NCBI GenBank assembly: GCA_964613905.1
Contig: CAZTIV010000001.1
Coordinates: forward strand, 43,923 to 107,922
Direction: 5' to 3'
Length of the DNA stretch: 64,000 nucleotides
Source: an uncultured Gemmatimonadaceae bacterium
GTDB lineage: Bacteria; Gemmatimonadota; Gemmatimonadetes; Gemmatimonadales; GWC2-71-9
The position numbers were made by a program, and so were the translations under genes. Positions 1-64,000 of this stretch are shown in pieces. Every line of letters begins with the position of its first letter. The first letter of the stretch is position 1. The notes below the pieces were generated by a model. It did no database searches. It was not told where the DNA came from and saw only the letters and a program-made list of their open reading frames with translations.

Positions 1-2280
1 GTCACTGTGGGTGGTTGGCTGCTCTTCTCCGGAAGCGAGGTCGATGCCGATCACACAACAGTGGCACAAGGCGAAGGAGTCGCTGAACCGGGATCGCCGA
101 TCATTCCACCGGCGCCGGTGAGCCGCGTGATCGTAGGGCCATCGCCTACACTTCTGACAGTTGGTGAATCAGGACAACTCTCTGCGATACCAATGGATGA
201 GGACGGTAACCCGCTTGCGGGACGCGAAGTCAGTTGGCGGTCATCGACGCCGTCGGTGGCAACGGTCTCTTCACGCGGATTGGTCCAGGCGGTCGCGGCC
301 GGCGCGGCAACCATTACAGCGGCCGTCGAAGGGCGAGAAGGAACGGCTACACTGAACGTGGGAGTCACCCGGGCCAGCGTATCAAGGGTGGAAATCGTCC
401 AGGGTCCTCTTACACTGGCGCCGGGTGATTCGGTTCGTCTGACGGCTACCGCTCGGGACGACGCGGGCAATGCGCTGGGGGACAGGCAGGTAAGCTGGGC
501 GTCGAGCGACGCCGGAGTGTTGGAAGTTACGGCCGCCGGCCTGGTGGTAGCCAGGCGCGTTGGCACCGCGACCGTGACCGCAACCACGGAGGGGGTCCGG
601 ACGACAGCACGAATGACTGTGGAGATTCCGGCAGTTGCCACGATCGCCTTGAGCAACCTGCCGGCTGCGGTGGTTACCGGTGACACCTTTACACTTCGGG
701 CCACTTTGCGGGACGCCGGCAACCGCATACTGACCGGACGCGCTCTGACATGGCGTTCATCCGATCCCGCGGTGGCAACAGTGTCCAGTCAGGGTTCGGT
801 GCGGGCGGCAGGCACGGGGACGACCACAATCACCGTGGCGACTGAAGGCCGTACTGCCGAGAGTCGAATCACGGTGAGACCGCCACCACCCGTCCCGGTG
901 GCAGCGATCCGCCTGCGACCCGGCTCAGCTCAACTGGAAGTAGGGCGGACAGTGACTGTGGCCGCCGATCTTGTGGATCAGCGTGGCAACGCATTGGCAG
1001 ATCGTCCGGTCACGTGGCGGTCCAGCGACGACAACGTCGCCACGGTATCAGGTGGCGTGGTGACCGCGCGGCGGGCCGGGAGCGTCGTGATCGCCGCCTC
1101 GGCGGAAGGCCGGGCTGCCACCATTAGCGTCACGGTCACGGCACCCGCAGCCCCTGCGGCACCCGATGCGCCCACACCCGCGCCCGCCGCTGCGGCACCG
1201 CCGGAACCCGAAACCGGGACGGCCGCCACCGCCGCGGCCCTTCGAGAGGGCGGCCTTGCGACAGGCGCCTCCCATACGTGTGGCGTACTGAATGACGGGC
1301 GGACGGTCTGCTGGGGCGAGGACGCGGCTGCTCACTCCCGGCTTGCCTCCGCGGTGAGCGGTCTTAACTCCGTGGTCGCCGGCGAGGTACACACCTGCGG
1401 ACTCACGGGCGACGGAACCGCTGTGTGCTGGGGTACCAACCGGCGCGGCCAGCTCGGCGCCGACCCGCGGAGTGACCGGCCCGTAACCGCCCCCGTGCGG
1501 GTGGCCGGCGGACGGGCGTACCGCATGCTCGCGGCAGGGTCACAACACACATGCGGCATTGCAACGGACGGCACGGGGTGGTGCTGGGGTGAGAACGATG
1601 CAGGGCAACTGGGCAACGGTTCCCGGAGCGGAAGTACCACTCCGGTGGGAGTGAGGGGCGACCTTCAGTTCCGGGCCCTCGCGGCGGGCGAGAAACACAC
1701 CTGCGGAATCGCTGCCGACGGCCGCGTCCACTGCTGGGGCGACGGGTTCTCCGGCCAGTTGGGGATCCGGATTCGCGAATCCGCGAATCAGCCACGTCCG
1801 GTGGACCTGCCGGCGCAGGCGTTGGCCCTGGCTGCAGGACGCCGCCACTCGTGCGCGGTGCTCCAGAACGGCGAAACACACTGCTGGGGTGAAAACGCAG
1901 CCGGGGAACTGGGTGACGGCTCACGCAGTGAACGGTTGGCGCCGGTGCAGGTCAGTACGCGAGAACGCTTTGTGAGCATCACAGCAGGCCGCGAATTCAC
2001 CTGCGCCGCCACACAGGCCGGAGCAGCGTATTGCTGGGGACGCAACCGGGATGGCCAGTTGGGGGACGGCACCCGGAACGATCGGAATACACCGGTGCGG
2101 GTCCGGTCAGAAGAGGCGCTTGCGGCGCCGGCTGCGGGTCAACAACATGCATGTGCCCTCACCCGGGCACGACAGCCGGTGTGCTGGGGCGCAAACAGGA
2201 GTGGACAACTGGGTACCGGGAGCACAGACGGGAACCTCGTTCCCGCTCCGGTACAGTCCGAGCGACTGGGGCGGCCGTAA
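1..2280 (+). CDS. Surface/secreted protein: four Big_2 (bacterial Ig-like) domains, Pro/Ala linker, seven-bladed RCC1-like beta-propeller; 5' end probably outside window
   Basis: ORF 7..2280 stays open in the same frame back to nt 1. Four ~82-aa repeats (aa ~38-377) carry the Big_2 pattern L.VG....L.A...D..GN.L..R.V.W.SSD..VATVS..G.V.A...G.A.ITA. Linker APAAPAAPDAPTPAPAAAAPPEPE follows. Then seven H(T/S/A)C(G/A)....G...CWG.N..GQLG.G repeats typical of RCC1 blades. Confidence 0.8.
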   Translation, partial: VTVGGWLLFSGSEVDADHTTVAQGEGVAEPGSPIIPPAPVSRVIVGPSPTLLTVGESGQLSAIPMDEDGNPLAGREVSWRSSTPSVATVSSRGLVQAVAAGAATITAAVEGREGTATLNVGVTRASVSRVEIVQGPLTLAPGDSVRLTATARDDAGNALGDRQVSWASSDAGVLEVTAAGLVVARRVGTATVTATTEGVRTTARMTVEIPAVATIALSNLPAAVVTGDTFTLRATLRDAGNRILTGRALTWRSSDPAVATVSSQGSVRAAGTGTTTITVATEGRTAESRITVRPPPPVPVAAIRLRPGSAQLEVGRTVTVAADLVDQRGNALADRPVTWRSSDDNVATVSGGVVTARRAGSVVIAASAEGRAATISVTVTAPAAPAAPDAPTPAPAAAAPPEPETGTAATAAALREGGLATGASHTCGVLNDGRTVCWGEDAAAHSRLASAVSGLNSVVAGEVHTCGLTGDGTAVCWGTNRRGQLGADPRSDRPVTAPVRVAGGRAYRMLAAGSQHTCGIATDGTGWCWGENDAGQLGNGSRSGSTTPVGVRGDLQFRALAAGEKHTCGIAADGRVHCWGDGFSGQLGIRIRESANQPRPVDLPAQALALAAGRRHSCAVLQNGETHCWGENAAGELGDGSRSERLAPVQVSTRERFVSITAGREFTCAATQAGAAYCWGRNRDGQLGDGTRNDRNTPVRVRSEEALAAPAAGQQHACALTRARQPVCWGANRSGQLGTGSTDGNLVPAPVQSERLGRP

Positions 2281-2322
2281 TCGGCCGTCCCAGGGGATTT
2301 CCCTTCACACAGAGAGGATCGC

Positions 2323-2979
2323 ATGTTCATCGGTCGAGTTGGTCTGATAGTGCTGGTCACCGCCGGCGTTGCGGTTGCCTCGCCTCACACGGCGCGCGCG
2401 CAGTCCTCGTTCGAGGTCACACCCTTCTTTTCCAGTTTCTATCCTCTCGCCAGCGTTGGGGAGACAGGCTCTGGCGCCTCCGCACTCAGGGAGAGACAGG
2501 TTCCGGCGGCCGGCATCGGGGCACGGTTTCTTTTCTGGCTGGGGCAGTCCATGGGGTTCGAGGCCGCCGGCAGCTTCACCCGCAGCGGAACGCAGTTCAC
2601 ATCGGACGATCCGAACGTGACCGGATCGGTCTCGCTGCCGGGCAACCTGATAGCCGCAAGCGGCCGCTTGGTCTATCGTCCACAACGGACGAACCTGCGC
2701 CTGATTCTGGGAGGCGGGCTCGTGCAACGTGGCGGCGATACGTGGGATGAAGATTTTCTCGGCTTCCCCCCCGAGACATTCACCAAGACAGCTGTTGCAG
2801 GCGTCGTTGGCTTTGGCGCCCGCGCGGCCGTCACACCCTCTCTGGCCCTGTCGGTGACCGTAGAGGCCTATATCTACAACGCGAACCTGGATCCGGATGA
2901 GGTGTTCCTGGGCTTCTACGAACCCAAGCTCCAGCAGGACGTCTACATTACGATCGGGATTCCGTTCGGCGGTCGTTAA
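2323..2979 (+). CDS. Hypothetical outer-membrane beta-barrel-like protein with signal peptide
   Basis: Signal peptide MFIGRVGLIVLVTAGVAVASPHTARA/Q. Gly/aromatic-rich alternating strands. GAGAGGA RBS-like motif just upstream of the ATG. Confidence 0.55.
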   Translation: MFIGRVGLIVLVTAGVAVASPHTARAQSSFEVTPFFSSFYPLASVGETGSGASALRERQVPAAGIGARFLFWLGQSMGFEAAGSFTRSGTQFTSDDPNVTGSVSLPGNLIAASGRLVYRPQRTNLRLILGGGLVQRGGDTWDEDFLGFPPETFTKTAVAGVVGFGARAAVTPSLALSVTVEAYIYNANLDPDEVFLGFYEPKLQQDVYITIGIPFGGR

Positions 2980-3013
2980 GTGCGTCAAGCCGTTACTTCC
3001 GGGAGTGTAACCA

Positions 3014-3044
3014 GGGGCCGGAGGCGCTCAGGCGCCTCGGCCCC
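3014..3044. terminator. GC-rich hairpin between convergent genes (possible bidirectional terminator)
   Basis: GGGGCCGGAGGCGC-tcag-GCGCCTCGGCCCC gives 13 bp with one bulged G. The loop contains the hyuB stop codon (tca 3028-3030). It lies 35 nt after the stop of the + strand OMP gene. There is no clear U-tract. Confidence 0.45.
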
Positions 3045-4563
3045 TCCCCCCTCCTCCCGGCGTCTCCACCCGCAACCGCTGGGAGGCCGTCAGTCGCAGA
3101 TGCGCTCGTCCCCCGACCGCGTTGCCGTCCATGGAATTGCGTCCAGGCGCACCTGACCCGCCTCCTGCCCTCCCCTCTGGCGCATGCCGACGGCGCTCGG
3201 AGATCAGGCTCACTTCAACGGGCGCCAAGGCTTCCATCTCGCGGATCACGCCGTCGCCGCCGTGGTGCTGTCCAGAGCCACCGCTTTTGCGACGCACGGC
3301 GTACGTAACGACCCGCACCGGATGCTCCATTTCGAGCACCTCCACCGGCGTGTTACGCGTGTTGGACATGCCTACGTGCACGGCGCTGGGCCCGTCCGCG
3401 TGGGGTAACGCCCCCTGCCCTCCGCCCAACGTCTCGTAGTACGTCCAACCGTCTCCCCCCAGAACCACGTTGTTCATCGTGCCCTGCCCGTCGGCGGGAA
3501 CACCCGGTACGCCTTCGAGCGCGCGGAACAGGAGGTCGGCCACACGCTGTGAGGTCTCCACGTTTCCGGCAGCGACCGCGCGGGGCCACCGCGCGTCGAG
3601 CAGGCAACCATCCGGGATCACCAGATCAACCGCGCGCTCCACACCCGCGTTTGTGGGGATGTCCTCTCCCACCAGACAGCGGACCACAAACAGTACGGCC
3701 GACCGAGTAACCGAACGCGGGCAATTGACGTTGCCCGCCACCGCCGGTGAGGTACCTGTGAAATCGATCCGGAGCCGACCCGCCCGCGCCGTGATCGCCA
3801 CCGAAACCGGGATATCGTCGTCGATAACGCCGTCCCCTTCCAGGACGTCCCGCGCTTCGTACCGCCCATCGCTCACCTTCCTGCGGATCGCTTCGACGGT
3901 ACGCCGCTCCGCGTAGTCGAGCAGATCCCGGGCCCCACCCTCGACAAGAGTGCGACCACTTCGAGCGACCAGCGCACGATAACGGTCAGCGCCCAGCTCG
4001 CATGCGGCCAGTTGGGCTGCAAGGTCCGCCTTACGAACCCCCGGGGCGCGTACGTTGGCCAGCACCAGGCGCTCCACGTTCGCGTCAACGACTCCATCCA
4101 CCGCCCACCTGACGGGCGGAATCACCAATCCCTCCTCGAGCAGTTCGCGCGAGTCCGTCGGCATGCTGCCCGGCCGCGCACCGCCCACGTCCGCGTGATG
4201 CGCGCGAACCACGGTGAATGCGGCAGGAGCACCGATGTCGGACAGACGAATTGCGTGCACCAGCGTGATGTCGGGGAGGTGCGTACCCCCCATGAAAGGG
4301 TCGTTGATGATGTACGTGGATCCCGGCTCCGGTCGCAGACCGCTTACCGCTGCGACTGCATCAGGCATGGCCCCGAGGTGCACCGGGATGTGAGCGGCCT
4401 GCGCTGTCATCAAGCCGTCAGCATCGAACAGCGCGGCAGACGAATCCCGCCGTTCCCGGATATTGGGAGATCGCGAACTCGCCACCAGCGCCGCCCCCAT
4501 CTCCTCGGCAATGCCGGCGAACGCGTTGCCCATAACCTCCAGGCCTATGGCATCAAGTGTCAT
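3028..4563 (-). CDS. hyuB: Hydantoinase B / 5-oxoprolinase family protein (HyuB-type)
   Basis: 511 aa. The N-terminus MTLDAIGLEVMGNAFAGIAEEMGAALVASSRSPNIRERRDSSAALFD matches the hydantoinase_B family. ATGA overlap with hyuA. Confidence 0.85.
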   Translation of the reverse strand: MTLDAIGLEVMGNAFAGIAEEMGAALVASSRSPNIRERRDSSAALFDADGLMTAQAAHIPVHLGAMPDAVAAVSGLRPEPGSTYIINDPFMGGTHLPDITLVHAIRLSDIGAPAAFTVVRAHHADVGGARPGSMPTDSRELLEEGLVIPPVRWAVDGVVDANVERLVLANVRAPGVRKADLAAQLAACELGADRYRALVARSGRTLVEGGARDLLDYAERRTVEAIRRKVSDGRYEARDVLEGDGVIDDDIPVSVAITARAGRLRIDFTGTSPAVAGNVNCPRSVTRSAVLFVVRCLVGEDIPTNAGVERAVDLVIPDGCLLDARWPRAVAAGNVETSQRVADLLFRALEGVPGVPADGQGTMNNVVLGGDGWTYYETLGGGQGALPHADGPSAVHVGMSNTRNTPVEVLEMEHPVRVVTYAVRRKSGGSGQHHGGDGVIREMEALAPVEVSLISERRRHAPEGRAGGGSGAPGRNSMDGNAVGGRAHLRLTASQRLRVETPGGGGRGRGA

Positions 4564-6473
4564 GTCGCATCCTCCGTCCGCCCCACCAGCAGCGCGCCGC
4601 TCTCATGAGCAACCCCCCGCCAACCGGCTTCTATCCGTACCGTTGCATCCCGCCCAACCAGTGTCCTGGGTCCCTGCACTGCCTCACCCGGGACCAGCCC
4701 GAAATCCCGATCCGCCCTGAACGTGAGCCCCCGCGCCGCACGCTCGGCAATCAGGCGGATGTTCACGCACTCCACCGGACTGTCGAGATCAGCGTGAGCA
4801 AACCTCGTGCGATGCATCTCATGGAATGTTTCGGCTGCGCTCTCAGGTGTACCTGCCAGCACACCCAGCTCGTAGCCCTGCCCCGGATAGCGGCAGTCAG
4901 CCATGCGAACCAGGGCGGCATTGGGAAGTTCCTTTTGCAATCGCGATTCCAGCGGCCGGAACAGGTCATCCCACGCACGAGCGTCGATCGATCCGAGCGG
5001 CCGGTGGACGGATGACACCGCCTCGGCACGTGAGGGTGCTGCGGCGAGGCCAAGCGCCGAAAGAACGCCCGGATGCGGTGGCACAATCGCCCGGGACATC
5101 CCCAGTCCTTCCGCTAATCGGCAGGCGAACAGTGGTCCCGCGCCGCCAAACGGCACCAGCACCATTTCGCGCGGATCCAATCCGCGCTCCACGCTTACGC
5201 GTTTGAGCGCCCTGACCATCGCCGCGACGGCAATCTCCACCATTCCCTCGGCACATCGTTCAACCCCGAGACCGGCCCTGGATGCCAGCCGCTCGACAGC
5301 GCCCCGTGCAGCATTCGGGTCGAGTTTCAGCGTATCAGCCAGCGGCCGTTCAACATCCAGCCACTCGAGCACAATCGCCGCATCCGTGACCGTCGCCTCC
5401 TCTCCCCCAAGACCGTAGCAGGCCGGGCCCGGTACCGCCCCCGCGCTCTGCGGCCCAACGCGAAGCGCGCCACCCTCATCCACCCACCCAATGCTCCCGC
5501 CTCCCGCACCGACCGTCTCGATCAGAATCTGCGGCAGAGCCAGCGACACACCGCCCACCTCGCCATCCGTCCGGAAGAGCGGCAAGCCATCCACAATTGC
5601 ACTGGCATCGGCGCTGGTGCCTCCCATGTCCAGCGTGAGGAGATTGCGTTCTCCCAGCTGTTCACCAACCAGTCGCGCTCCCTCCACGCCCCCGGCGGGA
5701 CCGGAAAGGGCCAGCGCCGACGCACGCTCGCCCGCCACCTCCGGTGCGAGCGTGCCACCGTGTGATGCCATGATCCTGAGCTCCGGGATGCCGCGACGGC
5801 CCGCCTCCCCAGCGAGACCTTCCACGTAGGACCCCACACGCGGTCTCAGAAAGGCTTCGGCCACGGTTGTACTCGTACGCTCATATTCGCGGAACACCGG
5901 AAGGAAGTCGGCGCTGGCCACAACATGCGCTCCGTGAAGCCTCTTGCGAATCCGTTCGGCCACCATCCGCTCATGCCTGCCGTCGCGGAAGCTGAACAGG
6001 AAGCCGATGGCTACCGATTCCGGCTTCAATTCCGCGACCACCCGCACCACACGCTCAACTTCACGTTCTTCGAGCGCCGTTACCACTCCATCCGGCCCCA
6101 TCCTCTCATCCACCCCGACAACCAAATCGCGCTCGATCACCGGCGACGGATGATCCGCAGCCAGATCGTACAAGGCCGCCCGATCCTGACGCCTCAGCCA
6201 GAGCAGATCTTCGAATCCGCGCGTGGCCAGCAGGACCACACGGGCACCCCGTCGCTCGAGGAGAGAATTGGTTGCTACCGTCGTCCCGTGTACCAGCGCT
6301 TCGACATGACCGAGGTCGGCACGATCGAGAACGGCCCAGAGACCGACCGACGGATCAGAGGGTGTCGATCGAATCTTTTCGACGGTGATGGCCCCATCGA
6401 CGCCAAGGGCCACGAGATCGGTGAACGTACCACCGACGTCCACCCCGGCACGAGTTATGGTCTGCCGCGCCAT
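4560..6473 (-). CDS. hyuA: Hydantoinase A / 5-oxoprolinase family protein (HyuA-type)
   Basis: MARQTITRAGVDVGGTFTDLVAL is a hydantoinase/oxoprolinase N-terminal motif. Start taken at the internal ATG 6473; the track ORF extends to 6524, inside lnt. Confidence 0.85.
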   Translation of the reverse strand: MARQTITRAGVDVGGTFTDLVALGVDGAITVEKIRSTPSDPSVGLWAVLDRADLGHVEALVHGTTVATNSLLERRGARVVLLATRGFEDLLWLRRQDRAALYDLAADHPSPVIERDLVVGVDERMGPDGVVTALEEREVERVVRVVAELKPESVAIGFLFSFRDGRHERMVAERIRKRLHGAHVVASADFLPVFREYERTSTTVAEAFLRPRVGSYVEGLAGEAGRRGIPELRIMASHGGTLAPEVAGERASALALSGPAGGVEGARLVGEQLGERNLLTLDMGGTSADASAIVDGLPLFRTDGEVGGVSLALPQILIETVGAGGGSIGWVDEGGALRVGPQSAGAVPGPACYGLGGEEATVTDAAIVLEWLDVERPLADTLKLDPNAARGAVERLASRAGLGVERCAEGMVEIAVAAMVRALKRVSVERGLDPREMVLVPFGGAGPLFACRLAEGLGMSRAIVPPHPGVLSALGLAAAPSRAEAVSSVHRPLGSIDARAWDDLFRPLESRLQKELPNAALVRMADCRYPGQGYELGVLAGTPESAAETFHEMHRTRFAHADLDSPVECVNIRLIAERAARGLTFRADRDFGLVPGEAVQGPRTLVGRDATVRIEAGWRGVAHESGALLVGRTEDAT

Positions 6474-7981
6474 GCAAGCACTGCCAGCACAGCCGTACCG
6501 AGCAGGGAAAACAGCGCCACCCAATCACCCAGCCTGGTGTACAGCGTGCGAGCATCGCTGGTGATCAGTGTGTCCGTCACGAATCCACGGTCACCCAGGG
6601 TGGTCAAGGCATACGGCCTGCCCATTGGATCGATGAACCCGGATATGCCGTTATTGGCCGACCGTGCTATTCCCACCCGGTTCTCGATGGCCCGCATGAC
6701 CAGATGGGAGAAATGCTGGTACGGTGCGCTGCTCCGGCCAAACCAGGCATCGTTCGTGATGTTCACCACGAAGTCGGCGCCCAACCGGCGGTAACGCCGC
6801 GACAGATCTTCGTACGCCGACTCGTAACAGATGATGATTCCGTAGCGCTCTGAGCCGACGTCATACAGATGCCCCAACTCACCAACCCCAAAACCACCGA
6901 AATGCTGCATTCCACTGAACCAGCGCGGATTCACGAACGGTACGCGTTCAACGATGGGGACCAGATAGCGCTTGTGGTATACGGGATTCAGCAAGCGGTT
7001 GCCGCTTGAGTCATAAACGAACGCCGCATTCCAGTAATCGTAACCGCCAGCCTGATCGAACTCGATGTCCAGCCCGCCGATCACCAGCGGAACGCCGTAC
7101 GCGGCCGCATGTGATGCCAGAGCCTCGTCCCAGTCTGGCCATCGCGGCAACCAGGTTACCGCCGCCTCCGGCCATATCATGAGCCGCGGTGCAGTGGTGG
7201 CCAGGGCTCGATCGGAAAGGTCCAGCGTAGCATGAAAGATGGAGTCTTGCTGGGCCGGATCCCACTTCTCCGTGACACCAACATCCGGTTGGAGCAGTGC
7301 GATCGGCCCCACCGGCCGGACCTTGATGGTGCGTTCGCGAACCAGGCCGTATCCCGCCGCGAACACGATGCCGGCCGCCACTCCAATCGCCAACTTGCGC
7401 GCTGACGGTTCGCGACGCCTGAGCCACGCCAGCGCAAGAGCGGTGTTGGCCAGGGCCAGCAGGAACGTCACACCGCGGGCTCCGACTGCGTCCGCAATCT
7501 GCACCACCGTTGGGTAACCGGTGAGCGAAGTGCCGAGGCCGAGCCAGGGAAATCCCACCTGAGGCAGATGACCGATCATCCACTCGAGACTGGTCCAGAG
7601 GACCGGGAACACGACCAGCATGTTCAATCCGGTTCGGCGCACGATCCATCCGATGACGCCGAAAAGAATGGCGTGGAACATCGCGAGGATCACGATCGTC
7701 ACGGCATATGCAAGCCCCGACAGCGGAGTGAAATGCCATAACGCGACTGCGATCCAGTAGAGCACGAGGCCCTGGCTCAGCAGTCCGAACCAGAACCCCT
7801 GCACCAGATGCCGCCTCAATGGCCGCGGATCTTCCTGCCCCGATAGAATGAGCCAGACAGCTGGGATGAGACATACGAACGACGGCAGGAAGAGATGAAA
7901 CGGCGGATATGCAAGGACGACAAGCAGAGCGCCACCAATTATCAGCGGCCAGTCGCGCCGCGGCGGGAAGAGCCCCTTCAC
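6455..7981 (-). CDS. lnt: Apolipoprotein N-acyltransferase
   Basis: Polytopic N-terminus plus a C-terminal CN-hydrolase domain (CYESAYEDL...NITNDAWFG...HFSHLVMRAIENRVGIARSANNGISGFIDP). GTG start at 7981 forms a GTGA overlap with the upstream stop. The track ORF extension to 8281 lies inside the neighbouring gene. Confidence 0.9.
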   Translation of the reverse strand: MKGLFPPRRDWPLIIGGALLVVLAYPPFHLFLPSFVCLIPAVWLILSGQEDPRPLRRHLVQGFWFGLLSQGLVLYWIAVALWHFTPLSGLAYAVTIVILAMFHAILFGVIGWIVRRTGLNMLVVFPVLWTSLEWMIGHLPQVGFPWLGLGTSLTGYPTVVQIADAVGARGVTFLLALANTALALAWLRRREPSARKLAIGVAAGIVFAAGYGLVRERTIKVRPVGPIALLQPDVGVTEKWDPAQQDSIFHATLDLSDRALATTAPRLMIWPEAAVTWLPRWPDWDEALASHAAAYGVPLVIGGLDIEFDQAGGYDYWNAAFVYDSSGNRLLNPVYHKRYLVPIVERVPFVNPRWFSGMQHFGGFGVGELGHLYDVGSERYGIIICYESAYEDLSRRYRRLGADFVVNITNDAWFGRSSAPYQHFSHLVMRAIENRVGIARSANNGISGFIDPMGRPYALTTLGDRGFVTDTLITSDARTLYTRLGDWVALFSLLGTAVLAVLAWRGRP

Positions 7982-8988
7982 ACCTGAACCGCGCGCCCTT
8001 CGTTGGCAGACCGGTATATGGCTTCCATGGTCCGGTGCAGCAGCAACTGATCGTCGAGCCCGGGCGGTTCCACCTCTCCCCGTGTAACTGCCAGAAACCG
8101 GGCCCATTCGGCCCGGTACGACGCCACGAATGGGTTCTCGCGACCGGCCGCGCCGCGGGGTGTAACGTTCATGGCTGTCCCATGCAGCTCCTTGTAAACC
8201 TTGAGCGGACCTATGCTCGCCGAGCCTTTGTCGCCGGTGACGTCCAGCCAGAACCGTTCCGCCTCCCCCACGTACCTCCACGATACGTCAACGAAAATCG
8301 AGGGCCCCGTGTCGCATACCAACAGTGCGCAGCCGGAATTCTCGAGAGTTCCGTCGGTGCCGCGGCTGAACGCAGCCGTCACCGTCTGGGGGGTGTATCC
8401 CGGAGCGAGCCAGAGACCCAGGTCGACAAGCGACAGTCCCAGATCGAGCATGGCACCACCGCCAGCCTCGGCCTGTCTCTGTCGCCAACCCAGTTCCGCG
8501 CGCGAGGTGCGAAAAACGTACCACCCCGCCCTCACCGCCCGCAGGGTGCCGAGCTCCTTGCCGCTCACGAACGCGCGTACAGCCTGCACATCGCTCCTGT
8601 ACCGGTGGTTCATTCCCACGATTACCGGCTTGCCACTCTTCCCTGATGCCGCAATGATCTTCTCTACACCGGAACTGCTCAAAGCCAATGGGCGCTCACA
8701 GAGCACAGGTACGCCAGCTGACAGAGCGGTAAGTACATGTACTTCGTGGAGATGGTTGGGCGTGCAGATTACCACCGCATCGGGACGTGTATGGCGGAGG
8801 AGATCCTCAATGTCGTCATACACGTTCTGAATGCCGAAGCGGGCGGCCAATGCCTGAGCCTTGGGCCGGTCGTTATCGCATACCGCTACGATTTCCACGT
8901 CGTCACGGCCGGCCAGTACCGGCAGGTGAGCCACCTGCGCGATGGCACCCACGCCCACTACGCCTACCCGTGTACGCGAAGCAGTCAC
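7978..8988 (-). CDS. Gfo/Idh/MocA family NAD(P)-dependent oxidoreductase
   Basis: Rossmann N-terminus RVGVVGVGAIAQVAHLPVLAGRDDVEIVAVCD. GTG start with a GGGAGG motif upstream. GTGA overlap with the upstream OMP gene. Confidence 0.85.
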   Translation of the reverse strand: MTASRTRVGVVGVGAIAQVAHLPVLAGRDDVEIVAVCDNDRPKAQALAARFGIQNVYDDIEDLLRHTRPDAVVICTPNHLHEVHVLTALSAGVPVLCERPLALSSSGVEKIIAASGKSGKPVIVGMNHRYRSDVQAVRAFVSGKELGTLRAVRAGWYVFRTSRAELGWRQRQAEAGGGAMLDLGLSLVDLGLWLAPGYTPQTVTAAFSRGTDGTLENSGCALLVCDTGPSIFVDVSWRYVGEAERFWLDVTGDKGSASIGPLKVYKELHGTAMNVTPRGAAGRENPFVASYRAEWARFLAVTRGEVEPPGLDDQLLLHRTMEAIYRSANEGRAVQV

Positions 8989-9623
8989 CTGGCCTCCCTT
9001 CCGGGAAATCGGTACATGAGGCCCGCACGTAGCGACACGGCCTTGAGCCCGCTGGTCAGAGATCCACGAACCTCGGCAGTGAGCCACAGATCCCGGGAAA
9101 GGCCTGCGTCGATGCCGGCAGTCCCGTTCAACCCGGCCTCGATGGTATCAAGTGCGTCTTCCACGAAGGTATCATCAATGGCCTGCCCCGACGCATTACG
9201 AACATGTACACCGGCGCCCAGTCCGATGAACGGAGCGACCCTGCCGCCGGGCACGATCACGTACTGAAGGTCAACGTCGAGGGCGACGTTGCTCCAGTTC
9301 ACTACGCCCACGTTGATCGTGAAATCGTCCGTCGGGTCGTCCACTATGGCGCGCAGTCGCTCCTCGAAACGCGCAATCTCGTCACTGTTGAATTCGGAGC
9401 GGAAGTAGCTGAGGCTGACGAGTGTGCGCACACGGGGGGCGATCATGCCATAGTCCACCCGAAGTGCTCCCGAGGCCGTACGCTCGAGCCGGTCCGTATG
9501 TACAACCCCCACGTCAGCACCGATGGCTGTGAGCCTCAGTCCCTCGTAGCTGAACTGGTCGAGGAACCCCTGGGCTGAAACGGTGGCCGGCATGAAGACA
9601 AGCATGGCAAGGCATCGCAGCAC
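8985..9623 (-). CDS. Hypothetical outer-membrane beta-barrel protein
   Basis: Signal-like segment LRCLAMLVFMPATVSAQ/G. Beta-strand-rich sequence ending ...LRAGLMYRF plus a short tail. The start is uncertain (GTG 9623, ATG 9605 or ATG 9716). Confidence 0.55.
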   Translation of the reverse strand: MLRCLAMLVFMPATVSAQGFLDQFSYEGLRLTAIGADVGVVHTDRLERTASGALRVDYGMIAPRVRTLVSLSYFRSEFNSDEIARFEERLRAIVDDPTDDFTINVGVVNWSNVALDVDLQYVIVPGGRVAPFIGLGAGVHVRNASGQAIDDTFVEDALDTIEAGLNGTAGIDAGLSRDLWLTAEVRGSLTSGLKAVSLRAGLMYRFPGREAR

Positions 9624-9633
9624 GGATGCGAAA

Positions 9634-10848
9634 CTAGTACCACCTGACAAGCGACGCTCCCGGAAAATAGTTGCCGAGTATGGCCTGATGCGACTGCCCG
9701 GCCCGGGCTCGGCCAATGGCGCCCCACTGGCACATCCCCACCCCGTGTCCCCACCCGTTTCCTTCGACTTCGAGTCCCGTAAGCCGATCTCCCTGGTGGC
9801 GCGCCTGAACCCGTACCGCCGTGCTACCCAACGGGCGCCCTTCCGGGGTCTCGAGCACCTGCCTCAGATCGACGCCGGCTATGGGGATCTCTCCACCACC
9901 CACGGCAATGCGCGTATCGGAGGCACGTCCTGATGGACCCGTGCGGCGGACATACACGTTCCGCACATCGTCTACCACCACACCCTCGATACCCACGGTT
10001 GCCGGGATCGTGCGGCGTAATATATCGCGCAATTGTGCCCCGTCCCACTCAACACGCCACTGGAATCGCGGCGATATGTCGCAGTAATATCCCCCGCCCC
10101 GGCGGCGATCCGACACGGGACGGAGGTACGGGATTCTGCTGATCGTGCGGAACGACTCCTCGGGTGCCGCCGTCGAGCCACCGCACGTAGAGTGGAAGAA
10201 CGCGGAAATCGGCTCGCCGCCGTGCACCAGAATCAGACCGGTCGTGGCACGCACGGCCGCGGCCCCTTCGGCCGTCTCCGATTCCACTCCGGCGTACACC
10301 TGGTCCGTGACTGAGGCGCGAAGGTCATATCCCTGGGCTGCGAATCGGCCGAGGTTCCGCAGAGCGTACGTGCGCGACGCGACCGCCTGTGCCTCCAGGG
10401 CGGCACGGTCACCTGCGCCACGCCGCCCCATCTCCGCGTTGACCACGCCATAGAGATAGCGCTCGAGGGAAACCACGTTGATCGCCGTAAGGGCACCGTC
10501 CCGCACGATCACTTCCACCACGCCGCGGTACGGCCTGTCATCTATGGTGACGTGCCTCCCTTCGGTCACGCTCACGAAGGTGAGAGACTCGAATCGCCCG
10601 GACGCCGCACCCGATACGCGCAGGGCACGACCATCCGGCTCCAGGGTCACCGCGCTATCGTCGATACGAAACGCCGGTAATCCACCCGCTACCGCAGCAA
10701 CGCCACCCTGACCGCCAACACGGATCCGTTGGGCACCGACTACAACTCCGACTCGCACATCCGCTTCAGCGCGGGGCGGTGCCGGCGGCCGAGTGGGTGG
10801 CGCGCAGGCCAGAACGACGCTAAGCGCGAACAGCGCGCGCCAGGGCAT
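9634..10848 (-). CDS. SpoIID/LytB domain lipoprotein (peptidoglycan remodelling)
   Basis: SpoIID motifs (YLYGVVNAEM, FHSTCGG, GHGVGMCQWGA). Start at ATG 10848 gives MPWRALFALSVVLAC with a lipobox-like VLAC. It overlaps the hemL 3' end by 29 nt. Confidence 0.85.
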   Translation of the reverse strand: MPWRALFALSVVLACAPPTRPPAPPRAEADVRVGVVVGAQRIRVGGQGGVAAVAGGLPAFRIDDSAVTLEPDGRALRVSGAASGRFESLTFVSVTEGRHVTIDDRPYRGVVEVIVRDGALTAINVVSLERYLYGVVNAEMGRRGAGDRAALEAQAVASRTYALRNLGRFAAQGYDLRASVTDQVYAGVESETAEGAAAVRATTGLILVHGGEPISAFFHSTCGGSTAAPEESFRTISRIPYLRPVSDRRRGGGYYCDISPRFQWRVEWDGAQLRDILRRTIPATVGIEGVVVDDVRNVYVRRTGPSGRASDTRIAVGGGEIPIAGVDLRQVLETPEGRPLGSTAVRVQARHQGDRLTGLEVEGNGWGHGVGMCQWGAIGRARAGQSHQAILGNYFPGASLVRWY

Positions 10849-12106
10849 CTGCCAGCCGTTCGACGGTCTCCGCAATGATCTCCTCGGTGTGTGCAATGGA
10901 AATGAAACCGGCTTCGAAAGCGGAGGGGGCAAGCAGGATCCCATTGCGGCGCGCTTCCCGGTGGAACCGCGCAAACAACGCCGTGTCCGAAGCCCTGGCC
11001 TCCGCAAAACTGGTCACCGGACCCTCCCGGAAGAACAGACCCCACATCGACCCCGCGTGCTCCACCGTCAGGGGAACGCCGACTGAAGTGCCCGCCGCGG
11101 CGATACCATCAACCAGCATGCGTGTACGGCCCTCGAGGACGCTGAACAGATCGTCTGCCACCGCTGTTCGGAGGGTGGCAAGTCCGGCAGCCATTGCGAG
11201 AGGATTCCCCGAAAGAGTGCCGGCCTGATACACGGGACCTGCCGGAGCCACCATCGACATCAGGTTGGTTCGTCCCCCATACGCACCCACCGGTAGTCCC
11301 CCTCCAATCACCTTGCCCAGTGTCGTCAGATCGGGCATCACTCCCGTGGCACCCTGCGCACCACCGGCGCTCACCCGGAAACCGGTCATCACCTCATCGA
11401 AGATGAGCAGCGTGCCGTGTCGCGTGGAAAGGTCACGAAGCCCTCCGAGAAATCCCGGAAGCGGCGGAATGAACCCGGCATTCCCCACGTACGGCTCGAC
11501 GATTACCGCAGCGATAGCGTCCGGATGCGAGGTGAAGGCCGTCTCCACCTGGTCCAGATCGTTGAACGGTACGGTGACTGTGAGTGCGGCTAGCGGGGCG
11601 GGAACACCGGGACTGTCCGGAAGACCAAGTGTGGCTACGCCGGATCCAGCCGCCACCAGAAAGCCGTCCGCGTGGCCGTGGTAGCAACCTTCAAACTTGA
11701 GTATGAGATCCCGGCCCGTGGCCGCCCGGGCGAGCCTCACCGCAGCCATTGTGGCTTCCGTGCCGCTGTTCACAAACCGCAACATCTCTACGGATGGCAC
11801 AAGAGAGACCACCAGCTCGGCCAGCTCGACTTCCGCCGGACATGTGAAGCCGTATGATGTCCCGTGCCTCAGAGCCTCCTCTACCGCAGACCGCACGGCC
11901 GGATGAGCGTGCCCGAGGAGAAGCGGTCCCCACGAGAGCACGTAGTCGATGAGCACTTCGCCGTCGACCGTCGTTACTCGGGCACCGCTTGCCTCGCGGA
12001 TGACAACAGGGTCCTGACCTACGGATCTGAAGGCTCGTACCGGAGAGTTGACGCCACCGGGAATGACGGCGCGCGCACGCTCGATGATTGCACCAGAAGC
12101 GGTCAT
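10820..12106 (-). CDS. hemL: Glutamate-1-semialdehyde 2,1-aminomutase
   Basis: MTASGAIIERARAVIPGGVNSPVRAF... is a typical HemL N-terminus, with class-III aminotransferase features throughout. ATGA overlap with the rimO stop. Confidence 0.92.
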   Translation of the reverse strand: MTASGAIIERARAVIPGGVNSPVRAFRSVGQDPVVIREASGARVTTVDGEVLIDYVLSWGPLLLGHAHPAVRSAVEEALRHGTSYGFTCPAEVELAELVVSLVPSVEMLRFVNSGTEATMAAVRLARAATGRDLILKFEGCYHGHADGFLVAAGSGVATLGLPDSPGVPAPLAALTVTVPFNDLDQVETAFTSHPDAIAAVIVEPYVGNAGFIPPLPGFLGGLRDLSTRHGTLLIFDEVMTGFRVSAGGAQGATGVMPDLTTLGKVIGGGLPVGAYGGRTNLMSMVAPAGPVYQAGTLSGNPLAMAAGLATLRTAVADDLFSVLEGRTRMLVDGIAAAGTSVGVPLTVEHAGSMWGLFFREGPVTSFAEARASDTALFARFHREARRNGILLAPSAFEAGFISIAHTEEIIAETVERLADALARAVRA

Positions 12107-13419
12107 GCCAGGGCCACCGCCCTGAAGTCGAAATCGGAGTTGGACTCGATGCGAGCTCTCACGAAGGTGCCTGGTTCGGCCCACCCGCCCGTGCTGAGCA
12201 GCGTGACACCGTCGACGTCGTCCGCCTGCCACTTGACGCGCCCCACGTGGGTGGCCCCGTCATCGTCCGGGTCGGCCACGGAATCCACCAGTACGTCCGT
12301 TTCCCTTCCCACGAATCTTGCCAACCGTTCTTCCGAGACGGTGCGCTGAACGGACAGCAGTTCTTCCTGGCGCTCCCGCTTCACATCGTCCGGTACGTCA
12401 TCCGGGTATCCCGCTGCTCTGGTTCCCTCCTGTTCGGAGTATGTGAAAACCCCCAGCCGCTCAAATTGTATCTCCTCCGCGAAATCGCACAGGACCCTGA
12501 AGTCGTGGTCAGTCTCCCCGGGAAAGCCCACGATTGCAGTGCTGCGGACTGCGATGTCCGGGATGGCTTCCCTCAAGCGGGCTACCTTTTCCCGGATGGT
12601 GGCCTGCCGTTCGGGACGGCGCATCCGCTCGAGCATCGTGTCGCTTGCGTGCTGGATTGGAATATCCATGTACGGAACGATACGTGGTTCGCGGGCCATC
12701 AGTTCAATCAGGCGTTCCGTGAGCCCAAGCGAATAGACGTACAGCATCCGGTACCAGCGTACGGTTGTTTCTCTGAGCAGGGCTTCCAGCAGATCGGGAA
12801 GATTCGGACCGCTCCGGCCAAGATCGCGACCGTAGTGTCCCAGATCCTGCGCTACCAGATTGATCTCCCTTGCGCCTTGCGCTTCGAGTTGCTTCGCCTC
12901 ACGGACCAGCCGCTCGAGCGGCTCGGAGCGGTGTTTCCCGCGCATGAGCGGTATCGCACAGAATGCGCAGGTGTGGTCACAGCCTTCAGAGATCTTCAGA
13001 TAGCGGACGTGCGGCCCGTCGCCCAGGTATTCGCGAACGCCGGGATGACCAGCCACCGGATCTGCAATCAGCCCGCGGGCTGCGAGCTCGGGTGCGAGCT
13101 TGTGGAGGTCGGAGAATCCCAGGAAGAGATCCACGTCCGGCATCTCGCGCCTCAGATCCTCACCATACCGCTGCACCAGGCACCCCACGGCAACCACGGC
13201 CTTCAACCGGCCATTCTTCTTGAGGGCGGATGCTTCGAGGATCGCTTCGATGGACTCGCGTTTCGCCGCGTCAATGAACCCGCACGTGTTGACGAGAACG
13301 ACGTCTGCTGCGCCAAGATCCGGCACCACGCGTGCACCGTGGCCGACCAGCTCACCTACCAGCCGCTCGGAGTCGACGGTTGCCTTGTCGCATCCCAGGG
13401 AAATGACACCGAGGTTCAT
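12103..13419 (-). CDS. rimO: Ribosomal protein S12 methylthiotransferase
   Basis: MNLGVISLGCDKATVDSE (UPF0004 domain), radical-SAM CxxxCxxC (CDHTCAFCAIP), C-terminal TRAM domain. Alternative ATG at 13461. Confidence 0.9.
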   Translation of the reverse strand: MNLGVISLGCDKATVDSERLVGELVGHGARVVPDLGAADVVLVNTCGFIDAAKRESIEAILEASALKKNGRLKAVVAVGCLVQRYGEDLRREMPDVDLFLGFSDLHKLAPELAARGLIADPVAGHPGVREYLGDGPHVRYLKISEGCDHTCAFCAIPLMRGKHRSEPLERLVREAKQLEAQGAREINLVAQDLGHYGRDLGRSGPNLPDLLEALLRETTVRWYRMLYVYSLGLTERLIELMAREPRIVPYMDIPIQHASDTMLERMRRPERQATIREKVARLREAIPDIAVRSTAIVGFPGETDHDFRVLCDFAEEIQFERLGVFTYSEQEGTRAAGYPDDVPDDVKRERQEELLSVQRTVSEERLARFVGRETDVLVDSVADPDDDGATHVGRVKWQADDVDGVTLLSTGGWAEPGTFVRARIESNSDFDFRAVALA

Positions 13420-13463
13420 GGGCGGGAATATAAACCTTGAGACGCGAGACGGCCGATACATCA

Positions 13464-13498
13464 GGAGCCCCGATGCCGTCAGGCAGCATCGAGGCTCC
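13464..13498 (-). other. Stem-loop between the sigma-factor stop and the rimO start
   Basis: GGAGCCCCGATGC-(9 nt)-GCATCGAGGCTCC gives 13 bp with one mismatch. No U-tract follows on the transcribed (minus) strand. Confidence 0.35.
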
Positions 13499-13527
13499 AG
13501 TTGCCGCTCCGTCTCACGTCTTGCGTT

Positions 13528-14385
13528 CTACGACAGGAAACTCTCCAACGCCCTCGCCCTGCTTACATGCCTCAGGCGTGCCAGTGCTTTTTCCTTGATC
13601 TGCCGCACCCGCTCCCGCGTGATCCCGAGCATACCGCCGATCTCTTCGAGAGTCATCGGTTCCTGGCCGTCCAGACCGAAGTACAGCCGGAGTATCCTGG
13701 CCTCACGCTCCTTGAGCGTGGACAGCACTTCTTCAATGGATTCCGAAAGTGCATGCTCGAAGGTCTCGTCATCCGGACCCGGATTCTGTGTGTCGGGCAG
13801 GTAGTCCAGAAGCTTGTTGTCTTCACCGGGTGTGAGCGGGGCGTCCAGCGAGAGGTGATTCTGGGATATTGACAGGGTCTTGGCAACTTCGTCTTCCGAG
13901 ATGTCCATCCCTTCCGCTATCTCTTCCACCGTGGGCTCGCGACCCAGTTCCTGAAGCAGGGCGGATGATCGTCTGCCTATGCGGTGCAGCGTGCCCGCCC
14001 GGTTGAGCGGCACCCGCACTATTCGACTCTGTTCCGCCAGGGCCTGGAGTATGGCCTGCCTGATCCACCACACGGCGTAGGAGATGAACTTGATGCCCTT
14101 CGTCTCGTCAAACTTGTGGGCCGCCCTGATCAGTCCCAGGTTGCCCTCGTTGATAAGGTCGGCCAGACTGACACCCTGATTCTGATACTTCTTGGCCACA
14201 GATACAACAAAGCGCAGGTTGCTGCGGACCAGCTTGTCAAGCGACTCCTCGCATCCCCCTCTGATCCGCTGCGCAAGATCCACTTCGTCATTTCGCTGTA
14301 TGAGGGGGTACTGACTTATCTCCCGCAGATACTGGTCGAGTGATCCTTCGTCAGACGAGATCTTCCGGGCCGAGTTCATGCGCAT
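13528..14385 (-). CDS. rpoD: Primary-type RNA polymerase sigma-70 factor, short form lacking region 1.1 (Bacteroidetes/FCB sigma-A type)
   Basis: Regions 1.2-4.2 are present (SLDQYLREIS, NLRFVVSVAKKYQNQGVSLADLINEGNLGLIRAAHKFDETKGIKFISYAVWWIRQAILQALAEQSRIVRVPLN, TLEEIGGMLGITRERVRQIKEKAL). ATG 14385 is preceded by GGGAGGA. MRMNSARKISSDEGSLDQYL aligns with the N-terminus of Bacteroides sigma-A as I remember it. Confidence 0.88.
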   Translation of the reverse strand: MRMNSARKISSDEGSLDQYLREISQYPLIQRNDEVDLAQRIRGGCEESLDKLVRSNLRFVVSVAKKYQNQGVSLADLINEGNLGLIRAAHKFDETKGIKFISYAVWWIRQAILQALAEQSRIVRVPLNRAGTLHRIGRRSSALLQELGREPTVEEIAEGMDISEDEVAKTLSISQNHLSLDAPLTPGEDNKLLDYLPDTQNPGPDDETFEHALSESIEEVLSTLKEREARILRLYFGLDGQEPMTLEEIGGMLGITRERVRQIKEKALARLRHVSRARALESFLS

Positions 14386-14594
14386 GGATTCGGCATCCTC
14401 CCGACAAGCCACGAGGAAGAATACATCACGCCGCCTGTCGCGGCTCTGAATTGCGCCATGAAAGAAGGGACGGCGGGTGCCTCGCTGTGACTCGTGAGCG
14501 CCAGACCGCGCTGCGACAGGGCACCGAGCTTGTCGTCATCCTGCAACTTACGTTAGTCAGGTCCCGGCGTGGGCGCAATGGCCACCCGACGAGT

Positions 14595-16088
14595 TCAGCC
14601 GGCATGCGTATCTATCTGTGCGCGCTGCAGCCGCCCCGAGTAGTCCACATAAAGCACCTTCGTTTCCGAATAGAACTCGTAGACCTCCCAACCACCCTCG
14701 CGGTGGCCGTTGCCCGTCTGCTTGACGCCGCCAAACGGCATGTGCGCCTCAGCCCCGATCGTGGGAGCGTTCACGTACGTTATTCCGTTGTCGAGCGCCG
14801 TCATCGCCCGGAAGGCAACATCCACATTACCGGTGTATATGCTGCTCGACAGGCCGTACTTCACTCCGTTGTTGATCCGCACCGCCTCATCGAGGTCCTG
14901 TACCCTGATCACGCTCAGTACCGGACCGAATATCTCTTCCTGCTCGATCCGCATTCCCGGCTTCACGCCGGCGAAAACCGTAGGTTGGTAAAACCACCCG
15001 TCGTCGAGTTTCCCGGTACCCGGCGGGGTTCCCCCCGTGGCGAGGGTGGCACCCTCCTTCTTCCCGATCTCCACATATGACTCGACCTTCTGCCTTGCCT
15101 CATCATGAATCAGCGGCCCCACATCGACATCCTCCAGCAACCCGTCTCCCAACACAAGCCGCTCGGCCGCATCGCAGACCATCTGCACGAAACGATCGTG
15201 CACGCCACTCTGTACTATGAGACGGGATGTGGCCGTACACCGCTGTCCGGTGGTTCCGAAGGCACCCCAGATGACTCCCTCCAGCGCAAGGTCCAGATTG
15301 GCATCGTCCAGCACGATCTGCGCATTCTTGCCTCCCATCTCGAGCGAAAGCCGTTTGTGCATCCGCCCGCACATTTCCCCCACTAGCGAACCTGTGGCTG
15401 TGGATCCCGTAAACGAAATGACGGGAACACCGGTATGCTCTACCAGCGCCTTCCCCGCCGTCTCACCCCGCCCGTGGACGAGCTGTACCACCTCCGTCGG
15501 AAGCCCGGCCTCCAGCAGTATCTCCACAAGCATGGTGGCCGTATGGGGGACATCTTCCGCCGGCTTCAGGATCGCCGAGTTACCGCATGCGAGTGCGGGG
15601 AACAGCTTCCATGTGGGAATCGCGAGCGGGAAGTTAAACGGCGTGATCAGACCGGCCACGCCAATGGGGCGCCTGTACGACATCGCCCACTTGTCGCGCA
15701 ACTCGGACGGAACGGTGTGCCCGAACAGCCGCCGCGTTTCGCTGGCCGCGTAATACGCAGTGTCGATTCCTTCCTGAACGTCCCCGCGCGTCTCGGCCAG
15801 CACCTTGCCCATTTCCCGGGTCATGGCCCGCGCAATCTCCTCCTTGCGGGCGGCGAGCAGGTCCCCGGTCCGCTTGAGTACGTCCCCGCGAAGTGGAGCC
15901 GGCGTGTGCGACCATACGCGGAATCCTCGTTCGGCCGACGCCACCGCCCGGTCCACGTCCGAAGCCCCGGACTCCGGAAATCGGCCCAATACATCACTCC
16001 AGTTAGCCGGATTCCGGTTTTCGAACACGCCCCGCCCGTCTGCAGGACGCCACTCGCCGGCTATGAAATTCTGAAAAATCTTCGTCAT
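14595..16088 (-). CDS. NAD(P)-dependent aldehyde dehydrogenase family protein
   Basis: 497 aa with catalytic motifs LEMGGKN and GQRCTA and an ALDH-family N-terminus. Confidence 0.9.
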   Translation of the reverse strand: MTKIFQNFIAGEWRPADGRGVFENRNPANWSDVLGRFPESGASDVDRAVASAERGFRVWSHTPAPLRGDVLKRTGDLLAARKEEIARAMTREMGKVLAETRGDVQEGIDTAYYAASETRRLFGHTVPSELRDKWAMSYRRPIGVAGLITPFNFPLAIPTWKLFPALACGNSAILKPAEDVPHTATMLVEILLEAGLPTEVVQLVHGRGETAGKALVEHTGVPVISFTGSTATGSLVGEMCGRMHKRLSLEMGGKNAQIVLDDANLDLALEGVIWGAFGTTGQRCTATSRLIVQSGVHDRFVQMVCDAAERLVLGDGLLEDVDVGPLIHDEARQKVESYVEIGKKEGATLATGGTPPGTGKLDDGWFYQPTVFAGVKPGMRIEQEEIFGPVLSVIRVQDLDEAVRINNGVKYGLSSSIYTGNVDVAFRAMTALDNGITYVNAPTIGAEAHMPFGGVKQTGNGHREGGWEVYEFYSETKVLYVDYSGRLQRAQIDTHAG

Positions 16089-16106
16089 TGTCCCGGGCTC
16101 CTCAGC

Positions 16107-17468
16107 TCACCCTTCACGTCTCAGTGCGTACTTCTCGATCTTCTTGTACAGGTTGCTCCTCGGCATCTCCAGCTTTCTCGCCGTTTCACTCACGTTCCAG
16201 TCGTTCTCCTTGAGCTTCGCCGTGAGAAACGCCCGCTCAGCCTCCTGCTTGAATTCCTCGAACGTGCTCGATCCGAAGGCATGTCCCTGGGGGGAATCTC
16301 CAGCAACGCCACCACCCAGTCGTGTCACATCGGTGGCCTTGATATCGGTACCGGGCGCCAGGATCAGCAGCCGCTCGACCGTGTTTCTGAGCTCTCGCAC
16401 GTTACCCTGCCAATCCCGCGCAGCCAGCGCTTCCAGTGCGTCGGGCGCTATACGCCGCGCCGGCAGCCCGCCGGACCGGGTGAGTTCCGCCACGAATCGC
16501 TCCACGAGCAGCGGGATATCATCTCGCCGGGCCTTGAGTGGAGGAACGGCAATGGGTACGACGTTGAGACGATAGAACAGATCTTCCCGGAACCGACCCG
16601 CGGAAATTTCTTCCTCCAACCGCTTGTTGGTGGCCGCAATGACGCGCACGTCCACGCTGATTGCCTTCCCGCCCCCAATCCGGGTAATCACTCCCTCCTG
16701 CAGGGCTCTCAGCACCTTGGCCTGAGCGGAGAGACTCATGTCTCCCACCTCGTCCAGGAACAGAGTACCTCCGTCTGCCTGCTCGAACTTCCCGGCCCGA
16801 TCGGCGAATGCGCCCGTGAAGGACCCCTTCATGTGGCCGAACAACTCGCTCTCTATCAGTTCTGCCGGAATCGCGGCACAATTCACCTCGATAAAGGGCT
16901 TTGACGCCCGGTGCGACCGACGATGAATGGCTCGAGCCACCAGTTCCTTGCCGCTTCCGTTCTCACCGGTTATCAGCACGCGTCCGGGAGTTGGCGCAAC
17001 CCGCTCGATTACCTCCATCAACTCCCGCATGACGGCGCTCTCGCCCACGATCTCGTACCGGTCATCAATGTCGCCCCGGTAGCGGCGATTCTCGCTTTCC
17101 AGCTCCACTCGCTGGAATGCATTGCGGAGCGTGAGAAGGACGCGGTCCGTATCCAGCGGCTTCTCGAGGAAATCCCAGGCTCCCTTCTGCGTGGCCTCCA
17201 CGGCCGTCTGGATCGTGCCGTGACCCGAAATCATCACTACCAGCGCCCCCGGATCCATCTCTTTCAGCCGTGCCAGGGTCTCCAGACCATCCATGCCCGC
17301 CATCTTGACGTCCAGAACCGTTACGTGCGGCCGGAAGTCCGGATACAGCTTCAGCGCCTCCTCGCCGGCAGTAGCGGTCTGCACCTCCATGTGCTCGTAC
17401 TCGAGCACCTGACGCAGCGCCTCGCGCACTCCCTTCTCGTCATCTACCACCAGGACACGTTGCGGCAT
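16107..17468 (-). CDS. Sigma-54-dependent response regulator (REC-AAA+-Fis HTH; NtrC/NtrX family)
   Basis: REC domain (VLVVDDE...DVKMAGMDG). AAA+ domain with Walker A GENGSGKE, a GSFTGA (GAFTGA-type) loop and GNVRELRN. C-terminal HTH WNVSETARKLEMPRSNLYKKI. Start taken at ATG 17468; the track begins at TTG 17471. Confidence 0.9.
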   Translation of the reverse strand: MPQRVLVVDDEKGVREALRQVLEYEHMEVQTATAGEEALKLYPDFRPHVTVLDVKMAGMDGLETLARLKEMDPGALVVMISGHGTIQTAVEATQKGAWDFLEKPLDTDRVLLTLRNAFQRVELESENRRYRGDIDDRYEIVGESAVMRELMEVIERVAPTPGRVLITGENGSGKELVARAIHRRSHRASKPFIEVNCAAIPAELIESELFGHMKGSFTGAFADRAGKFEQADGGTLFLDEVGDMSLSAQAKVLRALQEGVITRIGGGKAISVDVRVIAATNKRLEEEISAGRFREDLFYRLNVVPIAVPPLKARRDDIPLLVERFVAELTRSGGLPARRIAPDALEALAARDWQGNVRELRNTVERLLILAPGTDIKATDVTRLGGGVAGDSPQGHAFGSSTFEEFKQEAERAFLTAKLKENDWNVSETARKLEMPRSNLYKKIEKYALRREG

Positions 17469-17471
17469 CAA

Positions 17472-18119
17472 TCACTGAGCCTGTCTGTAGAAGGTTACGC
17501 CCGTCGCCCGGATGCGGAGATCACCCACCGTTGACGGTATGTAGATCGGGATCGCACCATCCGTGCGACGAGCCAGACGGTTCACCAGACGCGGCACCGC
17601 CACCCTCGGGAACGAGAAGGACCTGACCGTAAAGGCGTCCGGCTCCCAGAACACGGTTCCGGGTTCGAATACCCTCGCGGGCCCGCCGACTACGAGCCGT
17701 TCGTAGGGCTGCAGCATCGCCGCAATCGGACCGAGCAGGTCATCGCCCAGCGCCCCCGTCATAAGAGCCGCTTCAAGCGTCAGCCGACCATGGCTGAGTA
17801 CCACACGAATCGAATCCAGGATCTCGAGAGTACCGGGGTCCAGCCCGTCCGTAATCAATGCCGCCATCTCATCCGCCGTAAGCGTAACAACCCCCGGTCC
17901 GCGGGAATTCTCCATTGCCTCTTCTTTTCGCCGGGCGGAGCGAAGTGCCGTCTCCGAGGGCCAGCCCGTCACCGCCGAATCAGCCGGCACCTCCGGAGTC
18001 TTGAACGATCGTACGGCATCTGTGATCTGCGGCCGAAAATGCCAGGCGGCCAAGCCGCCGGCCGCGAGAAGCGTGGCGCATCCCACTCCGGCCAGCACGT
18101 TACGAATGCAGCCGGTCAC
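17472..18119 (-). CDS. Hypothetical N-terminally membrane-anchored protein
   Basis: 215 aa with a single N-terminal TM (VLAGVGCATLLAAGGLAAW). GTG start in a GTGA overlap with thpR, and the stop lies 3 nt before the regulator ATG. No motif recognised. Confidence 0.55.
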   Translation of the reverse strand: MTGCIRNVLAGVGCATLLAAGGLAAWHFRPQITDAVRSFKTPEVPADSAVTGWPSETALRSARRKEEAMENSRGPGVVTLTADEMAALITDGLDPGTLEILDSIRVVLSHGRLTLEAALMTGALGDDLLGPIAAMLQPYERLVVGGPARVFEPGTVFWEPDAFTVRSFSFPRVAVPRLVNRLARRTDGAIPIYIPSTVGDLRIRATGVTFYRQAQ

Positions 18120-18673
18120 GACGAGAGTGCCACAGAATGACGGCGGGTGTAGCTGGCGCCCTCGGGGCCCAAAACGCTCCGCATCAGCTCGACCGACGAG
18201 ATCAGTGCCGTCCCGTTGACGGACAGTCGGGAAGCCATCTGCAGAAACCCTTTCAGATCAGGCGAAACGCCCCGCTTGGTCCTCCCCAGCGTGAGGTGCG
18301 GGCGGAACGGCCTGCCATCGAGCGCAAATCCCACAGCCGCGCACTCGCGCTCCACTCCGTGCTGTATCAGCTCGAGGTGCGGACCGCCGTCACAACCAAC
18401 CCAAACAACGCTCGGCCGTGTCATTGACGGAAACGCCCCGATACCCGACACTGCCAGATCGAACGGCTTGACCCCCTGCACCGCCGACTCGATGGCGGCA
18501 ATCACGTCCCGCTCCATCGACTCGGCAATCTCTCCCAAAAACTTGAGAGTGAGATGGATCGCTTCCGTTGGCACCCAGCGGACGTCCCGGTACGCCGAAC
18601 GAAGTTCAGTCGTTGCAGTCCACAAGTCCCTGCGCACCGGGTCGGGCAGATTGATGGCTATGAACGCCCGCAC
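18116..18673 (-). CDS. thpR: RNA 2',3'-cyclic phosphodiesterase (2H phosphoesterase, LigT/ThpR)
   Basis: Two HxT motifs (HLTLKF, HLTLGR) and MRAFIAINLP, a typical ThpR N-terminus. Confidence 0.85.
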   Translation of the reverse strand: MRAFIAINLPDPVRRDLWTATTELRSAYRDVRWVPTEAIHLTLKFLGEIAESMERDVIAAIESAVQGVKPFDLAVSGIGAFPSMTRPSVVWVGCDGGPHLELIQHGVERECAAVGFALDGRPFRPHLTLGRTKRGVSPDLKGFLQMASRLSVNGTALISSVELMRSVLGPEGASYTRRHSVALSS

Positions 18674-19503
18674 GGGTCCGCTCCACCCCCAAGCACTTCA
18701 ATCCGCTCCCCTTCGTCGCGGAGGAGACTCCCGCGCCGATAGCCGTTCAGATCCAGAACGACCCGCGAGAATCCGAGCACCCTGAGACCGTTTACAACCC
18801 CGTCGCTGTGCATCCGGACCAGATGGACTTCAGCCGGATTCACCTCGATCCTCGCTTCGTCATCGCGATGGCGCAGCCTCAGGTCGCCCTTGATGCCGAA
18901 GCCTCTCAACAACGCTTCTCCCTCTTCCACCTGACGCAGGCGGGTGGGAGTAACGTGAAGTCCGTACAGAATGCGGCTTGCCAGACACGGAGCCGCCGGA
19001 GCGTCCCAGATCGGGATTCCCAATCCGCGCGCGGCGTCGCGGACCGCCTGCTTGCCCATACCGGCGTCCGCCAGCGGAGAAACGACCCGGAACTCCGAGG
19101 CCGCCCTCGATCCGGGACGATGTTCTGAGAGGTCGTCGGCATTGGTGCCATCGGCGACCGCCCCGAAGCCGCGCGTTGCCGCCAGATCCGTCAGGGTCAT
19201 CCACAGAGTCGCCTTGCAGAAGTAGCAGCGGTCCGGAGCGTTGGCCACATAGCCTGGAACCGACAACTCGTCGGTGGGCACCTCAAGCAGCGGAAAATCG
19301 AACTCCCGCGCTATACGTATTGCCTGCTCACGCTGAACCGCAGAGAGTGAGGGAGATATGCCGAGCGCCGTGAGCATACCGCGGCGCCCCAGAACGCTGC
19401 GCGCCACCACCGCGAGCAGCGCCGAATCCACGCCGCCGGAGTAACCGATGAGCAGCGAGGAATGTTGAGCGAGACGTTGCCTGAGCGCCGGGAGACCGGT
19501 CAT
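18658..19503 (-). CDS. PP-loop ATP pyrophosphatase, LarE-like (TIGR00268-type) sulfur transferase family
   Basis: PP-loop YSGGVDSALLA. Also CYFCK, DGTNADDLSEHRPG and PCLASR (the conserved Cys position of LarE). Overlaps thpR by 16 nt. Confidence 0.75.
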   Translation of the reverse strand: MTGLPALRQRLAQHSSLLIGYSGGVDSALLAVVARSVLGRRGMLTALGISPSLSAVQREQAIRIAREFDFPLLEVPTDELSVPGYVANAPDRCYFCKATLWMTLTDLAATRGFGAVADGTNADDLSEHRPGSRAASEFRVVSPLADAGMGKQAVRDAARGLGIPIWDAPAAPCLASRILYGLHVTPTRLRQVEEGEALLRGFGIKGDLRLRHRDDEARIEVNPAEVHLVRMHSDGVVNGLRVLGFSRVVLDLNGYRRGSLLRDEGERIEVLGGGADPCGRS

Positions 19504-19542
19504 GGAACTGCAATATACCACGGCGCCCCCTGACGCCGGACT

Positions 19543-19977
19543 CTACCGCAGATCGAACACGTAGCTGTGCAGATACTGGATCGTATCGGCCTGCTGCTCC
19601 ACCTGGAAAGCCAGGATGTCTCCGATGGTGACAACCCCCACCGGTTCCTGACCCTGCGTTACGGGCAGGTGACGGATGCGTTTCTGCGTCATTAGCCCCA
19701 TGCATTCCTCCACGGTCGCCTCGGGCCGGCAGCACAGCACCGGCTGGGTCATCACCTCCCGCACCGTGGTTGCGGCCGGATCCTTGCGCTCGGCCACAAC
19801 ACGGCGCATTACGTCCCGCTCAGTGAAGATTCCCACCATGCCGCCCTTGTCCGTTACCAGCACGCCGCCGATGCCGCGCTCGTTCATTAGTCGTGCCGCG
19901 TTCACCACGGACTCATCGGCCACCACCGATACTACGTCCGTGCCCTTGCGGGCCAGAATCTCCTGCACCGTAGCCAT
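19543..19977 (-). CDS. CBS domain pair protein
   Basis: 144 aa with two CBS repeats (GIGGVLVTD..., IRHLPVT...VGVVTIGDIL). Confidence 0.8.
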   Translation of the reverse strand: MATVQEILARKGTDVVSVVADESVVNAARLMNERGIGGVLVTDKGGMVGIFTERDVMRRVVAERKDPAATTVREVMTQPVLCCRPEATVEECMGLMTQKRIRHLPVTQGQEPVGVVTIGDILAFQVEQQADTIQYLHSYVFDLR

Positions 19978-20082
19978 GAAACCTCCCAGGTCATGCCCTT
20001 TCCGATACTACGACCAATCCCCCAGGCCCGCCAGAGTTGGCCAGCCCTCGGCCAGACCGGTACGACATCGTAACTTGAAGGT

Positions 20083-20676
20083 ATGCGTGCCTGGATCCTT
20101 CTACTGATCGCACTGGCCGTGGCCGGTCCGAGTCTGGCCTGCTCATCCACAGCCATCATTCCACCAACCACGGCGGCGGAACCACAACAGGTGTTCCTCC
20201 TGGACCACGGCCGCCACGCCAGCCTTGTGCTTCCAGCGGGCGACAGCGTCGTGGTGCGCTATTCGTATGGCGACTGGCGGTGGTATGCACAGCAGCGCGA
20301 AGGCGTATTCCGGGGCTCCACCGCGGTTCTGTGGCCCACCCGGGGCGCACTCGGCAGGCGAGAACTGGCCAGCGTACCGGACAGCGTTTCCGTCCGCAGG
20401 GCCGTGCGGGTGGGCATAGAGCACATGTACATGATTACGGTGGATGCCGGTGATGTACTGACGCTCCGCCGGGAACTGGACTCGCTGTTCGACGCCCATG
20501 CAGAGACCCGCATTTACAACTCCGCGTACGACCTGGAGTTCGTGCATCATCCAACACCGTACTGGCTGCTTCACAATTCGAATCAGGTAGTTGCCGCCTG
20601 GCTCAAACGACTAGGATGCACGGTGCGTGGGGGAGCGATGCTTTCGAATTGGAGGATCGTGAGACGGGAGCGGTGA
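20083..20676 (+). CDS. Hypothetical lipoprotein, DUF2459/TIGR02117-like
   Basis: Lipoprotein signal MRAWILLLIALAVAGPSLAC/SS. The HASLVLP...YSYGDWRWY segment resembles the DUF2459 family as I recall it. Confidence 0.5.
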   Translation: MRAWILLLIALAVAGPSLACSSTAIIPPTTAAEPQQVFLLDHGRHASLVLPAGDSVVVRYSYGDWRWYAQQREGVFRGSTAVLWPTRGALGRRELASVPDSVSVRRAVRVGIEHMYMITVDAGDVLTLRRELDSLFDAHAETRIYNSAYDLEFVHHPTPYWLLHNSNQVVAAWLKRLGCTVRGGAMLSNWRIVRRER

Positions 20677-20698
20677 GCGGGGAGCGGGGATAAATGCT

Positions 20699-22255
20699 TC
20701 ACAACGGCCGGTCCAGACTTCGGTATTGCACCGCCTCACTGACGTGCGCTGGTCCGATTTCCGTCTCCCCCGCCAGATCCGCTATGGTACGGGCAATCTT
20801 CAGGATCCTGTGATACGCACGGGCTGAGAGCCTGAGTCGGGCAATTGCGGTCTTGAGAAGAGCATCTGCAGTCTCCGTAACGCGGCAGTAGCGGCGAAGA
20901 TCCCGCGGGGCCATGTGAGCGTTGGCGAACAGGCCGGGCCTGCTCCGGAACCGTTCGAGCTGCCTTTCCCGGGCGCGGTTCACCCGTTCCCGGATCACGG
21001 CACTCGGCTCCCCTGACCGCTCCGTCGAAAGTTCGCGCGACGGTACTGCGGGCACCTCCACGTGGATGTCGATCCGGTCGAGCAGGGGTCCGGATACCCG
21101 CGCCATGTATCGCTCCACGCCGACCAGCCCGCACGTACAGGTACGTCCGGGGTCGCCGGCGTAACCACATGGACAGGGATTCATCGCTGCAGCAAGCATG
21201 AACCGCGCTGGATAGCAGAGCGACTGCGCGGCCCGCGAGATGGTCACGAACCCGTCCTCCAGCGGCTGACGGAGCACCTCCAGCACGTTCTTGCGGAATT
21301 CGGGAAGCTCATCCAGGAACAGGACACCTCCATGTGCCAGGCTTACCTCGCCCGGCCGGGGGTGGGACCCACCTCCGATCAGACCGGCATCGCTGATCGT
21401 GTGGTGCGGCGCACGAAACGGACGCCGGGTGACAAGCGCGGCGCCGGGTGGGAGGATCCCTGCTACGCTGTGGATCTTGGTGGTTTCCAGTGCTTCATCC
21501 AGCGTGACATCGGGCATGATTGTTGGCAGCCGCCGGGCGAGCATGGTTTTTCCCGAGCCCGGAGGGCCCACCATCATCACGTTGTGCGCGCCGGCTGCCG
21601 CCACTTCAAGTGCACGCTTGGCGTGCTCCTGCCCCCTCACTTCAGCGAAGTCAACGTCGTCATCCGTGTTGGTCCGGAAGGAGACGCCCGGATCAACATC
21701 CGAATGGGCAAGCGGCTCCCCGAGGGCAAAAAACGCAGCCACCTCCCCCAGCGACCGGGCTCCGAGCGTCTCTATCCCCTGCACCACCCCGGCCTCGGCC
21801 AGGTTGGCCATCGGGACGATCACTCCCTTGAGACCCGCTCGCTTGGCAGCAACCGCCACCGAGAGAACGCCCCGGATTGGCCGCAGGTCGCCCTCCAGTC
21901 CCAGTTCGCCCAGCACGACATAATCGTCGAATGCAAGCCGAGCGCCATTCGATGGCTGTCCCCCACCGTTGAGCTGCGCCGTCGCAGCAAGAATCCCGAG
22001 GGCGATCGGGAGGTCGAAGGCCGATCCCTGCTTGGGGATGTCCGCCGGGGCAAGATTCACTGTAACCTTGCGAAGCGGGAACAGAAAAGCGGAGTTGGCA
22101 ATTGCCGCGCAGACACGCTCCCGGCCCTCTTTCACCGCGCCCTGCGGCAGACCCACAGTGGAGAACGAGGGCAGTCCGTTTGTGATGTCGGTCTCGACGT
22201 CAACCAGGTAGGCGTCGATGCCGAGCACGGCGGCCGATCGGATGCGCGCGAGCAT
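20699..22255 (-). CDS. comM: YifB/ComM family Mg-chelatase-like AAA+ ATPase
   Basis: N-terminal Lon-protease-like domain (MLARIRSAAVLGIDAYLVDVE), Walker A GPPGSGKT, and GVLFLDELPEF. Confidence 0.9.
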   Translation of the reverse strand: MLARIRSAAVLGIDAYLVDVETDITNGLPSFSTVGLPQGAVKEGRERVCAAIANSAFLFPLRKVTVNLAPADIPKQGSAFDLPIALGILAATAQLNGGGQPSNGARLAFDDYVVLGELGLEGDLRPIRGVLSVAVAAKRAGLKGVIVPMANLAEAGVVQGIETLGARSLGEVAAFFALGEPLAHSDVDPGVSFRTNTDDDVDFAEVRGQEHAKRALEVAAAGAHNVMMVGPPGSGKTMLARRLPTIMPDVTLDEALETTKIHSVAGILPPGAALVTRRPFRAPHHTISDAGLIGGGSHPRPGEVSLAHGGVLFLDELPEFRKNVLEVLRQPLEDGFVTISRAAQSLCYPARFMLAAAMNPCPCGYAGDPGRTCTCGLVGVERYMARVSGPLLDRIDIHVEVPAVPSRELSTERSGEPSAVIRERVNRARERQLERFRSRPGLFANAHMAPRDLRRYCRVTETADALLKTAIARLRLSARAYHRILKIARTIADLAGETEIGPAHVSEAVQYRSLDRPL

Positions 22256-22370
22256 GGTCCACGGTAGGGCAAATCCGCGCCGGCGCGGTAACCGTACTTA
22301 CGCCGGCTGTATCATCAGAACGCAGTGAAAGCGCCGGCCATGCTAGTTTGCTGTATCACAGGAGGCATTG

Positions 22371-22820
22371 ATGAACCCGATCAGGCTTGCGCGGCGGCAC
22401 CCTGCCGCCCGTCTGCCCCTGCGCGCCACCAGCGGGTCCTTTGGCCACGATCTCGCAACCGTCGCGGAAGAACGTGTTGGCGGAAGGGAAACGCGCATTC
22501 TGCCGGTGGGATTTGCCCTGGCTCAGGATCTCGAGCACGACTCGCAGAGCGGCCTTGCCATGCTGATACTCCCGCGTTCAAGTCTCCCGCTCAGGCACGG
22601 ATTGATACTGCCCAACTCACCGGGCCTGATCGATGCCGATTACGCTGAACCGCTTGGTGTCATCGTGCATAATCTGCGTGATGAGCCGGTGACCCTGCCC
22701 GAGGGCACCCGCATAGCGCAGGCGGTGTTTGTGAGACTTGAATTCCCGGTGCTCGAGGAAACGGACGAATCGGATCCGGCAAGAAGAAGGGGTGGCTTCG
22801 GTTCAACCGGAACCCAGTAG
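22371..22820 (+). CDS. dut: dUTP diphosphatase
   Basis: dUTPase motifs PRSS, GLIDADY and RRGGFGSTG. AGGAGG RBS 6 nt upstream of ATG 22371; the track starts at TTG 22368. Confidence 0.88.
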   Translation: MNPIRLARRHPAARLPLRATSGSFGHDLATVAEERVGGRETRILPVGFALAQDLEHDSQSGLAMLILPRSSLPLRHGLILPNSPGLIDADYAEPLGVIVHNLRDEPVTLPEGTRIAQAVFVRLEFPVLEETDESDPARRRGGFGSTGTQ

Positions 22821-24824
22821 CGCCTCCACCGCACTTCTGAGTTCACCCAACTCGTATGGTTTCTGGAGGAACCCCGAGGCACCTGCCTCGAGCATGCGCT
22901 GCACTTCACCGCCGGGGCCGTAGCCGGACGACACCAGTATCCTGAGCGAAGGCAGATCCTCGCGCAGACGCCTCACCAGATCGACACCACCACCGGGCAT
23001 CACGACATCGAGGATCGCTACGTCAAAGGAGCTTCGCCCGCCGGTGAGTTCCTGCCACGCCTCATCCCCGTCGGCCGCCACCTGTACTTCGTAGCCGAAC
23101 TGCTGCAGGGCCCTGCGGGTCGTGTTGCGGATCAACTCCTCGTCGTCGGCCACCAGCACTCGACGCACTCCCGCGTCCCACAGCGTCGGGGTGGTGTCGA
23201 CAACTGCCGGGGTGTCTGCCGCAGGTATCAGCAGGTGGATGGCTGTCCCCTTCCCGGGAGCGCTGTCGATGGCCATGGACCCCCTGTGAGCCCGTACAAC
23301 CCAGAACACAGTGGCGAGCCCGAGTCCCGCGGCTTCGTACATCGGCCGCGTGCTGAAGAAAGGTTCGAACAGCCGTGCCCTCGTCTGATCGTCCATTCCG
23401 GCACCACGATCGATGACTGAGAACCGGACGTAACGGCCCGGTCCGGCCTCGACCCAACGCACATCACCTTCCACCACCTGCTCCTCCGCGGCGGCAAGGG
23501 TTATCACCGGATCCGCCTGGCCACCAACTGCGTTTCGCGCATTGAAGACCAGCTCCAGAAGGGCATGCGTCAGATGATCCGGGTCCGCGGCCACGGCCGG
23601 AGGTTTTCCCGCGGATACTTCGATCCGGACCCGCTGGTCTTCGAGCCTGGCAAGGGTCGCCACCGAATCCAGGATCGCGGACGGCGCTGTGGGCCGTGGC
23701 GCTACCTGTTGGTGCGGGGTGAAGCGCAGAAGGGACTTGGTGAGCTGCTCCCCACGGCGCGCCGCGTGGGCTATGGCATCGAGTTGGGCCTTCTGGGTTG
23801 GTTGACCCACTTCCTTGCGCAACAGCGTAGCCTGGTTGAGGATGCCTCCAAGCAGATTGTTGAACTGGTGTGCAAGTCCGGCCGCAAGCCGACCGATGGC
23901 CTCGATCCGCTGCAACTGGGCCTGCCGTTCAGCCAAGGCGCGCCGTTCAGTGAGATCCCGGATGCTTGCCTGCACCACCGGTCCTTCGGGCGTATCTACA
24001 TGGGAAAACGCCGCCTCGACCTCGATCAGGCTCCCGTCCGCAGTACGCAAACCCGCGGGCACGAGCGCCGGCTCCGTGTCTTTCTCGACAAGACAGTCCG
24101 CCAGTGACTGAACAGACTCTCCGGGAACCGGCTCTATCGCTAGAATCTCGCCCAGGTGTCTGCCGGTCAGCCGGTCCATGGAGTGACCCGTCAGTTCCAC
24201 GATTCGCGGGTTGCCGTCCCGGATCCTGCCGCCAGTGTCCAGTACCACCAGGGCATCCTCAGCCTCCTGAAACAGGACACGATACCTGGCTTCCGAAGCC
24301 GCCAGGCGGGTTCGTTCAAGGTCCTTGAGATGAGCGCCGGCAATGGAAACCAGCGCGGCCACGAACAGCGCGAAAGCTGCCTGAGGTACGGCCCGCTGCG
24401 ACGGAAAGACCTCGGCCGGCAGCGCCATGAAGGCGAGTACCGCGACCAGCCACACCACACTGGCGAGCGCCGATTGCCACCGCCATGACCATGGAGCAAA
24501 CAGCGCGCTCGCGAGAATCACCGCGGTCACTATGAGGCTCACAGACCAGACCATGGTGGGCCTGAGCAGCAGGACGGCAAGATTGGCCAGGACTACGGTG
24601 AGCGCCAGCGCCAGTACCAGCGAGCGCATCATCACCAACGGCCGTTTGGGGGACGCATACCAGGCTATCACGGCGGCCACCGCGGCCTCCAATCCACGCA
24701 CCAGCAGCATACTGCCCTCTGCCGAGCCACGAATGAGCGCGGGGAGCTCCCACGCGATCGCCGAGGCCGCGATCAGTACTGCTACGGTGCGGAGTGGGCG
24801 GGCGTAGGCTTCGGAACCTGTCAC
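22803..24824 (-). CDS. Hybrid sensor histidine kinase/response regulator with multi-TM N-terminus and PAS domain
   Basis: About 5-6 TM segments. PAS (RYRVLFQEAEDALVVLD), H-box LAAGLAHQFNNLL, HATPase (DRGAGM, GLGLA), and C-terminal REC (VLVADDEE...ILDVVMPGGG). GTG start in a GTGA overlap with the ABC exporter. Confidence 0.88.
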   Translation of the reverse strand: MTGSEAYARPLRTVAVLIAASAIAWELPALIRGSAEGSMLLVRGLEAAVAAVIAWYASPKRPLVMMRSLVLALALTVVLANLAVLLLRPTMVWSVSLIVTAVILASALFAPWSWRWQSALASVVWLVAVLAFMALPAEVFPSQRAVPQAAFALFVAALVSIAGAHLKDLERTRLAASEARYRVLFQEAEDALVVLDTGGRIRDGNPRIVELTGHSMDRLTGRHLGEILAIEPVPGESVQSLADCLVEKDTEPALVPAGLRTADGSLIEVEAAFSHVDTPEGPVVQASIRDLTERRALAERQAQLQRIEAIGRLAAGLAHQFNNLLGGILNQATLLRKEVGQPTQKAQLDAIAHAARRGEQLTKSLLRFTPHQQVAPRPTAPSAILDSVATLARLEDQRVRIEVSAGKPPAVAADPDHLTHALLELVFNARNAVGGQADPVITLAAAEEQVVEGDVRWVEAGPGRYVRFSVIDRGAGMDDQTRARLFEPFFSTRPMYEAAGLGLATVFWVVRAHRGSMAIDSAPGKGTAIHLLIPAADTPAVVDTTPTLWDAGVRRVLVADDEELIRNTTRRALQQFGYEVQVAADGDEAWQELTGGRSSFDVAILDVVMPGGGVDLVRRLREDLPSLRILVSSGYGPGGEVQRMLEAGASGFLQKPYELGELRSAVEALLGSG

Positions 24825-26761
24825 AGGTCGGCACGCAGCCTTCCGATGCGGTCGTTTGTCGCGACTATGGGCTCTTCCTCTTCCTGAACCGAGGGATCCT
24901 CTCCCGGGTTGATGAACAGGTCCTCGACAATTCCCTGCTGGCGATCGTGCAACTGACGATACCGGCCGTTCAGGGCCATCAGTTCCGCGTGGGTTCCACG
25001 CTCCACAATCTCGCCGTCGTCCAGTACGAGGATCTGATCCGCGCTGCGAATGGTGGACAGCCTATGCGCAATAACAAAAGTGGTCCGCCCGCGACGCAGC
25101 GAGCGGAGACCGTCCTGAATCATTGCCTCGCTTTCGCTGTCGAGGCTGGAGGTGGCCTCGTCCAGTATCAGGATTCGTGGATCCGCCAGGATGGCCCGCG
25201 CTATCGCTATGCGCTGCCGCTGCCCACCAGAGAGCTTCACCCCGCGTTCTCCCACAACAGCGTCATACCCGTCCGCGAAACGGTCCACGAACTCGTCGCA
25301 GTGCGCGATGCCCGCCGCGTACCGGATCTCATCGATGGCGGCGTGAGGCCGGGCGAAGGCGATGTTCTCCGCTATCGTGCCATCGAAGAGGAAATTCTCC
25401 TGAAGCACTACGCCCAGGACGCTCCGGTACTCCCGCAGCCGCAGGATTGCAAGATCGCGTCCGTCAACCAGAACGCGCCCGGATGATGGCTGATTGAACG
25501 CCATGACCAGCGATATGAGTGTACTCTTGCCGGACCCGCTGGGACCCACCAGCGCCGTGGTAGAACCCGCCGGCGCCACAAACGACACGCCCTTGAGCAC
25601 CGGAATGCCGGGATCGTAGGAGAAATGCACGTCCTCGAACACCAGGCTTCCCGCGACCTCACCCACCGGGGCGCGCTCCGCATCGTCCTTGTCCTCTGTG
25701 GCCATTTCCCTGAGCTCGCGGATGCGATCCAACCCGGCGAAGGCCTCCGTCACCTGAGTTCCGATTTCCGCCATTTCGATCAACGGAAAGGCCACAAGTC
25801 CGGTGAGCATCACGTAGAAGATCAATTCGCCGAGGGTCATCGCTTCGGCCAGTACTGCGCGCCCGCCCACGATAATCATCATGACGCCGATCAGTCCCAC
25901 TACGACGGTAGTGACGGCTGTGACTCCGGAAATCGCCGTAATCGTCTTCGCGATGTTGCGGAACAGACGGTGTGCCCCGCGGGCAAAGACCAGACGCTCG
26001 CCGCGCTCAGCTGTATAGGCCTTGACCACCCGAATCCCGCTTAGAGTCTCGGCCAGTCGCCCCGTCACCTCCGCATTGATCCTGCTGCGTTCGCGGAACA
26101 CAGGCCGCAACTTCCGGAACGCCAGGGCCATGACGGATGCGAACAGTCCCAGCATTACCAGGATGGTCAGCGTCAATCGCCAGTTGATCACGAACATCCA
26201 TCCCAGGGCGATCCCGGCCGTCACAAATCCGCCGGTAAGACGAACCAGCCCGGACCCCACGAGATTCCGCACCCCTTCGGCGTCGGTCATGATACGGGAA
26301 ATGAGAACGCCGGTCTTGGTGGAGTCGAAGAATCGCACCGGTAATCGCGCCACGTGGCGCTGTACCGTCTTCCTCATCTCCGTGATGGCACGCTGAGCGG
26401 CCACACCCAGCACCTGGGACAAGGCAAACGAGGAAATCGCCTGAATCAGCGTGGCTCCGCCGACGGCCAGGGCGAGTGGCATCAGCAGATCGTGGCGCGC
26501 CCTGCCGATGACGTCATCAATCAGGAACTTGGAGGACGCCGGCAGCACAAAGCCCGACAACCGGCTGACCAGCATCAGTACTGCTCCCAAAGCAAGGCGC
26601 CGCCGGTGCATCCATATCAACTCCCTTGCCTCCCGCCACGCGGAAGACAATGCCACCGGGCGCTTCGCTTCGTCGGTCACGGGGATAAGATAACCCCTGA
26701 TGGTTTGATGCGTTCTGACCGGCGGAAAAGTATCTTCCCCGGCGGGATGCCATCGGTTCAT
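24821..26761 (-). CDS. ABC exporter, fused permease/ATPase (MsbA/ABCB type)
   Basis: Six-TM domain followed by an NBD with Walker [10 protein letters not shown], signature LSGGQRQR and Walker B ILILDEATS. The start is uncertain (ATG 26761, GTG 26680, or ATG 26827, which would overlap the divergent gene). Confidence 0.88.
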   Translation of the reverse strand: MNRWHPAGEDTFPPVRTHQTIRGYLIPVTDEAKRPVALSSAWREARELIWMHRRRLALGAVLMLVSRLSGFVLPASSKFLIDDVIGRARHDLLMPLALAVGGATLIQAISSFALSQVLGVAAQRAITEMRKTVQRHVARLPVRFFDSTKTGVLISRIMTDAEGVRNLVGSGLVRLTGGFVTAGIALGWMFVINWRLTLTILVMLGLFASVMALAFRKLRPVFRERSRINAEVTGRLAETLSGIRVVKAYTAERGERLVFARGAHRLFRNIAKTITAISGVTAVTTVVVGLIGVMMIIVGGRAVLAEAMTLGELIFYVMLTGLVAFPLIEMAEIGTQVTEAFAGLDRIRELREMATEDKDDAERAPVGEVAGSLVFEDVHFSYDPGIPVLKGVSFVAPAGSTTALVGPSGSGKSTLISLVMAFNQPSSGRVLVDGRDLAILRLREYRSVLGVVLQENFLFDGTIAENIAFARPHAAIDEIRYAAGIAHCDEFVDRFADGYDAVVGERGVKLSGGQRQRIAIARAILADPRILILDEATSSLDSESEAMIQDGLRSLRRGRTTFVIAHRLSTIRSADQILVLDDGEIVERGTHAELMALNGRYRQLHDRQQGIVEDLFINPGEDPSVQEEEEPIVATNDRIGRLRADL

Positions 26762-26809
26762 CCATCTTTCACCGGTCCGGGCCTCAGACCGGGCCCATGG
26801 AGGAACACC

Positions 26810-27880
26810 ATGAGGAAGGCCCGCCACCTGCTACTGCCCGTAATTGCCCTGTTCTGCCTGCCTGGACCAGTTGCTGCTCAGCAGACACTGGAACTCGCAA
26901 ACGGCGATCGACTGACGGGACAGTTGCAGCAAATAGAGCCGGCCGGATGGATCTTTCGTTATGGAGGCGCGGATGTTCGCGTACCGGCCGCGCAGATAGC
27001 GGCCTACAGTTCGGGAACCCCAATAGGCATCCGGCTCACCGATGGAACTCTGGTTGCCGCGACCGTTTCCGCAGCGCCCGGAGGACTGGAACTCAGGAGC
27101 GTGGATGGGTCGGTTCGTATTGTGAAACCGGCGGCACTGGCGGCGATCGGTTCGGCCGACGACCTGGACGCCCTCCGGGAGGTGCGGATCGGGCTCTTTC
27201 AACCCTTCCATCGGTTCTGGGGCGCGAGTGGCGGCCTGGGTTACACCGACAAGAGCGGGAACAGCCGTGCTCGTGGGCTCGCCATAGCGCTGGACGTCGA
27301 AAGAAAGACGGCGAAGGACCGGATCAGCCTGGGAGCGGGCCTCAACACCGAATCGAGCCGGCCTCCCGGAGGCGAGTTCGAGACGACGGTCGAGAAGTAC
27401 TTCGGCTTCCTGCGTGGCGATGTCTTCGTATCACGGGCCCTGTTTGTCTTCGCGGAAACCCGCCAGGAACGAGACCGGTTCCAGGACATCCGGCTCCGCT
27501 CGACCTATAACGCCGGGCTCGGCGTTCAGGTGGTCGCCACCGACCGGACCGACATCCGCCTCTCGGCTTCCGGAGGTCTACGGATTGAGCGGTTCTTCGA
27601 GAACGACGGCAGCGAGACCGATGCCGTTGCGGTAATCGGTACCGGATTCCGGCAGGAGCTCGGGCCGGCGGCGTTTCAGTGGCGGACCAACTGGACCCCC
27701 AACCTTGACGATTTCTCCGATTACCGGTTCCGGTCGGATGCGACCCTGACCACCCGGGTTTACGCGGGGTTCGGAATAAGGGTGGGCCTCCTGAACGAGT
27801 ACAACAACGCCCCGCGCCCCGGCGTGCGAAACCACGACGTGCTGGTAACTACGGCCGTGACCTACTCGATAGGACGCTAG
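26810..27880 (+). CDS. DUF481-like outer-membrane protein with N-terminal extra domain
   Basis: GGAGGA RBS followed by ATG 26810. Signal peptide MRKARHLLLPVIALFCLPGPVAA/Q. The C-terminal beta-barrel-like part ends ...HDVLVTTAVTYSI, reminiscent of DUF481/YdiY. Confidence 0.55.
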   Translation: MRKARHLLLPVIALFCLPGPVAAQQTLELANGDRLTGQLQQIEPAGWIFRYGGADVRVPAAQIAAYSSGTPIGIRLTDGTLVAATVSAAPGGLELRSVDGSVRIVKPAALAAIGSADDLDALREVRIGLFQPFHRFWGASGGLGYTDKSGNSRARGLAIALDVERKTAKDRISLGAGLNTESSRPPGGEFETTVEKYFGFLRGDVFVSRALFVFAETRQERDRFQDIRLRSTYNAGLGVQVVATDRTDIRLSASGGLRIERFFENDGSETDAVAVIGTGFRQELGPAAFQWRTNWTPNLDDFSDYRFRSDATLTTRVYAGFGIRVGLLNEYNNAPRPGVRNHDVLVTTAVTYSIGR

Positions 27881-28479
27881 AAGCTGCTGGTGCCGACGGA
27901 CGCTTCCATTTCGTCGAGAGCATCCACACAACGATCCCCGAAGTAGTACCGGATCTCCTCTCGCACTCCCCGATAGAGCGTGGGTCCGCTATTCATGCAG
28001 ATCAGTGTGCCGTCCTCGATCTCCGGCGCGGGACACAACACATCATCGTAGTACGTTACCGGGAAGAGGCAGTCTACCATCGACTTGAGATCGTGATAGT
28101 CCAGCCCTCGATCGAGGCAGTACGAATGAATGAGGCAGCCCCTCCCGGTCCGGTTGTGAAATACACACCGGTCACCCTCCACGCGCGTTCGCCTGAGCCC
28201 ACCGCCCGGTACCTCGGGATCCGTTTCCACACCCGGCTCGAACCAGCGGTCGCGCGGTATCCCGGTCCAGCTTTCGAGTTCGGAAGCGTGCGCTTCGATG
28301 GCCCCGACATGTATCAGGTCCACATCCACGCCGTACTGGCAGCATGCATCGCCACAGAACCCGCAAGCAAGGCAGTGGGTGTAATAACGTTGGGTAAATA
28401 TCGCGGGATGCACCCGACCGATCACCGGAATACCGTATCGGCTGGTGAACTTCTCCGGGAGCGGCCGCGACCGAGCCAC
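27877..28479 (-). CDS. Cysteine-cluster protein, YkgJ (CxxCxxCC) zinc/iron-chelating family-like
   Basis: C-LA-C-GF-C-GDA-CC cluster near the N-terminus, then a second region RCVFHNRTGRGCLIHSYC. Confidence 0.5.
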   Translation of the reverse strand: MARSRPLPEKFTSRYGIPVIGRVHPAIFTQRYYTHCLACGFCGDACCQYGVDVDLIHVGAIEAHASELESWTGIPRDRWFEPGVETDPEVPGGGLRRTRVEGDRCVFHNRTGRGCLIHSYCLDRGLDYHDLKSMVDCLFPVTYYDDVLCPAPEIEDGTLICMNSGPTLYRGVREEIRYYFGDRCVDALDEMEASVGTSSF

Positions 28480-28490
28480 GCGTACTGAGG

Positions 28491-30146
28491 TCAGCGCGTG
28501 CCGCGCATGCGATCGCGCGCGGCCCGGAACTCTTCGCCTTCCCGCCAGTTGGGCCAGGCCCGCGACTGAGCAAGCCGGTAACCGACCGTAAACAGCAGTT
28601 GCACGTCATCACGCATGCCGCGCAGATCCCACGACGGATCGTACTCGTCGGTCGTCTGGTGATAACGCTCCGCGGTGTGTCTGGCCACATGCTCGCGCGT
28701 CCAGTCCTCGCCGTGATCCACGTGGTCGATTCCCTCCTTTGGATAAAGCGCCGGCACGCCGAACTTGGCAAAACTGAAGTGATCTGACCGGTAATACGTT
28801 CCCCTCTCCGGCACCGGATCGGGTCGCACGGTGCGGCCCTGCTCCGCCGCCGCCCGATCAACGAAATCGTCCAGTTCCGAGGCACCGTACCCTACCACCG
28901 TGATGTCGTTCATGGGTCCGAAAATGTTCATCGCGTCCATGTTCAGAACCGCAACGGTCTGCGCCAGCGGATACACCGGGTTGGACGCATAGTACTCGGA
29001 CCCGAGCAGACCTCGTTCCTCCGCCGTCACGGCCAGGAAGAGCAACGACCTGGATGGTCTCATCCCGAGGGCGGCAAACGCCTCGGCCAGCACGACCAGA
29101 GCCGCCGTACCTGTGGCATTGTCACGCGCGCCGTTGAACACCGGATTGTCCGGGAACCTCACCGAGTCGACGCCGAAATGGTCCCAGTGCGCAGTGTAGA
29201 TGATGTACTCGTCTGCGCGTCCTGCACCCGGCAGCAGAGCCAGGACGTTGCGTGACGTGGAACGGTCGAGCGTCTGGTCAAGCCGCATTGAGGCGGTAAC
29301 ACCAAGCTCCACAGACCGATGTTCACGGGTCGCCGCCCGGTCCCGCAGCTCACCGTATCGGCGGCCGCTCTGAGCGAACATGGTCTGCGCGGTCTCCAGA
29401 GTAATCCACCCCTCGATGGCCACCCTGGACGCACCACCGTCGGGCGGAACCAGGCTGAACTGCGGCCCCGTCCAGCTGTTACGCACCACGTCCCACCCGT
29501 ACGCCGCGGGCGCCGTCTCGTGCACGATCAACGCGGCCTCAGCGCCCTGGCGCGCCGCCTCCTCGAACTTGTAGGTCCAGCGTCCATAGTAGGTCATGGC
29601 ATTGCCGCGGAACAGACTCGTGTCCTGAGTGGCGAACCCGGGATCGTTTACCAGTATCACAACTGTCTTCCCGCGCACATCCAGGCCTTCGTAATCATCC
29701 CACCCATACTCGGGCGCCACAATGCCATAGCCCACGAAGACGAGTTCGCTGTTGGATATCTCCACGCTTGACTGCTGCCGTTTGGTCCAGGCCACTACTT
29801 CGTCAGCGTAGCGAAAGCGCAGCGTTCGGCCGTCGCCGCGAACCGTCAACTCCGCATCCGGCCGCACCACTGAACGCACGAGTGGTACTTCCTGGAAGAA
29901 GCTGTCTCCATTGCCGGGTTTGAGCCCCAGCTGCTGGAGTCGGTCCCTGAGGTAATGAACTGTGCGCTCTTCTCCGATCGTTGACGGCGCGCGACCCGCA
30001 AATGAATCGGAAGCCAGCACCTTCACGTGACTGTGCAGGGCCTCCGCCGTGATTCGCTCCCTGGCCGCGCCAGGCACGACCGCTTCTCCAGCACAGGCGG
30101 CGATGGTGGCGAACAACGGAAACAGCGAAAAGGCGAAACGGACCAT
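28491..30146 (-). CDS. M28 family metallo-aminopeptidase with PA domain
   Basis: Signal or lipoprotein-like N-terminus (LFATIAAC). M28 motifs TAHWDHFG, NGARDNATGTAALV, FLAVTAEERGLLGSEYY and SDHFSF. Confidence 0.88.
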   Translation of the reverse strand: MVRFAFSLFPLFATIAACAGEAVVPGAARERITAEALHSHVKVLASDSFAGRAPSTIGEERTVHYLRDRLQQLGLKPGNGDSFFQEVPLVRSVVRPDAELTVRGDGRTLRFRYADEVVAWTKRQQSSVEISNSELVFVGYGIVAPEYGWDDYEGLDVRGKTVVILVNDPGFATQDTSLFRGNAMTYYGRWTYKFEEAARQGAEAALIVHETAPAAYGWDVVRNSWTGPQFSLVPPDGGASRVAIEGWITLETAQTMFAQSGRRYGELRDRAATREHRSVELGVTASMRLDQTLDRSTSRNVLALLPGAGRADEYIIYTAHWDHFGVDSVRFPDNPVFNGARDNATGTAALVVLAEAFAALGMRPSRSLLFLAVTAEERGLLGSEYYASNPVYPLAQTVAVLNMDAMNIFGPMNDITVVGYGASELDDFVDRAAAEQGRTVRPDPVPERGTYYRSDHFSFAKFGVPALYPKEGIDHVDHGEDWTREHVARHTAERYHQTTDEYDPSWDLRGMRDDVQLLFTVGYRLAQSRAWPNWREGEEFRAARDRMRGTR

Positions 30147-30198
30147 CAGAGATCTCCGGTATGTGGGTGAAACAGTCTGATCGATAAAGATAAGTCGG

Positions 30199-30792
30199 TT
30201 ACCGCAGGGTGCGCCGTCGGATCAATCGGAGCGCCAGAAGAGCCGACAGCACCACCGCGTAGATGACCGGGCGGCGAAGGTCGGCCTTTACGAGCCAGAG
30301 GAAATGGAGCACGCCCGCCGTGGCTGCGAGATACACCAGCCTGTGAAGCAACTGCCAGCGTCCGCTCCCCAGCCGGCGGACCCAACCGTTCGTGGAAGTC
30401 ACTGCAAGCGGCAGCATCATCAACAGGCCGGCAAACCCCACCGTGATGTACGGTCGCTTCATGACATCCTCAACGATGTAACTGATGGCAAAAACCTGAT
30501 CAAGCGCCACGTACGTCAGAAAGTGCAGCATGGCGTAGAAGAACGCGAAGAGACCGAACATGCGGCGGTACAGGATGACCGGATTCAGGAAAGGCAGGCG
30601 CCGGGCAGGTGTCACGGCAAGCGTGACAAGCAGGAGATTCAGGGCCCACAATCCCGTTCGGTGCGTGATCTCTTCGATGGGGTTGGCACCGAGCCCACCA
30701 CGCACTGCATCCCAACCCAGGAGCCCCGCAGGAAGCAGGCACGCAATGAAGACCAACGGCCTCGCTTTCCTGAAAGCTCGTGCCGGAGTCAC
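30199..30792 (-). CDS. msrQ: Protein-methionine-sulfoxide reductase heme-binding subunit
   Basis: Ferric-reductase-like 6-TM protein (GANPIEEITHRTGLWALNLL, conserved His residues). It begins 4 nt after the msrP stop. GTG start at 30792; the track ORF extends into msrP. Confidence 0.85.
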   Translation of the reverse strand: MTPARAFRKARPLVFIACLLPAGLLGWDAVRGGLGANPIEEITHRTGLWALNLLLVTLAVTPARRLPFLNPVILYRRMFGLFAFFYAMLHFLTYVALDQVFAISYIVEDVMKRPYITVGFAGLLMMLPLAVTSTNGWVRRLGSGRWQLLHRLVYLAATAGVLHFLWLVKADLRRPVIYAVVLSALLALRLIRRRTLR

Positions 30793-30796
30793 GCGT

Positions 30797-31735
<939 letters not shown>

Positions 31736-31778
31736 TGCCAGGACTACTCCCCAGTCGCTTGAATGGTTCCCGCGGCTG

Positions 31779-32951
31779 TCAGACGCCCAGTCGCTCGCGA
31801 ACGGAACCGAGCCGTGCCACCGCGCCCGAGAGCGTATCGATGGTCTTGCAGAAAGCGAATCGAACGTACTTCCGTCCCGATTCGGGACTGCTGTAGAAAC
31901 TGGATCCGGGAACTGGCGCTATCCCGAATTCTGCGGTCAGCCTCTGGGCAAAGGACTGGTCCGACTCTTCGCTGAGCCCCGAGAAGTCGGCCATGATGTA
32001 ATACGCTCCCTCAGGCCGTACGCAATTGAAACCCGCATCAATCAAACCGGCGTGGAGGACTTCCCTCCGGGCCCGGTAATCCTCGGAAAGCGTCCGATAG
32101 TACTCCGGCCCCAGTCGCTCCAGCCCCGCGGCCACTCCTTCCTGGAGCGGCGCCGGCGCACCCACCGTCAGGAAGTCGTGAACCTTGCGTATGGCGGACG
32201 TCACACCTGCCGGTGCCACGATCGTACCTATGCGCCAACCGGTAACCGAGAAGGTCTTGGACGCGCCACTGACCGTGATAGTACGCTCTCGCATGCCCGG
32301 CAGGGTCGCGATGGGAACGTGCTCTCCTTCATATACGATGTGCTCGTAGATCTCGTCGGTGACCACCAGCAGATCCCGCCCGATGGCCTGGGCGGCCAGC
32401 TCCGTCAGTTCCGTACGCGAAAGCACCCGCCCGCTGGGATTCCATGGAGTGTTCAGGATGACGGCGCGCGTACGGTCTGTGATAGCCGCTCCAATGCGTT
32501 CCATGTCAAGCGGGCCCGCCAGCGGCACCGGCACGAACACCGGCCTCCCGCCAGCCAACGCAATGTCAGGTCCGTAGTTCTCGTAGAAGGGCTCGAGTAC
32601 GATTACCTCATCATCCGGGTTCACCACCGCCAGCAGGACCGCCGCCACTGCTTCCGTTGCACCGCACGTGATCGTCACCTCGCGCTCCGGATCTACCTCC
32701 ATGCCATACCACGCAGCGTACTTGGCGGCCACGGCGTTCCTCAGCCGCGCGGATCCCCAGGTCACAGCGTACTGATTGACGTCTCTGGCGATGGCCTCCG
32801 ATGCAGCGGTCTTGATAAGGTCAGGAGCAGGAAAATCAGGAAAGCCCTGCGCCAGATTGATGGCGCCATGCTGCTGCGCAAGCCGGGTCATACCCCGGAT
32901 CACCGACTCGGTGAACCCGTGCGTTCGGCGCGATGTGTGATTCTGCGGCAT
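31779..32951 (-). CDS. Class I/II PLP aminotransferase (YbdL/kynurenine-aminotransferase-like)
   Basis: [10 protein letters not shown] motif and the PLP-lysine region [15 protein letters not shown]. The ATG shares one nucleotide with the kinase stop (TGATG). Confidence 0.85.
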
Positions 32952-35900
32952 CAGGCGGGCACCGTGAACGTCACGGTGGTGGGACCGCCGACCCTACTCG
33001 TTGCATTGATGCTCCCCCCCCATGACTCTACCAGCCGCCGGCATATGGCGAGACCGAGCCCCGACCCGCTGGTCGTGGTGGAGAAACGCGGATCGAATAT
33101 GCGACCGAGGTGTTCGGGAGGGATGCCCGATCCGTCATCTGTCACGGACACGCTGGCTCCACCATCCCGGCTACCGTTTATAGCGATCGTGATCGATCCC
33201 GCACCGGCATTACGTGCGTTCTCCACGAGATTGATAAGTACCTCCTTGAGTTCGTCGCGTCGCGCGCGGCCACTCGCAGGTCCTTCAGATTCAACTGCAA
33301 CGCGCGTGCCTTCGCCCAGAGCATACAGCGCTGCCGCATCACGGCTCACCTCCACTACGTCCACCTCAGCCATAGGCTCTGTTCCGGCCGGCGGTGCCCC
33401 GAATCTCGAGAACGCCCTCGCAATGGCGTCCAACCGTTCAATTTCCGCGAGGATCTGTCGCCCGGTCCGGTCCAGGACCTCGCTGAAGTCACCGCGTGGG
33501 TCCCGGTGCGCCCGCTGAAGATGTTGGATCCCAAGACGGATCGGCGTGAGCGGGTTCTTTATCTCGTGTGCAATCTGGCGTGCAAGTTCGCCCCAGGCCA
33601 GCACCCTTACCGCCCGCGACAGTTCGGTAGTGTCATCGAGCGCGATCACCCATCCCCCCCCGGAACCACGCAACCGAACGGCCTGAATCCTTACCTCGCG
33701 ATCTCTCAGAACGAACTCGCGGGGTTCGGGATCGACACCGCCCGCAGCCGAGTCCGCCACCCAATTCCACACCCCCCTCCAGTCCGACGCAAGTTCCACG
33801 AGCGGCGATCCCGCCGGCAGCGAGACGTCAAGCAGTTCCTCCGCCCGCGGATTGGCGATGACTACCTGCAGATCGTCGTCTACGGCGACCACGCCGGTAG
33901 CCACGTTACGCAGGACGTCGGCCGTCCTCCTTCGCTGGGCTTCCAGCGCCTGCCTGCTGGAAGCAATATCCGACGCCATTCGTCTGAACGCGTCGGCCAC
34001 CGGCACGAACTCCGCTGGTACGGGACTCGCCAGCGCCCGCGGAGCTTCTCCCCTGCCCACCTGCATTGCCGCATCCCTCAGGACGGCCACCGGTCGTGCC
34101 AGTGACCTTACTGCGATGGTCGCGAGCCATGCCGCGGCGCCAAATCCAAGCAGCGTAGCCAGCAGCAAGCCGAAGATCAGGTCCTGTTCACTCTTGAGCA
34201 GGTCAGGATCCTCGACCAGCCTCGGAGAAGCCAGCACCGGCCCGGGAACCCCTGCCGTACCCACCGCCCGATAACTGACCCGCGTCGCTCTCCCGGCCAG
34301 GCGCATGTCGAGTGCAACCCCTGACTCTTCGTGCTCCAACAAACGCAGATGAACCGACGGAGACAGATAGAAATCGACCAGACCGAGTTCAGCCAGGATG
34401 CTCGCACTTGCATGACGCAGCGAGCCGCCCTCGTAGAGGAGGAGGTCCGCCCGGTAACGGCTGCCCATCTGATCCACCAAATCGGGGCTCAACTGCCGCG
34501 CCTGTATGCCCCGCTCCCGGACAGTTTCCGCGGCTTCCCGCAACGCCTGACTCGCCACCAGATCGCGGCTTCGCTGCGCCTCGGCACGCAGGCGACCCGC
34601 CGTCCACGACGCGAACATCACGGTAGGAACCACAAAGAAAACCGCGAGCACGATACCCAGTCGGGCACGGTACGATTTCAGGGACAGCGCCTCCAGCGCA
34701 CCCGGAGAGAGCTTGATCCGGCCCGACAACCCTTCGCTCACGAACCAGAGTACGCCCAATAACGTGGTGCTGAGCACCAGAAGCAGCATTCCCCGCACCG
34801 CCAGGGCGCCGAACGCGCCCAGATCCACAACGAGATGCAGGTGCCGGGTACCATCGGGCAGCGGTATTCGCTCGTCGCCCAACAGGCGCCAGCCCACACG
34901 TTGCCACTCCACGCCTTCCGGATCCGTCCCCAGCGGTTCCACGACGGGATCGGTGAGGTAGGCCTCGTAGGGGGCTGGAAGCCCCGGTTCGCCACTGAGG
35001 AAGCGTGCAATCCTGAGCGGCATGATGACTCGCGAAGGCGGCCCCAGACCTGCCGTGAACGCACTCCCGTCGTCGTACTTCAGTGAAAGCAGGTAGTACG
35101 TCCCGGGTGGCCGCTGAATCTCCGTGATCACCGGAGTTCCGGGTTCGATGGGAACGGCGGAAGCCGGATACAGAAGCGAGGATGGTATGTCGAGGTCCGC
35201 CAGTTCCAGACGGCTCACCAGTTCGCCGGCGGCCGACCACACCGCCAGCACTACGGGATAGCCATCAGTTGCAAGCGGGGACCGGCTCCAGAGAGCAAAC
35301 AACTCGCCCGAAGTCGTCGGCGGCCCCCATTCTTCCGCCTCCCCTGCAAGCCGGTCAAGCAACGCCACTGCAACCGGATCCGCTCCGCGCCTGAGCGCCG
35401 CCGCATCGCGCTCCGCGAGTCTCATCCTGCCCTCGGTCACAGCAATCCAGGTGAGTTGGGCGGCTCCCGCACCTGAAACCACCGACACCGCCACGAAAGT
35501 TCTCAGTATCGTGCCAGATCTCACCGCAACCAGCAGGATGGGCGCCCAGAGCGCCAGCACCCACGCGGACGTATTTCCGTTCGGTACCCAGCCCGCCAGA
35601 CCAAGGGCGGCGGCACCAACACTTCCGGTTGCAGCAATCCAGGGAACCCACGCTGATATACCACGAACACTCGCCCTGAGGGCTCCCGCAGCGCCGAACA
35701 GGAGCGCCGCTCCAACGAAGGTGAGAGCCAGATACCACTGCACCCAGAGCGAGATCCCCGCTCCGACCACAGGGACCGTGATCCCAACCGAAAGGGCATG
35801 AACGAGAATCGGTGTGAGGACCAGGAGGACCAGGGCGATTACGATACCCGTCACCTTGCCAAGCGGGACCGATCTCCACAGGTGTATGGCGCCCACCCAC

Positions 35901-36982
35901 CCCAGGATGCCCGCAACCAGCAGCGCTGCGGCTGATCCCGAGAGCGGTCCGAGAATGCCGCTGTAGTACGTGTCGGGTGTGAACAACGACCCCGGAATCA
36001 ACGTCTGTCCGGCAGGCGTAAGCACCAGCAAACCACCGGTTATCACGAGCGCAGCGGCCCTCGCTGCTCCACTCCCCGCTATCGCGAGCAGCCCCGCGAG
36101 AGCCAGAGCCATGAAGGCCACGGCACGCCTTCCTCTGGCTTCCCGCTCCAGCTTGCGCGCACCCTGGCTGGGCGGAACGATACGCACGCTGAACAGAGTG
36201 TCCGGAACCACATCCGTTACCCCGCAGGCCGGGATGCAGTAGTCGAACACGTCGTCATCGAACGGGGCATGACCGGGCAGGTAAAATTCAAGATCGCTGC
36301 CCACCATTTTCCGGAACCGCGCAGCGACGGAGCTGGCCCTGTCCGGCACCGCGTCATGCACGTCCAACAGCACTCGAGCTGCCGCCGTGACACCAGGCCC
36401 CTGGCGCCTCGCTTCCAACGACACGTAGAATGGGGAGATGTCAACGCCAAATTCCGGTCCGGCAGGTGACAAGAGGGCTCGCTGCCGTCCCCCCCAGGCC
36501 CACGGCTGGCCGCGCCCGTCGAAGACCACCACGCCACGCTCAGGGCCGTTGGTTGCGGCCCGCCCGAGCCTGCCAAACGCCTCCGCCCGCGGCAGGTTGG
36601 CCACGCCGGCCCCTTCTTCGGCCAGATCCCGCACCAATCCAACCGCCGCGGCCAGCGTAGCTTCAAGTTGCATACCAGCCGCCTCAAGCAGAGTTTCCCT
36701 TACTCCGGCCTCATCCTCCCAGCGGGTCTCCACCAGGTGGACATCGCGACTCGTCTTCAGTGCGGAAAGTGCGGCTGCGATGCCCAGCAACCCTGCGAGG
36801 ATGGGGACCATTCGACGAGGGGGGGCCCCAACAGATACCGCCAGGACCGCAGCGACCACGGTCGCGACCGTTCCCCACAGGACCCCCGGATCTCTGAGCC
36901 ATGCCGCCAAGGCGCCCGCAAGGGCCAAACCGACCGGAACCCAATGACCTCTGACCAACGCAATCACCGACGTCCACTCCAC
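32951..36982 (-). CDS. Very large sensor histidine kinase: ~950-aa multi-TM/multi-loop sensing region plus NtrY-like HAMP-PAS-HisKA-HATPase
   Basis: C-terminal ~385 aa (nt 32954-34105) contain HAMP, PAS, the H-box WGELARQIAHEIKNPLTPI (His codon 33566-33568), N-box LINLVENARNAG, and DDGSGIP/GSGLGLA. The upstream part has at least 12 predicted hydrophobic helices in three blocks, separated by two ~200-aa soluble regions. The start is uncertain (GTG 36982/36967, ATG 37078 or 36811). Confidence 0.85.
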   Translation of the reverse strand: MEWTSVIALVRGHWVPVGLALAGALAAWLRDPGVLWGTVATVVAAVLAVSVGAPPRRMVPILAGLLGIAAALSALKTSRDVHLVETRWEDEAGVRETLLEAAGMQLEATLAAAVGLVRDLAEEGAGVANLPRAEAFGRLGRAATNGPERGVVVFDGRGQPWAWGGRQRALLSPAGPEFGVDISPFYVSLEARRQGPGVTAAARVLLDVHDAVPDRASSVAARFRKMVGSDLEFYLPGHAPFDDDVFDYCIPACGVTDVVPDTLFSVRIVPPSQGARKLEREARGRRAVAFMALALAGLLAIAGSGAARAAALVITGGLLVLTPAGQTLIPGSLFTPDTYYSGILGPLSGSAAALLVAGILGWVGAIHLWRSVPLGKVTGIVIALVLLVLTPILVHALSVGITVPVVGAGISLWVQWYLALTFVGAALLFGAAGALRASVRGISAWVPWIAATGSVGAAALGLAGWVPNGNTSAWVLALWAPILLVAVRSGTILRTFVAVSVVSGAGAAQLTWIAVTEGRMRLAERDAAALRRGADPVAVALLDRLAGEAEEWGPPTTSGELFALWSRSPLATDGYPVVLAVWSAAGELVSRLELADLDIPSSLLYPASAVPIEPGTPVITEIQRPPGTYYLLSLKYDDGSAFTAGLGPPSRVIMPLRIARFLSGEPGLPAPYEAYLTDPVVEPLGTDPEGVEWQRVGWRLLGDERIPLPDGTRHLHLVVDLGAFGALAVRGMLLLVLSTTLLGVLWFVSEGLSGRIKLSPGALEALSLKSYRARLGIVLAVFFVVPTVMFASWTAGRLRAEAQRSRDLVASQALREAAETVRERGIQARQLSPDLVDQMGSRYRADLLLYEGGSLRHASASILAELGLVDFYLSPSVHLRLLEHEESGVALDMRLAGRATRVSYRAVGTAGVPGPVLASPRLVEDPDLLKSEQDLIFGLLLATLLGFGAAAWLATIAVRSLARPVAVLRDAAMQVGRGEAPRALASPVPAEFVPVADAFRRMASDIASSRQALEAQRRRTADVLRNVATGVVAVDDDLQVVIANPRAEELLDVSLPAGSPLVELASDWRGVWNWVADSAAGGVDPEPREFVLRDREVRIQAVRLRGSGGGWVIALDDTTELSRAVRVLAWGELARQIAHEIKNPLTPIRLGIQHLQRAHRDPRGDFSEVLDRTGRQILAEIERLDAIARAFSRFGAPPAGTEPMAEVDVVEVSRDAAALYALGEGTRVAVESEGPASGRARRDELKEVLINLVENARNAGAGSITIAINGSRDGGASVSVTDDGSGIPPEHLGRIFDPRFSTTTSGSGLGLAICRRLVESWGGSINATSRVGGPTTVTFTVPA

Positions 36983-37672
36983 TTGAAACGGCTCGCGCCA
37001 CCGACGGTGCGGGAGATTCTGGCCCGCGACAGTCGGATCCTGATCCCTGTGGGAACCACCGAACAACACGGACCGCACATGCCGTTCGGCGCCGACACCT
37101 TCATCGTGGAGCGCCTCGCCGACGACCTGTCCGCCGCCTTCGGTGTGCTGCGCGCCCCCACCATCGAGTACGGCGTCAATTCATCCACCGCCACCACGCA
37201 CCCCGGCAACGCCTGCGTGAGACGCAAGACACTCCACCGATTCATGAACGATCTGATCGGTTCATGGGAGGAGGGTGGCGTTACCCAGTTCATCATTCTC
37301 ACCGCACACGCACACGACCCCCACCAGGAAGCCTTGAGCACGCTGCGCACCAACCGCGCGACGATCCGAACGGTAGACATATTCGCACTCCCATTCGAGG
37401 CCTTCGAGCGGGTTGACATCATACACGGTGGCGAGATCGATACCTCCATTCTGCTCCATATTGATTCGCAGCTGGTCAGCCTTCAGGATGCTCGCGACTT
37501 CGTCCCCGAAGGTCGCGGGACCTCGTATCGAATTCCCACAGCCAGCCCGGGGTCCATTGGCCACCCCACCCGGGCGGCGGTTGAGAAGGGGGCCTCCCTG
37601 TACCATCTTATATACGACCGTATCGCCACCCGGGTCCTTGCCGGATCCGCTCCGGATGCCGGCCACCGGTAG
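36944..37672 (+). CDS. Creatininase (creatinine amidohydrolase) family protein
   Basis: ILIPVGTTEQHGPHMPFGAD is the hallmark metal-binding motif. Start is ATG 36944 or TTG 36983. Confidence 0.82.
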   Translation: MTSDQRNHRRPLHLKRLAPPTVREILARDSRILIPVGTTEQHGPHMPFGADTFIVERLADDLSAAFGVLRAPTIEYGVNSSTATTHPGNACVRRKTLHRFMNDLIGSWEEGGVTQFIILTAHAHDPHQEALSTLRTNRATIRTVDIFALPFEAFERVDIIHGGEIDTSILLHIDSQLVSLQDARDFVPEGRGTSYRIPTASPGSIGHPTRAAVEKGASLYHLIYDRIATRVLAGSAPDAGHR

Positions 37673-37680
37673 GGAGGCTC

Positions 37681-38370
37681 ATGCGCACAGCCAGTCAGCT
37701 CGTCTTCGTCGCCCTGACCATGCTCCCTTCTTCTCCTCTTATGGCACAGGTGCTTGACCGCGGCGTTCTTCTGGTGCGTCAGGGCGAGCAGGTCATCGCC
37801 CGTGAAGAATTCAGCCTGCGCCGGGTCACCGGACCCGACGGGAGCGACGGCTTCGTACTCACGGTGCTCAGTGCATACCCGCCAGACGCTCCAACGATAA
37901 CCCTCATGCCGACCGTAGAATACGGCGCCGATTCGCTCCCCAGTGCAATGCAATTTGACGTTGGCACCGACTCGCGCCACCGGATCCTCGTGGGGTTCGG
38001 CGAGCGGCGCATCACGATGCGCGCCGTCACGGCCACCGGAGGTGAGACCGCCCGGGAGTACCGGGCGAGTCCCCGGGCGCTGGTCAGCGACGATTCCGTC
38101 TTCGCCCTCTACGCGCTCCTCCCCGGCACGGCCTCAGGCGGGGTGGATCTGTTCGCTCCGCGCCACGGAAGGCGCAGCACGGCTCAACTGGAGCGCCGAG
38201 GCACTCAGCAGGTGCTGGTGGGGCGTCAACGGGTCAATCTCTCCCTTTACACGCTGGAAACCGGCACCCAGCGGGTTGAAGTGTGGTTCGACGACCAGGG
38301 CCGCCTCACCCGGGTTGTCGTCCCCGCCCGCGGCATCACGGCGGAGAGGGCAACCGTGCCCGAACCCTGA
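37681..38370 (+). CDS. Hypothetical secreted protein
   Basis: Signal peptide MRTASQLVFVALTMLPSSPLMA/Q. Starts 9 nt downstream of the creatininase gene. No motif recognised. Confidence 0.55.
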   Translation: MRTASQLVFVALTMLPSSPLMAQVLDRGVLLVRQGEQVIAREEFSLRRVTGPDGSDGFVLTVLSAYPPDAPTITLMPTVEYGADSLPSAMQFDVGTDSRHRILVGFGERRITMRAVTATGGETAREYRASPRALVSDDSVFALYALLPGTASGGVDLFAPRHGRRSTAQLERRGTQQVLVGRQRVNLSLYTLETGTQRVEVWFDDQGRLTRVVVPARGITAERATVPEP

Positions 38371-38376
38371 ACGCCG

Positions 38377-38410
38377 TGCGTCAGAATCGTACCACCCTGC
38401 GTCAGAACCG
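38377..38410 (+). promoter_or_regulatory. Direct repeat TGCGTCAGAA(T/C)CG x2, 21 nt start-to-start; candidate operator upstream of the TolC-MacAB cluster
   Basis: tgcgtcagaatcg at 38377-38389 and tgcgtcagaaccg at 38398-38410 (12/13 identical). A third TCAGAACC core sits at 38515-38522, 18 nt before the TolC ATG. Confidence 0.25.
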
Positions 38411-38539
38411 CTGTTCTCACACCTAGGGACCCCTTAATTTCATGAGTCCGCGTAACATGCTGAAACTTCGCCCTGCGACCCGCCGTAGGCTGTGCAATAC
38501 CGGCTGCTCGCATCTCAGAACCTGAATCGGGAACAAACC

Positions 38540-40033
38540 ATGTCAGCAAGACTCTCGCGCCTGATAATTGGTCTCGCCGCAACCTTGGGGTCACCTTTGG
38601 CAGCGCAGGAGCCCGTCCTGCCATCGGTGCCGCAGACCCTGACGCTGGCCGAGGCCACCGCGATCGCCTCCCGCTACAACCCCGGCTTCCGCCAGGTCCA
38701 CAATGACCGCGGGCCGGCCGGTTGGGGAGTGCGCAACGCCTACGCGGCCTTCATCCCCAACGTCACGGCAAGCGGCAGCGTGACCTACCGCGGGTCCGGC
38801 TCGCAGGCGTTTCTGACTCAGCAGTTCACACAGCCATCGTCCACTGTGGGCTCGAGCTACAACCTTGGCCTGACCTGGCAACTGTCCGGGGCCACGCTCA
38901 GCCAGCCTGGCCTCGCCAAGGCGCAGCTGAACGCGGCTGAGGCGGCTATCGATGGCGCTTTGATCAACCTCGGGGCGGCGGTCTCTCAGCAGTATCTGGC
39001 AATCCTGCAGGCCCAGGCACAAGTGGAGCTGGCGCTGCTCCAGCTCCGCCGCAACGAGGAATTCCTGAGGCTCGCGGAGGCCCGCTTCGGGGTCGGACAG
39101 GCCACGCAGCTCGATGTCCGACAGGCAGAGGTGGCCAGGGGCCAGGCAGAAGTTGCCTTGTTGCAGAACCGGCAGCTGGTGACCGTGGAGAAACTGCGTC
39201 TGTTCCAGCAGATGGGCGTGGTGGCTCCGGAAGACCTTTCGCTGGTAACCCTGACGGATACATTCCCGGTGACCGAACCGACCTGGTCACTCGCCAACCT
39301 CCTGGCGGAGGCTGAGGACGCGAACCCCAACCTTACCGCTCTGAGAGCGCAGGAATCGGCGGCTCGGTGGGGGGAACGCGCCGCCCGATCTCAATGGCTG
39401 CCGACCCTCAGCTTCAACGCCTCGTGGTCCGGCTTTACTCAGAGGTTCACTGACGAAAACCAGTTGGTGATGAACGCACTGAACAGTGCGCAGAATCAGC
39501 TGAACGAGTGCAATTACGCGAATGCCAATTGGTTGAACCCGGGGGGTACGGCCCTGCCGTGCAACCTGCTCGACTTCGATCCTGTTCAACTGGAACAGCG
39601 GACGCGGGATAACAATCAGTTGTTCAGCAACTATCGCAGCCAGCCGTTCCAGGCCACGTTTACCGTCTCATTGCCCATATACACACAGTTCGGACGGCCA
39701 CTCCGGATCTCCCATGCGGCGGCACAAGCAGACGATGCCCGTGAGGCCGTGCAGGGACGAAGATTACAGGTTCGCACGGACGTGAGTCAGGCGTTCTACA
39801 GCCTTCAGACGGCGCACCAGACCATTGCGCTGCAGGAAACCAACCGGGTTGCGGCGCGGGAACAGCTTCGCCTCGCCACCGAACGTTACCGGGTAGGATC
39901 CGGAACCTTCTTCGAGTTGCTGGACGCGCAGGTAGCGGCGCAGCGCGCCGAGGCGGACTACATCAACGCCGTCTACGGATACCACCGGTCGGTTGCCGCT
40001 CTGGAGGCGGCGGTCGGGCGGCCACTTCGATAG
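38540..40033 (+). CDS. TolC family outer-membrane efflux protein
   Basis: Signal peptide MSARLSRLIIGLAATLGSPLAA/Q. Two repeats of the OEP coiled-coil/beta pattern. Ends ...YHRSVAALEAAVGRPL. Confidence 0.88.
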   Translation: MSARLSRLIIGLAATLGSPLAAQEPVLPSVPQTLTLAEATAIASRYNPGFRQVHNDRGPAGWGVRNAYAAFIPNVTASGSVTYRGSGSQAFLTQQFTQPSSTVGSSYNLGLTWQLSGATLSQPGLAKAQLNAAEAAIDGALINLGAAVSQQYLAILQAQAQVELALLQLRRNEEFLRLAEARFGVGQATQLDVRQAEVARGQAEVALLQNRQLVTVEKLRLFQQMGVVAPEDLSLVTLTDTFPVTEPTWSLANLLAEAEDANPNLTALRAQESAARWGERAARSQWLPTLSFNASWSGFTQRFTDENQLVMNALNSAQNQLNECNYANANWLNPGGTALPCNLLDFDPVQLEQRTRDNNQLFSNYRSQPFQATFTVSLPIYTQFGRPLRISHAAAQADDAREAVQGRRLQVRTDVSQAFYSLQTAHQTIALQETNRVAAREQLRLATERYRVGSGTFFELLDAQVAAQRAEADYINAVYGYHRSVAALEAAVGRPLR

Positions 40034-40051
40034 AGGAATCGAGGACCCCGC

Positions 40052-41296
40052 ATGAGCAAGCGCAAGAAGCTGATTCTGATCGGCGGAATCGTCGTGGTCG
40101 TGGGCGGACTGATCGTCGTGTCCGCCGTGAAGGGCCGCGACTCGGGTACGACAGTCCGCCTGGACGAAGTCGGACGTCGCAACCTGGTGGCAACGGTGAC
40201 GGCGAGCGGCAAGATCAAGCCGCAGACTTCCGTGGACATAAGCGCCGACATCACGGGCCGGATCATCGAGATACGAGCACGGGAGGGCGAGATGGTCCGG
40301 CGCGGTGACCTGCTCATCAGGATCGACCCTTCGCAATACGAGGCGGCGGTGGCACGGGCGGAGGCGCTGCTGGCCTCGGCGGAAGCCGGGGCCATTCAGG
40401 CCAATGCCAACCGCGATCAGGCGGAGCGGGCGCTTCGCCGGACTCGCGAACTCCGGGAGGCATCTCCCACCCTTGTCTCAGAAGAGCAGCTTGAGCAGGC
40501 TGACACGCAGTTCCGCGTGGCGGAAGCCGTGGCCGTGTCGAGCCAGCGTCAGGTGGACCAGGCACGAGCGGGCCTTCGCGAAGCCCGTGACGCGCTGGCG
40601 AAGACCGTGCTGAGATCTCCAATCGACGGTCAGGTTACCAGGCTCGCGGTGGAGGAGGGCGAAGTTGCGGTACCGGGCACGTTCTCACGGGAAACCGGAC
40701 TGCTCATGACCGTGGCCGACATGTCCGTGATACAGGTGAATGTGCAGGTTGATGAGACCGACGTAGTACGCCTTGGCCTAGGTGACTCTACCGAGATCAC
40801 CATAGACGCCTTTCCGGACCGGACCTTCAGCGGCCGTGTGAGCAAGATTGCGCACAGCGCCGTGCGCCAGATGGCTCAGGCCGGCACGGCCCGCGCAGTG
40901 GACTATGACGTCGAGATTACGCTGGATGATCCCCCGGCCGAGATCCGGCCGGATCTGTCGGCTACGGCCCGGATGGTAACCGCCATGAGAGACAGCGCCG
41001 TATCGCTGCCGATCATCGCGCTCACCGTGCGAGATCACCGTCCCCTGTCCACTGAGATCGCCCCGGTCGACACCGCGCGGGCCCGGCGCGAGACCGAAGG
41101 CGTGTTCGTCGTGCAGCAGGGATACGCATATTTCCGGCCCGTGAAGGTTGGTATCACCGGCGAAGAGCATTTTGAGGTTCTGGAAGGCGTGAGCCCGGGC
41201 GATTCCATCGTGGCGGGACCTTATCAGGTAATCCGCGACCTGCGGGACAGCACGAGGGTGCGTGCCTCCCGTGACGGTCGGGGCGGAGGAAGCTGA
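40052..41296 (+). CDS. Efflux periplasmic adaptor subunit (HlyD/MacA type)
   Basis: N-terminal TM, a long coiled-coil hairpin ([18 protein letters not shown]...[16 protein letters not shown]), and barrel-sandwich motifs ([10 protein letters not shown]). Confidence 0.88.
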
Positions 41297-41298
41297 CC

Positions 41299-42003
41299 AT
41301 GAATACGAGCGGCATTCCGGTTATCCGCGTGAAGGGTCTCACACGGTCGTACGACATGGGGGCAGAAACCGTACACGCCCTGAGGGGCGTGGACGTGGTG
41401 ATAGCCCGGAACGAGTACGTGGCCATCATGGGCCCGTCCGGTTCCGGCAAGTCTACCATGATGAACCTGATAGGATGCCTGGATACGCCCACGTCCGGCG
41501 AGTACTGGCTCAACGGTACGGAAGTATCCCGGATGACCGACGATGAGCTGGCGCGGGTAAGGAATCGCGAGATCGGTTTCGTTTTTCAGACCTTCAACCT
41601 GTTGCCGCGGGCGAGTGCGCTCCACAACGTGGAACTGCCGCTCATCTACTCCGGGCTCAGGGCAGGCACGCGGCGTGCCAGGGCGCAGGAAGCTCTGGAG
41701 CGCGTGGGACTCGCCGACCGCATGCACCACAGGCCCAACGAGTTGTCGGGTGGGCAGCGTCAGCGCGTGGCAATTGCAAGAGCTCTGGTCAACACGCCGA
41801 GCATTCTGCTGGCTGACGAGCCCACCGGCAATCTGGACTCCATGACCAGCGGCGAGATAATGGCCGTGTTCGCCGAGCTCCATCGACAGGGCCAGACGGT
41901 CGTAATGGTGACCCACGAGGCGGACATTGCCGCTCATGCACACCGCGTAGTCACGCTGCACGATGGCCGCGTCCACAGCGACACGTTGCGGGAAGCGGCC
42001 TAG
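41299..42003 (+). CDS. ABC transporter ATP-binding protein (MacB/LolD-type NBD)
   Basis: Walker [20 protein letters not shown], signature [15 protein letters not shown], Walker [13 protein letters not shown]. Confidence 0.92.
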
Positions 42004-42014
42004 GAGTCAGGGTC

Positions 42015-43256
42015 GTGCCCTTCCGCGAAGCGATCCGTCTGGCCCTCCAGACCATCTGGACGCACAAGATGAAGACGGCGTTCAGCATCACCGGCGTCTT
42101 CATCGGCGTGATGTTCCTGCTGGCGGTGGTTTCGATCGTCGAGGGGATGAACCGGTACATGACCGACCGGTTCGCGGGGACACTGCTGGGCGTCAACACT
42201 TTTCACCTGCGGCGTTTCCCGAACTTTCAGGCGGGAGAGGTCACGAGGGATACGTGGCGTGAGTGGGTGCGCCGCCCCCGGATCACCTACGAGGACGCCG
42301 AGGCGGTGGTCTCCTCTCTCACGATACCCCACATGGCGGCATGGGAGTCTTCCAATCGGGCCGTGCTGGAATACCGCGGGCGGACAGCGAGCGACATCAA
42401 CGTTACGGCCGCCACTGAGCGGTACTTCGAGATCAAGAGCCTGGACATCCAGACGGGGAGGGCCTTTTCCGCGCATGAGGTGCGTTCCGGAACGCCGGTG
42501 GTGGTGCTGGGATTCGAAGTGGCCGAGCGGCTTTTCAACGGTGGCGATCCGTTGGGACGTGAGGTGAAGATCTACGGGATACCGTACCGTGTGATAGGTG
42601 TGGTGGAACCCCAGGGGAACCTTCTCGGAATTTCGCTGGACAAGTTCGCGGTCACGACGGCTGCGGCGCCGGCCAAGCGGTTCGTGAACCAGCCCCGGGT
42701 GCTTGATGCACTCATCGTCAAGACGGGGTCCCAGGCCGAACTCCGGGAAGCGATGGAACAGGCGGAAGCCGTGATGCGCACCCGCCGCCAGCTGAGACCT
42801 ACCGAGGACAACAACTTCGTGCTCGAGACATCTGATTCGGTGCTCGAGTTCTGGGCGAAGATCAATCAGGTGTTGCTCCTGGCTCTGCCCGGCCTGGTGA
42901 GCATTTCACTCGTGGTTGGCGGCATCGTGATCATGAACATCATGCTGATGTCGGTGGCGGAACGGACTTACGAGATCGGCATCCGGAAGTCGCTGGGCGC
43001 CAGGCGCGGCGACATCCTGAGACAGTTTCTGGTAGAGTCGGTAACAATTTCCACTATTGGAGCGGCGCTGGGGGTTGCAACGGGAATCGGCATCGCCAAG
43101 CTGGTGGCCGCCACGACACCGCTCCCAGCCGAGATCGCTCCGTGGTCGCTGATCGTCGGCGTGGGGCTCGGGACCGGCGTCGGCGTCATCTTCGGCGTCT
43201 ACCCGGCGAGTCGCGCCGCCCGACTCGATCCCGTGGTCGCAATGCGCAATGAGTAG
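42015..43256 (+). CDS. MacB/FtsX-type ABC permease, paralog A
   Basis: TM1, a ~230-aa periplasmic domain, then a 3-TM FtsX domain. Type-A signatures are IRKSLGARRGDILRQFLVES and GVYPASRAARLDPVVAMRNE. GTG start with AGGAG upstream. Confidence 0.88.
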   Translation: MPFREAIRLALQTIWTHKMKTAFSITGVFIGVMFLLAVVSIVEGMNRYMTDRFAGTLLGVNTFHLRRFPNFQAGEVTRDTWREWVRRPRITYEDAEAVVSSLTIPHMAAWESSNRAVLEYRGRTASDINVTAATERYFEIKSLDIQTGRAFSAHEVRSGTPVVVLGFEVAERLFNGGDPLGREVKIYGIPYRVIGVVEPQGNLLGISLDKFAVTTAAAPAKRFVNQPRVLDALIVKTGSQAELREAMEQAEAVMRTRRQLRPTEDNNFVLETSDSVLEFWAKINQVLLLALPGLVSISLVVGGIVIMNIMLMSVAERTYEIGIRKSLGARRGDILRQFLVESVTISTIGAALGVATGIGIAKLVAATTPLPAEIAPWSLIVGVGLGTGVGVIFGVYPASRAARLDPVVAMRNE

Positions 43257-44493
43257 GTTCTCAGCCGCCTGGGAAGGGTTCGGCATCGCGGCTGGCGCCC
43301 TGCGCGCCAACAAGATGCGGGCGGCGCTGACCATTCTGGGCATCGCCATAGGCGTGATGTCCGTGATGGTCATTGCCGCCCTCATTACCGGTATCAACCG
43401 GAACGTGGCTTCCCTCTTCGAGGAGTCGGGAACACGGACCTTCTTCGTCACCCGGTTCTTCCAGGGCGGAATCGTGATCTCGGACGGATCGGACGAGATG
43501 AGCCCGTGGCGCCGCCGTCCGCATCTCAACGTTCAGGAGGCGGAGGAGGTCCGCGGTCTCGCGAGCGTAGCCTACGTCGACGTGGAGGAGAACTGGAGCG
43601 CACCAGCGGAATTCAGCGGGCAGCGTCTCGAGTCGGTACGTATTCAGGGAAGATCCGAACACTGGCCAAATGTATCCGGTGGAGATGTATTTCCGGGCCG
43701 TTCGTTCGCGCGGGTGGAGGTGCTGACCAATGCAAGGGTTGCGGTGGTCAGCGACCGGCTGGCGGAGCAGCTCTTTGGCCAGCTCGATCCGGTGGGCCAG
43801 CGTTTCCGGCTCGGAGGACAACCGTTTGACGTGATCGGCGTCTATACACCCACACCCAATCTGTTCGGAGAGGGAGAGGGCCCCCGTGCCATCATCCCGC
43901 ACGGCACGCTGGGCAAGTACATCAAACCGAATCCCGGCTGGATGCAGTTTACGGTCAAGGCCGCCGACCACGTTACCCTCGACGACGCAATCGACGACGT
44001 TACGGTGGCTCTCCGGGTCTCGCGGGGCTTGAGACCGGGCGCCGAGTCCAACTTCGACATTGTAACCTCGGATAAGCTTGTCGAGACATGGAACCGGATC
44101 ACTGGCATCTTCTTCCTTGTAATGATTGTCCTTTCTGCCGTCGGACTCATGGTGGGCGGGGTCGGTGTCATCGCAATCATGACGATCTCCGTCACCGAGC
44201 GCACCCGCGAGATTGGGGTGCGCAAGGCGCTCGGCGCGAGGCGCCGGGAGATCCTCTGGCAGTTCCTGGTGGAGGCAGCTACTGTGACGCTGATCGGCGG
44301 AGCCGTCGGGATGCTGCTCGGGGGTCTCGTGGCACTGCTCGTGGCCGCCGCAACGCCGCTTCCCGCCAGCGTGCCGCTCTGGGCCATCGCCGTCGCACTG
44401 CTCGCCTCCGCCCTAACAGGCATCGGATTCGGTCTGTTTCCGGCAGCGCGGGCGGCTCGGCTGGACCCCGTTGAAGCCTTGCGCTACGAATAG
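43249..44493 (+). CDS. MacB/FtsX-type ABC permease, paralog B
   Basis: Same architecture. Type-B signatures are VRKALGARRREILWQFLVEAAT and GLFPAARAARLDPVEALRYE. 8-nt overlap with paralog A. Confidence 0.88.
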   Translation: MSRFSAAWEGFGIAAGALRANKMRAALTILGIAIGVMSVMVIAALITGINRNVASLFEESGTRTFFVTRFFQGGIVISDGSDEMSPWRRRPHLNVQEAEEVRGLASVAYVDVEENWSAPAEFSGQRLESVRIQGRSEHWPNVSGGDVFPGRSFARVEVLTNARVAVVSDRLAEQLFGQLDPVGQRFRLGGQPFDVIGVYTPTPNLFGEGEGPRAIIPHGTLGKYIKPNPGWMQFTVKAADHVTLDDAIDDVTVALRVSRGLRPGAESNFDIVTSDKLVETWNRITGIFFLVMIVLSAVGLMVGGVGVIAIMTISVTERTREIGVRKALGARRREILWQFLVEAATVTLIGGAVGMLLGGLVALLVAAATPLPASVPLWAIAVALLASALTGIGFGLFPAARAARLDPVEALRYE

Positions 44494-44525
44494 AACGGCA
44501 GCACCTGGCAGCGTAGATTCCTGAT

Positions 44526-45770
44526 ATGCCGCTCAGCGAAGCCCTGCGCCTGGCCCTTCAGACGGTAGCAGCCCACAAGCTGCGATCCTTCTTCACGCTC
44601 CTCGGTATCATCGTATCGGTGGCCTTTCTCGTGGCCGTCGTTGCGGTCATACGAGGCATGAATTCGTATGTTGAGGAGAACCTCGCCGGCGCGATCGTGG
44701 GCAAGAACGCCTTCCAGATCCGGCGTACCCCCATTTCCATCGGGCTCATAAGCGACGAAGACTACCGTGAACTGCAGCGCCGGCCCATCATCGCACCCGA
44801 AGACGTGGCTTTTGTGGAGCGGGCCATCCCGGATGCCATGGCCATTGCACTTCAGTCGGGATGGCCCACACCCATGGCCGACGTGATATGGCGCAACCGC
44901 ACGGTGGGCGACGTAGCGGTGTTCGGAATCACGCCGCCGTACCTGACCGTACAGGACTATTACATACACGCCGGCGAACCGCTCACTGAAGTGGACGTGC
45001 GCGAGCGGCGCCCGATTGCTCTCCTGGGCTGGGACGTTGCCACCAAGCTCTTTGACGATCCCGATATGGCCATCGACAGGACCATTCGAGTGCGCGGTCT
45101 TCAGGTAAAGGTCAAGGGCGTGATCTCACCGAAGGGTACCGTGCTGGGACAGTCGTGGGACGGCTTCGTCATGCTGCCGTTCACCGTATTCGAACAGTTG
45201 TACGGACGGAGACAAACCACGGTCATCGGGGTCAAGATGGCAGATCCCAATCAGGTAGCCGGCGCCATGGCCCGGGCGGAAGAGGCGATGCGTATTGCTC
45301 ACAGACTGCGCCCGGGCCAGCCTAACGACTTTACCGTGGATACCGCCGAGGGTCTGATCGCATTCTGGCAGGGACTCACGCGGGTCATCTTCACAGTAGT
45401 GCCGGCCGTGGTGGCCATAGGGATTGTGGTGGGCGGGATCGTGATCATGAACATCATGTTGATGTCTGTCAACGAGCGCACCCGCGAAATCGGCATCCGG
45501 AAGTCGCTCGGGGCCAAGCGGCAGGACATCGAGCGTCAGTTCCTCGCCGAATCGGTGACGCTGTCGATGCTGGGGGGATTCTTCGGTCTCGGAGCCGGAT
45601 GGACCCTTGCCTTCCTGGTCAGGACCCTGTCCCCGTTGCCCGCCATCGTGACTCCGTGGTCGGCGGCCGTGGCAATAACTCTGGGTATTTCGGTGGGAAT
45701 TGTGTTCGGCGTATACCCGGCCCGTCGGGCTGCGAGGCTCGATCCCGTCACGGCCATGCGGGTGGAGTGA
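44526..45770 (+). CDS. MacB/FtsX-type ABC permease, paralog A2
   Basis: The N-terminus MPLSEALRLALQTVAAHKLRS parallels paralog A (MPFREAIRLALQTIWTHKMKT). Other signatures: IRKSLGAKRQDIERQFLAES and GVYPARRAARLDPVTAMRVE. Confidence 0.88.
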   Translation: MPLSEALRLALQTVAAHKLRSFFTLLGIIVSVAFLVAVVAVIRGMNSYVEENLAGAIVGKNAFQIRRTPISIGLISDEDYRELQRRPIIAPEDVAFVERAIPDAMAIALQSGWPTPMADVIWRNRTVGDVAVFGITPPYLTVQDYYIHAGEPLTEVDVRERRPIALLGWDVATKLFDDPDMAIDRTIRVRGLQVKVKGVISPKGTVLGQSWDGFVMLPFTVFEQLYGRRQTTVIGVKMADPNQVAGAMARAEEAMRIAHRLRPGQPNDFTVDTAEGLIAFWQGLTRVIFTVVPAVVAIGIVVGGIVIMNIMLMSVNERTREIGIRKSLGAKRQDIERQFLAESVTLSMLGGFFGLGAGWTLAFLVRTLSPLPAIVTPWSAAVAITLGISVGIVFGVYPARRAARLDPVTAMRVE

Positions 45771-45783
45771 GAGGCGCCACCAG

Positions 45784-47025
45784 ATGAACCTGCGCACCGT
45801 CTTCGAGGGCGTGACGATAGCGCTCGATGCCATCCGCACGAGCAAGCTTCGGTCGGCGCTCACCATACTGGGCGTCGTCATAGGAGTGGCCACGGTGATG
45901 GCGATGGCATCGATTGTGACCGGCATCCGCGCGCAGATCGTAAACACCCTCGAGGTCACCGGACCAACCACCCTTCGTATCGTGAGGTTCTTCTCCCAGA
46001 CGCCGCTCAATCCGGACGCGTTGCCCCGCGAAGTTCGTATTCGCCCGGTGCTGCGACCGGAAGAAGCTGAAGCACTTCAGCGTCTGCCGCAGATTCACTA
46101 CGCCGCAATCTGGACCCAGGTGTTCCAGCGCATCGAATACTCCGGCTCGCGCACGCAGATGGTGCCGATGTTCGGCACGGACGACCGATTCATGGAGATA
46201 CTGGGCGGTGCCCTGTTGTCGGGACGGGTATTCACGGCCGCCGAGCTGCGCGGGGGCGCCGGTGTGGTAATCATCGAACGAGAGGCGGCTGGGCGCGTTT
46301 TCGGGAGGATTGAACCGATCGGCAAGACCGTGCGCGTGGGCGGGCGGCCCTTAACCGTAGTGGGTCTCTACCAGCGCCCGGAGAACATCTTCGAGCTGCC
46401 GGGCCAGGAGATCTCGGCCTTTCTGCCCTACGAATTCGCCCGCCGCGCATATCGCGTGGACGAGACCAACGCCCTCGTCATTGCGGCCAAGCCCAGGGAC
46501 GACGTATCTGTGAGCGAAGCGGTAGACGCCATAACAGTTCAGCTCCGGCGCATGAGGGGATTGCGACCGGCGGATCCGAACACCTTCGACATAGTCACCG
46601 CAGATCAGATACTCGGCGTGTTCGACCGGATCACCGGGGCGTTCTTCCTCGTGATGATCATCCTGTCCAGCGTCGCTCTGATGGTGGGCGGGATAGGTGT
46701 GATGGCAATAATGATGGTCTCGGTAACCGACCGGACCCGCGAGATTGGGGTGCGCAAGGCGCTCGGCGCCACGCGGCGTGAGATACTCTGGCAGTTTCTC
46801 GTCGAGGCGGCTACCCTGACCTTCGTAGGCGGCGCCATTGGTGTTCTGTGCGGTATCATGGCCGGCGAGGGACTCAAGGCTCTGCTCAAGCTGGACGCGG
46901 CAATCCCCATGTGGAGCGCCATGCTGGCTACGGCCGTTTCTGTCGGAATCGGACTGATCTTCGGATTGTTACCGGCCAACAGGGCGGCCAAACTCGACCC
47001 GGTGGAGGCACTTCGATATGAATAG
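45784..47025 (+). CDS. MacB/FtsX-type ABC permease, paralog B2
   Basis: ALDAIRTSKLRSALTILGVVIGVATVM parallels paralog B (AAGALRANKMRAALTILGIAIGVMSVM). Other signatures: VRKALGATRREILWQFLVEAAT and GLLPANRAAKLDPVEALRYE. ATG 45784 follows a GAGG motif. Confidence 0.88.
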   Translation: MNLRTVFEGVTIALDAIRTSKLRSALTILGVVIGVATVMAMASIVTGIRAQIVNTLEVTGPTTLRIVRFFSQTPLNPDALPREVRIRPVLRPEEAEALQRLPQIHYAAIWTQVFQRIEYSGSRTQMVPMFGTDDRFMEILGGALLSGRVFTAAELRGGAGVVIIEREAAGRVFGRIEPIGKTVRVGGRPLTVVGLYQRPENIFELPGQEISAFLPYEFARRAYRVDETNALVIAAKPRDDVSVSEAVDAITVQLRRMRGLRPADPNTFDIVTADQILGVFDRITGAFFLVMIILSSVALMVGGIGVMAIMMVSVTDRTREIGVRKALGATRREILWQFLVEAATLTFVGGAIGVLCGIMAGEGLKALLKLDAAIPMWSAMLATAVSVGIGLIFGLLPANRAAKLDPVEALRYE

Positions 47026-47737
47026 GGTTGACCTGCTTGCGATAGGTGCCCATCCCGACGACGTCGAGCTGACCTGTGGTGGCACTCTGATCAAGATGGC
47101 GTGGCAGGGATACACGACGGCGGTGATCGACCTGACCGGAGGAGAGAGCGGCACTCACGGCAGTGCGGAAGTGCGCGCCAGGGAGGCTGCTGCTGCGGCA
47201 AAGGTACTGAAGGTGGCAGCGCGGGTAAACGCGGGCTTGACGGACGCAGGGCTGCACAATACCGAGGAATCGCGCCGTGCGCTCGTGAGCCTTATTCGGC
47301 ACTTCGCTCCGCGTGTCGTGATTCTCCCCTACCCTATAGGGCGTCACCCTGACCACAGGATAGCTTCGGAGCTGGGCAGAGACGCATCCTACCTGGCCGG
47401 GCTCCGGCACTACCCCGCTGACGGCGAGGCGCACCGACCAGAAAAGGTGCTCTACACACTGGCGTACCGGGAAGACCCGGTGAAGCCCACCTTTGTGGTG
47501 GACATATCGGAAGAGTTCGAAGAGAAGATGGAGGCCATCCGGTGCTATGCCTCGCAGTTCGACGGCAAGATGGCTGCGGGCGAGATCTTCCCCGCCGGCG
47601 GCGACATTTATGAGAACGTCAGGATGCATTGTGCCCGGTACGGGAGCCTGATCCGCACGGCGTTCGGTGAGCCGTTTCTCACGCATGAGACGATCAGGGT
47701 GGACGATGTGGTGGGGATGGGGGTGCGGTCGATGTAG
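47018..47737 (+). CDS. bshB1: PIG-L family deacetylase, BshB1-like (bacillithiol biosynthesis)
   Basis: LAIGAHPDDVELTCGGT, DLTGGE and RHPDH motifs. Overall it resembles B. subtilis BshB1 as I recall it. 8-nt overlap with permease B2. Confidence 0.65.
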   Translation: MNRVDLLAIGAHPDDVELTCGGTLIKMAWQGYTTAVIDLTGGESGTHGSAEVRAREAAAAAKVLKVAARVNAGLTDAGLHNTEESRRALVSLIRHFAPRVVILPYPIGRHPDHRIASELGRDASYLAGLRHYPADGEAHRPEKVLYTLAYREDPVKPTFVVDISEEFEEKMEAIRCYASQFDGKMAAGEIFPAGGDIYENVRMHCARYGSLIRTAFGEPFLTHETIRVDDVVGMGVRSM

Positions 47738-47873
47738 CGATCGCGACGTTGCGCCCGCGCGACACCGTGACACTGGAGCCACTTCTTGCGAGCCCGTGTC
47801 CCGCTGTTCATATTCGCCCCCCGGTCCGGTCGGGCCTCAGGACACACATCCCACACTGCGGGAGGGTTGGCTC

Positions 47874-49337
47874 ATGAATCCACGTACGAATCTGGCCTTT
47901 GTGGCGCTACTTGGTCTTGCGGCTTGCGCTGTGGAGCAGCCGGCAGGGCTCGTTGAAGAGGCGCCATCGTTCTCAGCTGCGGGCGTTGAACACGAAGGGC
48001 ACATTGTGATGTTCAACAGTCTGCGAGGCGTACCGGCCAACTTTGCCGGTCAGGTAGCCTCGCTGGGCGGAACTGTCACCTTCTCGCTGGATGAAATCGG
48101 TGTTGCCTCCGTAACCGGTCTGTCGGACGACGCCCTTGCCACTCTCGCCCGGCGCAACGACGTACGCCACGTGTTCCCGGATGAGATCTTCCAGCTCGAA
48201 CTGCCGGATGAGGTGGAGTTCGAGGCTGCCGGCGAAGTTGCGAATGCGGATGCCCCACATCTGGCCAGCCAATACGCCCGCCAGTGGAACATGCGCGCAA
48301 TTCAGGCGGATGTAGCGTGGGCCGGCGGGCACCTGGGATCGCCGGATGTGACGGTAGCGATCCTGGACACCGGACTCGACTACACGTACCCCGACCTGGT
48401 CGGGGTCGTGGACCTCAGCCGGTCGGCATCATTCATCACCTCGCCTGATCCAGCGCTGATCGCCGCAAACTTCCCGGGGGCCCATCCGGTGGCAGATCTC
48501 CATTGGCACGGCACACATGTGGGATCGACCGTAGCCAGCCAGGCTCTGGTCACGGCCGGTGTGACGTCCAAGACCACGCTCATAGGAGTCAAGGTGTGCA
48601 ACGTCAACGGATCGTGCCCCACCAGCGGCGTTCTGGCGGGAATCATATACGCTGCCGATCAGGGAGCGGATATCATCAACATGAGCCTTGGCGGACTCTT
48701 CCTGAAGCGCACGAACCCCGGTTTCGTGGCAACCATCAACCGGGTGTTCAATTACGCTTACCGCCAGGGCACCTTGATCGTCACATCAGCAGGCAACAGC
48801 TGCGCCGACCTGGATCGGGATATCGTACCTCAGGGGGCTTCGAACATCCGCCCCTGCAACAGAACCCCCATACACTTCCCGAGCCTCTTCGCCTCGTACT
48901 GCAATGCTCCGAATGCAGTCTGCGTTTCCGCACTCGGACCCTCGGCTGGGGCGAGTGTGACAGGGCCGTGGGCAAACGTTGACGGCCTGACCGACTACAG
49001 CAATTACGGACGCTCTGCCATCGATGTCTCGGCACCGGGCGGGACATCAGGACAGATCGGCACGCCCGGAGCCGTCTGGGCCGGGTGCTCCCGGTTCAGT
49101 TTCCAGGTGCCGGTATGCCGGACAGGTATCTTCATCATCGGAGCCAGTGGTACCAGCATGGCGTCGCCCCACGCAGCCGGTGTGGCCGCACTGCTCGCGG
49201 CCCACTACGGGCGGAGCAATCCCTCTCGCATCAAGACCGCCCTCCAGCAGACTGCCGACGACCTGGGGGATCCCGGGACGGATCCCTACTACGGCAAGGG
49301 ACGCGTGAACGCGGCACGGGCAGCTGGAGTGAACTGA
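47874..49337 (+). CDS. S8 family (subtilisin-like) serine peptidase, lipoprotein/secreted
   Basis: GGGAGGG RBS upstream. Signal peptide MNPRTNLAFVALLGLAAC. Catalytic triad contexts AILDTGLD, HGTHVGST and GTSMASPHAAG. Confidence 0.9.
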   Translation: MNPRTNLAFVALLGLAACAVEQPAGLVEEAPSFSAAGVEHEGHIVMFNSLRGVPANFAGQVASLGGTVTFSLDEIGVASVTGLSDDALATLARRNDVRHVFPDEIFQLELPDEVEFEAAGEVANADAPHLASQYARQWNMRAIQADVAWAGGHLGSPDVTVAILDTGLDYTYPDLVGVVDLSRSASFITSPDPALIAANFPGAHPVADLHWHGTHVGSTVASQALVTAGVTSKTTLIGVKVCNVNGSCPTSGVLAGIIYAADQGADIINMSLGGLFLKRTNPGFVATINRVFNYAYRQGTLIVTSAGNSCADLDRDIVPQGASNIRPCNRTPIHFPSLFASYCNAPNAVCVSALGPSAGASVTGPWANVDGLTDYSNYGRSAIDVSAPGGTSGQIGTPGAVWAGCSRFSFQVPVCRTGIFIIGASGTSMASPHAAGVAALLAAHYGRSNPSRIKTALQQTADDLGDPGTDPYYGKGRVNAARAAGVN

Positions 49338-49365
49338 CACAGACGCCTGACGCTCAAGCTGCAGG

Positions 49366-49403
49366 ACAGCCCGTCCGGACCATCGTCCGGGCGGGCTGTT
49401 TCG
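49366..49403 (+). terminator. Rho-independent-type terminator after the S8 peptidase gene
   Basis: ACAGCCCGTCCGGAC-catc-GTCCGGGCGGGCTGT forms a 15-bp stem with one G-U pair, followed by TTTCG (a short U-tract). It starts 29 nt after the stop codon. Confidence 0.6.
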
Positions 49404-49454
49404 CCCCACCGCTCCCGTTTCCCCTTCACAGCCATCCCCTTACCTTTGATAGCG

Positions 49455-50630
49455 ATGCACAGGCCCCTCGTATACCTCGACAACGCCGCCACCACGCCGG
49501 TCCGGCTGGAAGTGCGGGAAGCAATGCTGCCGTTTCTGGGTGACGAGGCGTTCGGGAACCCCAGTTCGGCCCATCGTCATGGCCGAGCTGCACGCGCCGC
49601 CCTGGAAGAAGCTCGACGCCGCGTGGCAACCGCCGTGGGCACCGAACCCGGCCACGTGATCTTCACGAGCGGTGGCACCGAGGCCGACAATCTGGCCATT
49701 CTGGGAGCGGCACTGGCTTGCCGAGCCCGCGGCGGGCCGTTCCGGGTGGCCGTGAGCGCAATCGAGCACAAGGCGGGCCTTGGCGCGGGCCACGCCGTCG
49801 AGGCACTTGGCGGCGAGATGGTCGAGCTACCCCTGGACTTGACGGGTATGGTGGATACCGACGCGCTCGACAAGGTACTCGCTTCAGGCGTAGCGATAGT
49901 GAGCGTCATGTGGGTCAACAACGAAACCGGCGTGGTGCAGGATGTACATCAACTGGCCAAGCGATGTCATGCCGCCGGCGTTTCATTCCATACGGATGGC
50001 GTACAGGCGCTGGGCAAGATTCCGGTTGATCTCCGCACTCTCCCCGGCGTCTTGCTCACGATCTCAGGTCACAAGATAGGTGGTCCCAAGGGAGTTGGAG
50101 CCCTCATTCTCCCTGATCCGGCGGCCGTGGCTCCCCTGGTGCATGGTGGTGGGCAGCAGTCCGGCGTCCGACCCGGGACTGAGAACGTGCCCGGGATCGT
50201 CGGTTTCGGTCGGGCGGCGGAATTGGCGGCTCAGGAGCAGGCGGAAGCAGCCGAACACACGAGAACGTTGCGGGACACGTTCGAGCTGGGCGTTCTGTCG
50301 TCGATCCAGGATGCCGTCGTAAACGGCGCGGCTGCCCAGCGAGCGCCGCACATTTCGAGTATCGCCATCCCCGGCACCGACAGCGAGGCCATGCTGATGC
50401 ACCTCGACCTGGCCGGGATCTGTTGTTCCTCCGGCTCAGCCTGCAGCACGGGCTCGGTGTCGCCGTCGCACGTTCTCACCGCTCTTGGTGTACCTCCGGA
50501 GGTGGCCATCGCCTCGCTCCGTTTTTCCTTTGATAAACGGAACACCACAGACGATGTCGATCACGTACTGGCCAGGCTGCCGAAGATCGTGGAAAAGGTG
50601 CGTCGTCTCGCCGAGGTGCTGAAGAGATGA
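49455..50630 (+). CDS. Cysteine desulfurase (IscS/NifS class I)
   Basis: [12 protein letters not shown]-lysine [10 protein letters not shown] and active-site loop [10 protein letters not shown]. Alternative TTG start at 49446. Confidence 0.9.
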
Positions 50631-51694
50631 GCGCAAGAGTCCTGGTGGCCATGTCCGGCGGAGTAGACAGCTCCGTTGCCGCTGCCCTCCTGGTCGATCA
50701 GGGACATGACGTCGTGGGAGCCACGATGAAGCTCTTCTGCTACGGCGATTCCGTGCCCGACCGGCCGTGCTGTTCGCTCGACTCCATTGCCGACGCGCGG
50801 AGCGTCGCGCATCGGCTTGGCATACCGCATTACGTGTTGAACCTGGAAGACCGTTTCAGCCGGCAAGTGATAGCCAACTTCGTGGACGAGTATTCCCGCG
50901 GCAGGACTCCCATTCCCTGTGTGCGATGCAACTCATTTACCAAGTTTCGCGATCTGCTGGCCCACGCGGACGCGCTCGATTGCGATTACATCGCCACCGG
51001 CCATTACGTTGTGAGTCGTGATGGCTCATTGCACCGCGGCGTCGATCCCAACAAGGATCAGAGCTACTTCCTGTGGGGTATTGACCGGAGCGTGGTGGGC
51101 CGGATGCTGACGCCGGTGGGTTCGCGCACCAAGGAGGAGACCAGGGCGGCGGCGCGCCAACTGGGACTGATCACGGCGGAGAAGCCGGAATCGGTGGAGA
51201 TCTGCTTTGTACCGGACGGCAATTATCTGGGTGTGCTGGAGCAGCATCTGCCGGCTGACGCTCCCGCGCTCAGCCCCGGCCCGCTGGTCACAACCGGCGG
51301 CGAGGTGGTAGGAAAGCATGAGGGGTTTGCCCGATACACCATCGGGCAGCGTCGCGGGCTCCCGGGCGGGTTCGGTGAACCCATGTACGTGGTGGCCATA
51401 GAGCCGGACACGCAAAAGGTTGTGATCGGCACAGCGAACGATCTCTTTGGCCATCACGTGGTCCTGGACGAGGTGAACTGGCTGGTTGAGACACCTCCGG
51501 TCTCCGGGTTCGAATGCGCCGTGCAGCTGCGATACAGAGCGACGGCCGTTCCTGGCCGCGTGGTGGAACCCGCCGGATCAGATGGCTGCGGGCTGGTGCT
51601 GGACCTAGCGGAGCCCGCCCGTGCAATAGCGCCGGGGCAGTCCGGAGTTCTGTACGATGACAACCGGCTGCTTGGTGGCGGGATCATCAGATAG
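50627..51694 (+). CDS. mnmA: tRNA 2-thiouridine(34) synthase
   Basis: PP-loop [15 protein letters not shown], then [18 protein letters not shown] and [12 protein letters not shown] overlap with the desulfurase stop. Confidence 0.92.
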
Positions 51695-51739
51695 CAGACA
51701 GACTGCCAAGCGGTTGAACGTCGAGCACCTGGAGGTAAG

Positions 51740-52099
51740 ATGGACCTCGTCGATCAGATAGCCGGGACAACCGGAACGGACCGGGACAAGACTCAGAGCG
51801 GGCTGGGTATCCTGCTGTTCAGCCTCCGTCTGGCAATAGACAGCAAATCCTTTGAAGCCATCAAGCAGGCGATACCCGAAGTGCAGACGTGGGCCCAGAA
51901 GCCACCGGCCGCCGCGCGGACAGGAGAGATGCTGGCCCTCTCCACCCCCGGGACGGTGATGCGCCAGCTGCATACCGCTGGTTACACCGACGATCAGGCG
52001 AAGACGCTGGGAAATGCCGTGCGAGCCGCGCTGGCCGACCGGCTCCCAGCCGATCTGTCAGCCTCTCTGGCAGGTGCCATTGAACGCGCCATTCCCTGA
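51740..52099 (+). CDS. Hypothetical small protein (119 aa)
   Basis: GGAGG RBS upstream of the ATG. No motif confidently recognised. Confidence 0.45.
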   Translation: MDLVDQIAGTTGTDRDKTQSGLGILLFSLRLAIDSKSFEAIKQAIPEVQTWAQKPPAAARTGEMLALSTPGTVMRQLHTAGYTDDQAKTLGNAVRAALADRLPADLSASLAGAIERAIP

Positions 52100-52148
52100 C
52101 CCCTGTCCCGGGACCGAGCCGGTGGCAAACCACAACGGAGACAACCTG

Positions 52149-55100
52149 ATGAAATTCCGCACCTCCCTGTTCACCTCCGGATTGCTGGTATCGTTCACCA
52201 CCGTGGGGTTGGCGCAGGATGGGGCCACCGCAGACACCGTTCCTCCAACTCCAGTCGACACGATCCGATTCGAGACGGACGAGGGAACGTGGATGAATCT
52301 GGACGTAAGTCCGGATGGACGGTGGATCGTGTTTGACCTGCTCGGGGACATCTACCGGATCCCCATCACGGGTGGACAGGCGGAGCTGCTGACCGGCGGC
52401 CTGGCCTTCGAACACCAGCCACGGTACAGCCCGGACGGCCGAACCATTGTATTCACGAGCGACCGGAGCGGTATCGATAACCTTTGGCTGATGGACGCCG
52501 ATGGAGGAAATCGCCGCCAGCTGACGAAACTGGACGATCACCTCCCCACCAACCCGATGTGGATGCCGGACGGCGAGTACATCGTCGCCAAGAGACACGT
52601 GCGGACCACGCGGTCCCTGGGCGGAGGCGAGATCTGGCTCTTCCACAGAGAGGGCGGTTCCGGTGTGAAGCTCAGGGACCGGGTTCACGTGGAGGCCGAT
52701 CAGAACGAGCCGTACCCGTCCCGCGACGGAAGATGGGTCTACTACAGCTTCTCCGGCCCCTTTGACTACAACCGTGACCCGCACCGCGGGATCTTCCAGA
52801 TCTCACGGATAGATCGGAGAACCGGACAGGTCGAGCCAGTCACCCGCGGTTCCGGTGGCGCGGTGCGGCCAACCGTCTCACCCGACGGCCGCTCCCTTGC
52901 GTTCGTGCGCCGGGTGGGGCTAAGGTCAGTCCTGTACGTGCGCGATCTCAGTACCGGAGTCGAGCGTACGGTGTTTGACGGATTGGACCGGGACCAGCAG
53001 GAAACCTGGACGGTACATGGCGTTTATCCCGCCTTTCAATGGACCCCGGACGGACGCCGGATAGTCATCTCGTTCGACGGAAAGATCCATGCGGTTGAGG
53101 CCGCTTCTGGCGAAGCTACCGAAATTCCGTTCACGGCAAACGTGACGCAGACGGTGGCGCAGGCGGTGCGCATCGAGCAGCGCGTCCCGTCTGACGTCCG
53201 TGCCCGGATGATCCGCTGGCCCGTTCTCTCGCCTGATGGTTCGATGCTGGTCTTCCAGGCGCTGGGCCACATATGGCAGATGCCCTACCCGGATGGTACC
53301 CCGGAGCGTGTAACCGAAGGAGACGCGTTCGAGTTTGCACCCAGTTGGTCGCCGGACGGGCGCTGGCTCACCTACGTCACGTGGAGCACCGATGACGGCG
53401 GGTACGTCTGGAAGGTTCCCGCCACCGGGCGGCGGCGCACACCGGTGCGGCTCACACGAGTGGCCAACCAGTACACCAACCCGGTCTTCTCTCCTGACGG
53501 CCAGTGGGTGGCATTCGTCCAGGGAAGCGGTGCAGCCATCCGTGGGACCAATCTGGGCGCAGAGATGTTCCTTCATCTGGCCTACGTGTCCGCGGACGGT
53601 GGTGACGTGAGCGAGGTGCTCCGCGTGGCCAACCGAGGATCCAACCGGCGCATGCCGCGCGTTGTGTGGAATCGCGATGGCTCCAGGCTCGTATTTCAGG
53701 AATCCCGCAGTGGCCAGACCATGCTCTCGTCGGTGAGGTTGGATGGTACGGATCTCCGGCACCATGCACAGAACGAGCGGGCTGAAGAAGTGGTGATGTC
53801 TCCCGACGGCATGTGGGTGGCGTTCAAGGAGCTGCACAACGTCCATGTTGCGCCGTTGCCGATGGTGGGAAGCGATCCCGTCAAGATCGAAGCAAAGGGG
53901 TCGGGTGTCAGCGTCGTGCAGCTCTCCAATTACTCGGGTGACTGGCTGGCGTGGCGTCCCGATTCCCGGTCTGTCACCTGGGCGCTCGGCCCGGCGTTCT
54001 ATCATCAGACGCTGGCCGATGCCTACGCGAAGCGCGACACCGCGGATGGTGGAGAGCAGGAGGCCGATGACTGGAAGGCAGGGAATGCCAAGGTCACGGC
54101 CCGGATCACCGAGATAGAACTTCGTGTCCCCCGGTCAAGACCTCGCGGCACAGTAGTCCTCCGAGGCGCCCGGGTTATCACCATGCGAGGTGACGAAGTA
54201 ATCGACCGGGCGGACGTGGTCGTATCCGGCGACCGCATCACCCGCGTCTGCCCCGGATCCTGCACCGGACTCCCAACGGAGGCGCGCGTGGTGCCCGTGC
54301 CCGACAAGACGATCATCCCGGGCCTGATCGACATGCATGCCCACATGGGGTACGCAGCGATGGACATCACTCCGGACCGTTCGTGGATGTACTACGCGAA
54401 CCTGGCGTACGGCGTCACCACCACGCACGATCCTTCCGCCTCCACGCAGGCCGTCTTTGCACAGTCGGAGCTGGTGGATGCCGGTCGCATGACAGGACCG
54501 CGGATCTATTCCACAGGGTTCATCATCTATGGCGCGGAGAACCCGAACAAGGCCGTCATCACGAGCCTGAACGATGCGCGGGCGCATCTGAGGCGTCTCA
54601 AGGCGGTGGGAGCCTTCTCGGTCAAGAGCTACAACCAGATGCGCCGTGATGCCCGGCAGTGGGTTATGCAGGCTGCCCGCGAGGAGAACATGCTGGTGGT
54701 ACCCGAGGGTGGTTCGATGCTCCAGCAGAACATCACGCACATCCTCGACGGCCACACCACAATCGAGCACGCCATCCCGGTGGCCCCCTTCCGGCACGAC
54801 ATGCTTACGCTGTTTGCGCAAAGCGGCACGGCTTACGTCCCTACGCTGATCGTGGGCTACGGCGGGGTCTGGGGCGAGAACTACTGGTATCAGGTGGACG
54901 ATGTCTATGCGAACGAACGTCTACGGAGATTCGTCCCCGGTGAAGTGCTGGATGCCAGGGCCCGGCGCCGCATGCTGGTACCTGAGGAGGAGTTCTACCA
55001 CAAGGAACTGGCCGCCGCGGCCCGTGATCTGGTTGAAGCCGGCGGCCACGTCCTGCTCGGCGCACATGGTCAGCTGGACGGAATCGGAGTCCACTGGGAG

Positions 55101-55379
55101 CTGTGGATGTTCGTTCAGGGAGGGATGACTCCAATGCAGGCTCTGCGTGCCGCCACTCTCTGGGGAGCGGAGTATCTGGGCCTGGGACAGGATCTTGGCT
55201 CGATCGAGAACGGCAAACTTGCCGACTTGGTCATCCTGGACGACAACCCGCTGGACGACATTCGTAACAGCGAGCGGATCGCCATGGTGATGAAGAACGG
55301 AGTCCTGTACGACGCCGGGATGAACGAGACCTGGCCGCGGAATGAACCCATGCCCGCGCTGCCGCGCGAGCGGCCTTAG
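52149..55379 (+). CDS. Secreted TolB-like beta-propeller (PD40 repeats) fused to a C-terminal metal-dependent amidohydrolase
   Basis: Signal peptide MKFRTSLFTSGLLVSFTTVGLA/Q. Multiple SPDG(R/Q)W(I/V/L)(V/A/T)F PD40-type repeats. C-terminal GLIDMHAHMGY (HxH) and ...GMTPMQALRAATLWGAEYLG...GSIENGKLADLVILD amidohydrolase motifs. Confidence 0.85.
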   Translation: MKFRTSLFTSGLLVSFTTVGLAQDGATADTVPPTPVDTIRFETDEGTWMNLDVSPDGRWIVFDLLGDIYRIPITGGQAELLTGGLAFEHQPRYSPDGRTIVFTSDRSGIDNLWLMDADGGNRRQLTKLDDHLPTNPMWMPDGEYIVAKRHVRTTRSLGGGEIWLFHREGGSGVKLRDRVHVEADQNEPYPSRDGRWVYYSFSGPFDYNRDPHRGIFQISRIDRRTGQVEPVTRGSGGAVRPTVSPDGRSLAFVRRVGLRSVLYVRDLSTGVERTVFDGLDRDQQETWTVHGVYPAFQWTPDGRRIVISFDGKIHAVEAASGEATEIPFTANVTQTVAQAVRIEQRVPSDVRARMIRWPVLSPDGSMLVFQALGHIWQMPYPDGTPERVTEGDAFEFAPSWSPDGRWLTYVTWSTDDGGYVWKVPATGRRRTPVRLTRVANQYTNPVFSPDGQWVAFVQGSGAAIRGTNLGAEMFLHLAYVSADGGDVSEVLRVANRGSNRRMPRVVWNRDGSRLVFQESRSGQTMLSSVRLDGTDLRHHAQNERAEEVVMSPDGMWVAFKELHNVHVAPLPMVGSDPVKIEAKGSGVSVVQLSNYSGDWLAWRPDSRSVTWALGPAFYHQTLADAYAKRDTADGGEQEADDWKAGNAKVTARITEIELRVPRSRPRGTVVLRGARVITMRGDEVIDRADVVVSGDRITRVCPGSCTGLPTEARVVPVPDKTIIPGLIDMHAHMGYAAMDITPDRSWMYYANLAYGVTTTHDPSASTQAVFAQSELVDAGRMTGPRIYSTGFIIYGAENPNKAVITSLNDARAHLRRLKAVGAFSVKSYNQMRRDARQWVMQAAREENMLVVPEGGSMLQQNITHILDGHTTIEHAIPVAPFRHDMLTLFAQSGTAYVPTLIVGYGGVWGENYWYQVDDVYANERLRRFVPGEVLDARARRRMLVPEEEFYHKELAAAARDLVEAGGHVLLGAHGQLDGIGVHWELWMFVQGGMTPMQALRAATLWGAEYLGLGQDLGSIENGKLADLVILDDNPLDDIRNSERIAMVMKNGVLYDAGMNETWPRNEPMPALPRERP

Positions 55380-55388
55380 GAGGTCCGC

Positions 55389-55763
55389 TTGCGCGTATTC
55401 GTCGCTCGGGCTCTGATCACCGCGTTCGGCCTCTGGATTGCCGACCTTCTCCTGCCGGGCATCCGTTTCGATGGGGCGCTGCCGCTGTTCCTTGCGGCGC
55501 TGCTCCTTGGAGTAGTGAACGCGATCGTGAGACCCATCGTGGTATTGCTCACTCTTCCCATTACGCTGGTAACGCTGGGACTGTTCCTGTTCGTGATCAA
55601 TGGCGCGATGCTGCTGCTCGTGTCGACTCTTCTCGGAGCGTTCCACGTGGAAGGGCTGGGCTCCGCGATCCTGGCTTGGCTGATTGTTGCGCTCGTGGGT
55701 TGGGGGGCAAATGCGTGGGTGGGAACGGACGGAAAGGTCGTGGTGACGAGGGAGATACGGTAG
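55389..55763 (+). CDS. Phage-holin-4_2 / YvlD-family small membrane protein
   Basis: 124 aa, 4 TM. LLPGIRFDG...VNAIVRPIVVLLTLPITLVTLGLFLFVINGAML is the family signature. TTG start preceded by AGGAGG. Confidence 0.75.
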   Translation: MRVFVARALITAFGLWIADLLLPGIRFDGALPLFLAALLLGVVNAIVRPIVVLLTLPITLVTLGLFLFVINGAMLLLVSTLLGAFHVEGLGSAILAWLIVALVGWGANAWVGTDGKVVVTREIR

Positions 55764-55767
55764 TCCG

Positions 55768-56418
55768 TCAGGGCGCCAGCCGCTCAATCCTCCACCCACC
55801 ACCCTCGCGGACATACCTCAACCGATCATGCAACCGGTTCACCCTGCCCTGCCAGAACTCCAGCGCCACCGGCACGAGCCGGTAGCCCCCCCAGTGAGGA
55901 GGCGGGGGCACATCACCGCGCGCATACTGCTCCGACACAGCCTGCATCCGGGCCTCGAGATCTGACCGATCGGGAATGACCTCGCTCTGCGGAGAGGCCC
56001 ACGCCGCGAGCTGCGCCTCGCGGGGCCGGGTCCGGAAGTAGGCGTCGGATTCCTCCTCTGCCACCCGCTCTACGGTTCCCGCGATGCGCACCTGCCGCTC
56101 GAAGGCAGGCCAGTAGAACATCAGCTCCGCTCGGGGGCTGGCTGCGAGCTCCCGGGCCTTCCTGCTCTCATAGTTGGTGAAGAAGACGAACCCGCGCGCA
56201 TCGAAGTCCTTGAGCAGCACCATCCGCACGGATGGCGCCCCGTCGGCCGCGACTGTAGCAAGCGCCATGGAATTCGCGTCCGTAATCCCGGCATTCAGAG
56301 CATCGCGGAACCAGCGATCAAACTGACTCACCGGATCGGGAGACAGGTCACGCTCGGAGAGTTCGGCCCGGCCGTACTCGCGGCGCAGATCACCGGGATC
56401 GGAAGAAGCGGGAGGCAT
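55768..56418 (-). CDS. pdxH: Pyridoxamine 5'-phosphate oxidase
   Basis: The C-terminus [30 protein letters not shown] and the motifs MALATV...P..RMVLLK are typical PdxH. Start at the internal ATG 56418. Confidence 0.9.
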
Positions 56419-56486
56419 TGAATGCCAAATCTGTCGCGGCGCGGCAAACCGGGTCAAGTTCCGGCCCGGACGCATATATTACGGGG

Positions 56487-57275
56487 ATGATGCGAAAGCT
56501 TCTGGTTCTCGCGGCCTTTGCCCTTACAGCATGTGATACCCCCGCCCCTGTAGCGCAACCGATCTTCGTCAACGGACGCGCAGCGATAAACGTGGGAGAC
56601 TCGCTGTTCGCGGCGCCGTCCCAGGAAGCAGCCGGCGCCGTCGTGTTCAACCGTGCCGGACGGGTAGTGGATACGATAGGCGTTGGTGAGGTCGATCGAC
56701 CGGGTCGCGTTCAATTCGCAGGCGGGCGCTGGTACATATCCGACGTGCTTGACGAGCAACCGTCCGTAGTGATGTTCGGCATGGATGGTTCCCTGGAACG
56801 GCGGGTCGACCTGGCCGGAATCGCGATGCGGCCGCACCAGTTCGCCGTGCTCGGCGACGGTGCCCTCGTGGTGGAGGCCGCGGACCGGCGGTTGGTGGTC
56901 TTGCGTGGTGACAGCATCGACACATTTGCCCTGGTCGAGGCGGGCCCCCGTCCCAGCATCCTCACGGGAATCGGTGGCGGCGTTCTCCACGCAGTACCGG
57001 ATCGGGCCATCACGTTCTACAACGGCCTGGGCGGCGTACGCTGGCGGCTGGAGTGGCCATGGGTGGAGACCGCGTTTGTGAGCGACGTCACCGCCGACGG
57101 CAGGGGCCGCATCCACGTCATATCGGGCGTGGGTGGTGAGGATGCATTCATCACCTACTCGCTGGCTCCCGCTACCGGAGAGGTAGTGCGCTGGTCCTCC
57201 CCCACCCCCCTCAATACCTTTGCCGTAGGCCGCCTCGGTGACGTGACCGGCACCGATCGGTGGTCTATACGGTAA
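56487..57275 (+). CDS. Hypothetical lipoprotein
   Basis: MMRKLLVLAAFALTAC has a lipobox. The rest is beta-rich. Its 3' end overlaps the dnaJ 3' end by 11 nt. Confidence 0.55.
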   Translation: MMRKLLVLAAFALTACDTPAPVAQPIFVNGRAAINVGDSLFAAPSQEAAGAVVFNRAGRVVDTIGVGEVDRPGRVQFAGGRWYISDVLDEQPSVVMFGMDGSLERRVDLAGIAMRPHQFAVLGDGALVVEAADRRLVVLRGDSIDTFALVEAGPRPSILTGIGGGVLHAVPDRAITFYNGLGGVRWRLEWPWVETAFVSDVTADGRGRIHVISGVGGEDAFITYSLAPATGEVVRWSSPTPLNTFAVGRLGDVTGTDRWSIR

Positions 57276-58335
57276 GTCCGGCGGCCTCCGCCCACGCCTT
57301 GAACAGACGCTCCTCCTCCGTGCTGAGCTTGTCCGGAAGCTTCACCTCCACCTCCACGTACTGATCGCCGCGCCGCCCGTTGCGCTCGATCCCGTGCCCC
57401 CGGATCCGGAACTTGCGGCCGGGTTGAGTGCCCGGAGGCACGCGCAGCACGACCCTGCGCCCATCCACCGTGCGCACCCGGATCTTCGTTCCCAGCACCG
57501 CCTGCGCCAGGTTGATGGGTACAGTACAGTAGAGGTCCAGCCCCTGGCGTCTGAGGAACGGATCAGGCTTCACATCGAACGTGACGATCAGGTCGCCCGG
57601 CTCGCCACCGGCGCGCTGCCCCTGTCCCTTGAGCCTGACCTTGGTTCCGGACTCGGTTCCCGCCGCCACCGTCACCTTGAGCCTGCGCGGCACGGGCATG
57701 TCTCCGCGCCCCGAACACATGGTGCACGATTCGGTGGCCACCTTGCCGCGCCCACGACACGCGGGACAAGGTCTGGAGACGGAAAATGCTCCCTGCCCGA
57801 ACGTGACCATGCCACGTCCCTGGCACTCGCTACAGACGCTCACGCGAGCCCCCGGCGCCGCCCCTGAGCCGCCACATGTGGGACAGGCTTCGTTCGTCTG
57901 CACCGTGACCGGAACACTGCCACCCAGAGCCGCAACCTTGAACGGTACCTGGACCGTAATCTCCAGCGGCTCCGGTGCATCGCTCTTCCGCCCGCGCCCG
58001 AATATCGACGAGAAGATGTCGCCCAGACCGCCGAAGCCTTCGAAACCGCGCGTGAAGTCGAAGTCGGCCCGCCCGGCATCTCCCGGAGACCGCGGACTGC
58101 GCTGTGCAAACGCTCCGTACTTCCGCATCGTGTCATATTGCTTGCGTCGTTCCGGATCGCCCAGAACATTGTGCGCCTCAGATATCTCCTTGAAACGCTC
58201 CGCCGCCTGCTGGTTATCCGGATTTCGGTCAGGGTGGTGCTGCTTGGCGAGCCTGCGGTAGGCCTTCTTGATCTGCTCGGGCGTGGCGTTGTCGCCGATG
58301 CCGAGCACCTGGTAATAGTCCTTTACCGACGTCAT
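57265..58335 (-). CDS. dnaJ: Molecular chaperone DnaJ
   Basis: J-domain (DYYQVLGI...HPDRNP), G/F region, and four CxxCxGxG zinc-finger motifs (CPTCGGSG, CSECQGRG, CPACRGRG, CTMCSGRG). Start at the internal ATG 58335. Confidence 0.92.
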   Translation of the reverse strand: MTSVKDYYQVLGIGDNATPEQIKKAYRRLAKQHHPDRNPDNQQAAERFKEISEAHNVLGDPERRKQYDTMRKYGAFAQRSPRSPGDAGRADFDFTRGFEGFGGLGDIFSSIFGRGRKSDAPEPLEITVQVPFKVAALGGSVPVTVQTNEACPTCGGSGAAPGARVSVCSECQGRGMVTFGQGAFSVSRPCPACRGRGKVATESCTMCSGRGDMPVPRRLKVTVAAGTESGTKVRLKGQGQRAGGEPGDLIVTFDVKPDPFLRRQGLDLYCTVPINLAQAVLGTKIRVRTVDGRRVVLRVPPGTQPGRKFRIRGHGIERNGRRGDQYVEVEVKLPDKLSTEEERLFKAWAEAAGLTV

Positions 58336-58345
58336 GCCCTGCTCA

Positions 58346-58921
58346 TCACTGCGGTGCCGATGACCACACCCGTACCTGTACCCGGGCGGGGCGCAGCAAC
58401 TGGCCGGCAAAACGGTACCCCGTCTGGAACACCGCCGCCACGGTCTGATCCTGATCCTCGCTCTCCGCCAGAACCGTTGCGACTGCCTCGTGCATCGACG
58501 GATCGAACGCCTCGCCCACGCGGCCCAACCGCTCGAGCCCCATGGTCTCCAACTCACGGCCGATCTTCCGCTCGACCAGCGCCACTCCGGCTACGACATC
58601 GGCTGCTGAGGTCTGCTCCGGATCAAGGCCGGCAAATCGATTCAGATCATCGATCGCATCCAGCAGGACGGTCACGACCTCGGCGCGGCCGCCGGTCCTG
58701 TACTCCCCCCGCTCACGGGCTACGCGCTTCCGGTAGTTGTCGAACTCGGCCGCAAGCCTCAGGTGCTGGTCCCTGACCTTCTCCACCTCTTCGGTCAGGC
58801 GCCGAACCTCTTCTTCCGGCAAAGTGGCCGGCGTAGCCGCACCACCCGGAACCGAAGCCTCAACCGGCTCCTGATCCGCCGCTTCCCCGAGTGCCTGATT
58901 TTCCAGTTTCCGTTTGCCCAT
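58346..58921 (-). CDS. grpE: Nucleotide exchange factor GrpE
   Basis: RLAAEFDNYRKR motif and a C-terminal beta domain (FDPSMHEAV...GYRFAGQLLRPARV). Confidence 0.9.
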   Translation of the reverse strand: MGKRKLENQALGEAADQEPVEASVPGGAATPATLPEEEVRRLTEEVEKVRDQHLRLAAEFDNYRKRVARERGEYRTGGRAEVVTVLLDAIDDLNRFAGLDPEQTSAADVVAGVALVERKIGRELETMGLERLGRVGEAFDPSMHEAVATVLAESEDQDQTVAAVFQTGYRFAGQLLRPARVQVRVWSSAPQ

Positions 58922-59010
58922 CTGTCTCCCGCTCTCAGTACGTCACAAAGCCGCCACCGGATTCTCGCAGGGTATGCCACTACGGGCAACCCTCATGCCC
59001 CAGACTGCTG

Positions 59011-60252
59011 TCACAATGACATGAATCTGCGAACGAGGTCCAGAGCGGCCTGCGCGGCGCGGTGTCGGATTTCCGTCCGATCTCCCGGCAGCCTCAGCGT
59101 CTTGTGTCGCTCGTCGTGGGCGGCATTCACGGCCAGGTGGAGTGTCCCGACGGGCTTGTCTGCAGTTCCGCCCTCCGGCCCGGCTATGCCGGTAACGGCA
59201 AGGCCCACGTCAGAGGACAGTCGCTCCCTTACTCCACGAGCGAGCGCCAAAGCCGCGGGTTCGCTCACCGCCCCGTGGCTCCGGATAATCGTTTCGGGAA
59301 CACCCAGCTGCCGGATCTTGACCTCGTTGGCATAGGCGATCACACCACCGGCAAACACAGATGAGGCCCCAGGTATTGACGTGATCCGGGCACCCACGAG
59401 ACCTCCGGTACAGGATTCGGCTACAGCGAGCGTCTTGCCGGCGGCGGCAAGCCCCCGGACGATAACCTCCGCCAGGCTGGTAGCACCTTCTTCATAGCAA
59501 TCCGGGCCCACTGCGTGGCGGATGACTGCGACCGCATGGTCGAGCACGACCATGCCCGCGGCATCGCCGTCCCAGACGGTAAGTCTCAGGTCGACACCAT
59601 CGAACGACGGGAGATAGGCGAGCTCAGCCGGGGCAAGACTCTCCTCGAGCGGTCCCAGCATGTCCGCCAGGGCCGACTCGGCGATCCCGGTGGTTCTGAC
59701 GGTTCGGGTTATCAGTGCGGGACGGTCTCCCCAGCGCTCCCGCAGGCGGGGTATAACCTGCTCGTACAACACCCCCGACAGTTCGTGAGGAGGCCCAGGC
59801 AGGAGGATCGTGACTCCCCTGTCTCCTTCGAGCCAGAGGCCAGGAGCGGTTCCCTGCGGGTTGGGGAGCACGGTGGCTCCCACCGGCACTTCGGCCTGCG
59901 TGCGATTCGCCTCGGGCATGGCGCCTGGCCGACCCAGAGATTTCCAGCGCTCTTCGAGCCGCCGGAGCAGGACTTGATCGACCTCGACCCGGACACCATA
60001 AACCCGAGCTGCTGCCCCTTTCGTCACGTCGTCACGCGTTGGTCCGAGCCCTCCCGAAACAACCGCGAATCCGGTTCTGGAGAGGGATTCCCGAATCGCC
60101 CCGGACACCGCATCGGCGGCATCCGCCACCGTGACGTGCCTGAGCACACGCACGCCTACCGGTGCCAGCGCGCGAGCTATTTCAGCGGTGTTGGTATCCA
60201 GGATGTGTCCGAGAAGAAGCTCGGTGCCTACGGTAATGACCTCAGCGTCCAT
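59011..60252 (-). CDS. cinA: CinA family protein (MoCF-biosynthesis-like domain plus nicotinamide-nucleotide amidase domain)
   Basis: MDAEVITVGTELLLGHILDTN is a typical CinA N-terminus. The C-terminal PncC-type domain carries ESCTGG. Confidence 0.88.
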   Translation of the reverse strand: MDAEVITVGTELLLGHILDTNTAEIARALAPVGVRVLRHVTVADAADAVSGAIRESLSRTGFAVVSGGLGPTRDDVTKGAAARVYGVRVEVDQVLLRRLEERWKSLGRPGAMPEANRTQAEVPVGATVLPNPQGTAPGLWLEGDRGVTILLPGPPHELSGVLYEQVIPRLRERWGDRPALITRTVRTTGIAESALADMLGPLEESLAPAELAYLPSFDGVDLRLTVWDGDAAGMVVLDHAVAVIRHAVGPDCYEEGATSLAEVIVRGLAAAGKTLAVAESCTGGLVGARITSIPGASSVFAGGVIAYANEVKIRQLGVPETIIRSHGAVSEPAALALARGVRERLSSDVGLAVTGIAGPEGGTADKPVGTLHLAVNAAHDERHKTLRLPGDRTEIRHRAAQAALDLVRRFMSL

Positions 60253-60904
60253 CGCCCGAAGCCGGTGCCGCAAAGAGACGCCGGTACCGGTATATGTATA
60301 CGCCCATTGAGTACATGGTGAGGAGCACGGCGACGGCGAGCGTCAATGCTACCAGCCAACCATGGAAACGCTGCCAGAGCGCGCCGAGCCATCCTGCCTC
60401 CCATCCAAACTCCGCCGCCATGTCCCGCCAGGCAAACCATGCAATGGTGGCGCCGATGAAGATGTCCTGCACAATGGTCTTGAGCTTGCCCGCCCCGGCG
60501 GCGGCAATCACCACTCCACGGCGCTTCGCGATCTGCCGGAAAACCGTCATCAGCAATTCCCGGCCGATGAGCAGGAGACACACCCAGAGCGGAATGCTTC
60601 CCCACCAGGGGATCTCGTACTGTTGCATCCGAAAGTTGGTGATCCAGTAGATGGGCACCAGCGTGGCGAAGAGCAGCAGCTTGTCGGCCAGCGGATCGAG
60701 CAATTTACCCAAGTCGGTAATCTCGTTGCGCTGGCGCGCCAGGCGACCGTCATAGATATCGCTGATGGCGGCAACCAGGAAGACCACGAATGCGATGAGT
60801 TTGGGCAGGTACCCCCGGATGAACGGCAGGAGGGCGATGACCGGGGTCAGCGCGATTCTCGCGATCGTAAGGACGTTGGGCAGCGTCCAGACGGTCGCAG
60901 TCAT
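60242..60904 (-). CDS. pgsA: CDP-diacylglycerol--glycerol-3-phosphate 3-phosphatidyltransferase
   Basis: CDP-alcohol phosphatidyltransferase motif DIYDGRLAR...G..LDPLADK and the N-terminus LPNVLTIARI. Confidence 0.88.
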   Translation of the reverse strand: MTATVWTLPNVLTIARIALTPVIALLPFIRGYLPKLIAFVVFLVAAISDIYDGRLARQRNEITDLGKLLDPLADKLLLFATLVPIYWITNFRMQQYEIPWWGSIPLWVCLLLIGRELLMTVFRQIAKRRGVVIAAAGAGKLKTIVQDIFIGATIAWFAWRDMAAEFGWEAGWLGALWQRFHGWLVALTLAVAVLLTMYSMGVYIYRYRRLFAAPASGDGR

Positions 60905-60905
60905 T

Positions 60906-61580
60906 TCAGCTCAGGGTCTTCAGCACCATCTTGGCCACCGCCTTGAGGGTGTCGAAGACGCCTTCTCCGCTTACCGCAACCGACTCGAAGTACGGCGCGC
61001 GCTCCACCCACGTATCATCCACCCTCCAGATGAGGAAATCTCCCGGGTGGTGCGGATCCGGCGTTTCCTTCTGCCTGGCGGCATCTTCCACAGGCCAACC
61101 GGGGTTGAGCTGGGCCTGGAGGTCCTTGATGGGCGACGCGTTGGGCAGGTCCCGTTTGTTGTACTGAACCACGAACGGGATCCTGGTCAGATCGTAGCCA
61201 TACTGCGCCATATTGTCGTACAGGTTCTGCATCGACTCGATATTCGCTTCCATCCGCTCGATCTGGCTGTCGGCCACGAATACGACGCCGTCCACACCCT
61301 TGAGGATCAGCTTCCGGGAGGCGTTGTAGTACACCTGTCCCGGCACGGTGTACAGATGAAAGCGTGTCTTGAAGCCCTTCACGGTACCCAGGTCCACAGG
61401 GAGGAAATCGAAGAACAGGGTGCGTTCCGTTTCCGTGGCCAGCGATACCATCTTGCCCCGGGTGTCGGGCGACACCTTGCCGTAGATATGCTCGAGGTTG
61501 GTGGTCTTTCCGCCCAGACCCGGGCCGTAGTAGACCAACTTGCAGTTGATCTCCCGGGAGGCGTAATTAATCATGGACAT
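60906..61580 (-). CDS. mglA: MglA-type Ras-like small GTPase (with a ~30-aa insertion)
   Basis: [75 protein letters not shown] and [11 protein letters not shown] are near-identical to Myxococcus MglA as I recall it. Length is 224 aa versus ~195 aa. Confidence 0.9.
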
Positions 61581-61586
61581 CTGGAT

Positions 61587-62072
61587 TTACTCGCCGAATA
61601 GCTTGTCGATCTCGTCATCGGCGCCCTCGAGCACCGCAGGCCGCTGCGCGTCCGTACCCATACGACCGAACATCTCGTCGAACAGCTTTCCCAGATCCGA
61701 GACCGTCTGTTTTACCCGCAGACGGACGAGCCCCACGGTCGTCCGCTGATCGAACAGCACCACCAGTATCACGCGCCGCGCCACGTCGGCGAGGTACATC
61801 GACTCCTTCTCGCCCTGATGGAACAGCGAAGCGAACTCCGGTTCGCCGATCATCTTGGCAAGCTGGTCGTTGGCGCTGAAGTCCGCCGCGGTAAGCGACG
61901 CAAACGCGGTGGAATCGAACTGCAACTGCTCACCGGAACTGGCCAGCAATTGCCCGGCCCGGTCCACCAGAAGCGCGCACCGGGCGTTCGACTCCTTCAG
62001 TAGCGTGGAGAGATGCTCCGTGATCTGCTGGTAATCGCTCTCTCCGAGCGACCAGGTACCTGCACCGGTCAT
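61587..62072 (-). CDS. mglB: MglB, Roadblock/LC7 domain GTPase-activating protein
   Basis: 161 aa. ...NARCALLVDRAGQLLASSGE... is the Roadblock/LC7 pattern. It ends 6 nt upstream of mglA, the canonical mglBA order. Confidence 0.8.
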   Translation of the reverse strand: MTGAGTWSLGESDYQQITEHLSTLLKESNARCALLVDRAGQLLASSGEQLQFDSTAFASLTAADFSANDQLAKMIGEPEFASLFHQGEKESMYLADVARRVILVVLFDQRTTVGLVRLRVKQTVSDLGKLFDEMFGRMGTDAQRPAVLEGADDEIDKLFGE

Positions 62073-62085
62073 CGGCCCTCTCGCA

Positions 62086-62355
62086 TCACCCGAGTTTCGC
62101 TTCCATGCGCCGGACAATGGCCTCCGCCCGGCGCCGTAACATAGGCTGCTGCTCCCACGCGACGTAATCCCTGAGCAATCGTACCGTCTCCACGCTGGGG
62201 CGGGCGCTCAGGTACCCAAGGGCGGACAACCGCTTGAGGGGCCTGCTGCTGAACAGAGCCCGGCGGTACCGGTTGATGGAATGCTGAGCCAGCATCCCCC
62301 CCACCACCACACCGGCAACGAGCGCCACCAGCAGCGCCCGGGTCCGCGCACGCAT
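62086..62355 (-). CDS. Hypothetical 89-aa N-terminally membrane-anchored protein
   Basis: MRARTRALLVALVAGVVVGGMLA is a TM anchor followed by a helical, Arg-rich tail. The ATG overlaps the recR stop by 1 nt, and the ORF ends 13 nt before mglB. Confidence 0.5.
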   Translation of the reverse strand: MRARTRALLVALVAGVVVGGMLAQHSINRYRRALFSSRPLKRLSALGYLSARPSVETVRLLRDYVAWEQQPMLRRRAEAIVRRMEAKLG

Positions 62356-62951
62356 CAGTCGTTCATCTCCCTGCGGGCTGCCAGGGCGCGCCCGATTGTG
62401 ACTCCATCCGCGTACTCCAGATCACCACCCACCGGCAGCCCCAGCGCTATCCGTGTGAGCCTGACACCGGAGCCACCGAGCGCCTCGCGAAGATAAGTGG
62501 CCGTAACTTCGCCTTCCAGCGACGGATTCGTGGCTATGATGATCTCGCGCACAACGCTCCCGTTGGCCAGCCGTTGCCGCAATGCCTCGATTCTGAGGTC
62601 GTCGGGGCCTATACCGTCGAGTGGCGACAGCCGCCCGCCCAACACATGGTAGAGACCGCGATACTCGCCTGAGCGCTCGATCGCTGCGATGTCGGACGCC
62701 TCCTCAACCACGCAAACCACCCCGCCATCGCGCCGGGGGTCCGTACAGAGCGGGCAGGTATCGGCATCGCTCAGGTTCCCGCAAACCGTACACGGCCGGA
62801 CGCTGTCCGCCACTGATTCCAACGCACGGGCCAACTGACGCGCTACCTGAGCCGGCTGCTTCAGCAGGAAGTACACGAGCCTGGTCGCGGTCTTCCTGCC
62901 AATGCCGGGAAGCTTTGCGAGCTCGGTGACAAGCTCGTCGATGGCCGGCAC
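62355..62951 (-). CDS. recR: Recombination protein RecR
   Basis: HhH motif LPGIGRKTATRL, C4 zinc finger (CTVCGNLSDADTCPLC), Toprim domain. GTG start at 62951, 4 nt after the ybaB stop. Confidence 0.9.
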   Translation of the reverse strand: MPAIDELVTELAKLPGIGRKTATRLVYFLLKQPAQVARQLARALESVADSVRPCTVCGNLSDADTCPLCTDPRRDGGVVCVVEEASDIAAIERSGEYRGLYHVLGGRLSPLDGIGPDDLRIEALRQRLANGSVVREIIIATNPSLEGEVTATYLREALGGSGVRLTRIALGLPVGGDLEYADGVTIGRALAARREMND

Positions 62952-62955
62952 CGGG

Positions 62956-63273
62956 TTACAACGGGAGCTGGAACGGAAGCGGCAGCCCGCCGGTGGCCTT
63001 GCGAAGCTCCTCGCGGTACAACTCCTCGGCCTTGCGCTGCGCATCCGCCACCGCAGCCAGCACGAGATCCTCGAGCATCTCCACGTCCGCCTGCCCGGCG
63101 GCCTCCGGGTCGATCCGCACTGCGCGTACCATGCCCCGGCCGTCGACGGTCACCTGGACCATACCGCCCCCAGCCGAGCCCTGTACGCTGCGCTGAGCGA
63201 GCTCGGTCTGCATCTGGGTCAGACGCCCCTGAACCTGCTGGCCAAGTTGAAGCAACTGCGAGAAATCCGGCAT
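62956..63273 (-). CDS. ybaB: YbaB/EbfC family nucleoid-associated protein
   Basis: 105 aa from ATG 63273: MPDFSQLLQLGQQVQGRLTQMQTELAQRSVQGSAGGGMVQVTVDG...; conserved dnaX-ybaB-recR order. Confidence 0.88.
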   Translation of the reverse strand: MPDFSQLLQLGQQVQGRLTQMQTELAQRSVQGSAGGGMVQVTVDGRGMVRAVRIDPEAAGQADVEMLEDLVLAAVADAQRKAEELYREELRKATGGLPLPFQLPL

Positions 63274-63310
63274 GTGACTCAAGCTAAGGTCGGCAGGGAG
63301 AGCCCGCAAG

Positions 63311-64000
63311 CTATTCGATGAGTTCAAGATCCATGCTCTCCGCGGCGGCGTCCAGGGCCTTGTCTCGGGCTCGGTAGGCCTTGAGCCGGGTCTCCCGGTC
63401 ACGGTTCTGGTCCAGCCGCTCCGGAGCGGGTTTGGCACCACCTTCGGGGCGTTCTTCCAGCACCACGCGGAGTGACCTCCCCAGCACCTCGGTGATGGCC
63501 GTTTCCAGTACCTGGCGCCCCCGATCGAGACCCTCCCAATAGACATCTGCCCCGGTGACCCTGATCGTCAGCACATCGTCGGACAGTCCGACTGGTTCCG
63601 CGTGCGCCATGGCCTCCTTCAGCATGCGCCTGCGGCGGCCTACCGCCTCCACCACACCGGACCACTGGTTCCGTACCTCCGCCACCTCCGGCGGACCGGG
63701 GGGGGCGGTCAGCTCCGGCACGGTGGAAGCCGCGGGCGCGGCTGCCCGGGGGACGTTGGGCCGGGATCCTCCTCCCAGAGCATCCATCAGTTCCGAGAGA
63801 GCAACCGTTCGGTCCAGAAGCGCGCACTGAACCAGGAACGTCTCGACGTGCAGACGGGCGTTCGGGCTGCGGCGTACGGCCCCCTCAACCTCCTGGTACA
63901 GCTTCAGCATCCGCAACAGATCGCCCGGCTTGAGGGATGCCGCCCCTCGGGTGACGGCTTGGCGCATGGCCTCCGTAAGGTCGTCCGGCCTGCCGCCCAG
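63311..64000 (-). CDS. dnaX: DNA polymerase III subunit gamma/tau, C-terminal part (5' end outside window)
   Basis: The frame is open to the window edge. The domain III-like segment is LLRMLKLYQEVEGAVRRSPNARLHVETFLVQCALL. Position upstream of ybaB-recR supports the call. Confidence 0.7.
   Translation of the reverse strand: MGGRPDDLTEAMRQAVTRGAASLKPGDLLRMLKLYQEVEGAVRRSPNARLHVETFLVQCALLDRTVALSELMDALGGGSRPNVPRAAAPAASTVPELTAPPGPPEVAEVRNQWSGVVEAVGRRRRMLKEAMAHAEPVGLSDDVLTIRVTGADVYWEGLDRGRQVLETAITEVLGRSLRVVLEERPEGGAKPAPERLDQNRDRETRLKAYRARDKALDAAAESMDLELIE

Follow-up and report, generated by a model that had tools for sequence, protein, structure and literature searches.

A predicted MglA/MglB polarity module within a conserved ybaB-recR to pgsA-cinA gene block of Gemmatimonadales

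The window, which is the whole 64,000-nt stretch of DNA analysed here, carries on its minus strand a compact gene block in which a Ras-like GTPase gene and the gene for its Roadblock partner are enclosed by housekeeping genes (Table 1). As read from the strand and the ORF table, the 3′ part of dnaX is followed after 37 nt by ybaB, after a further 4 nt by recR, by ORF89 with an overlap of 1 nt, by mglB after 13 nt, mglA after 6 nt and pgsA after 1 nt, and by cinA with an overlap of 11 nt, so that the order and every spacing given in a preliminary description of this DNA were reproduced to the base. The recR gene begins with GTG, and the genes ybaB, ORF89, mglB, mglA, pgsA and cinA begin with ATG, the ybaB, recR and cinA starts being taken from the sequence; the shared base at the recR/ORF89 junction lies within TGATG. 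The gene identities proposed earlier were all upheld by Pfam, NCBIfam and the MglA/MglB comparisons. The DnaX_C and NCBIfam DnaX models matched only weakly because the gene is cut by the window end, and in a relative (L013) the syntenic gene is complete, its 567-aa DnaX product carrying the DNA_pol3_delta2, lid, gamma3 and DnaX_C domains. RecR contains the RecR_HhH, ZnF, Toprim_4 and RecR_C domains, CinA the MoCF_biosynth, CinA_KH and CinA domains, and the PgsA-like protein scores 106.9 bits against TIGR00560, slightly below the cutoff of 109.1. The grpE-dnaJ pair on the 3′ side is a neighbouring unit that lies outside the block, yet is conserved downstream of it.

Table 1. Features of the block and its flanks in window coordinates; for the genes dnaX to cinA, the lower coordinate is the last base of the stop codon and, from ybaB onwards, the higher coordinate is the first base of the start codon.
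Feature	Coordinates	Strand	Basis
dnaX, 3′ part (DNA polymerase III tau/gamma C-terminal region)	63311..64000	-	open frame reaching the window end
candidate sigma70-like promoter element, dnaX-ybaB spacer	63281..63309	-	spacer alignment of relatives
ybaB (nucleoid-associated YbaB/EbfC, 105 aa)	62956..63273	-	PF02575 (YbaB_DNA_bd) E = 6e-29; TIGR00103 E = 2.4e-20
recR (recombination mediator, 198 aa)	62355..62951	-	TIGR00615 E = 4.9e-72, from profile position 5
ORF89 (small conserved protein; N-terminal transmembrane helix, two HEAT-like helical repeats)	62086..62355	-	start overlaps recR stop
mglB (Roadblock/LC7 partner of MglA, 161 aa)	61587..62072	-	PF03259 (Robl_LC7) E = 2.5e-12
mglA (group-1 MglA Ras-like GTPase, 224 aa)	60906..61580	-	similarity to M. 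xanthus and T. thermophilus MglA
MglA lineage-specific insertion, ~35 aa (residues ~160-194, NPGWP...DP.H.G...W..R)	60999..61103	-	alignment breaks
pgsA-like CDP-alcohol phosphatidyltransferase (220 aa)	60242..60904	-	PF01066 (CDP-OH_P_transf) E = 7e-34; TIGR00560 pgsA E = 1.7e-30
cinA (competence/damage-inducible protein A, NMN deamidase family, 413 aa)	59011..60252	-	NF001813 E = 1.8e-117
palindrome TGTCATTGTGACA	59021-59009	-	immediately upstream of the sigma54-type element
candidate sigma54-type -24/-12 element GGGCATGAGGGTTGCC	58985..59000	-	spacer alignment; immediately 3′ of cinA stop
grpE, chaperone unit 3′ of block	58346-58921	-	PF01025 E = 9.5e-34
dnaJ, chaperone unit 3′ of block	57265-~58335	-	TIGR02349 E = 2e-102

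Sequence comparison identifies the GTPase and its Roadblock partner as genuine group-1 MglA and MglB, with the GTPase falling within the MglA family. MglA aligns with the M. xanthus (E = 8.6e-85) and T. thermophilus (E = 1.4e-74) proteins; identity to M. xanthus MglA is ~80% over residues 1-159 and 69% over the full length without the insertion. The P-loop, T78 and Q82 (YTVPGQ) and the NKRD motif do not vary in the alignments. MglB resembles its M. xanthus counterpart (6hjm/6h5b/6izw) at E values of about 1e-35 (best 1.3e-35), the alignment running through the last residue, and Thermus MglB at E = 1e-16; its C-terminal helix is acidic (...DDEIDKLFGE). Since all switch and catalytic residues of MglA are intact and the MglB C-terminal helix is retained, the core switch is predicted to be unchanged. 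The insertion in MglA is located between helix α4 and strand β6, where the M. xanthus and Thermus alignments stop at residue 159/160 and restart at 195. It occurs in all Gemmatimonadales MglA proteins of 224/225 aa and is missing from MglA proteins of 195/196 aa. In an AF2 model whose N-terminal half is poor, the region of the insertion is predicted with block-mean pLDDT values of ~89-91 (residues 151-200) and forms a β-hairpin (182-193) beside β6.

ORF89 has no match in Pfam or NCBIfam. Homologues with the conserved motifs LFS..P..R..AL and LRDY..WE..P.LRRRA occupy the equivalent position in 50 of 80 related loci, and its relatives amount to only 126 cluster representatives among 1.84 billion proteins. 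A single-sequence AF2 model comprises four helices (pLDDT 81), for which the top Foldseek matches, alphaRep/HEAT repeats, were not significant (E = 0.28, TM 0.6).

The gene order is not confined to this genome: it is kept in all 80 of the best genome_contigs loci, each from a different Gemmatimonadales/Gemmatimonadota species, an arrangement well beyond chance. Median gaps over these loci are 5 nt (ybaB to recR), -1 nt (recR to ORF89), 12 nt (ORF89 to mglB), 15 nt (mglB to mglA), 11 nt (mglA to pgsA) and -4 nt (pgsA to cinA). Across the 80 species the stop/start overlaps at recR/ORF89 and pgsA/cinA (TGATG, ATGA or the 11-nt overlap) are kept, as is an mglB/mglA gap of 9-27 nt; the mglA-pgsA gap reaches 100-177 nt in a few relatives. 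The cinA-grpE junction, by contrast, is plastic and ranges from 33 to 4661 nt.

Promoter-like elements were found at both ends of the block. Upstream of ybaB, a -35 hexamer TTGCGG (63309-63304) and a -10 hexamer TAGCTT (63286-63281), separated by a 17-nt spacer, lie 7 nt from the ybaB ATG in a leaderless-like arrangement and nearly fill the 37-nt gap. The pattern TTGC-N18-20-TAnnTT recurs upstream of ybaB in 50 of 68 relatives, and its single match in the window is the dnaX-ybaB gap, which may indicate a locus-specific element; there were 0 sites in 258,778 nt of ybaB to cinA sequence and none upstream of mglB, mglA, pgsA or cinA. At the other end, matches of at least 9/11 to TGGCAC-N5-TTGCA occur within 200 nt of grpE in 27 of 60 loci; near each of the other genes the count is 0-4 loci, and within the block the density is 0.047 per kb. 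The element remains beside grpE where 1-4.6 kb has been inserted after cinA. We infer that a separate grpE-dnaJ unit begins at this element, which would thus set the 3′ boundary of the block. Inside the block, neither the window nor the 80 loci contain consensus promoters or intrinsic terminators, by an E. coli-type consensus that may differ from that of Gemmatimonadota.

The transcription unit therefore most likely begins at ybaB and would comprise a promoter followed by ybaB-recR-ORF89-mglB-mglA-pgsA-cinA, with possible read-through from ffs-dnaX. Co-transcription of mglBA with ybaB, recR, pgsA and cinA, as proposed in the preliminary description, is strongly implied by the spacing, the coupled stop and start codons, the absence of internal motifs and the conservation in 80/80 loci. 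The accompanying statement that the gaps leave essentially no room for internal promoters is consistent with the lack of any conserved promoter-like motif within the block, but does not extend to the dnaX-ybaB gap, which holds a conserved promoter-like site. The packing could instead reflect genome compaction and historical accident, with mglBA and/or pgsA-cinA expressed mainly from promoters buried in upstream coding sequence and regulated independently. In E. coli, recR has promoters inside dnaX; the scans span three motif classes, from which the Gemmatimonadota housekeeping consensus may differ; and among the few relatives with more than 100 nt before pgsA, two (L017 and L036) have a sigma70-like site there, so that internal promoters of another type may exist within coding sequence. 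This reading is nonetheless quite unlikely, given that the overlaps and the short mglB/mglA gap persist over 80 species, that scans detecting elements at both block ends found no conserved promoter-like motif in 259 kb of aligned blocks, and that block order is invariant next to a plastic cinA-grpE junction.

Several traits set the Gemmatimonadales module apart. The pgsA-cinA pair follows mglA in 80/80 Gemmatimonadales loci versus 0/54 loci with at least 1.5 kb of downstream sequence outside the order, and this fusion co-occurs with the structured 35-aa MglA insertion and the lineage-restricted ORF89, the latter two hinting at a modified role. Gemmatimonadota also display spherical polar appendages of enigmatic role and asymmetric fission (PMC11271474). 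On this basis MglAB might have been repurposed from motility to the envelope where, in concert with PgsA and the membrane-anchored ORF89, it would serve anionic-phospholipid synthesis, the choice of an asymmetric division plane or formation of the polar appendages. We regard such repurposing as improbable: the ~80% identity to M. xanthus MglA and the unchanged core switch speak against it, ORF89 has been lost throughout one subclade with the rest of the block undisturbed, and pgsA-cinA is a generic housekeeping pair, conserved by itself in Gram-positives (PMC3328962). Furthermore, genes for type IV pili, the usual MglA target, are reported in Gemmatimonadota genomes from every environment other than marine ones (PMC10581226, PMC7844134). 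A Pfam scan of most remaining long ORFs of the window (the 413/414-aa ORFs at 42015-45770, and 47018-47737 and 37483-37980, lay outside the scan) recovered no gene for pili, gliding, Frz or RomR, in line with the preliminary description; this absence carries little weight, as pilus genes exist in the phylum.

The association with recR extends beyond this order. Among 120 non-Gemmatimonadales metagenome loci, 48 mglBA pairs could be evaluated, and recR lies directly upstream in 28 of them (58%), the taxonomy of most recR-linked loci not being established; recR is missing from the other 20. In the linked loci the median recR-mglB spacer is 143 nt, with ybaB present in 19/21 and dnaX in 12/14. 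The linkage also occurs in L086-L088 and in Anaeromyxobacter sp. L210, and the L086 spacer holds a strong consensus promoter (TTGACC-16-TATAAT). In a rough neighbour-joining tree of MglB+MglA (355 columns), recR-linked loci are dispersed across the whole non-Deinococcota clade. Linkage to recR persists despite loss of mglB in L134 and in Bdellovibrio (Milner 2014).

This persistence across phyla exceeds expectation for a neutral neighbourhood and favours some selective tie. One form of it would be that pole identity is reset with replication, segregation or division, co-transcription timing or dosing MglAB, or MglAB acting directly on nucleoid or segregation factors. The MglA paralogue SofG acts together with bactofilins, proteins that in M. 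xanthus position ParAB as well, and the linkage is shared by Gemmatimonadota, Myxococcota (Anaeromyxobacter) and Bdellovibrio-type lineages, outlasts mglB, and is tighter, not looser, in Gemmatimonadales. However, the genes of the conserved dnaX-ybaB-recR operon are only loosely related in function, so membership implies little; most non-Gemmatimonadales loci have a spacer of ~60-250 nt able to hold an independent promoter; mglBA stands by itself in Thermus/Deinococcota and in other lineages; 20 of the 48 evaluable pairs lack recR; and M. xanthus tolerates a 5.5-kb insertion between the recR operon and mglBA. No replication or nucleoid phenotype of mgl mutants was found in the literature examined. 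Any functional coupling of mglBA to lipid synthesis, or to replication and recombination, is hypothetical, and we consider a chromosome-cycle role unlikely.

On balance, we lean towards a canonical group-1 MglA/MglB switch placed within one long housekeeping transcription unit, whose neighbours would be co-expressed genes and not biochemical partners. An old same-strand linkage of dnaX-ybaB-recR with mglB-mglA, common to Myxococcota, Bdellovibrio-type and other lineages, would usually have left space in its spacer for a dedicated mglBA promoter. In Gemmatimonadales only, this spacer would then have shrunk to -4 to 25 nt or been filled by ORF89, translationally coupled to recR, and the widespread pgsA-cinA pair would have joined directly 3′ of mglA. 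One conserved promoter, located between dnaX and ybaB, would drive all seven genes, with overlapping or near-abutting stop and start codons coupling translation along the block; MglB and MglA would therefore be made constitutively, in fixed proportion to growth-linked functions. MglA-GTP and MglB would serve as a pole-identity switch, as in Myxococcus and Thermus, and would most probably act on type IV pili whose genes lie at another site of the genome.

The block is thus a real but only moderately novel genome organisation. Although the preliminary description knew of no earlier account of the coupling to replication and recombination genes, a recR link with mgl genes was already recorded for Bdellovibrio and deltaproteobacteria (Milner 2014), and in M. 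xanthus the recR operon adjoins masABK-mglBA, masABK alone separating it from mglBA (Fremgen 2013, PMC3546991); the link is old, widespread and mentioned in passing in the literature. Peculiar to Gemmatimonadales are the collapsed spacer, ORF89, the joining of pgsA-cinA downstream and the 35-aa MglA insertion. As in the present window, the effectors in Thermus and Myxococcus are not encoded adjacent to mglBA.

The MglA/MglB module of the window is embedded in a block that is a new, tighter and longer form of a known, unexplained synteny around a well-known protein pair. Ten genes, from the 3′ part of dnaX to dnaJ, form an unbroken series on the minus strand between 57.2 and 64.0 kb, with the bases checked against the ORF table. 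The spacings in the preliminary description, which had presented mglBA as hard-wired into a housekeeping operon, were all reproduced exactly from the sequence and the ORF table, and every named gene was confirmed by Pfam and NCBIfam; DUF149 is the former name of the YbaB family. The mechanical ORF list sets the starts of ybaB, recR, mglB and dnaJ too far upstream, and the starts tabulated here are those that fit profile or homologue alignments. The 220-aa CDP-alcohol phosphatidyltransferase encoded after mglA (PF01066, E = 7e-34) is most likely PgsA, with a putative head-group specificity: it reaches 106.9 bits with TIGR00560, just under the cutoff of 109.1, and the next best model, ClsA, gives 64.7 bits against a cutoff of 240.

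Features of the block and its flanks in window coordinates, with spacings in the window and in the Gemmatimonadota comparison loci (start codons of the relatives were set heuristically, and a few outlier gaps are artefacts)
Feature	Position	Strand	Setting in the window	Gap in the comparison loci
dnaX (3′ part)	63311 to window end	-	from sequence reading	
ybaB promoter-like element	TTGCGG 63309-63304, 17 nt, TAGCTT 63286-63281	-	ybaB ATG 7 nt later	
ybaB	63273-62956	-	37 nt after dnaX	
recR	GTG 62951, end 62355	-	4 nt after ybaB	ybaB>recR median 5 nt
ORF89	62355-62086	-	ATG and recR TGA have one base in common	recR>ORF89 median -1 nt
mglB	62072-61587	-	13 nt after ORF89	ORF89>mglB median 12 nt; recR>mglB median 13 nt (loci without ORF89)
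mglA	61580-60906	-	6 nt after mglB	mglB>mglA median 15 nt (range 9-27)
pgsA	60904-60242	-	1 nt after mglA	mglA>pgsA median 11 nt (30 nt or less in 63/79 loci; maximum 177)
cinA	60252-59011	-	11-nt overlap with pgsA	pgsA>cinA median -4 nt
Palindrome TGTCATTGTGACA	59021-59009	-	over cinA stop, upstream of the sigma54-type element	
sigma54-type element GGGCATGAGGGTTGCC	59000-58985	-	between cinA and grpE	
grpE	58921-58346	-	89 nt after cinA	cinA>grpE median 201 nt (33 to 4661 nt)
dnaJ	~58335-57265	-	10 nt after grpE	

MglA and MglB constitute the best understood bacterial Ras-like polarity switch, the biology of which comes almost only from Myxococcus, Bdellovibrio and Thermus. On sequence grounds, the GTPase of the block is assigned to group-1 MglA with a cognate MglB, because of its matches to MglA, its invariant motifs and the full-length match of its MglB. 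Searches against the PDB match it to the MglA proteins of M. xanthus (E = 8.6e-85) and T. thermophilus (E = 1.4e-74), and residues 1-159 are about 80% identical to M. xanthus MglA as counted from the alignment. The next PDB matches after the MglA entries (E = 1e-85 to 1e-74) are Arl8/Arl10, at E of about 6e-5 to 1e-4; the closest relatives are thus characterised MglA proteins and not Arf/Sar, Rup or other small GTPases, in agreement with the family first proposed. The P-loop GPGLGGKTT (residues 19-27) and NKRD (141-144) are invariant with respect to M. xanthus and Thermus MglA, as are the columns of YTVPGQ (T78, Q82) and ERTLFF (R53) in both alignments. The G3 motif reads TxxGQ, with Thr in place of the canonical Asp, and the catalytic Gln82 is accompanied by Arg53 as the intrinsic arginine finger. 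In G. aurantiaca, GAU_1115 (225 aa, gene order MglB>MglA>) was classed in group 1 (Wuichet & Sogaard-Andersen 2015, Table S2). The same table lists a second group-1 paralogue in Gemmatimonas, GAU_1409 (229 aa), which has PATAN-domain flanks and no mglB; the copy in the block is therefore not the sole MglA of the phylum. The window MglB matches PF03259 (E = 2.5e-12), Thermus MglB (E = 1.5e-16) and M. xanthus MglB (E = 1.3e-35), the last in an alignment that covers residues 17-176 of the 176-aa ORF and takes in the acidic C-terminal helix DDEIDKLFGE; with the NCBIfam MglB equivalog model, which is built from Thermus, it scores 82.9 bits, under the 200-bit cutoff.

The MglA proteins of Gemmatimonadales (224/225 aa) carry an insertion of about 35 aa between α4 and β6, at residues ~160-194 (window 60999-61103). 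Its sequence is conserved (NPGWP...DP.H.G...W..RAPYF) and is missing from all 195/196-aa MglAs in the alignments. In an AlphaFold2 model built from a 90-sequence alignment, and used for the insertion only given a pLDDT below 50 at residues 1-27 and 45-96, this segment has high local confidence and is predicted to form a β-hairpin that lengthens the sheet at the β6 edge, away from the switch regions, where it may offer a new interaction surface.

To compare the mglA neighbourhoods across Gemmatimonadota, we took the best 80 loci of a one-genome-per-species scan, all from Gemmatimonadota and mostly labelled Gemmatimonadales/Gemmatimonadaceae, in which MglA is 80-90% identical to that of the window. 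Searched by tblastn with the window proteins, every locus of sufficient length has the order dnaX-ybaB-recR-(ORF89)-mglB-mglA-pgsA-cinA-...-grpE-dnaJ, without exception, even though identity falls to about 50% for CinA and to about 60% for RecR. The arrangement, found in 80/80 loci, is therefore not unique to the window genome. The cinA>grpE junction is plastic and accommodates entire genes, such as an alpha/beta hydrolase gene in the clade of the comparison locus L005; the block from dnaX to cinA is thus held together, and its immediate surroundings are not. Four features are specific to Gemmatimonadales: a recR-mglB spacer that has either shrunk to -4..25 nt or been filled by ORF89, the stop and start codons of recR and ORF89 overlapping, ORF89 itself, pgsA-cinA directly 3′ of mglA, and the MglA insertion.

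ORF89, the small gene between recR and mglB, matches no Pfam or NCBIfam family. It is a genuine gene, found in 50/80 of the best loci as a TM helix followed by the pattern R..LFS..P..R..AL......E...LRDY..WE..P.LRRRA...RR.E, and has a GC3 of 0.82. The predicted structure is a membrane-anchored four-helix unit with two HEAT-like repeats (pLDDT 81), for which Foldseek against the PDB returned generic HEAT/alphaRep matches only (E >= 0.28, not significant); a HEAT-like fold class is thus suggested by the model, and it gives no function. The family is tiny, with 126 cluster representatives among 1.84 billion proteins. In 25 of the 80 loci ORF89 was undetected and the rest of the block unaltered; most of these loci seem to fall in one Gemmatimonadales subclade, in which the gene appears to have been lost. 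The same subclade (L005, positions 10578-11336; L003-L019 and others) carries an alpha/beta-hydrolase gene (Hydrolase_4) between cinA and grpE, the start of which overlaps the cinA stop, so that the block is longer by one gene. Lineage-restricted, translationally coupled to recR and placed directly before mglB, ORF89 is a candidate membrane partner of MglB/MglA.

Conserved motifs mark probable boundaries of transcription on either side of the block. An E. coli-consensus promoter scan of 56.5-64 kb yielded no promoters, although this consensus may not be that of the host, and a terminator scan of the same interval gave three terminator-like sites, every one on the wrong strand. Over the 80 loci, the E. 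coli consensus found nine sites in 259 kb, none of them before mglB. For this phylum that consensus is too strict, as the element TTGCGG-17-TAGCTT of the dnaX-ybaB gap escaped it and came to light by spacer alignment. In that alignment, CTTGC stands directly after the dnaX stop and is followed 17-19 nt on by TA(A/G/C)(C/T)TT. The pattern TTGC-N18-20-TAnnTT precedes ybaB in 50/68 loci, and it has no copy in the 258,778 nt from ybaB to cinA of the same loci and stands before none of mglB, mglA, pgsA and cinA. Its position implies that the ybaB mRNA would be leaderless or near-leaderless in the window and in about 20 relatives with spacers of 36-37 nt; relatives with dnaX-ybaB spacers of 60-80 nt keep the bipartite motif, with a leader of about 40 nt. 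TTGC-N17-TAnnTT occurs once in the window, against 1.5 copies expected in shuffles, a count that lends no support to a general promoter type of the genome: the element is locus-specific or the pattern too narrow. Upstream of dnaX, relatives carry, like many other bacteria, ffs, the SRP RNA gene (L013 4450-4547, plus strand; L005 4708-4807, minus strand, where the match is on the opposite strand), at a point that lies beyond the end of the window; read-through from ffs-dnaX is therefore possible.

At the other end, alignment of the cinA-grpE spacers reveals a common GGCAC-N5-TTGC, a sigma54-type -24/-12 element. In 27/60 loci a match of at least 9/11 is found no more than 200 nt from grpE, against 0-4 loci for other genes and a density of 0.047 per kb inside the block, and the element remains beside grpE where kilobases have been inserted after cinA. 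The grpE-dnaJ pair thus appears, from this conservation, to be driven by a conserved sigma54-type promoter. It would be unusual for GrpE/DnaJ chaperone genes to be under sigma54; the window also encodes a sigma54 activator of the NtrC type (16107-17471).

The two boundary elements serve as positive controls for the motif approach and delimit the probable transcription unit P-ybaB-recR-ORF89-mglB-mglA-pgsA-cinA, with promoters predicted from conservation. The co-transcription proposed in the preliminary description is well supported at the sequence level by the same strand, the short or overlapping junctions and their conservation across species. Independent transcription of mglBA, from promoters buried in coding sequence, is quite unlikely, though the motif scans, which took in three motif classes, leave some room for such promoters; within these classes no ybaB-type or sigma54-type motif upstream of genes and no intrinsic-terminator-like site was found inside the block.

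The linkage of recR to mglBA extends beyond Gemmatimonadales. A homologue search with the window MglA returned only Gemmatimonadales and one with Thermus MglA almost only Deinococcota, and a three-sequence profile was needed to reach the delta-type MglAs. A free-standing mglB-mglA pair is present in Thermus and in another Deinococcota-like lineage; in Corallococcus (Myxococcaceae), mglBA is preceded by a divergent kinase operon and followed by TPR genes; and the mglBA locus of one 'Deltaproteobacteria' MAG is without recR. The order dnaX-ybaB-recR-mglB-mglA occurs in three delta-type loci (L086-L088) and in Anaeromyxobacter sp. (L210). A metagenome sample was added from the first 120 listed matches to an MglA motif, a non-random set that lacks taxonomic labels and excludes the VYY type of the window. 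Among these matches, mglB adjoins mglA in 70/120 loci, and recR lies directly upstream on the same strand in 28/48 (58%) of the mglB-mglA pairs that have enough upstream sequence; where the recR-linked loci listed are long enough, they include ybaB in 19/21 and dnaX in 12/14 cases. Two more loci, among them L134, have recR followed by mglA without mglB, the Bdellovibrio pattern. The recR-mglB spacer of the matches listed measures 24-246 nt, with a median of 143 nt, apart from two outliers (515 and 2094 nt); at least one such spacer, that of L086, holds a near-perfect consensus promoter, TTGACC-16-TATAAT. In L157, a 2-kb insertion separates recR from mglB, which may represent an intermediate towards the M. 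xanthus state, split by masABK. Neither pgsA nor cinA follows mglA in any of the 54 listed metagenome loci with at least 1.5 kb downstream; a cinA in L190, the sole match, was rejected as pgsA-cinA linkage, being 3.7 kb off and on the opposite strand.

In a rough neighbour-joining tree of concatenated MglB and MglA (355 columns), Gemmatimonadales form one clade and Deinococcota another, and recR-linked loci are spread throughout the clade that remains, down to its deepest branches, with the Myxococcaceae type nested within recR-linked relatives. The synteny dnaX-DUF149(ybaB)-recR-(mglB)-mglA has been noted in Bdellovibrio and other 'deltaproteobacteria' (Milner et al. 2014), and in M. xanthus a distance of 37 bp lies between masK and the end of the recR operon, with only the 5.5-kb masABK operon, on the opposite strand, between the recR operon and mglBA (Fremgen 2013, PMC3546991). 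The survey of Wuichet & Sogaard-Andersen (2015) covered signalling neighbours only and described group-1 neighbourhoods as 'varying widely'. Taken together, the loci, the tree and the published record establish that the recR-mglBA linkage is old and widespread, mentioned in passing and never analysed. As regards its recR half, the coupling, for which the preliminary description knew of no account, is therefore not undescribed (Milner 2014; Fremgen 2013); for the Gemmatimonadales form, no description was found in the literature searched. It is unlikely that the shared recR-mglBA order goes back to horizontal transfer of the entire block: dnaX and recR belong to the essential or core genes, the RecR identities (~50-58%) are ordinary between phyla and the linked loci are scattered in the MglBA tree. 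A functional tie of mglBA to the chromosome cycle, to which the persistence of the linkage across phyla would point, appears unlikely, given that many lineages broke the linkage.

The reading that we cautiously favour from the sequence is a canonical MglA/MglB polarity switch expressed within a constitutive, growth-linked operon. An ancient place at the tail of dnaX-ybaB-recR would have given the module basal read-through expression; in Gemmatimonadales, the space for a dedicated promoter would then have been lost and the unit lengthened by pgsA-cinA, so that the MglB:MglA stoichiometry and level would be fixed by one promoter and translational coupling. The output of the switch is probably type IV pilus polarity. 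Pilus genes are recorded in Gemmatimonadota of all habitats except marine, and in G. groenlandica (PMC10581226, PMC7844134). The window itself, as stated in the preliminary description, encodes no pilus or gliding genes according to Pfam searches of most long ORFs, yet this is uninformative, since in the model organisms MglAB effectors are also not encoded beside mglBA.

The remainder of the window contains two large histidine kinases on the minus strand, a hybrid PAS-HK-REC protein (22803-24824) and a 1375-aa kinase in which no sensor domain was recognised (32951-37078), with a sigma70-family factor (13528-14412) and an NtrC-like regulator near them; no link of any of these to MglAB was found in the window. 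On the plus strand, a 757-aa protein (7-2280) has both Big_2/Big_1 Ig-like domains and an RCC1-like propeller of seven blades; few bacterial proteins contain RCC1 repeats. An efflux cluster (38492-47737, plus strand) comprises, by Pfam assignment of four ORFs, an OEP outer-membrane factor, an HlyD-type adaptor, an ABC ATPase and a MacB/FtsX permease; its run of similar-sized ORFs (413-441 aa) suggests several tandem permease paralogues.

Functional coupling of mglBA to its neighbours is a hypothesis. Repurposing of MglAB for an envelope or division role with ORF89 and PgsA is very unlikely, although Gemmatimonadota do have unexplained polar appendages and asymmetric fission (PMC11271474). Budding was rejected as a link to polarity: recent time-lapse work points to binary fission in Gemmatimonadota, with 'buds' that are inert appendages (PMC11271474). 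A broader proposal, which we regard as rather improbable, starts from a recR-mglBA linkage that goes back to the ancestor of several phyla and was made into an obligate operon in Gemmatimonadales, together with a membrane-anchored HEAT-like protein, a modified MglA and PgsA. The linkage would exist because MglA/MglB is part of the cell-cycle machinery and marks or matures new poles as the chromosome replicates and membrane lipids are made locally; in Gemmatimonadota the switch would then underlie the unusual asymmetric division planes and polar spherical appendages instead of, or besides, pilus polarity.

About half of the sampled mglBA loci thus lie directly behind dnaX-ybaB-recR, M. xanthus has a split form of this arrangement, and throughout the order Gemmatimonadales the module is fused into a probable housekeeping operon of seven genes, lipid-synthesis genes among them. 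The breadth of the linkage and this fusion are mildly surprising and readily testable, and by themselves overturn nothing. They raise the question of why a polarity switch stays on, or next to, the transcript of genes for replication and recombination. An answer in dosage or constitutive expression alone would make the block an instructive case of operon hitch-hiking; a functional answer would tie pole identity to the chromosome cycle and to the growth of the membrane. Candidate new parts in this poorly known, abundant soil phylum are ORF89, the insertion in MglA and the sigma54-type grpE-dnaJ promoter.

The window locus shares with M. xanthus mglBA orthologous proteins, an mglB directly upstream of mglA and the same P-loop, R53, T78, Q82 and NKRD. 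In M. xanthus, unlike the window, mglBA is a two-gene unit separated from recR by masABK and followed by TPR-protein genes instead of pgsA-cinA; its MglA is without the 35-aa insertion, and there is no ORF89. The synteny of Bdellovibrio and other 'deltaproteobacteria' resembles the block in having dnaX, ybaB, recR and mglB-mglA on one strand, whereas delta-type loci keep a recR-mglB spacer of 60-250 nt, sometimes with a consensus promoter, have no ORF89, MglA insertion or downstream pgsA-cinA, and in Bdellovibrio have lost mglB. Thermus thermophilus has a homologous GTPase/GAP pair, again with mglB directly upstream of mglA; the pair of Thermus/Deinococcota is free-standing, with divergent upstream genes, cytochrome oxidase or unrelated genes downstream, and no recR, pgsA or cinA. 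The dnaX-ybaB-recR operon of E. coli and B. subtilis has a promoter between or within dnaX and ybaB, and other genes follow recR. The block keeps the three genes, their order and the short ybaB-recR spacer of this widespread (ffs-)dnaX-ybaB-recR operon, and, unlike in these two species, its unit has five more genes (ORF89, mglB, mglA, pgsA and cinA). The pgsA-cinA pair is conserved among Gram-positives (PMC3328962); as in their pgsA-cinA(-recA) cluster, cinA comes immediately after pgsA, whereas the place of recA is taken in the window by grpE-dnaJ behind its own sigma54-type element.
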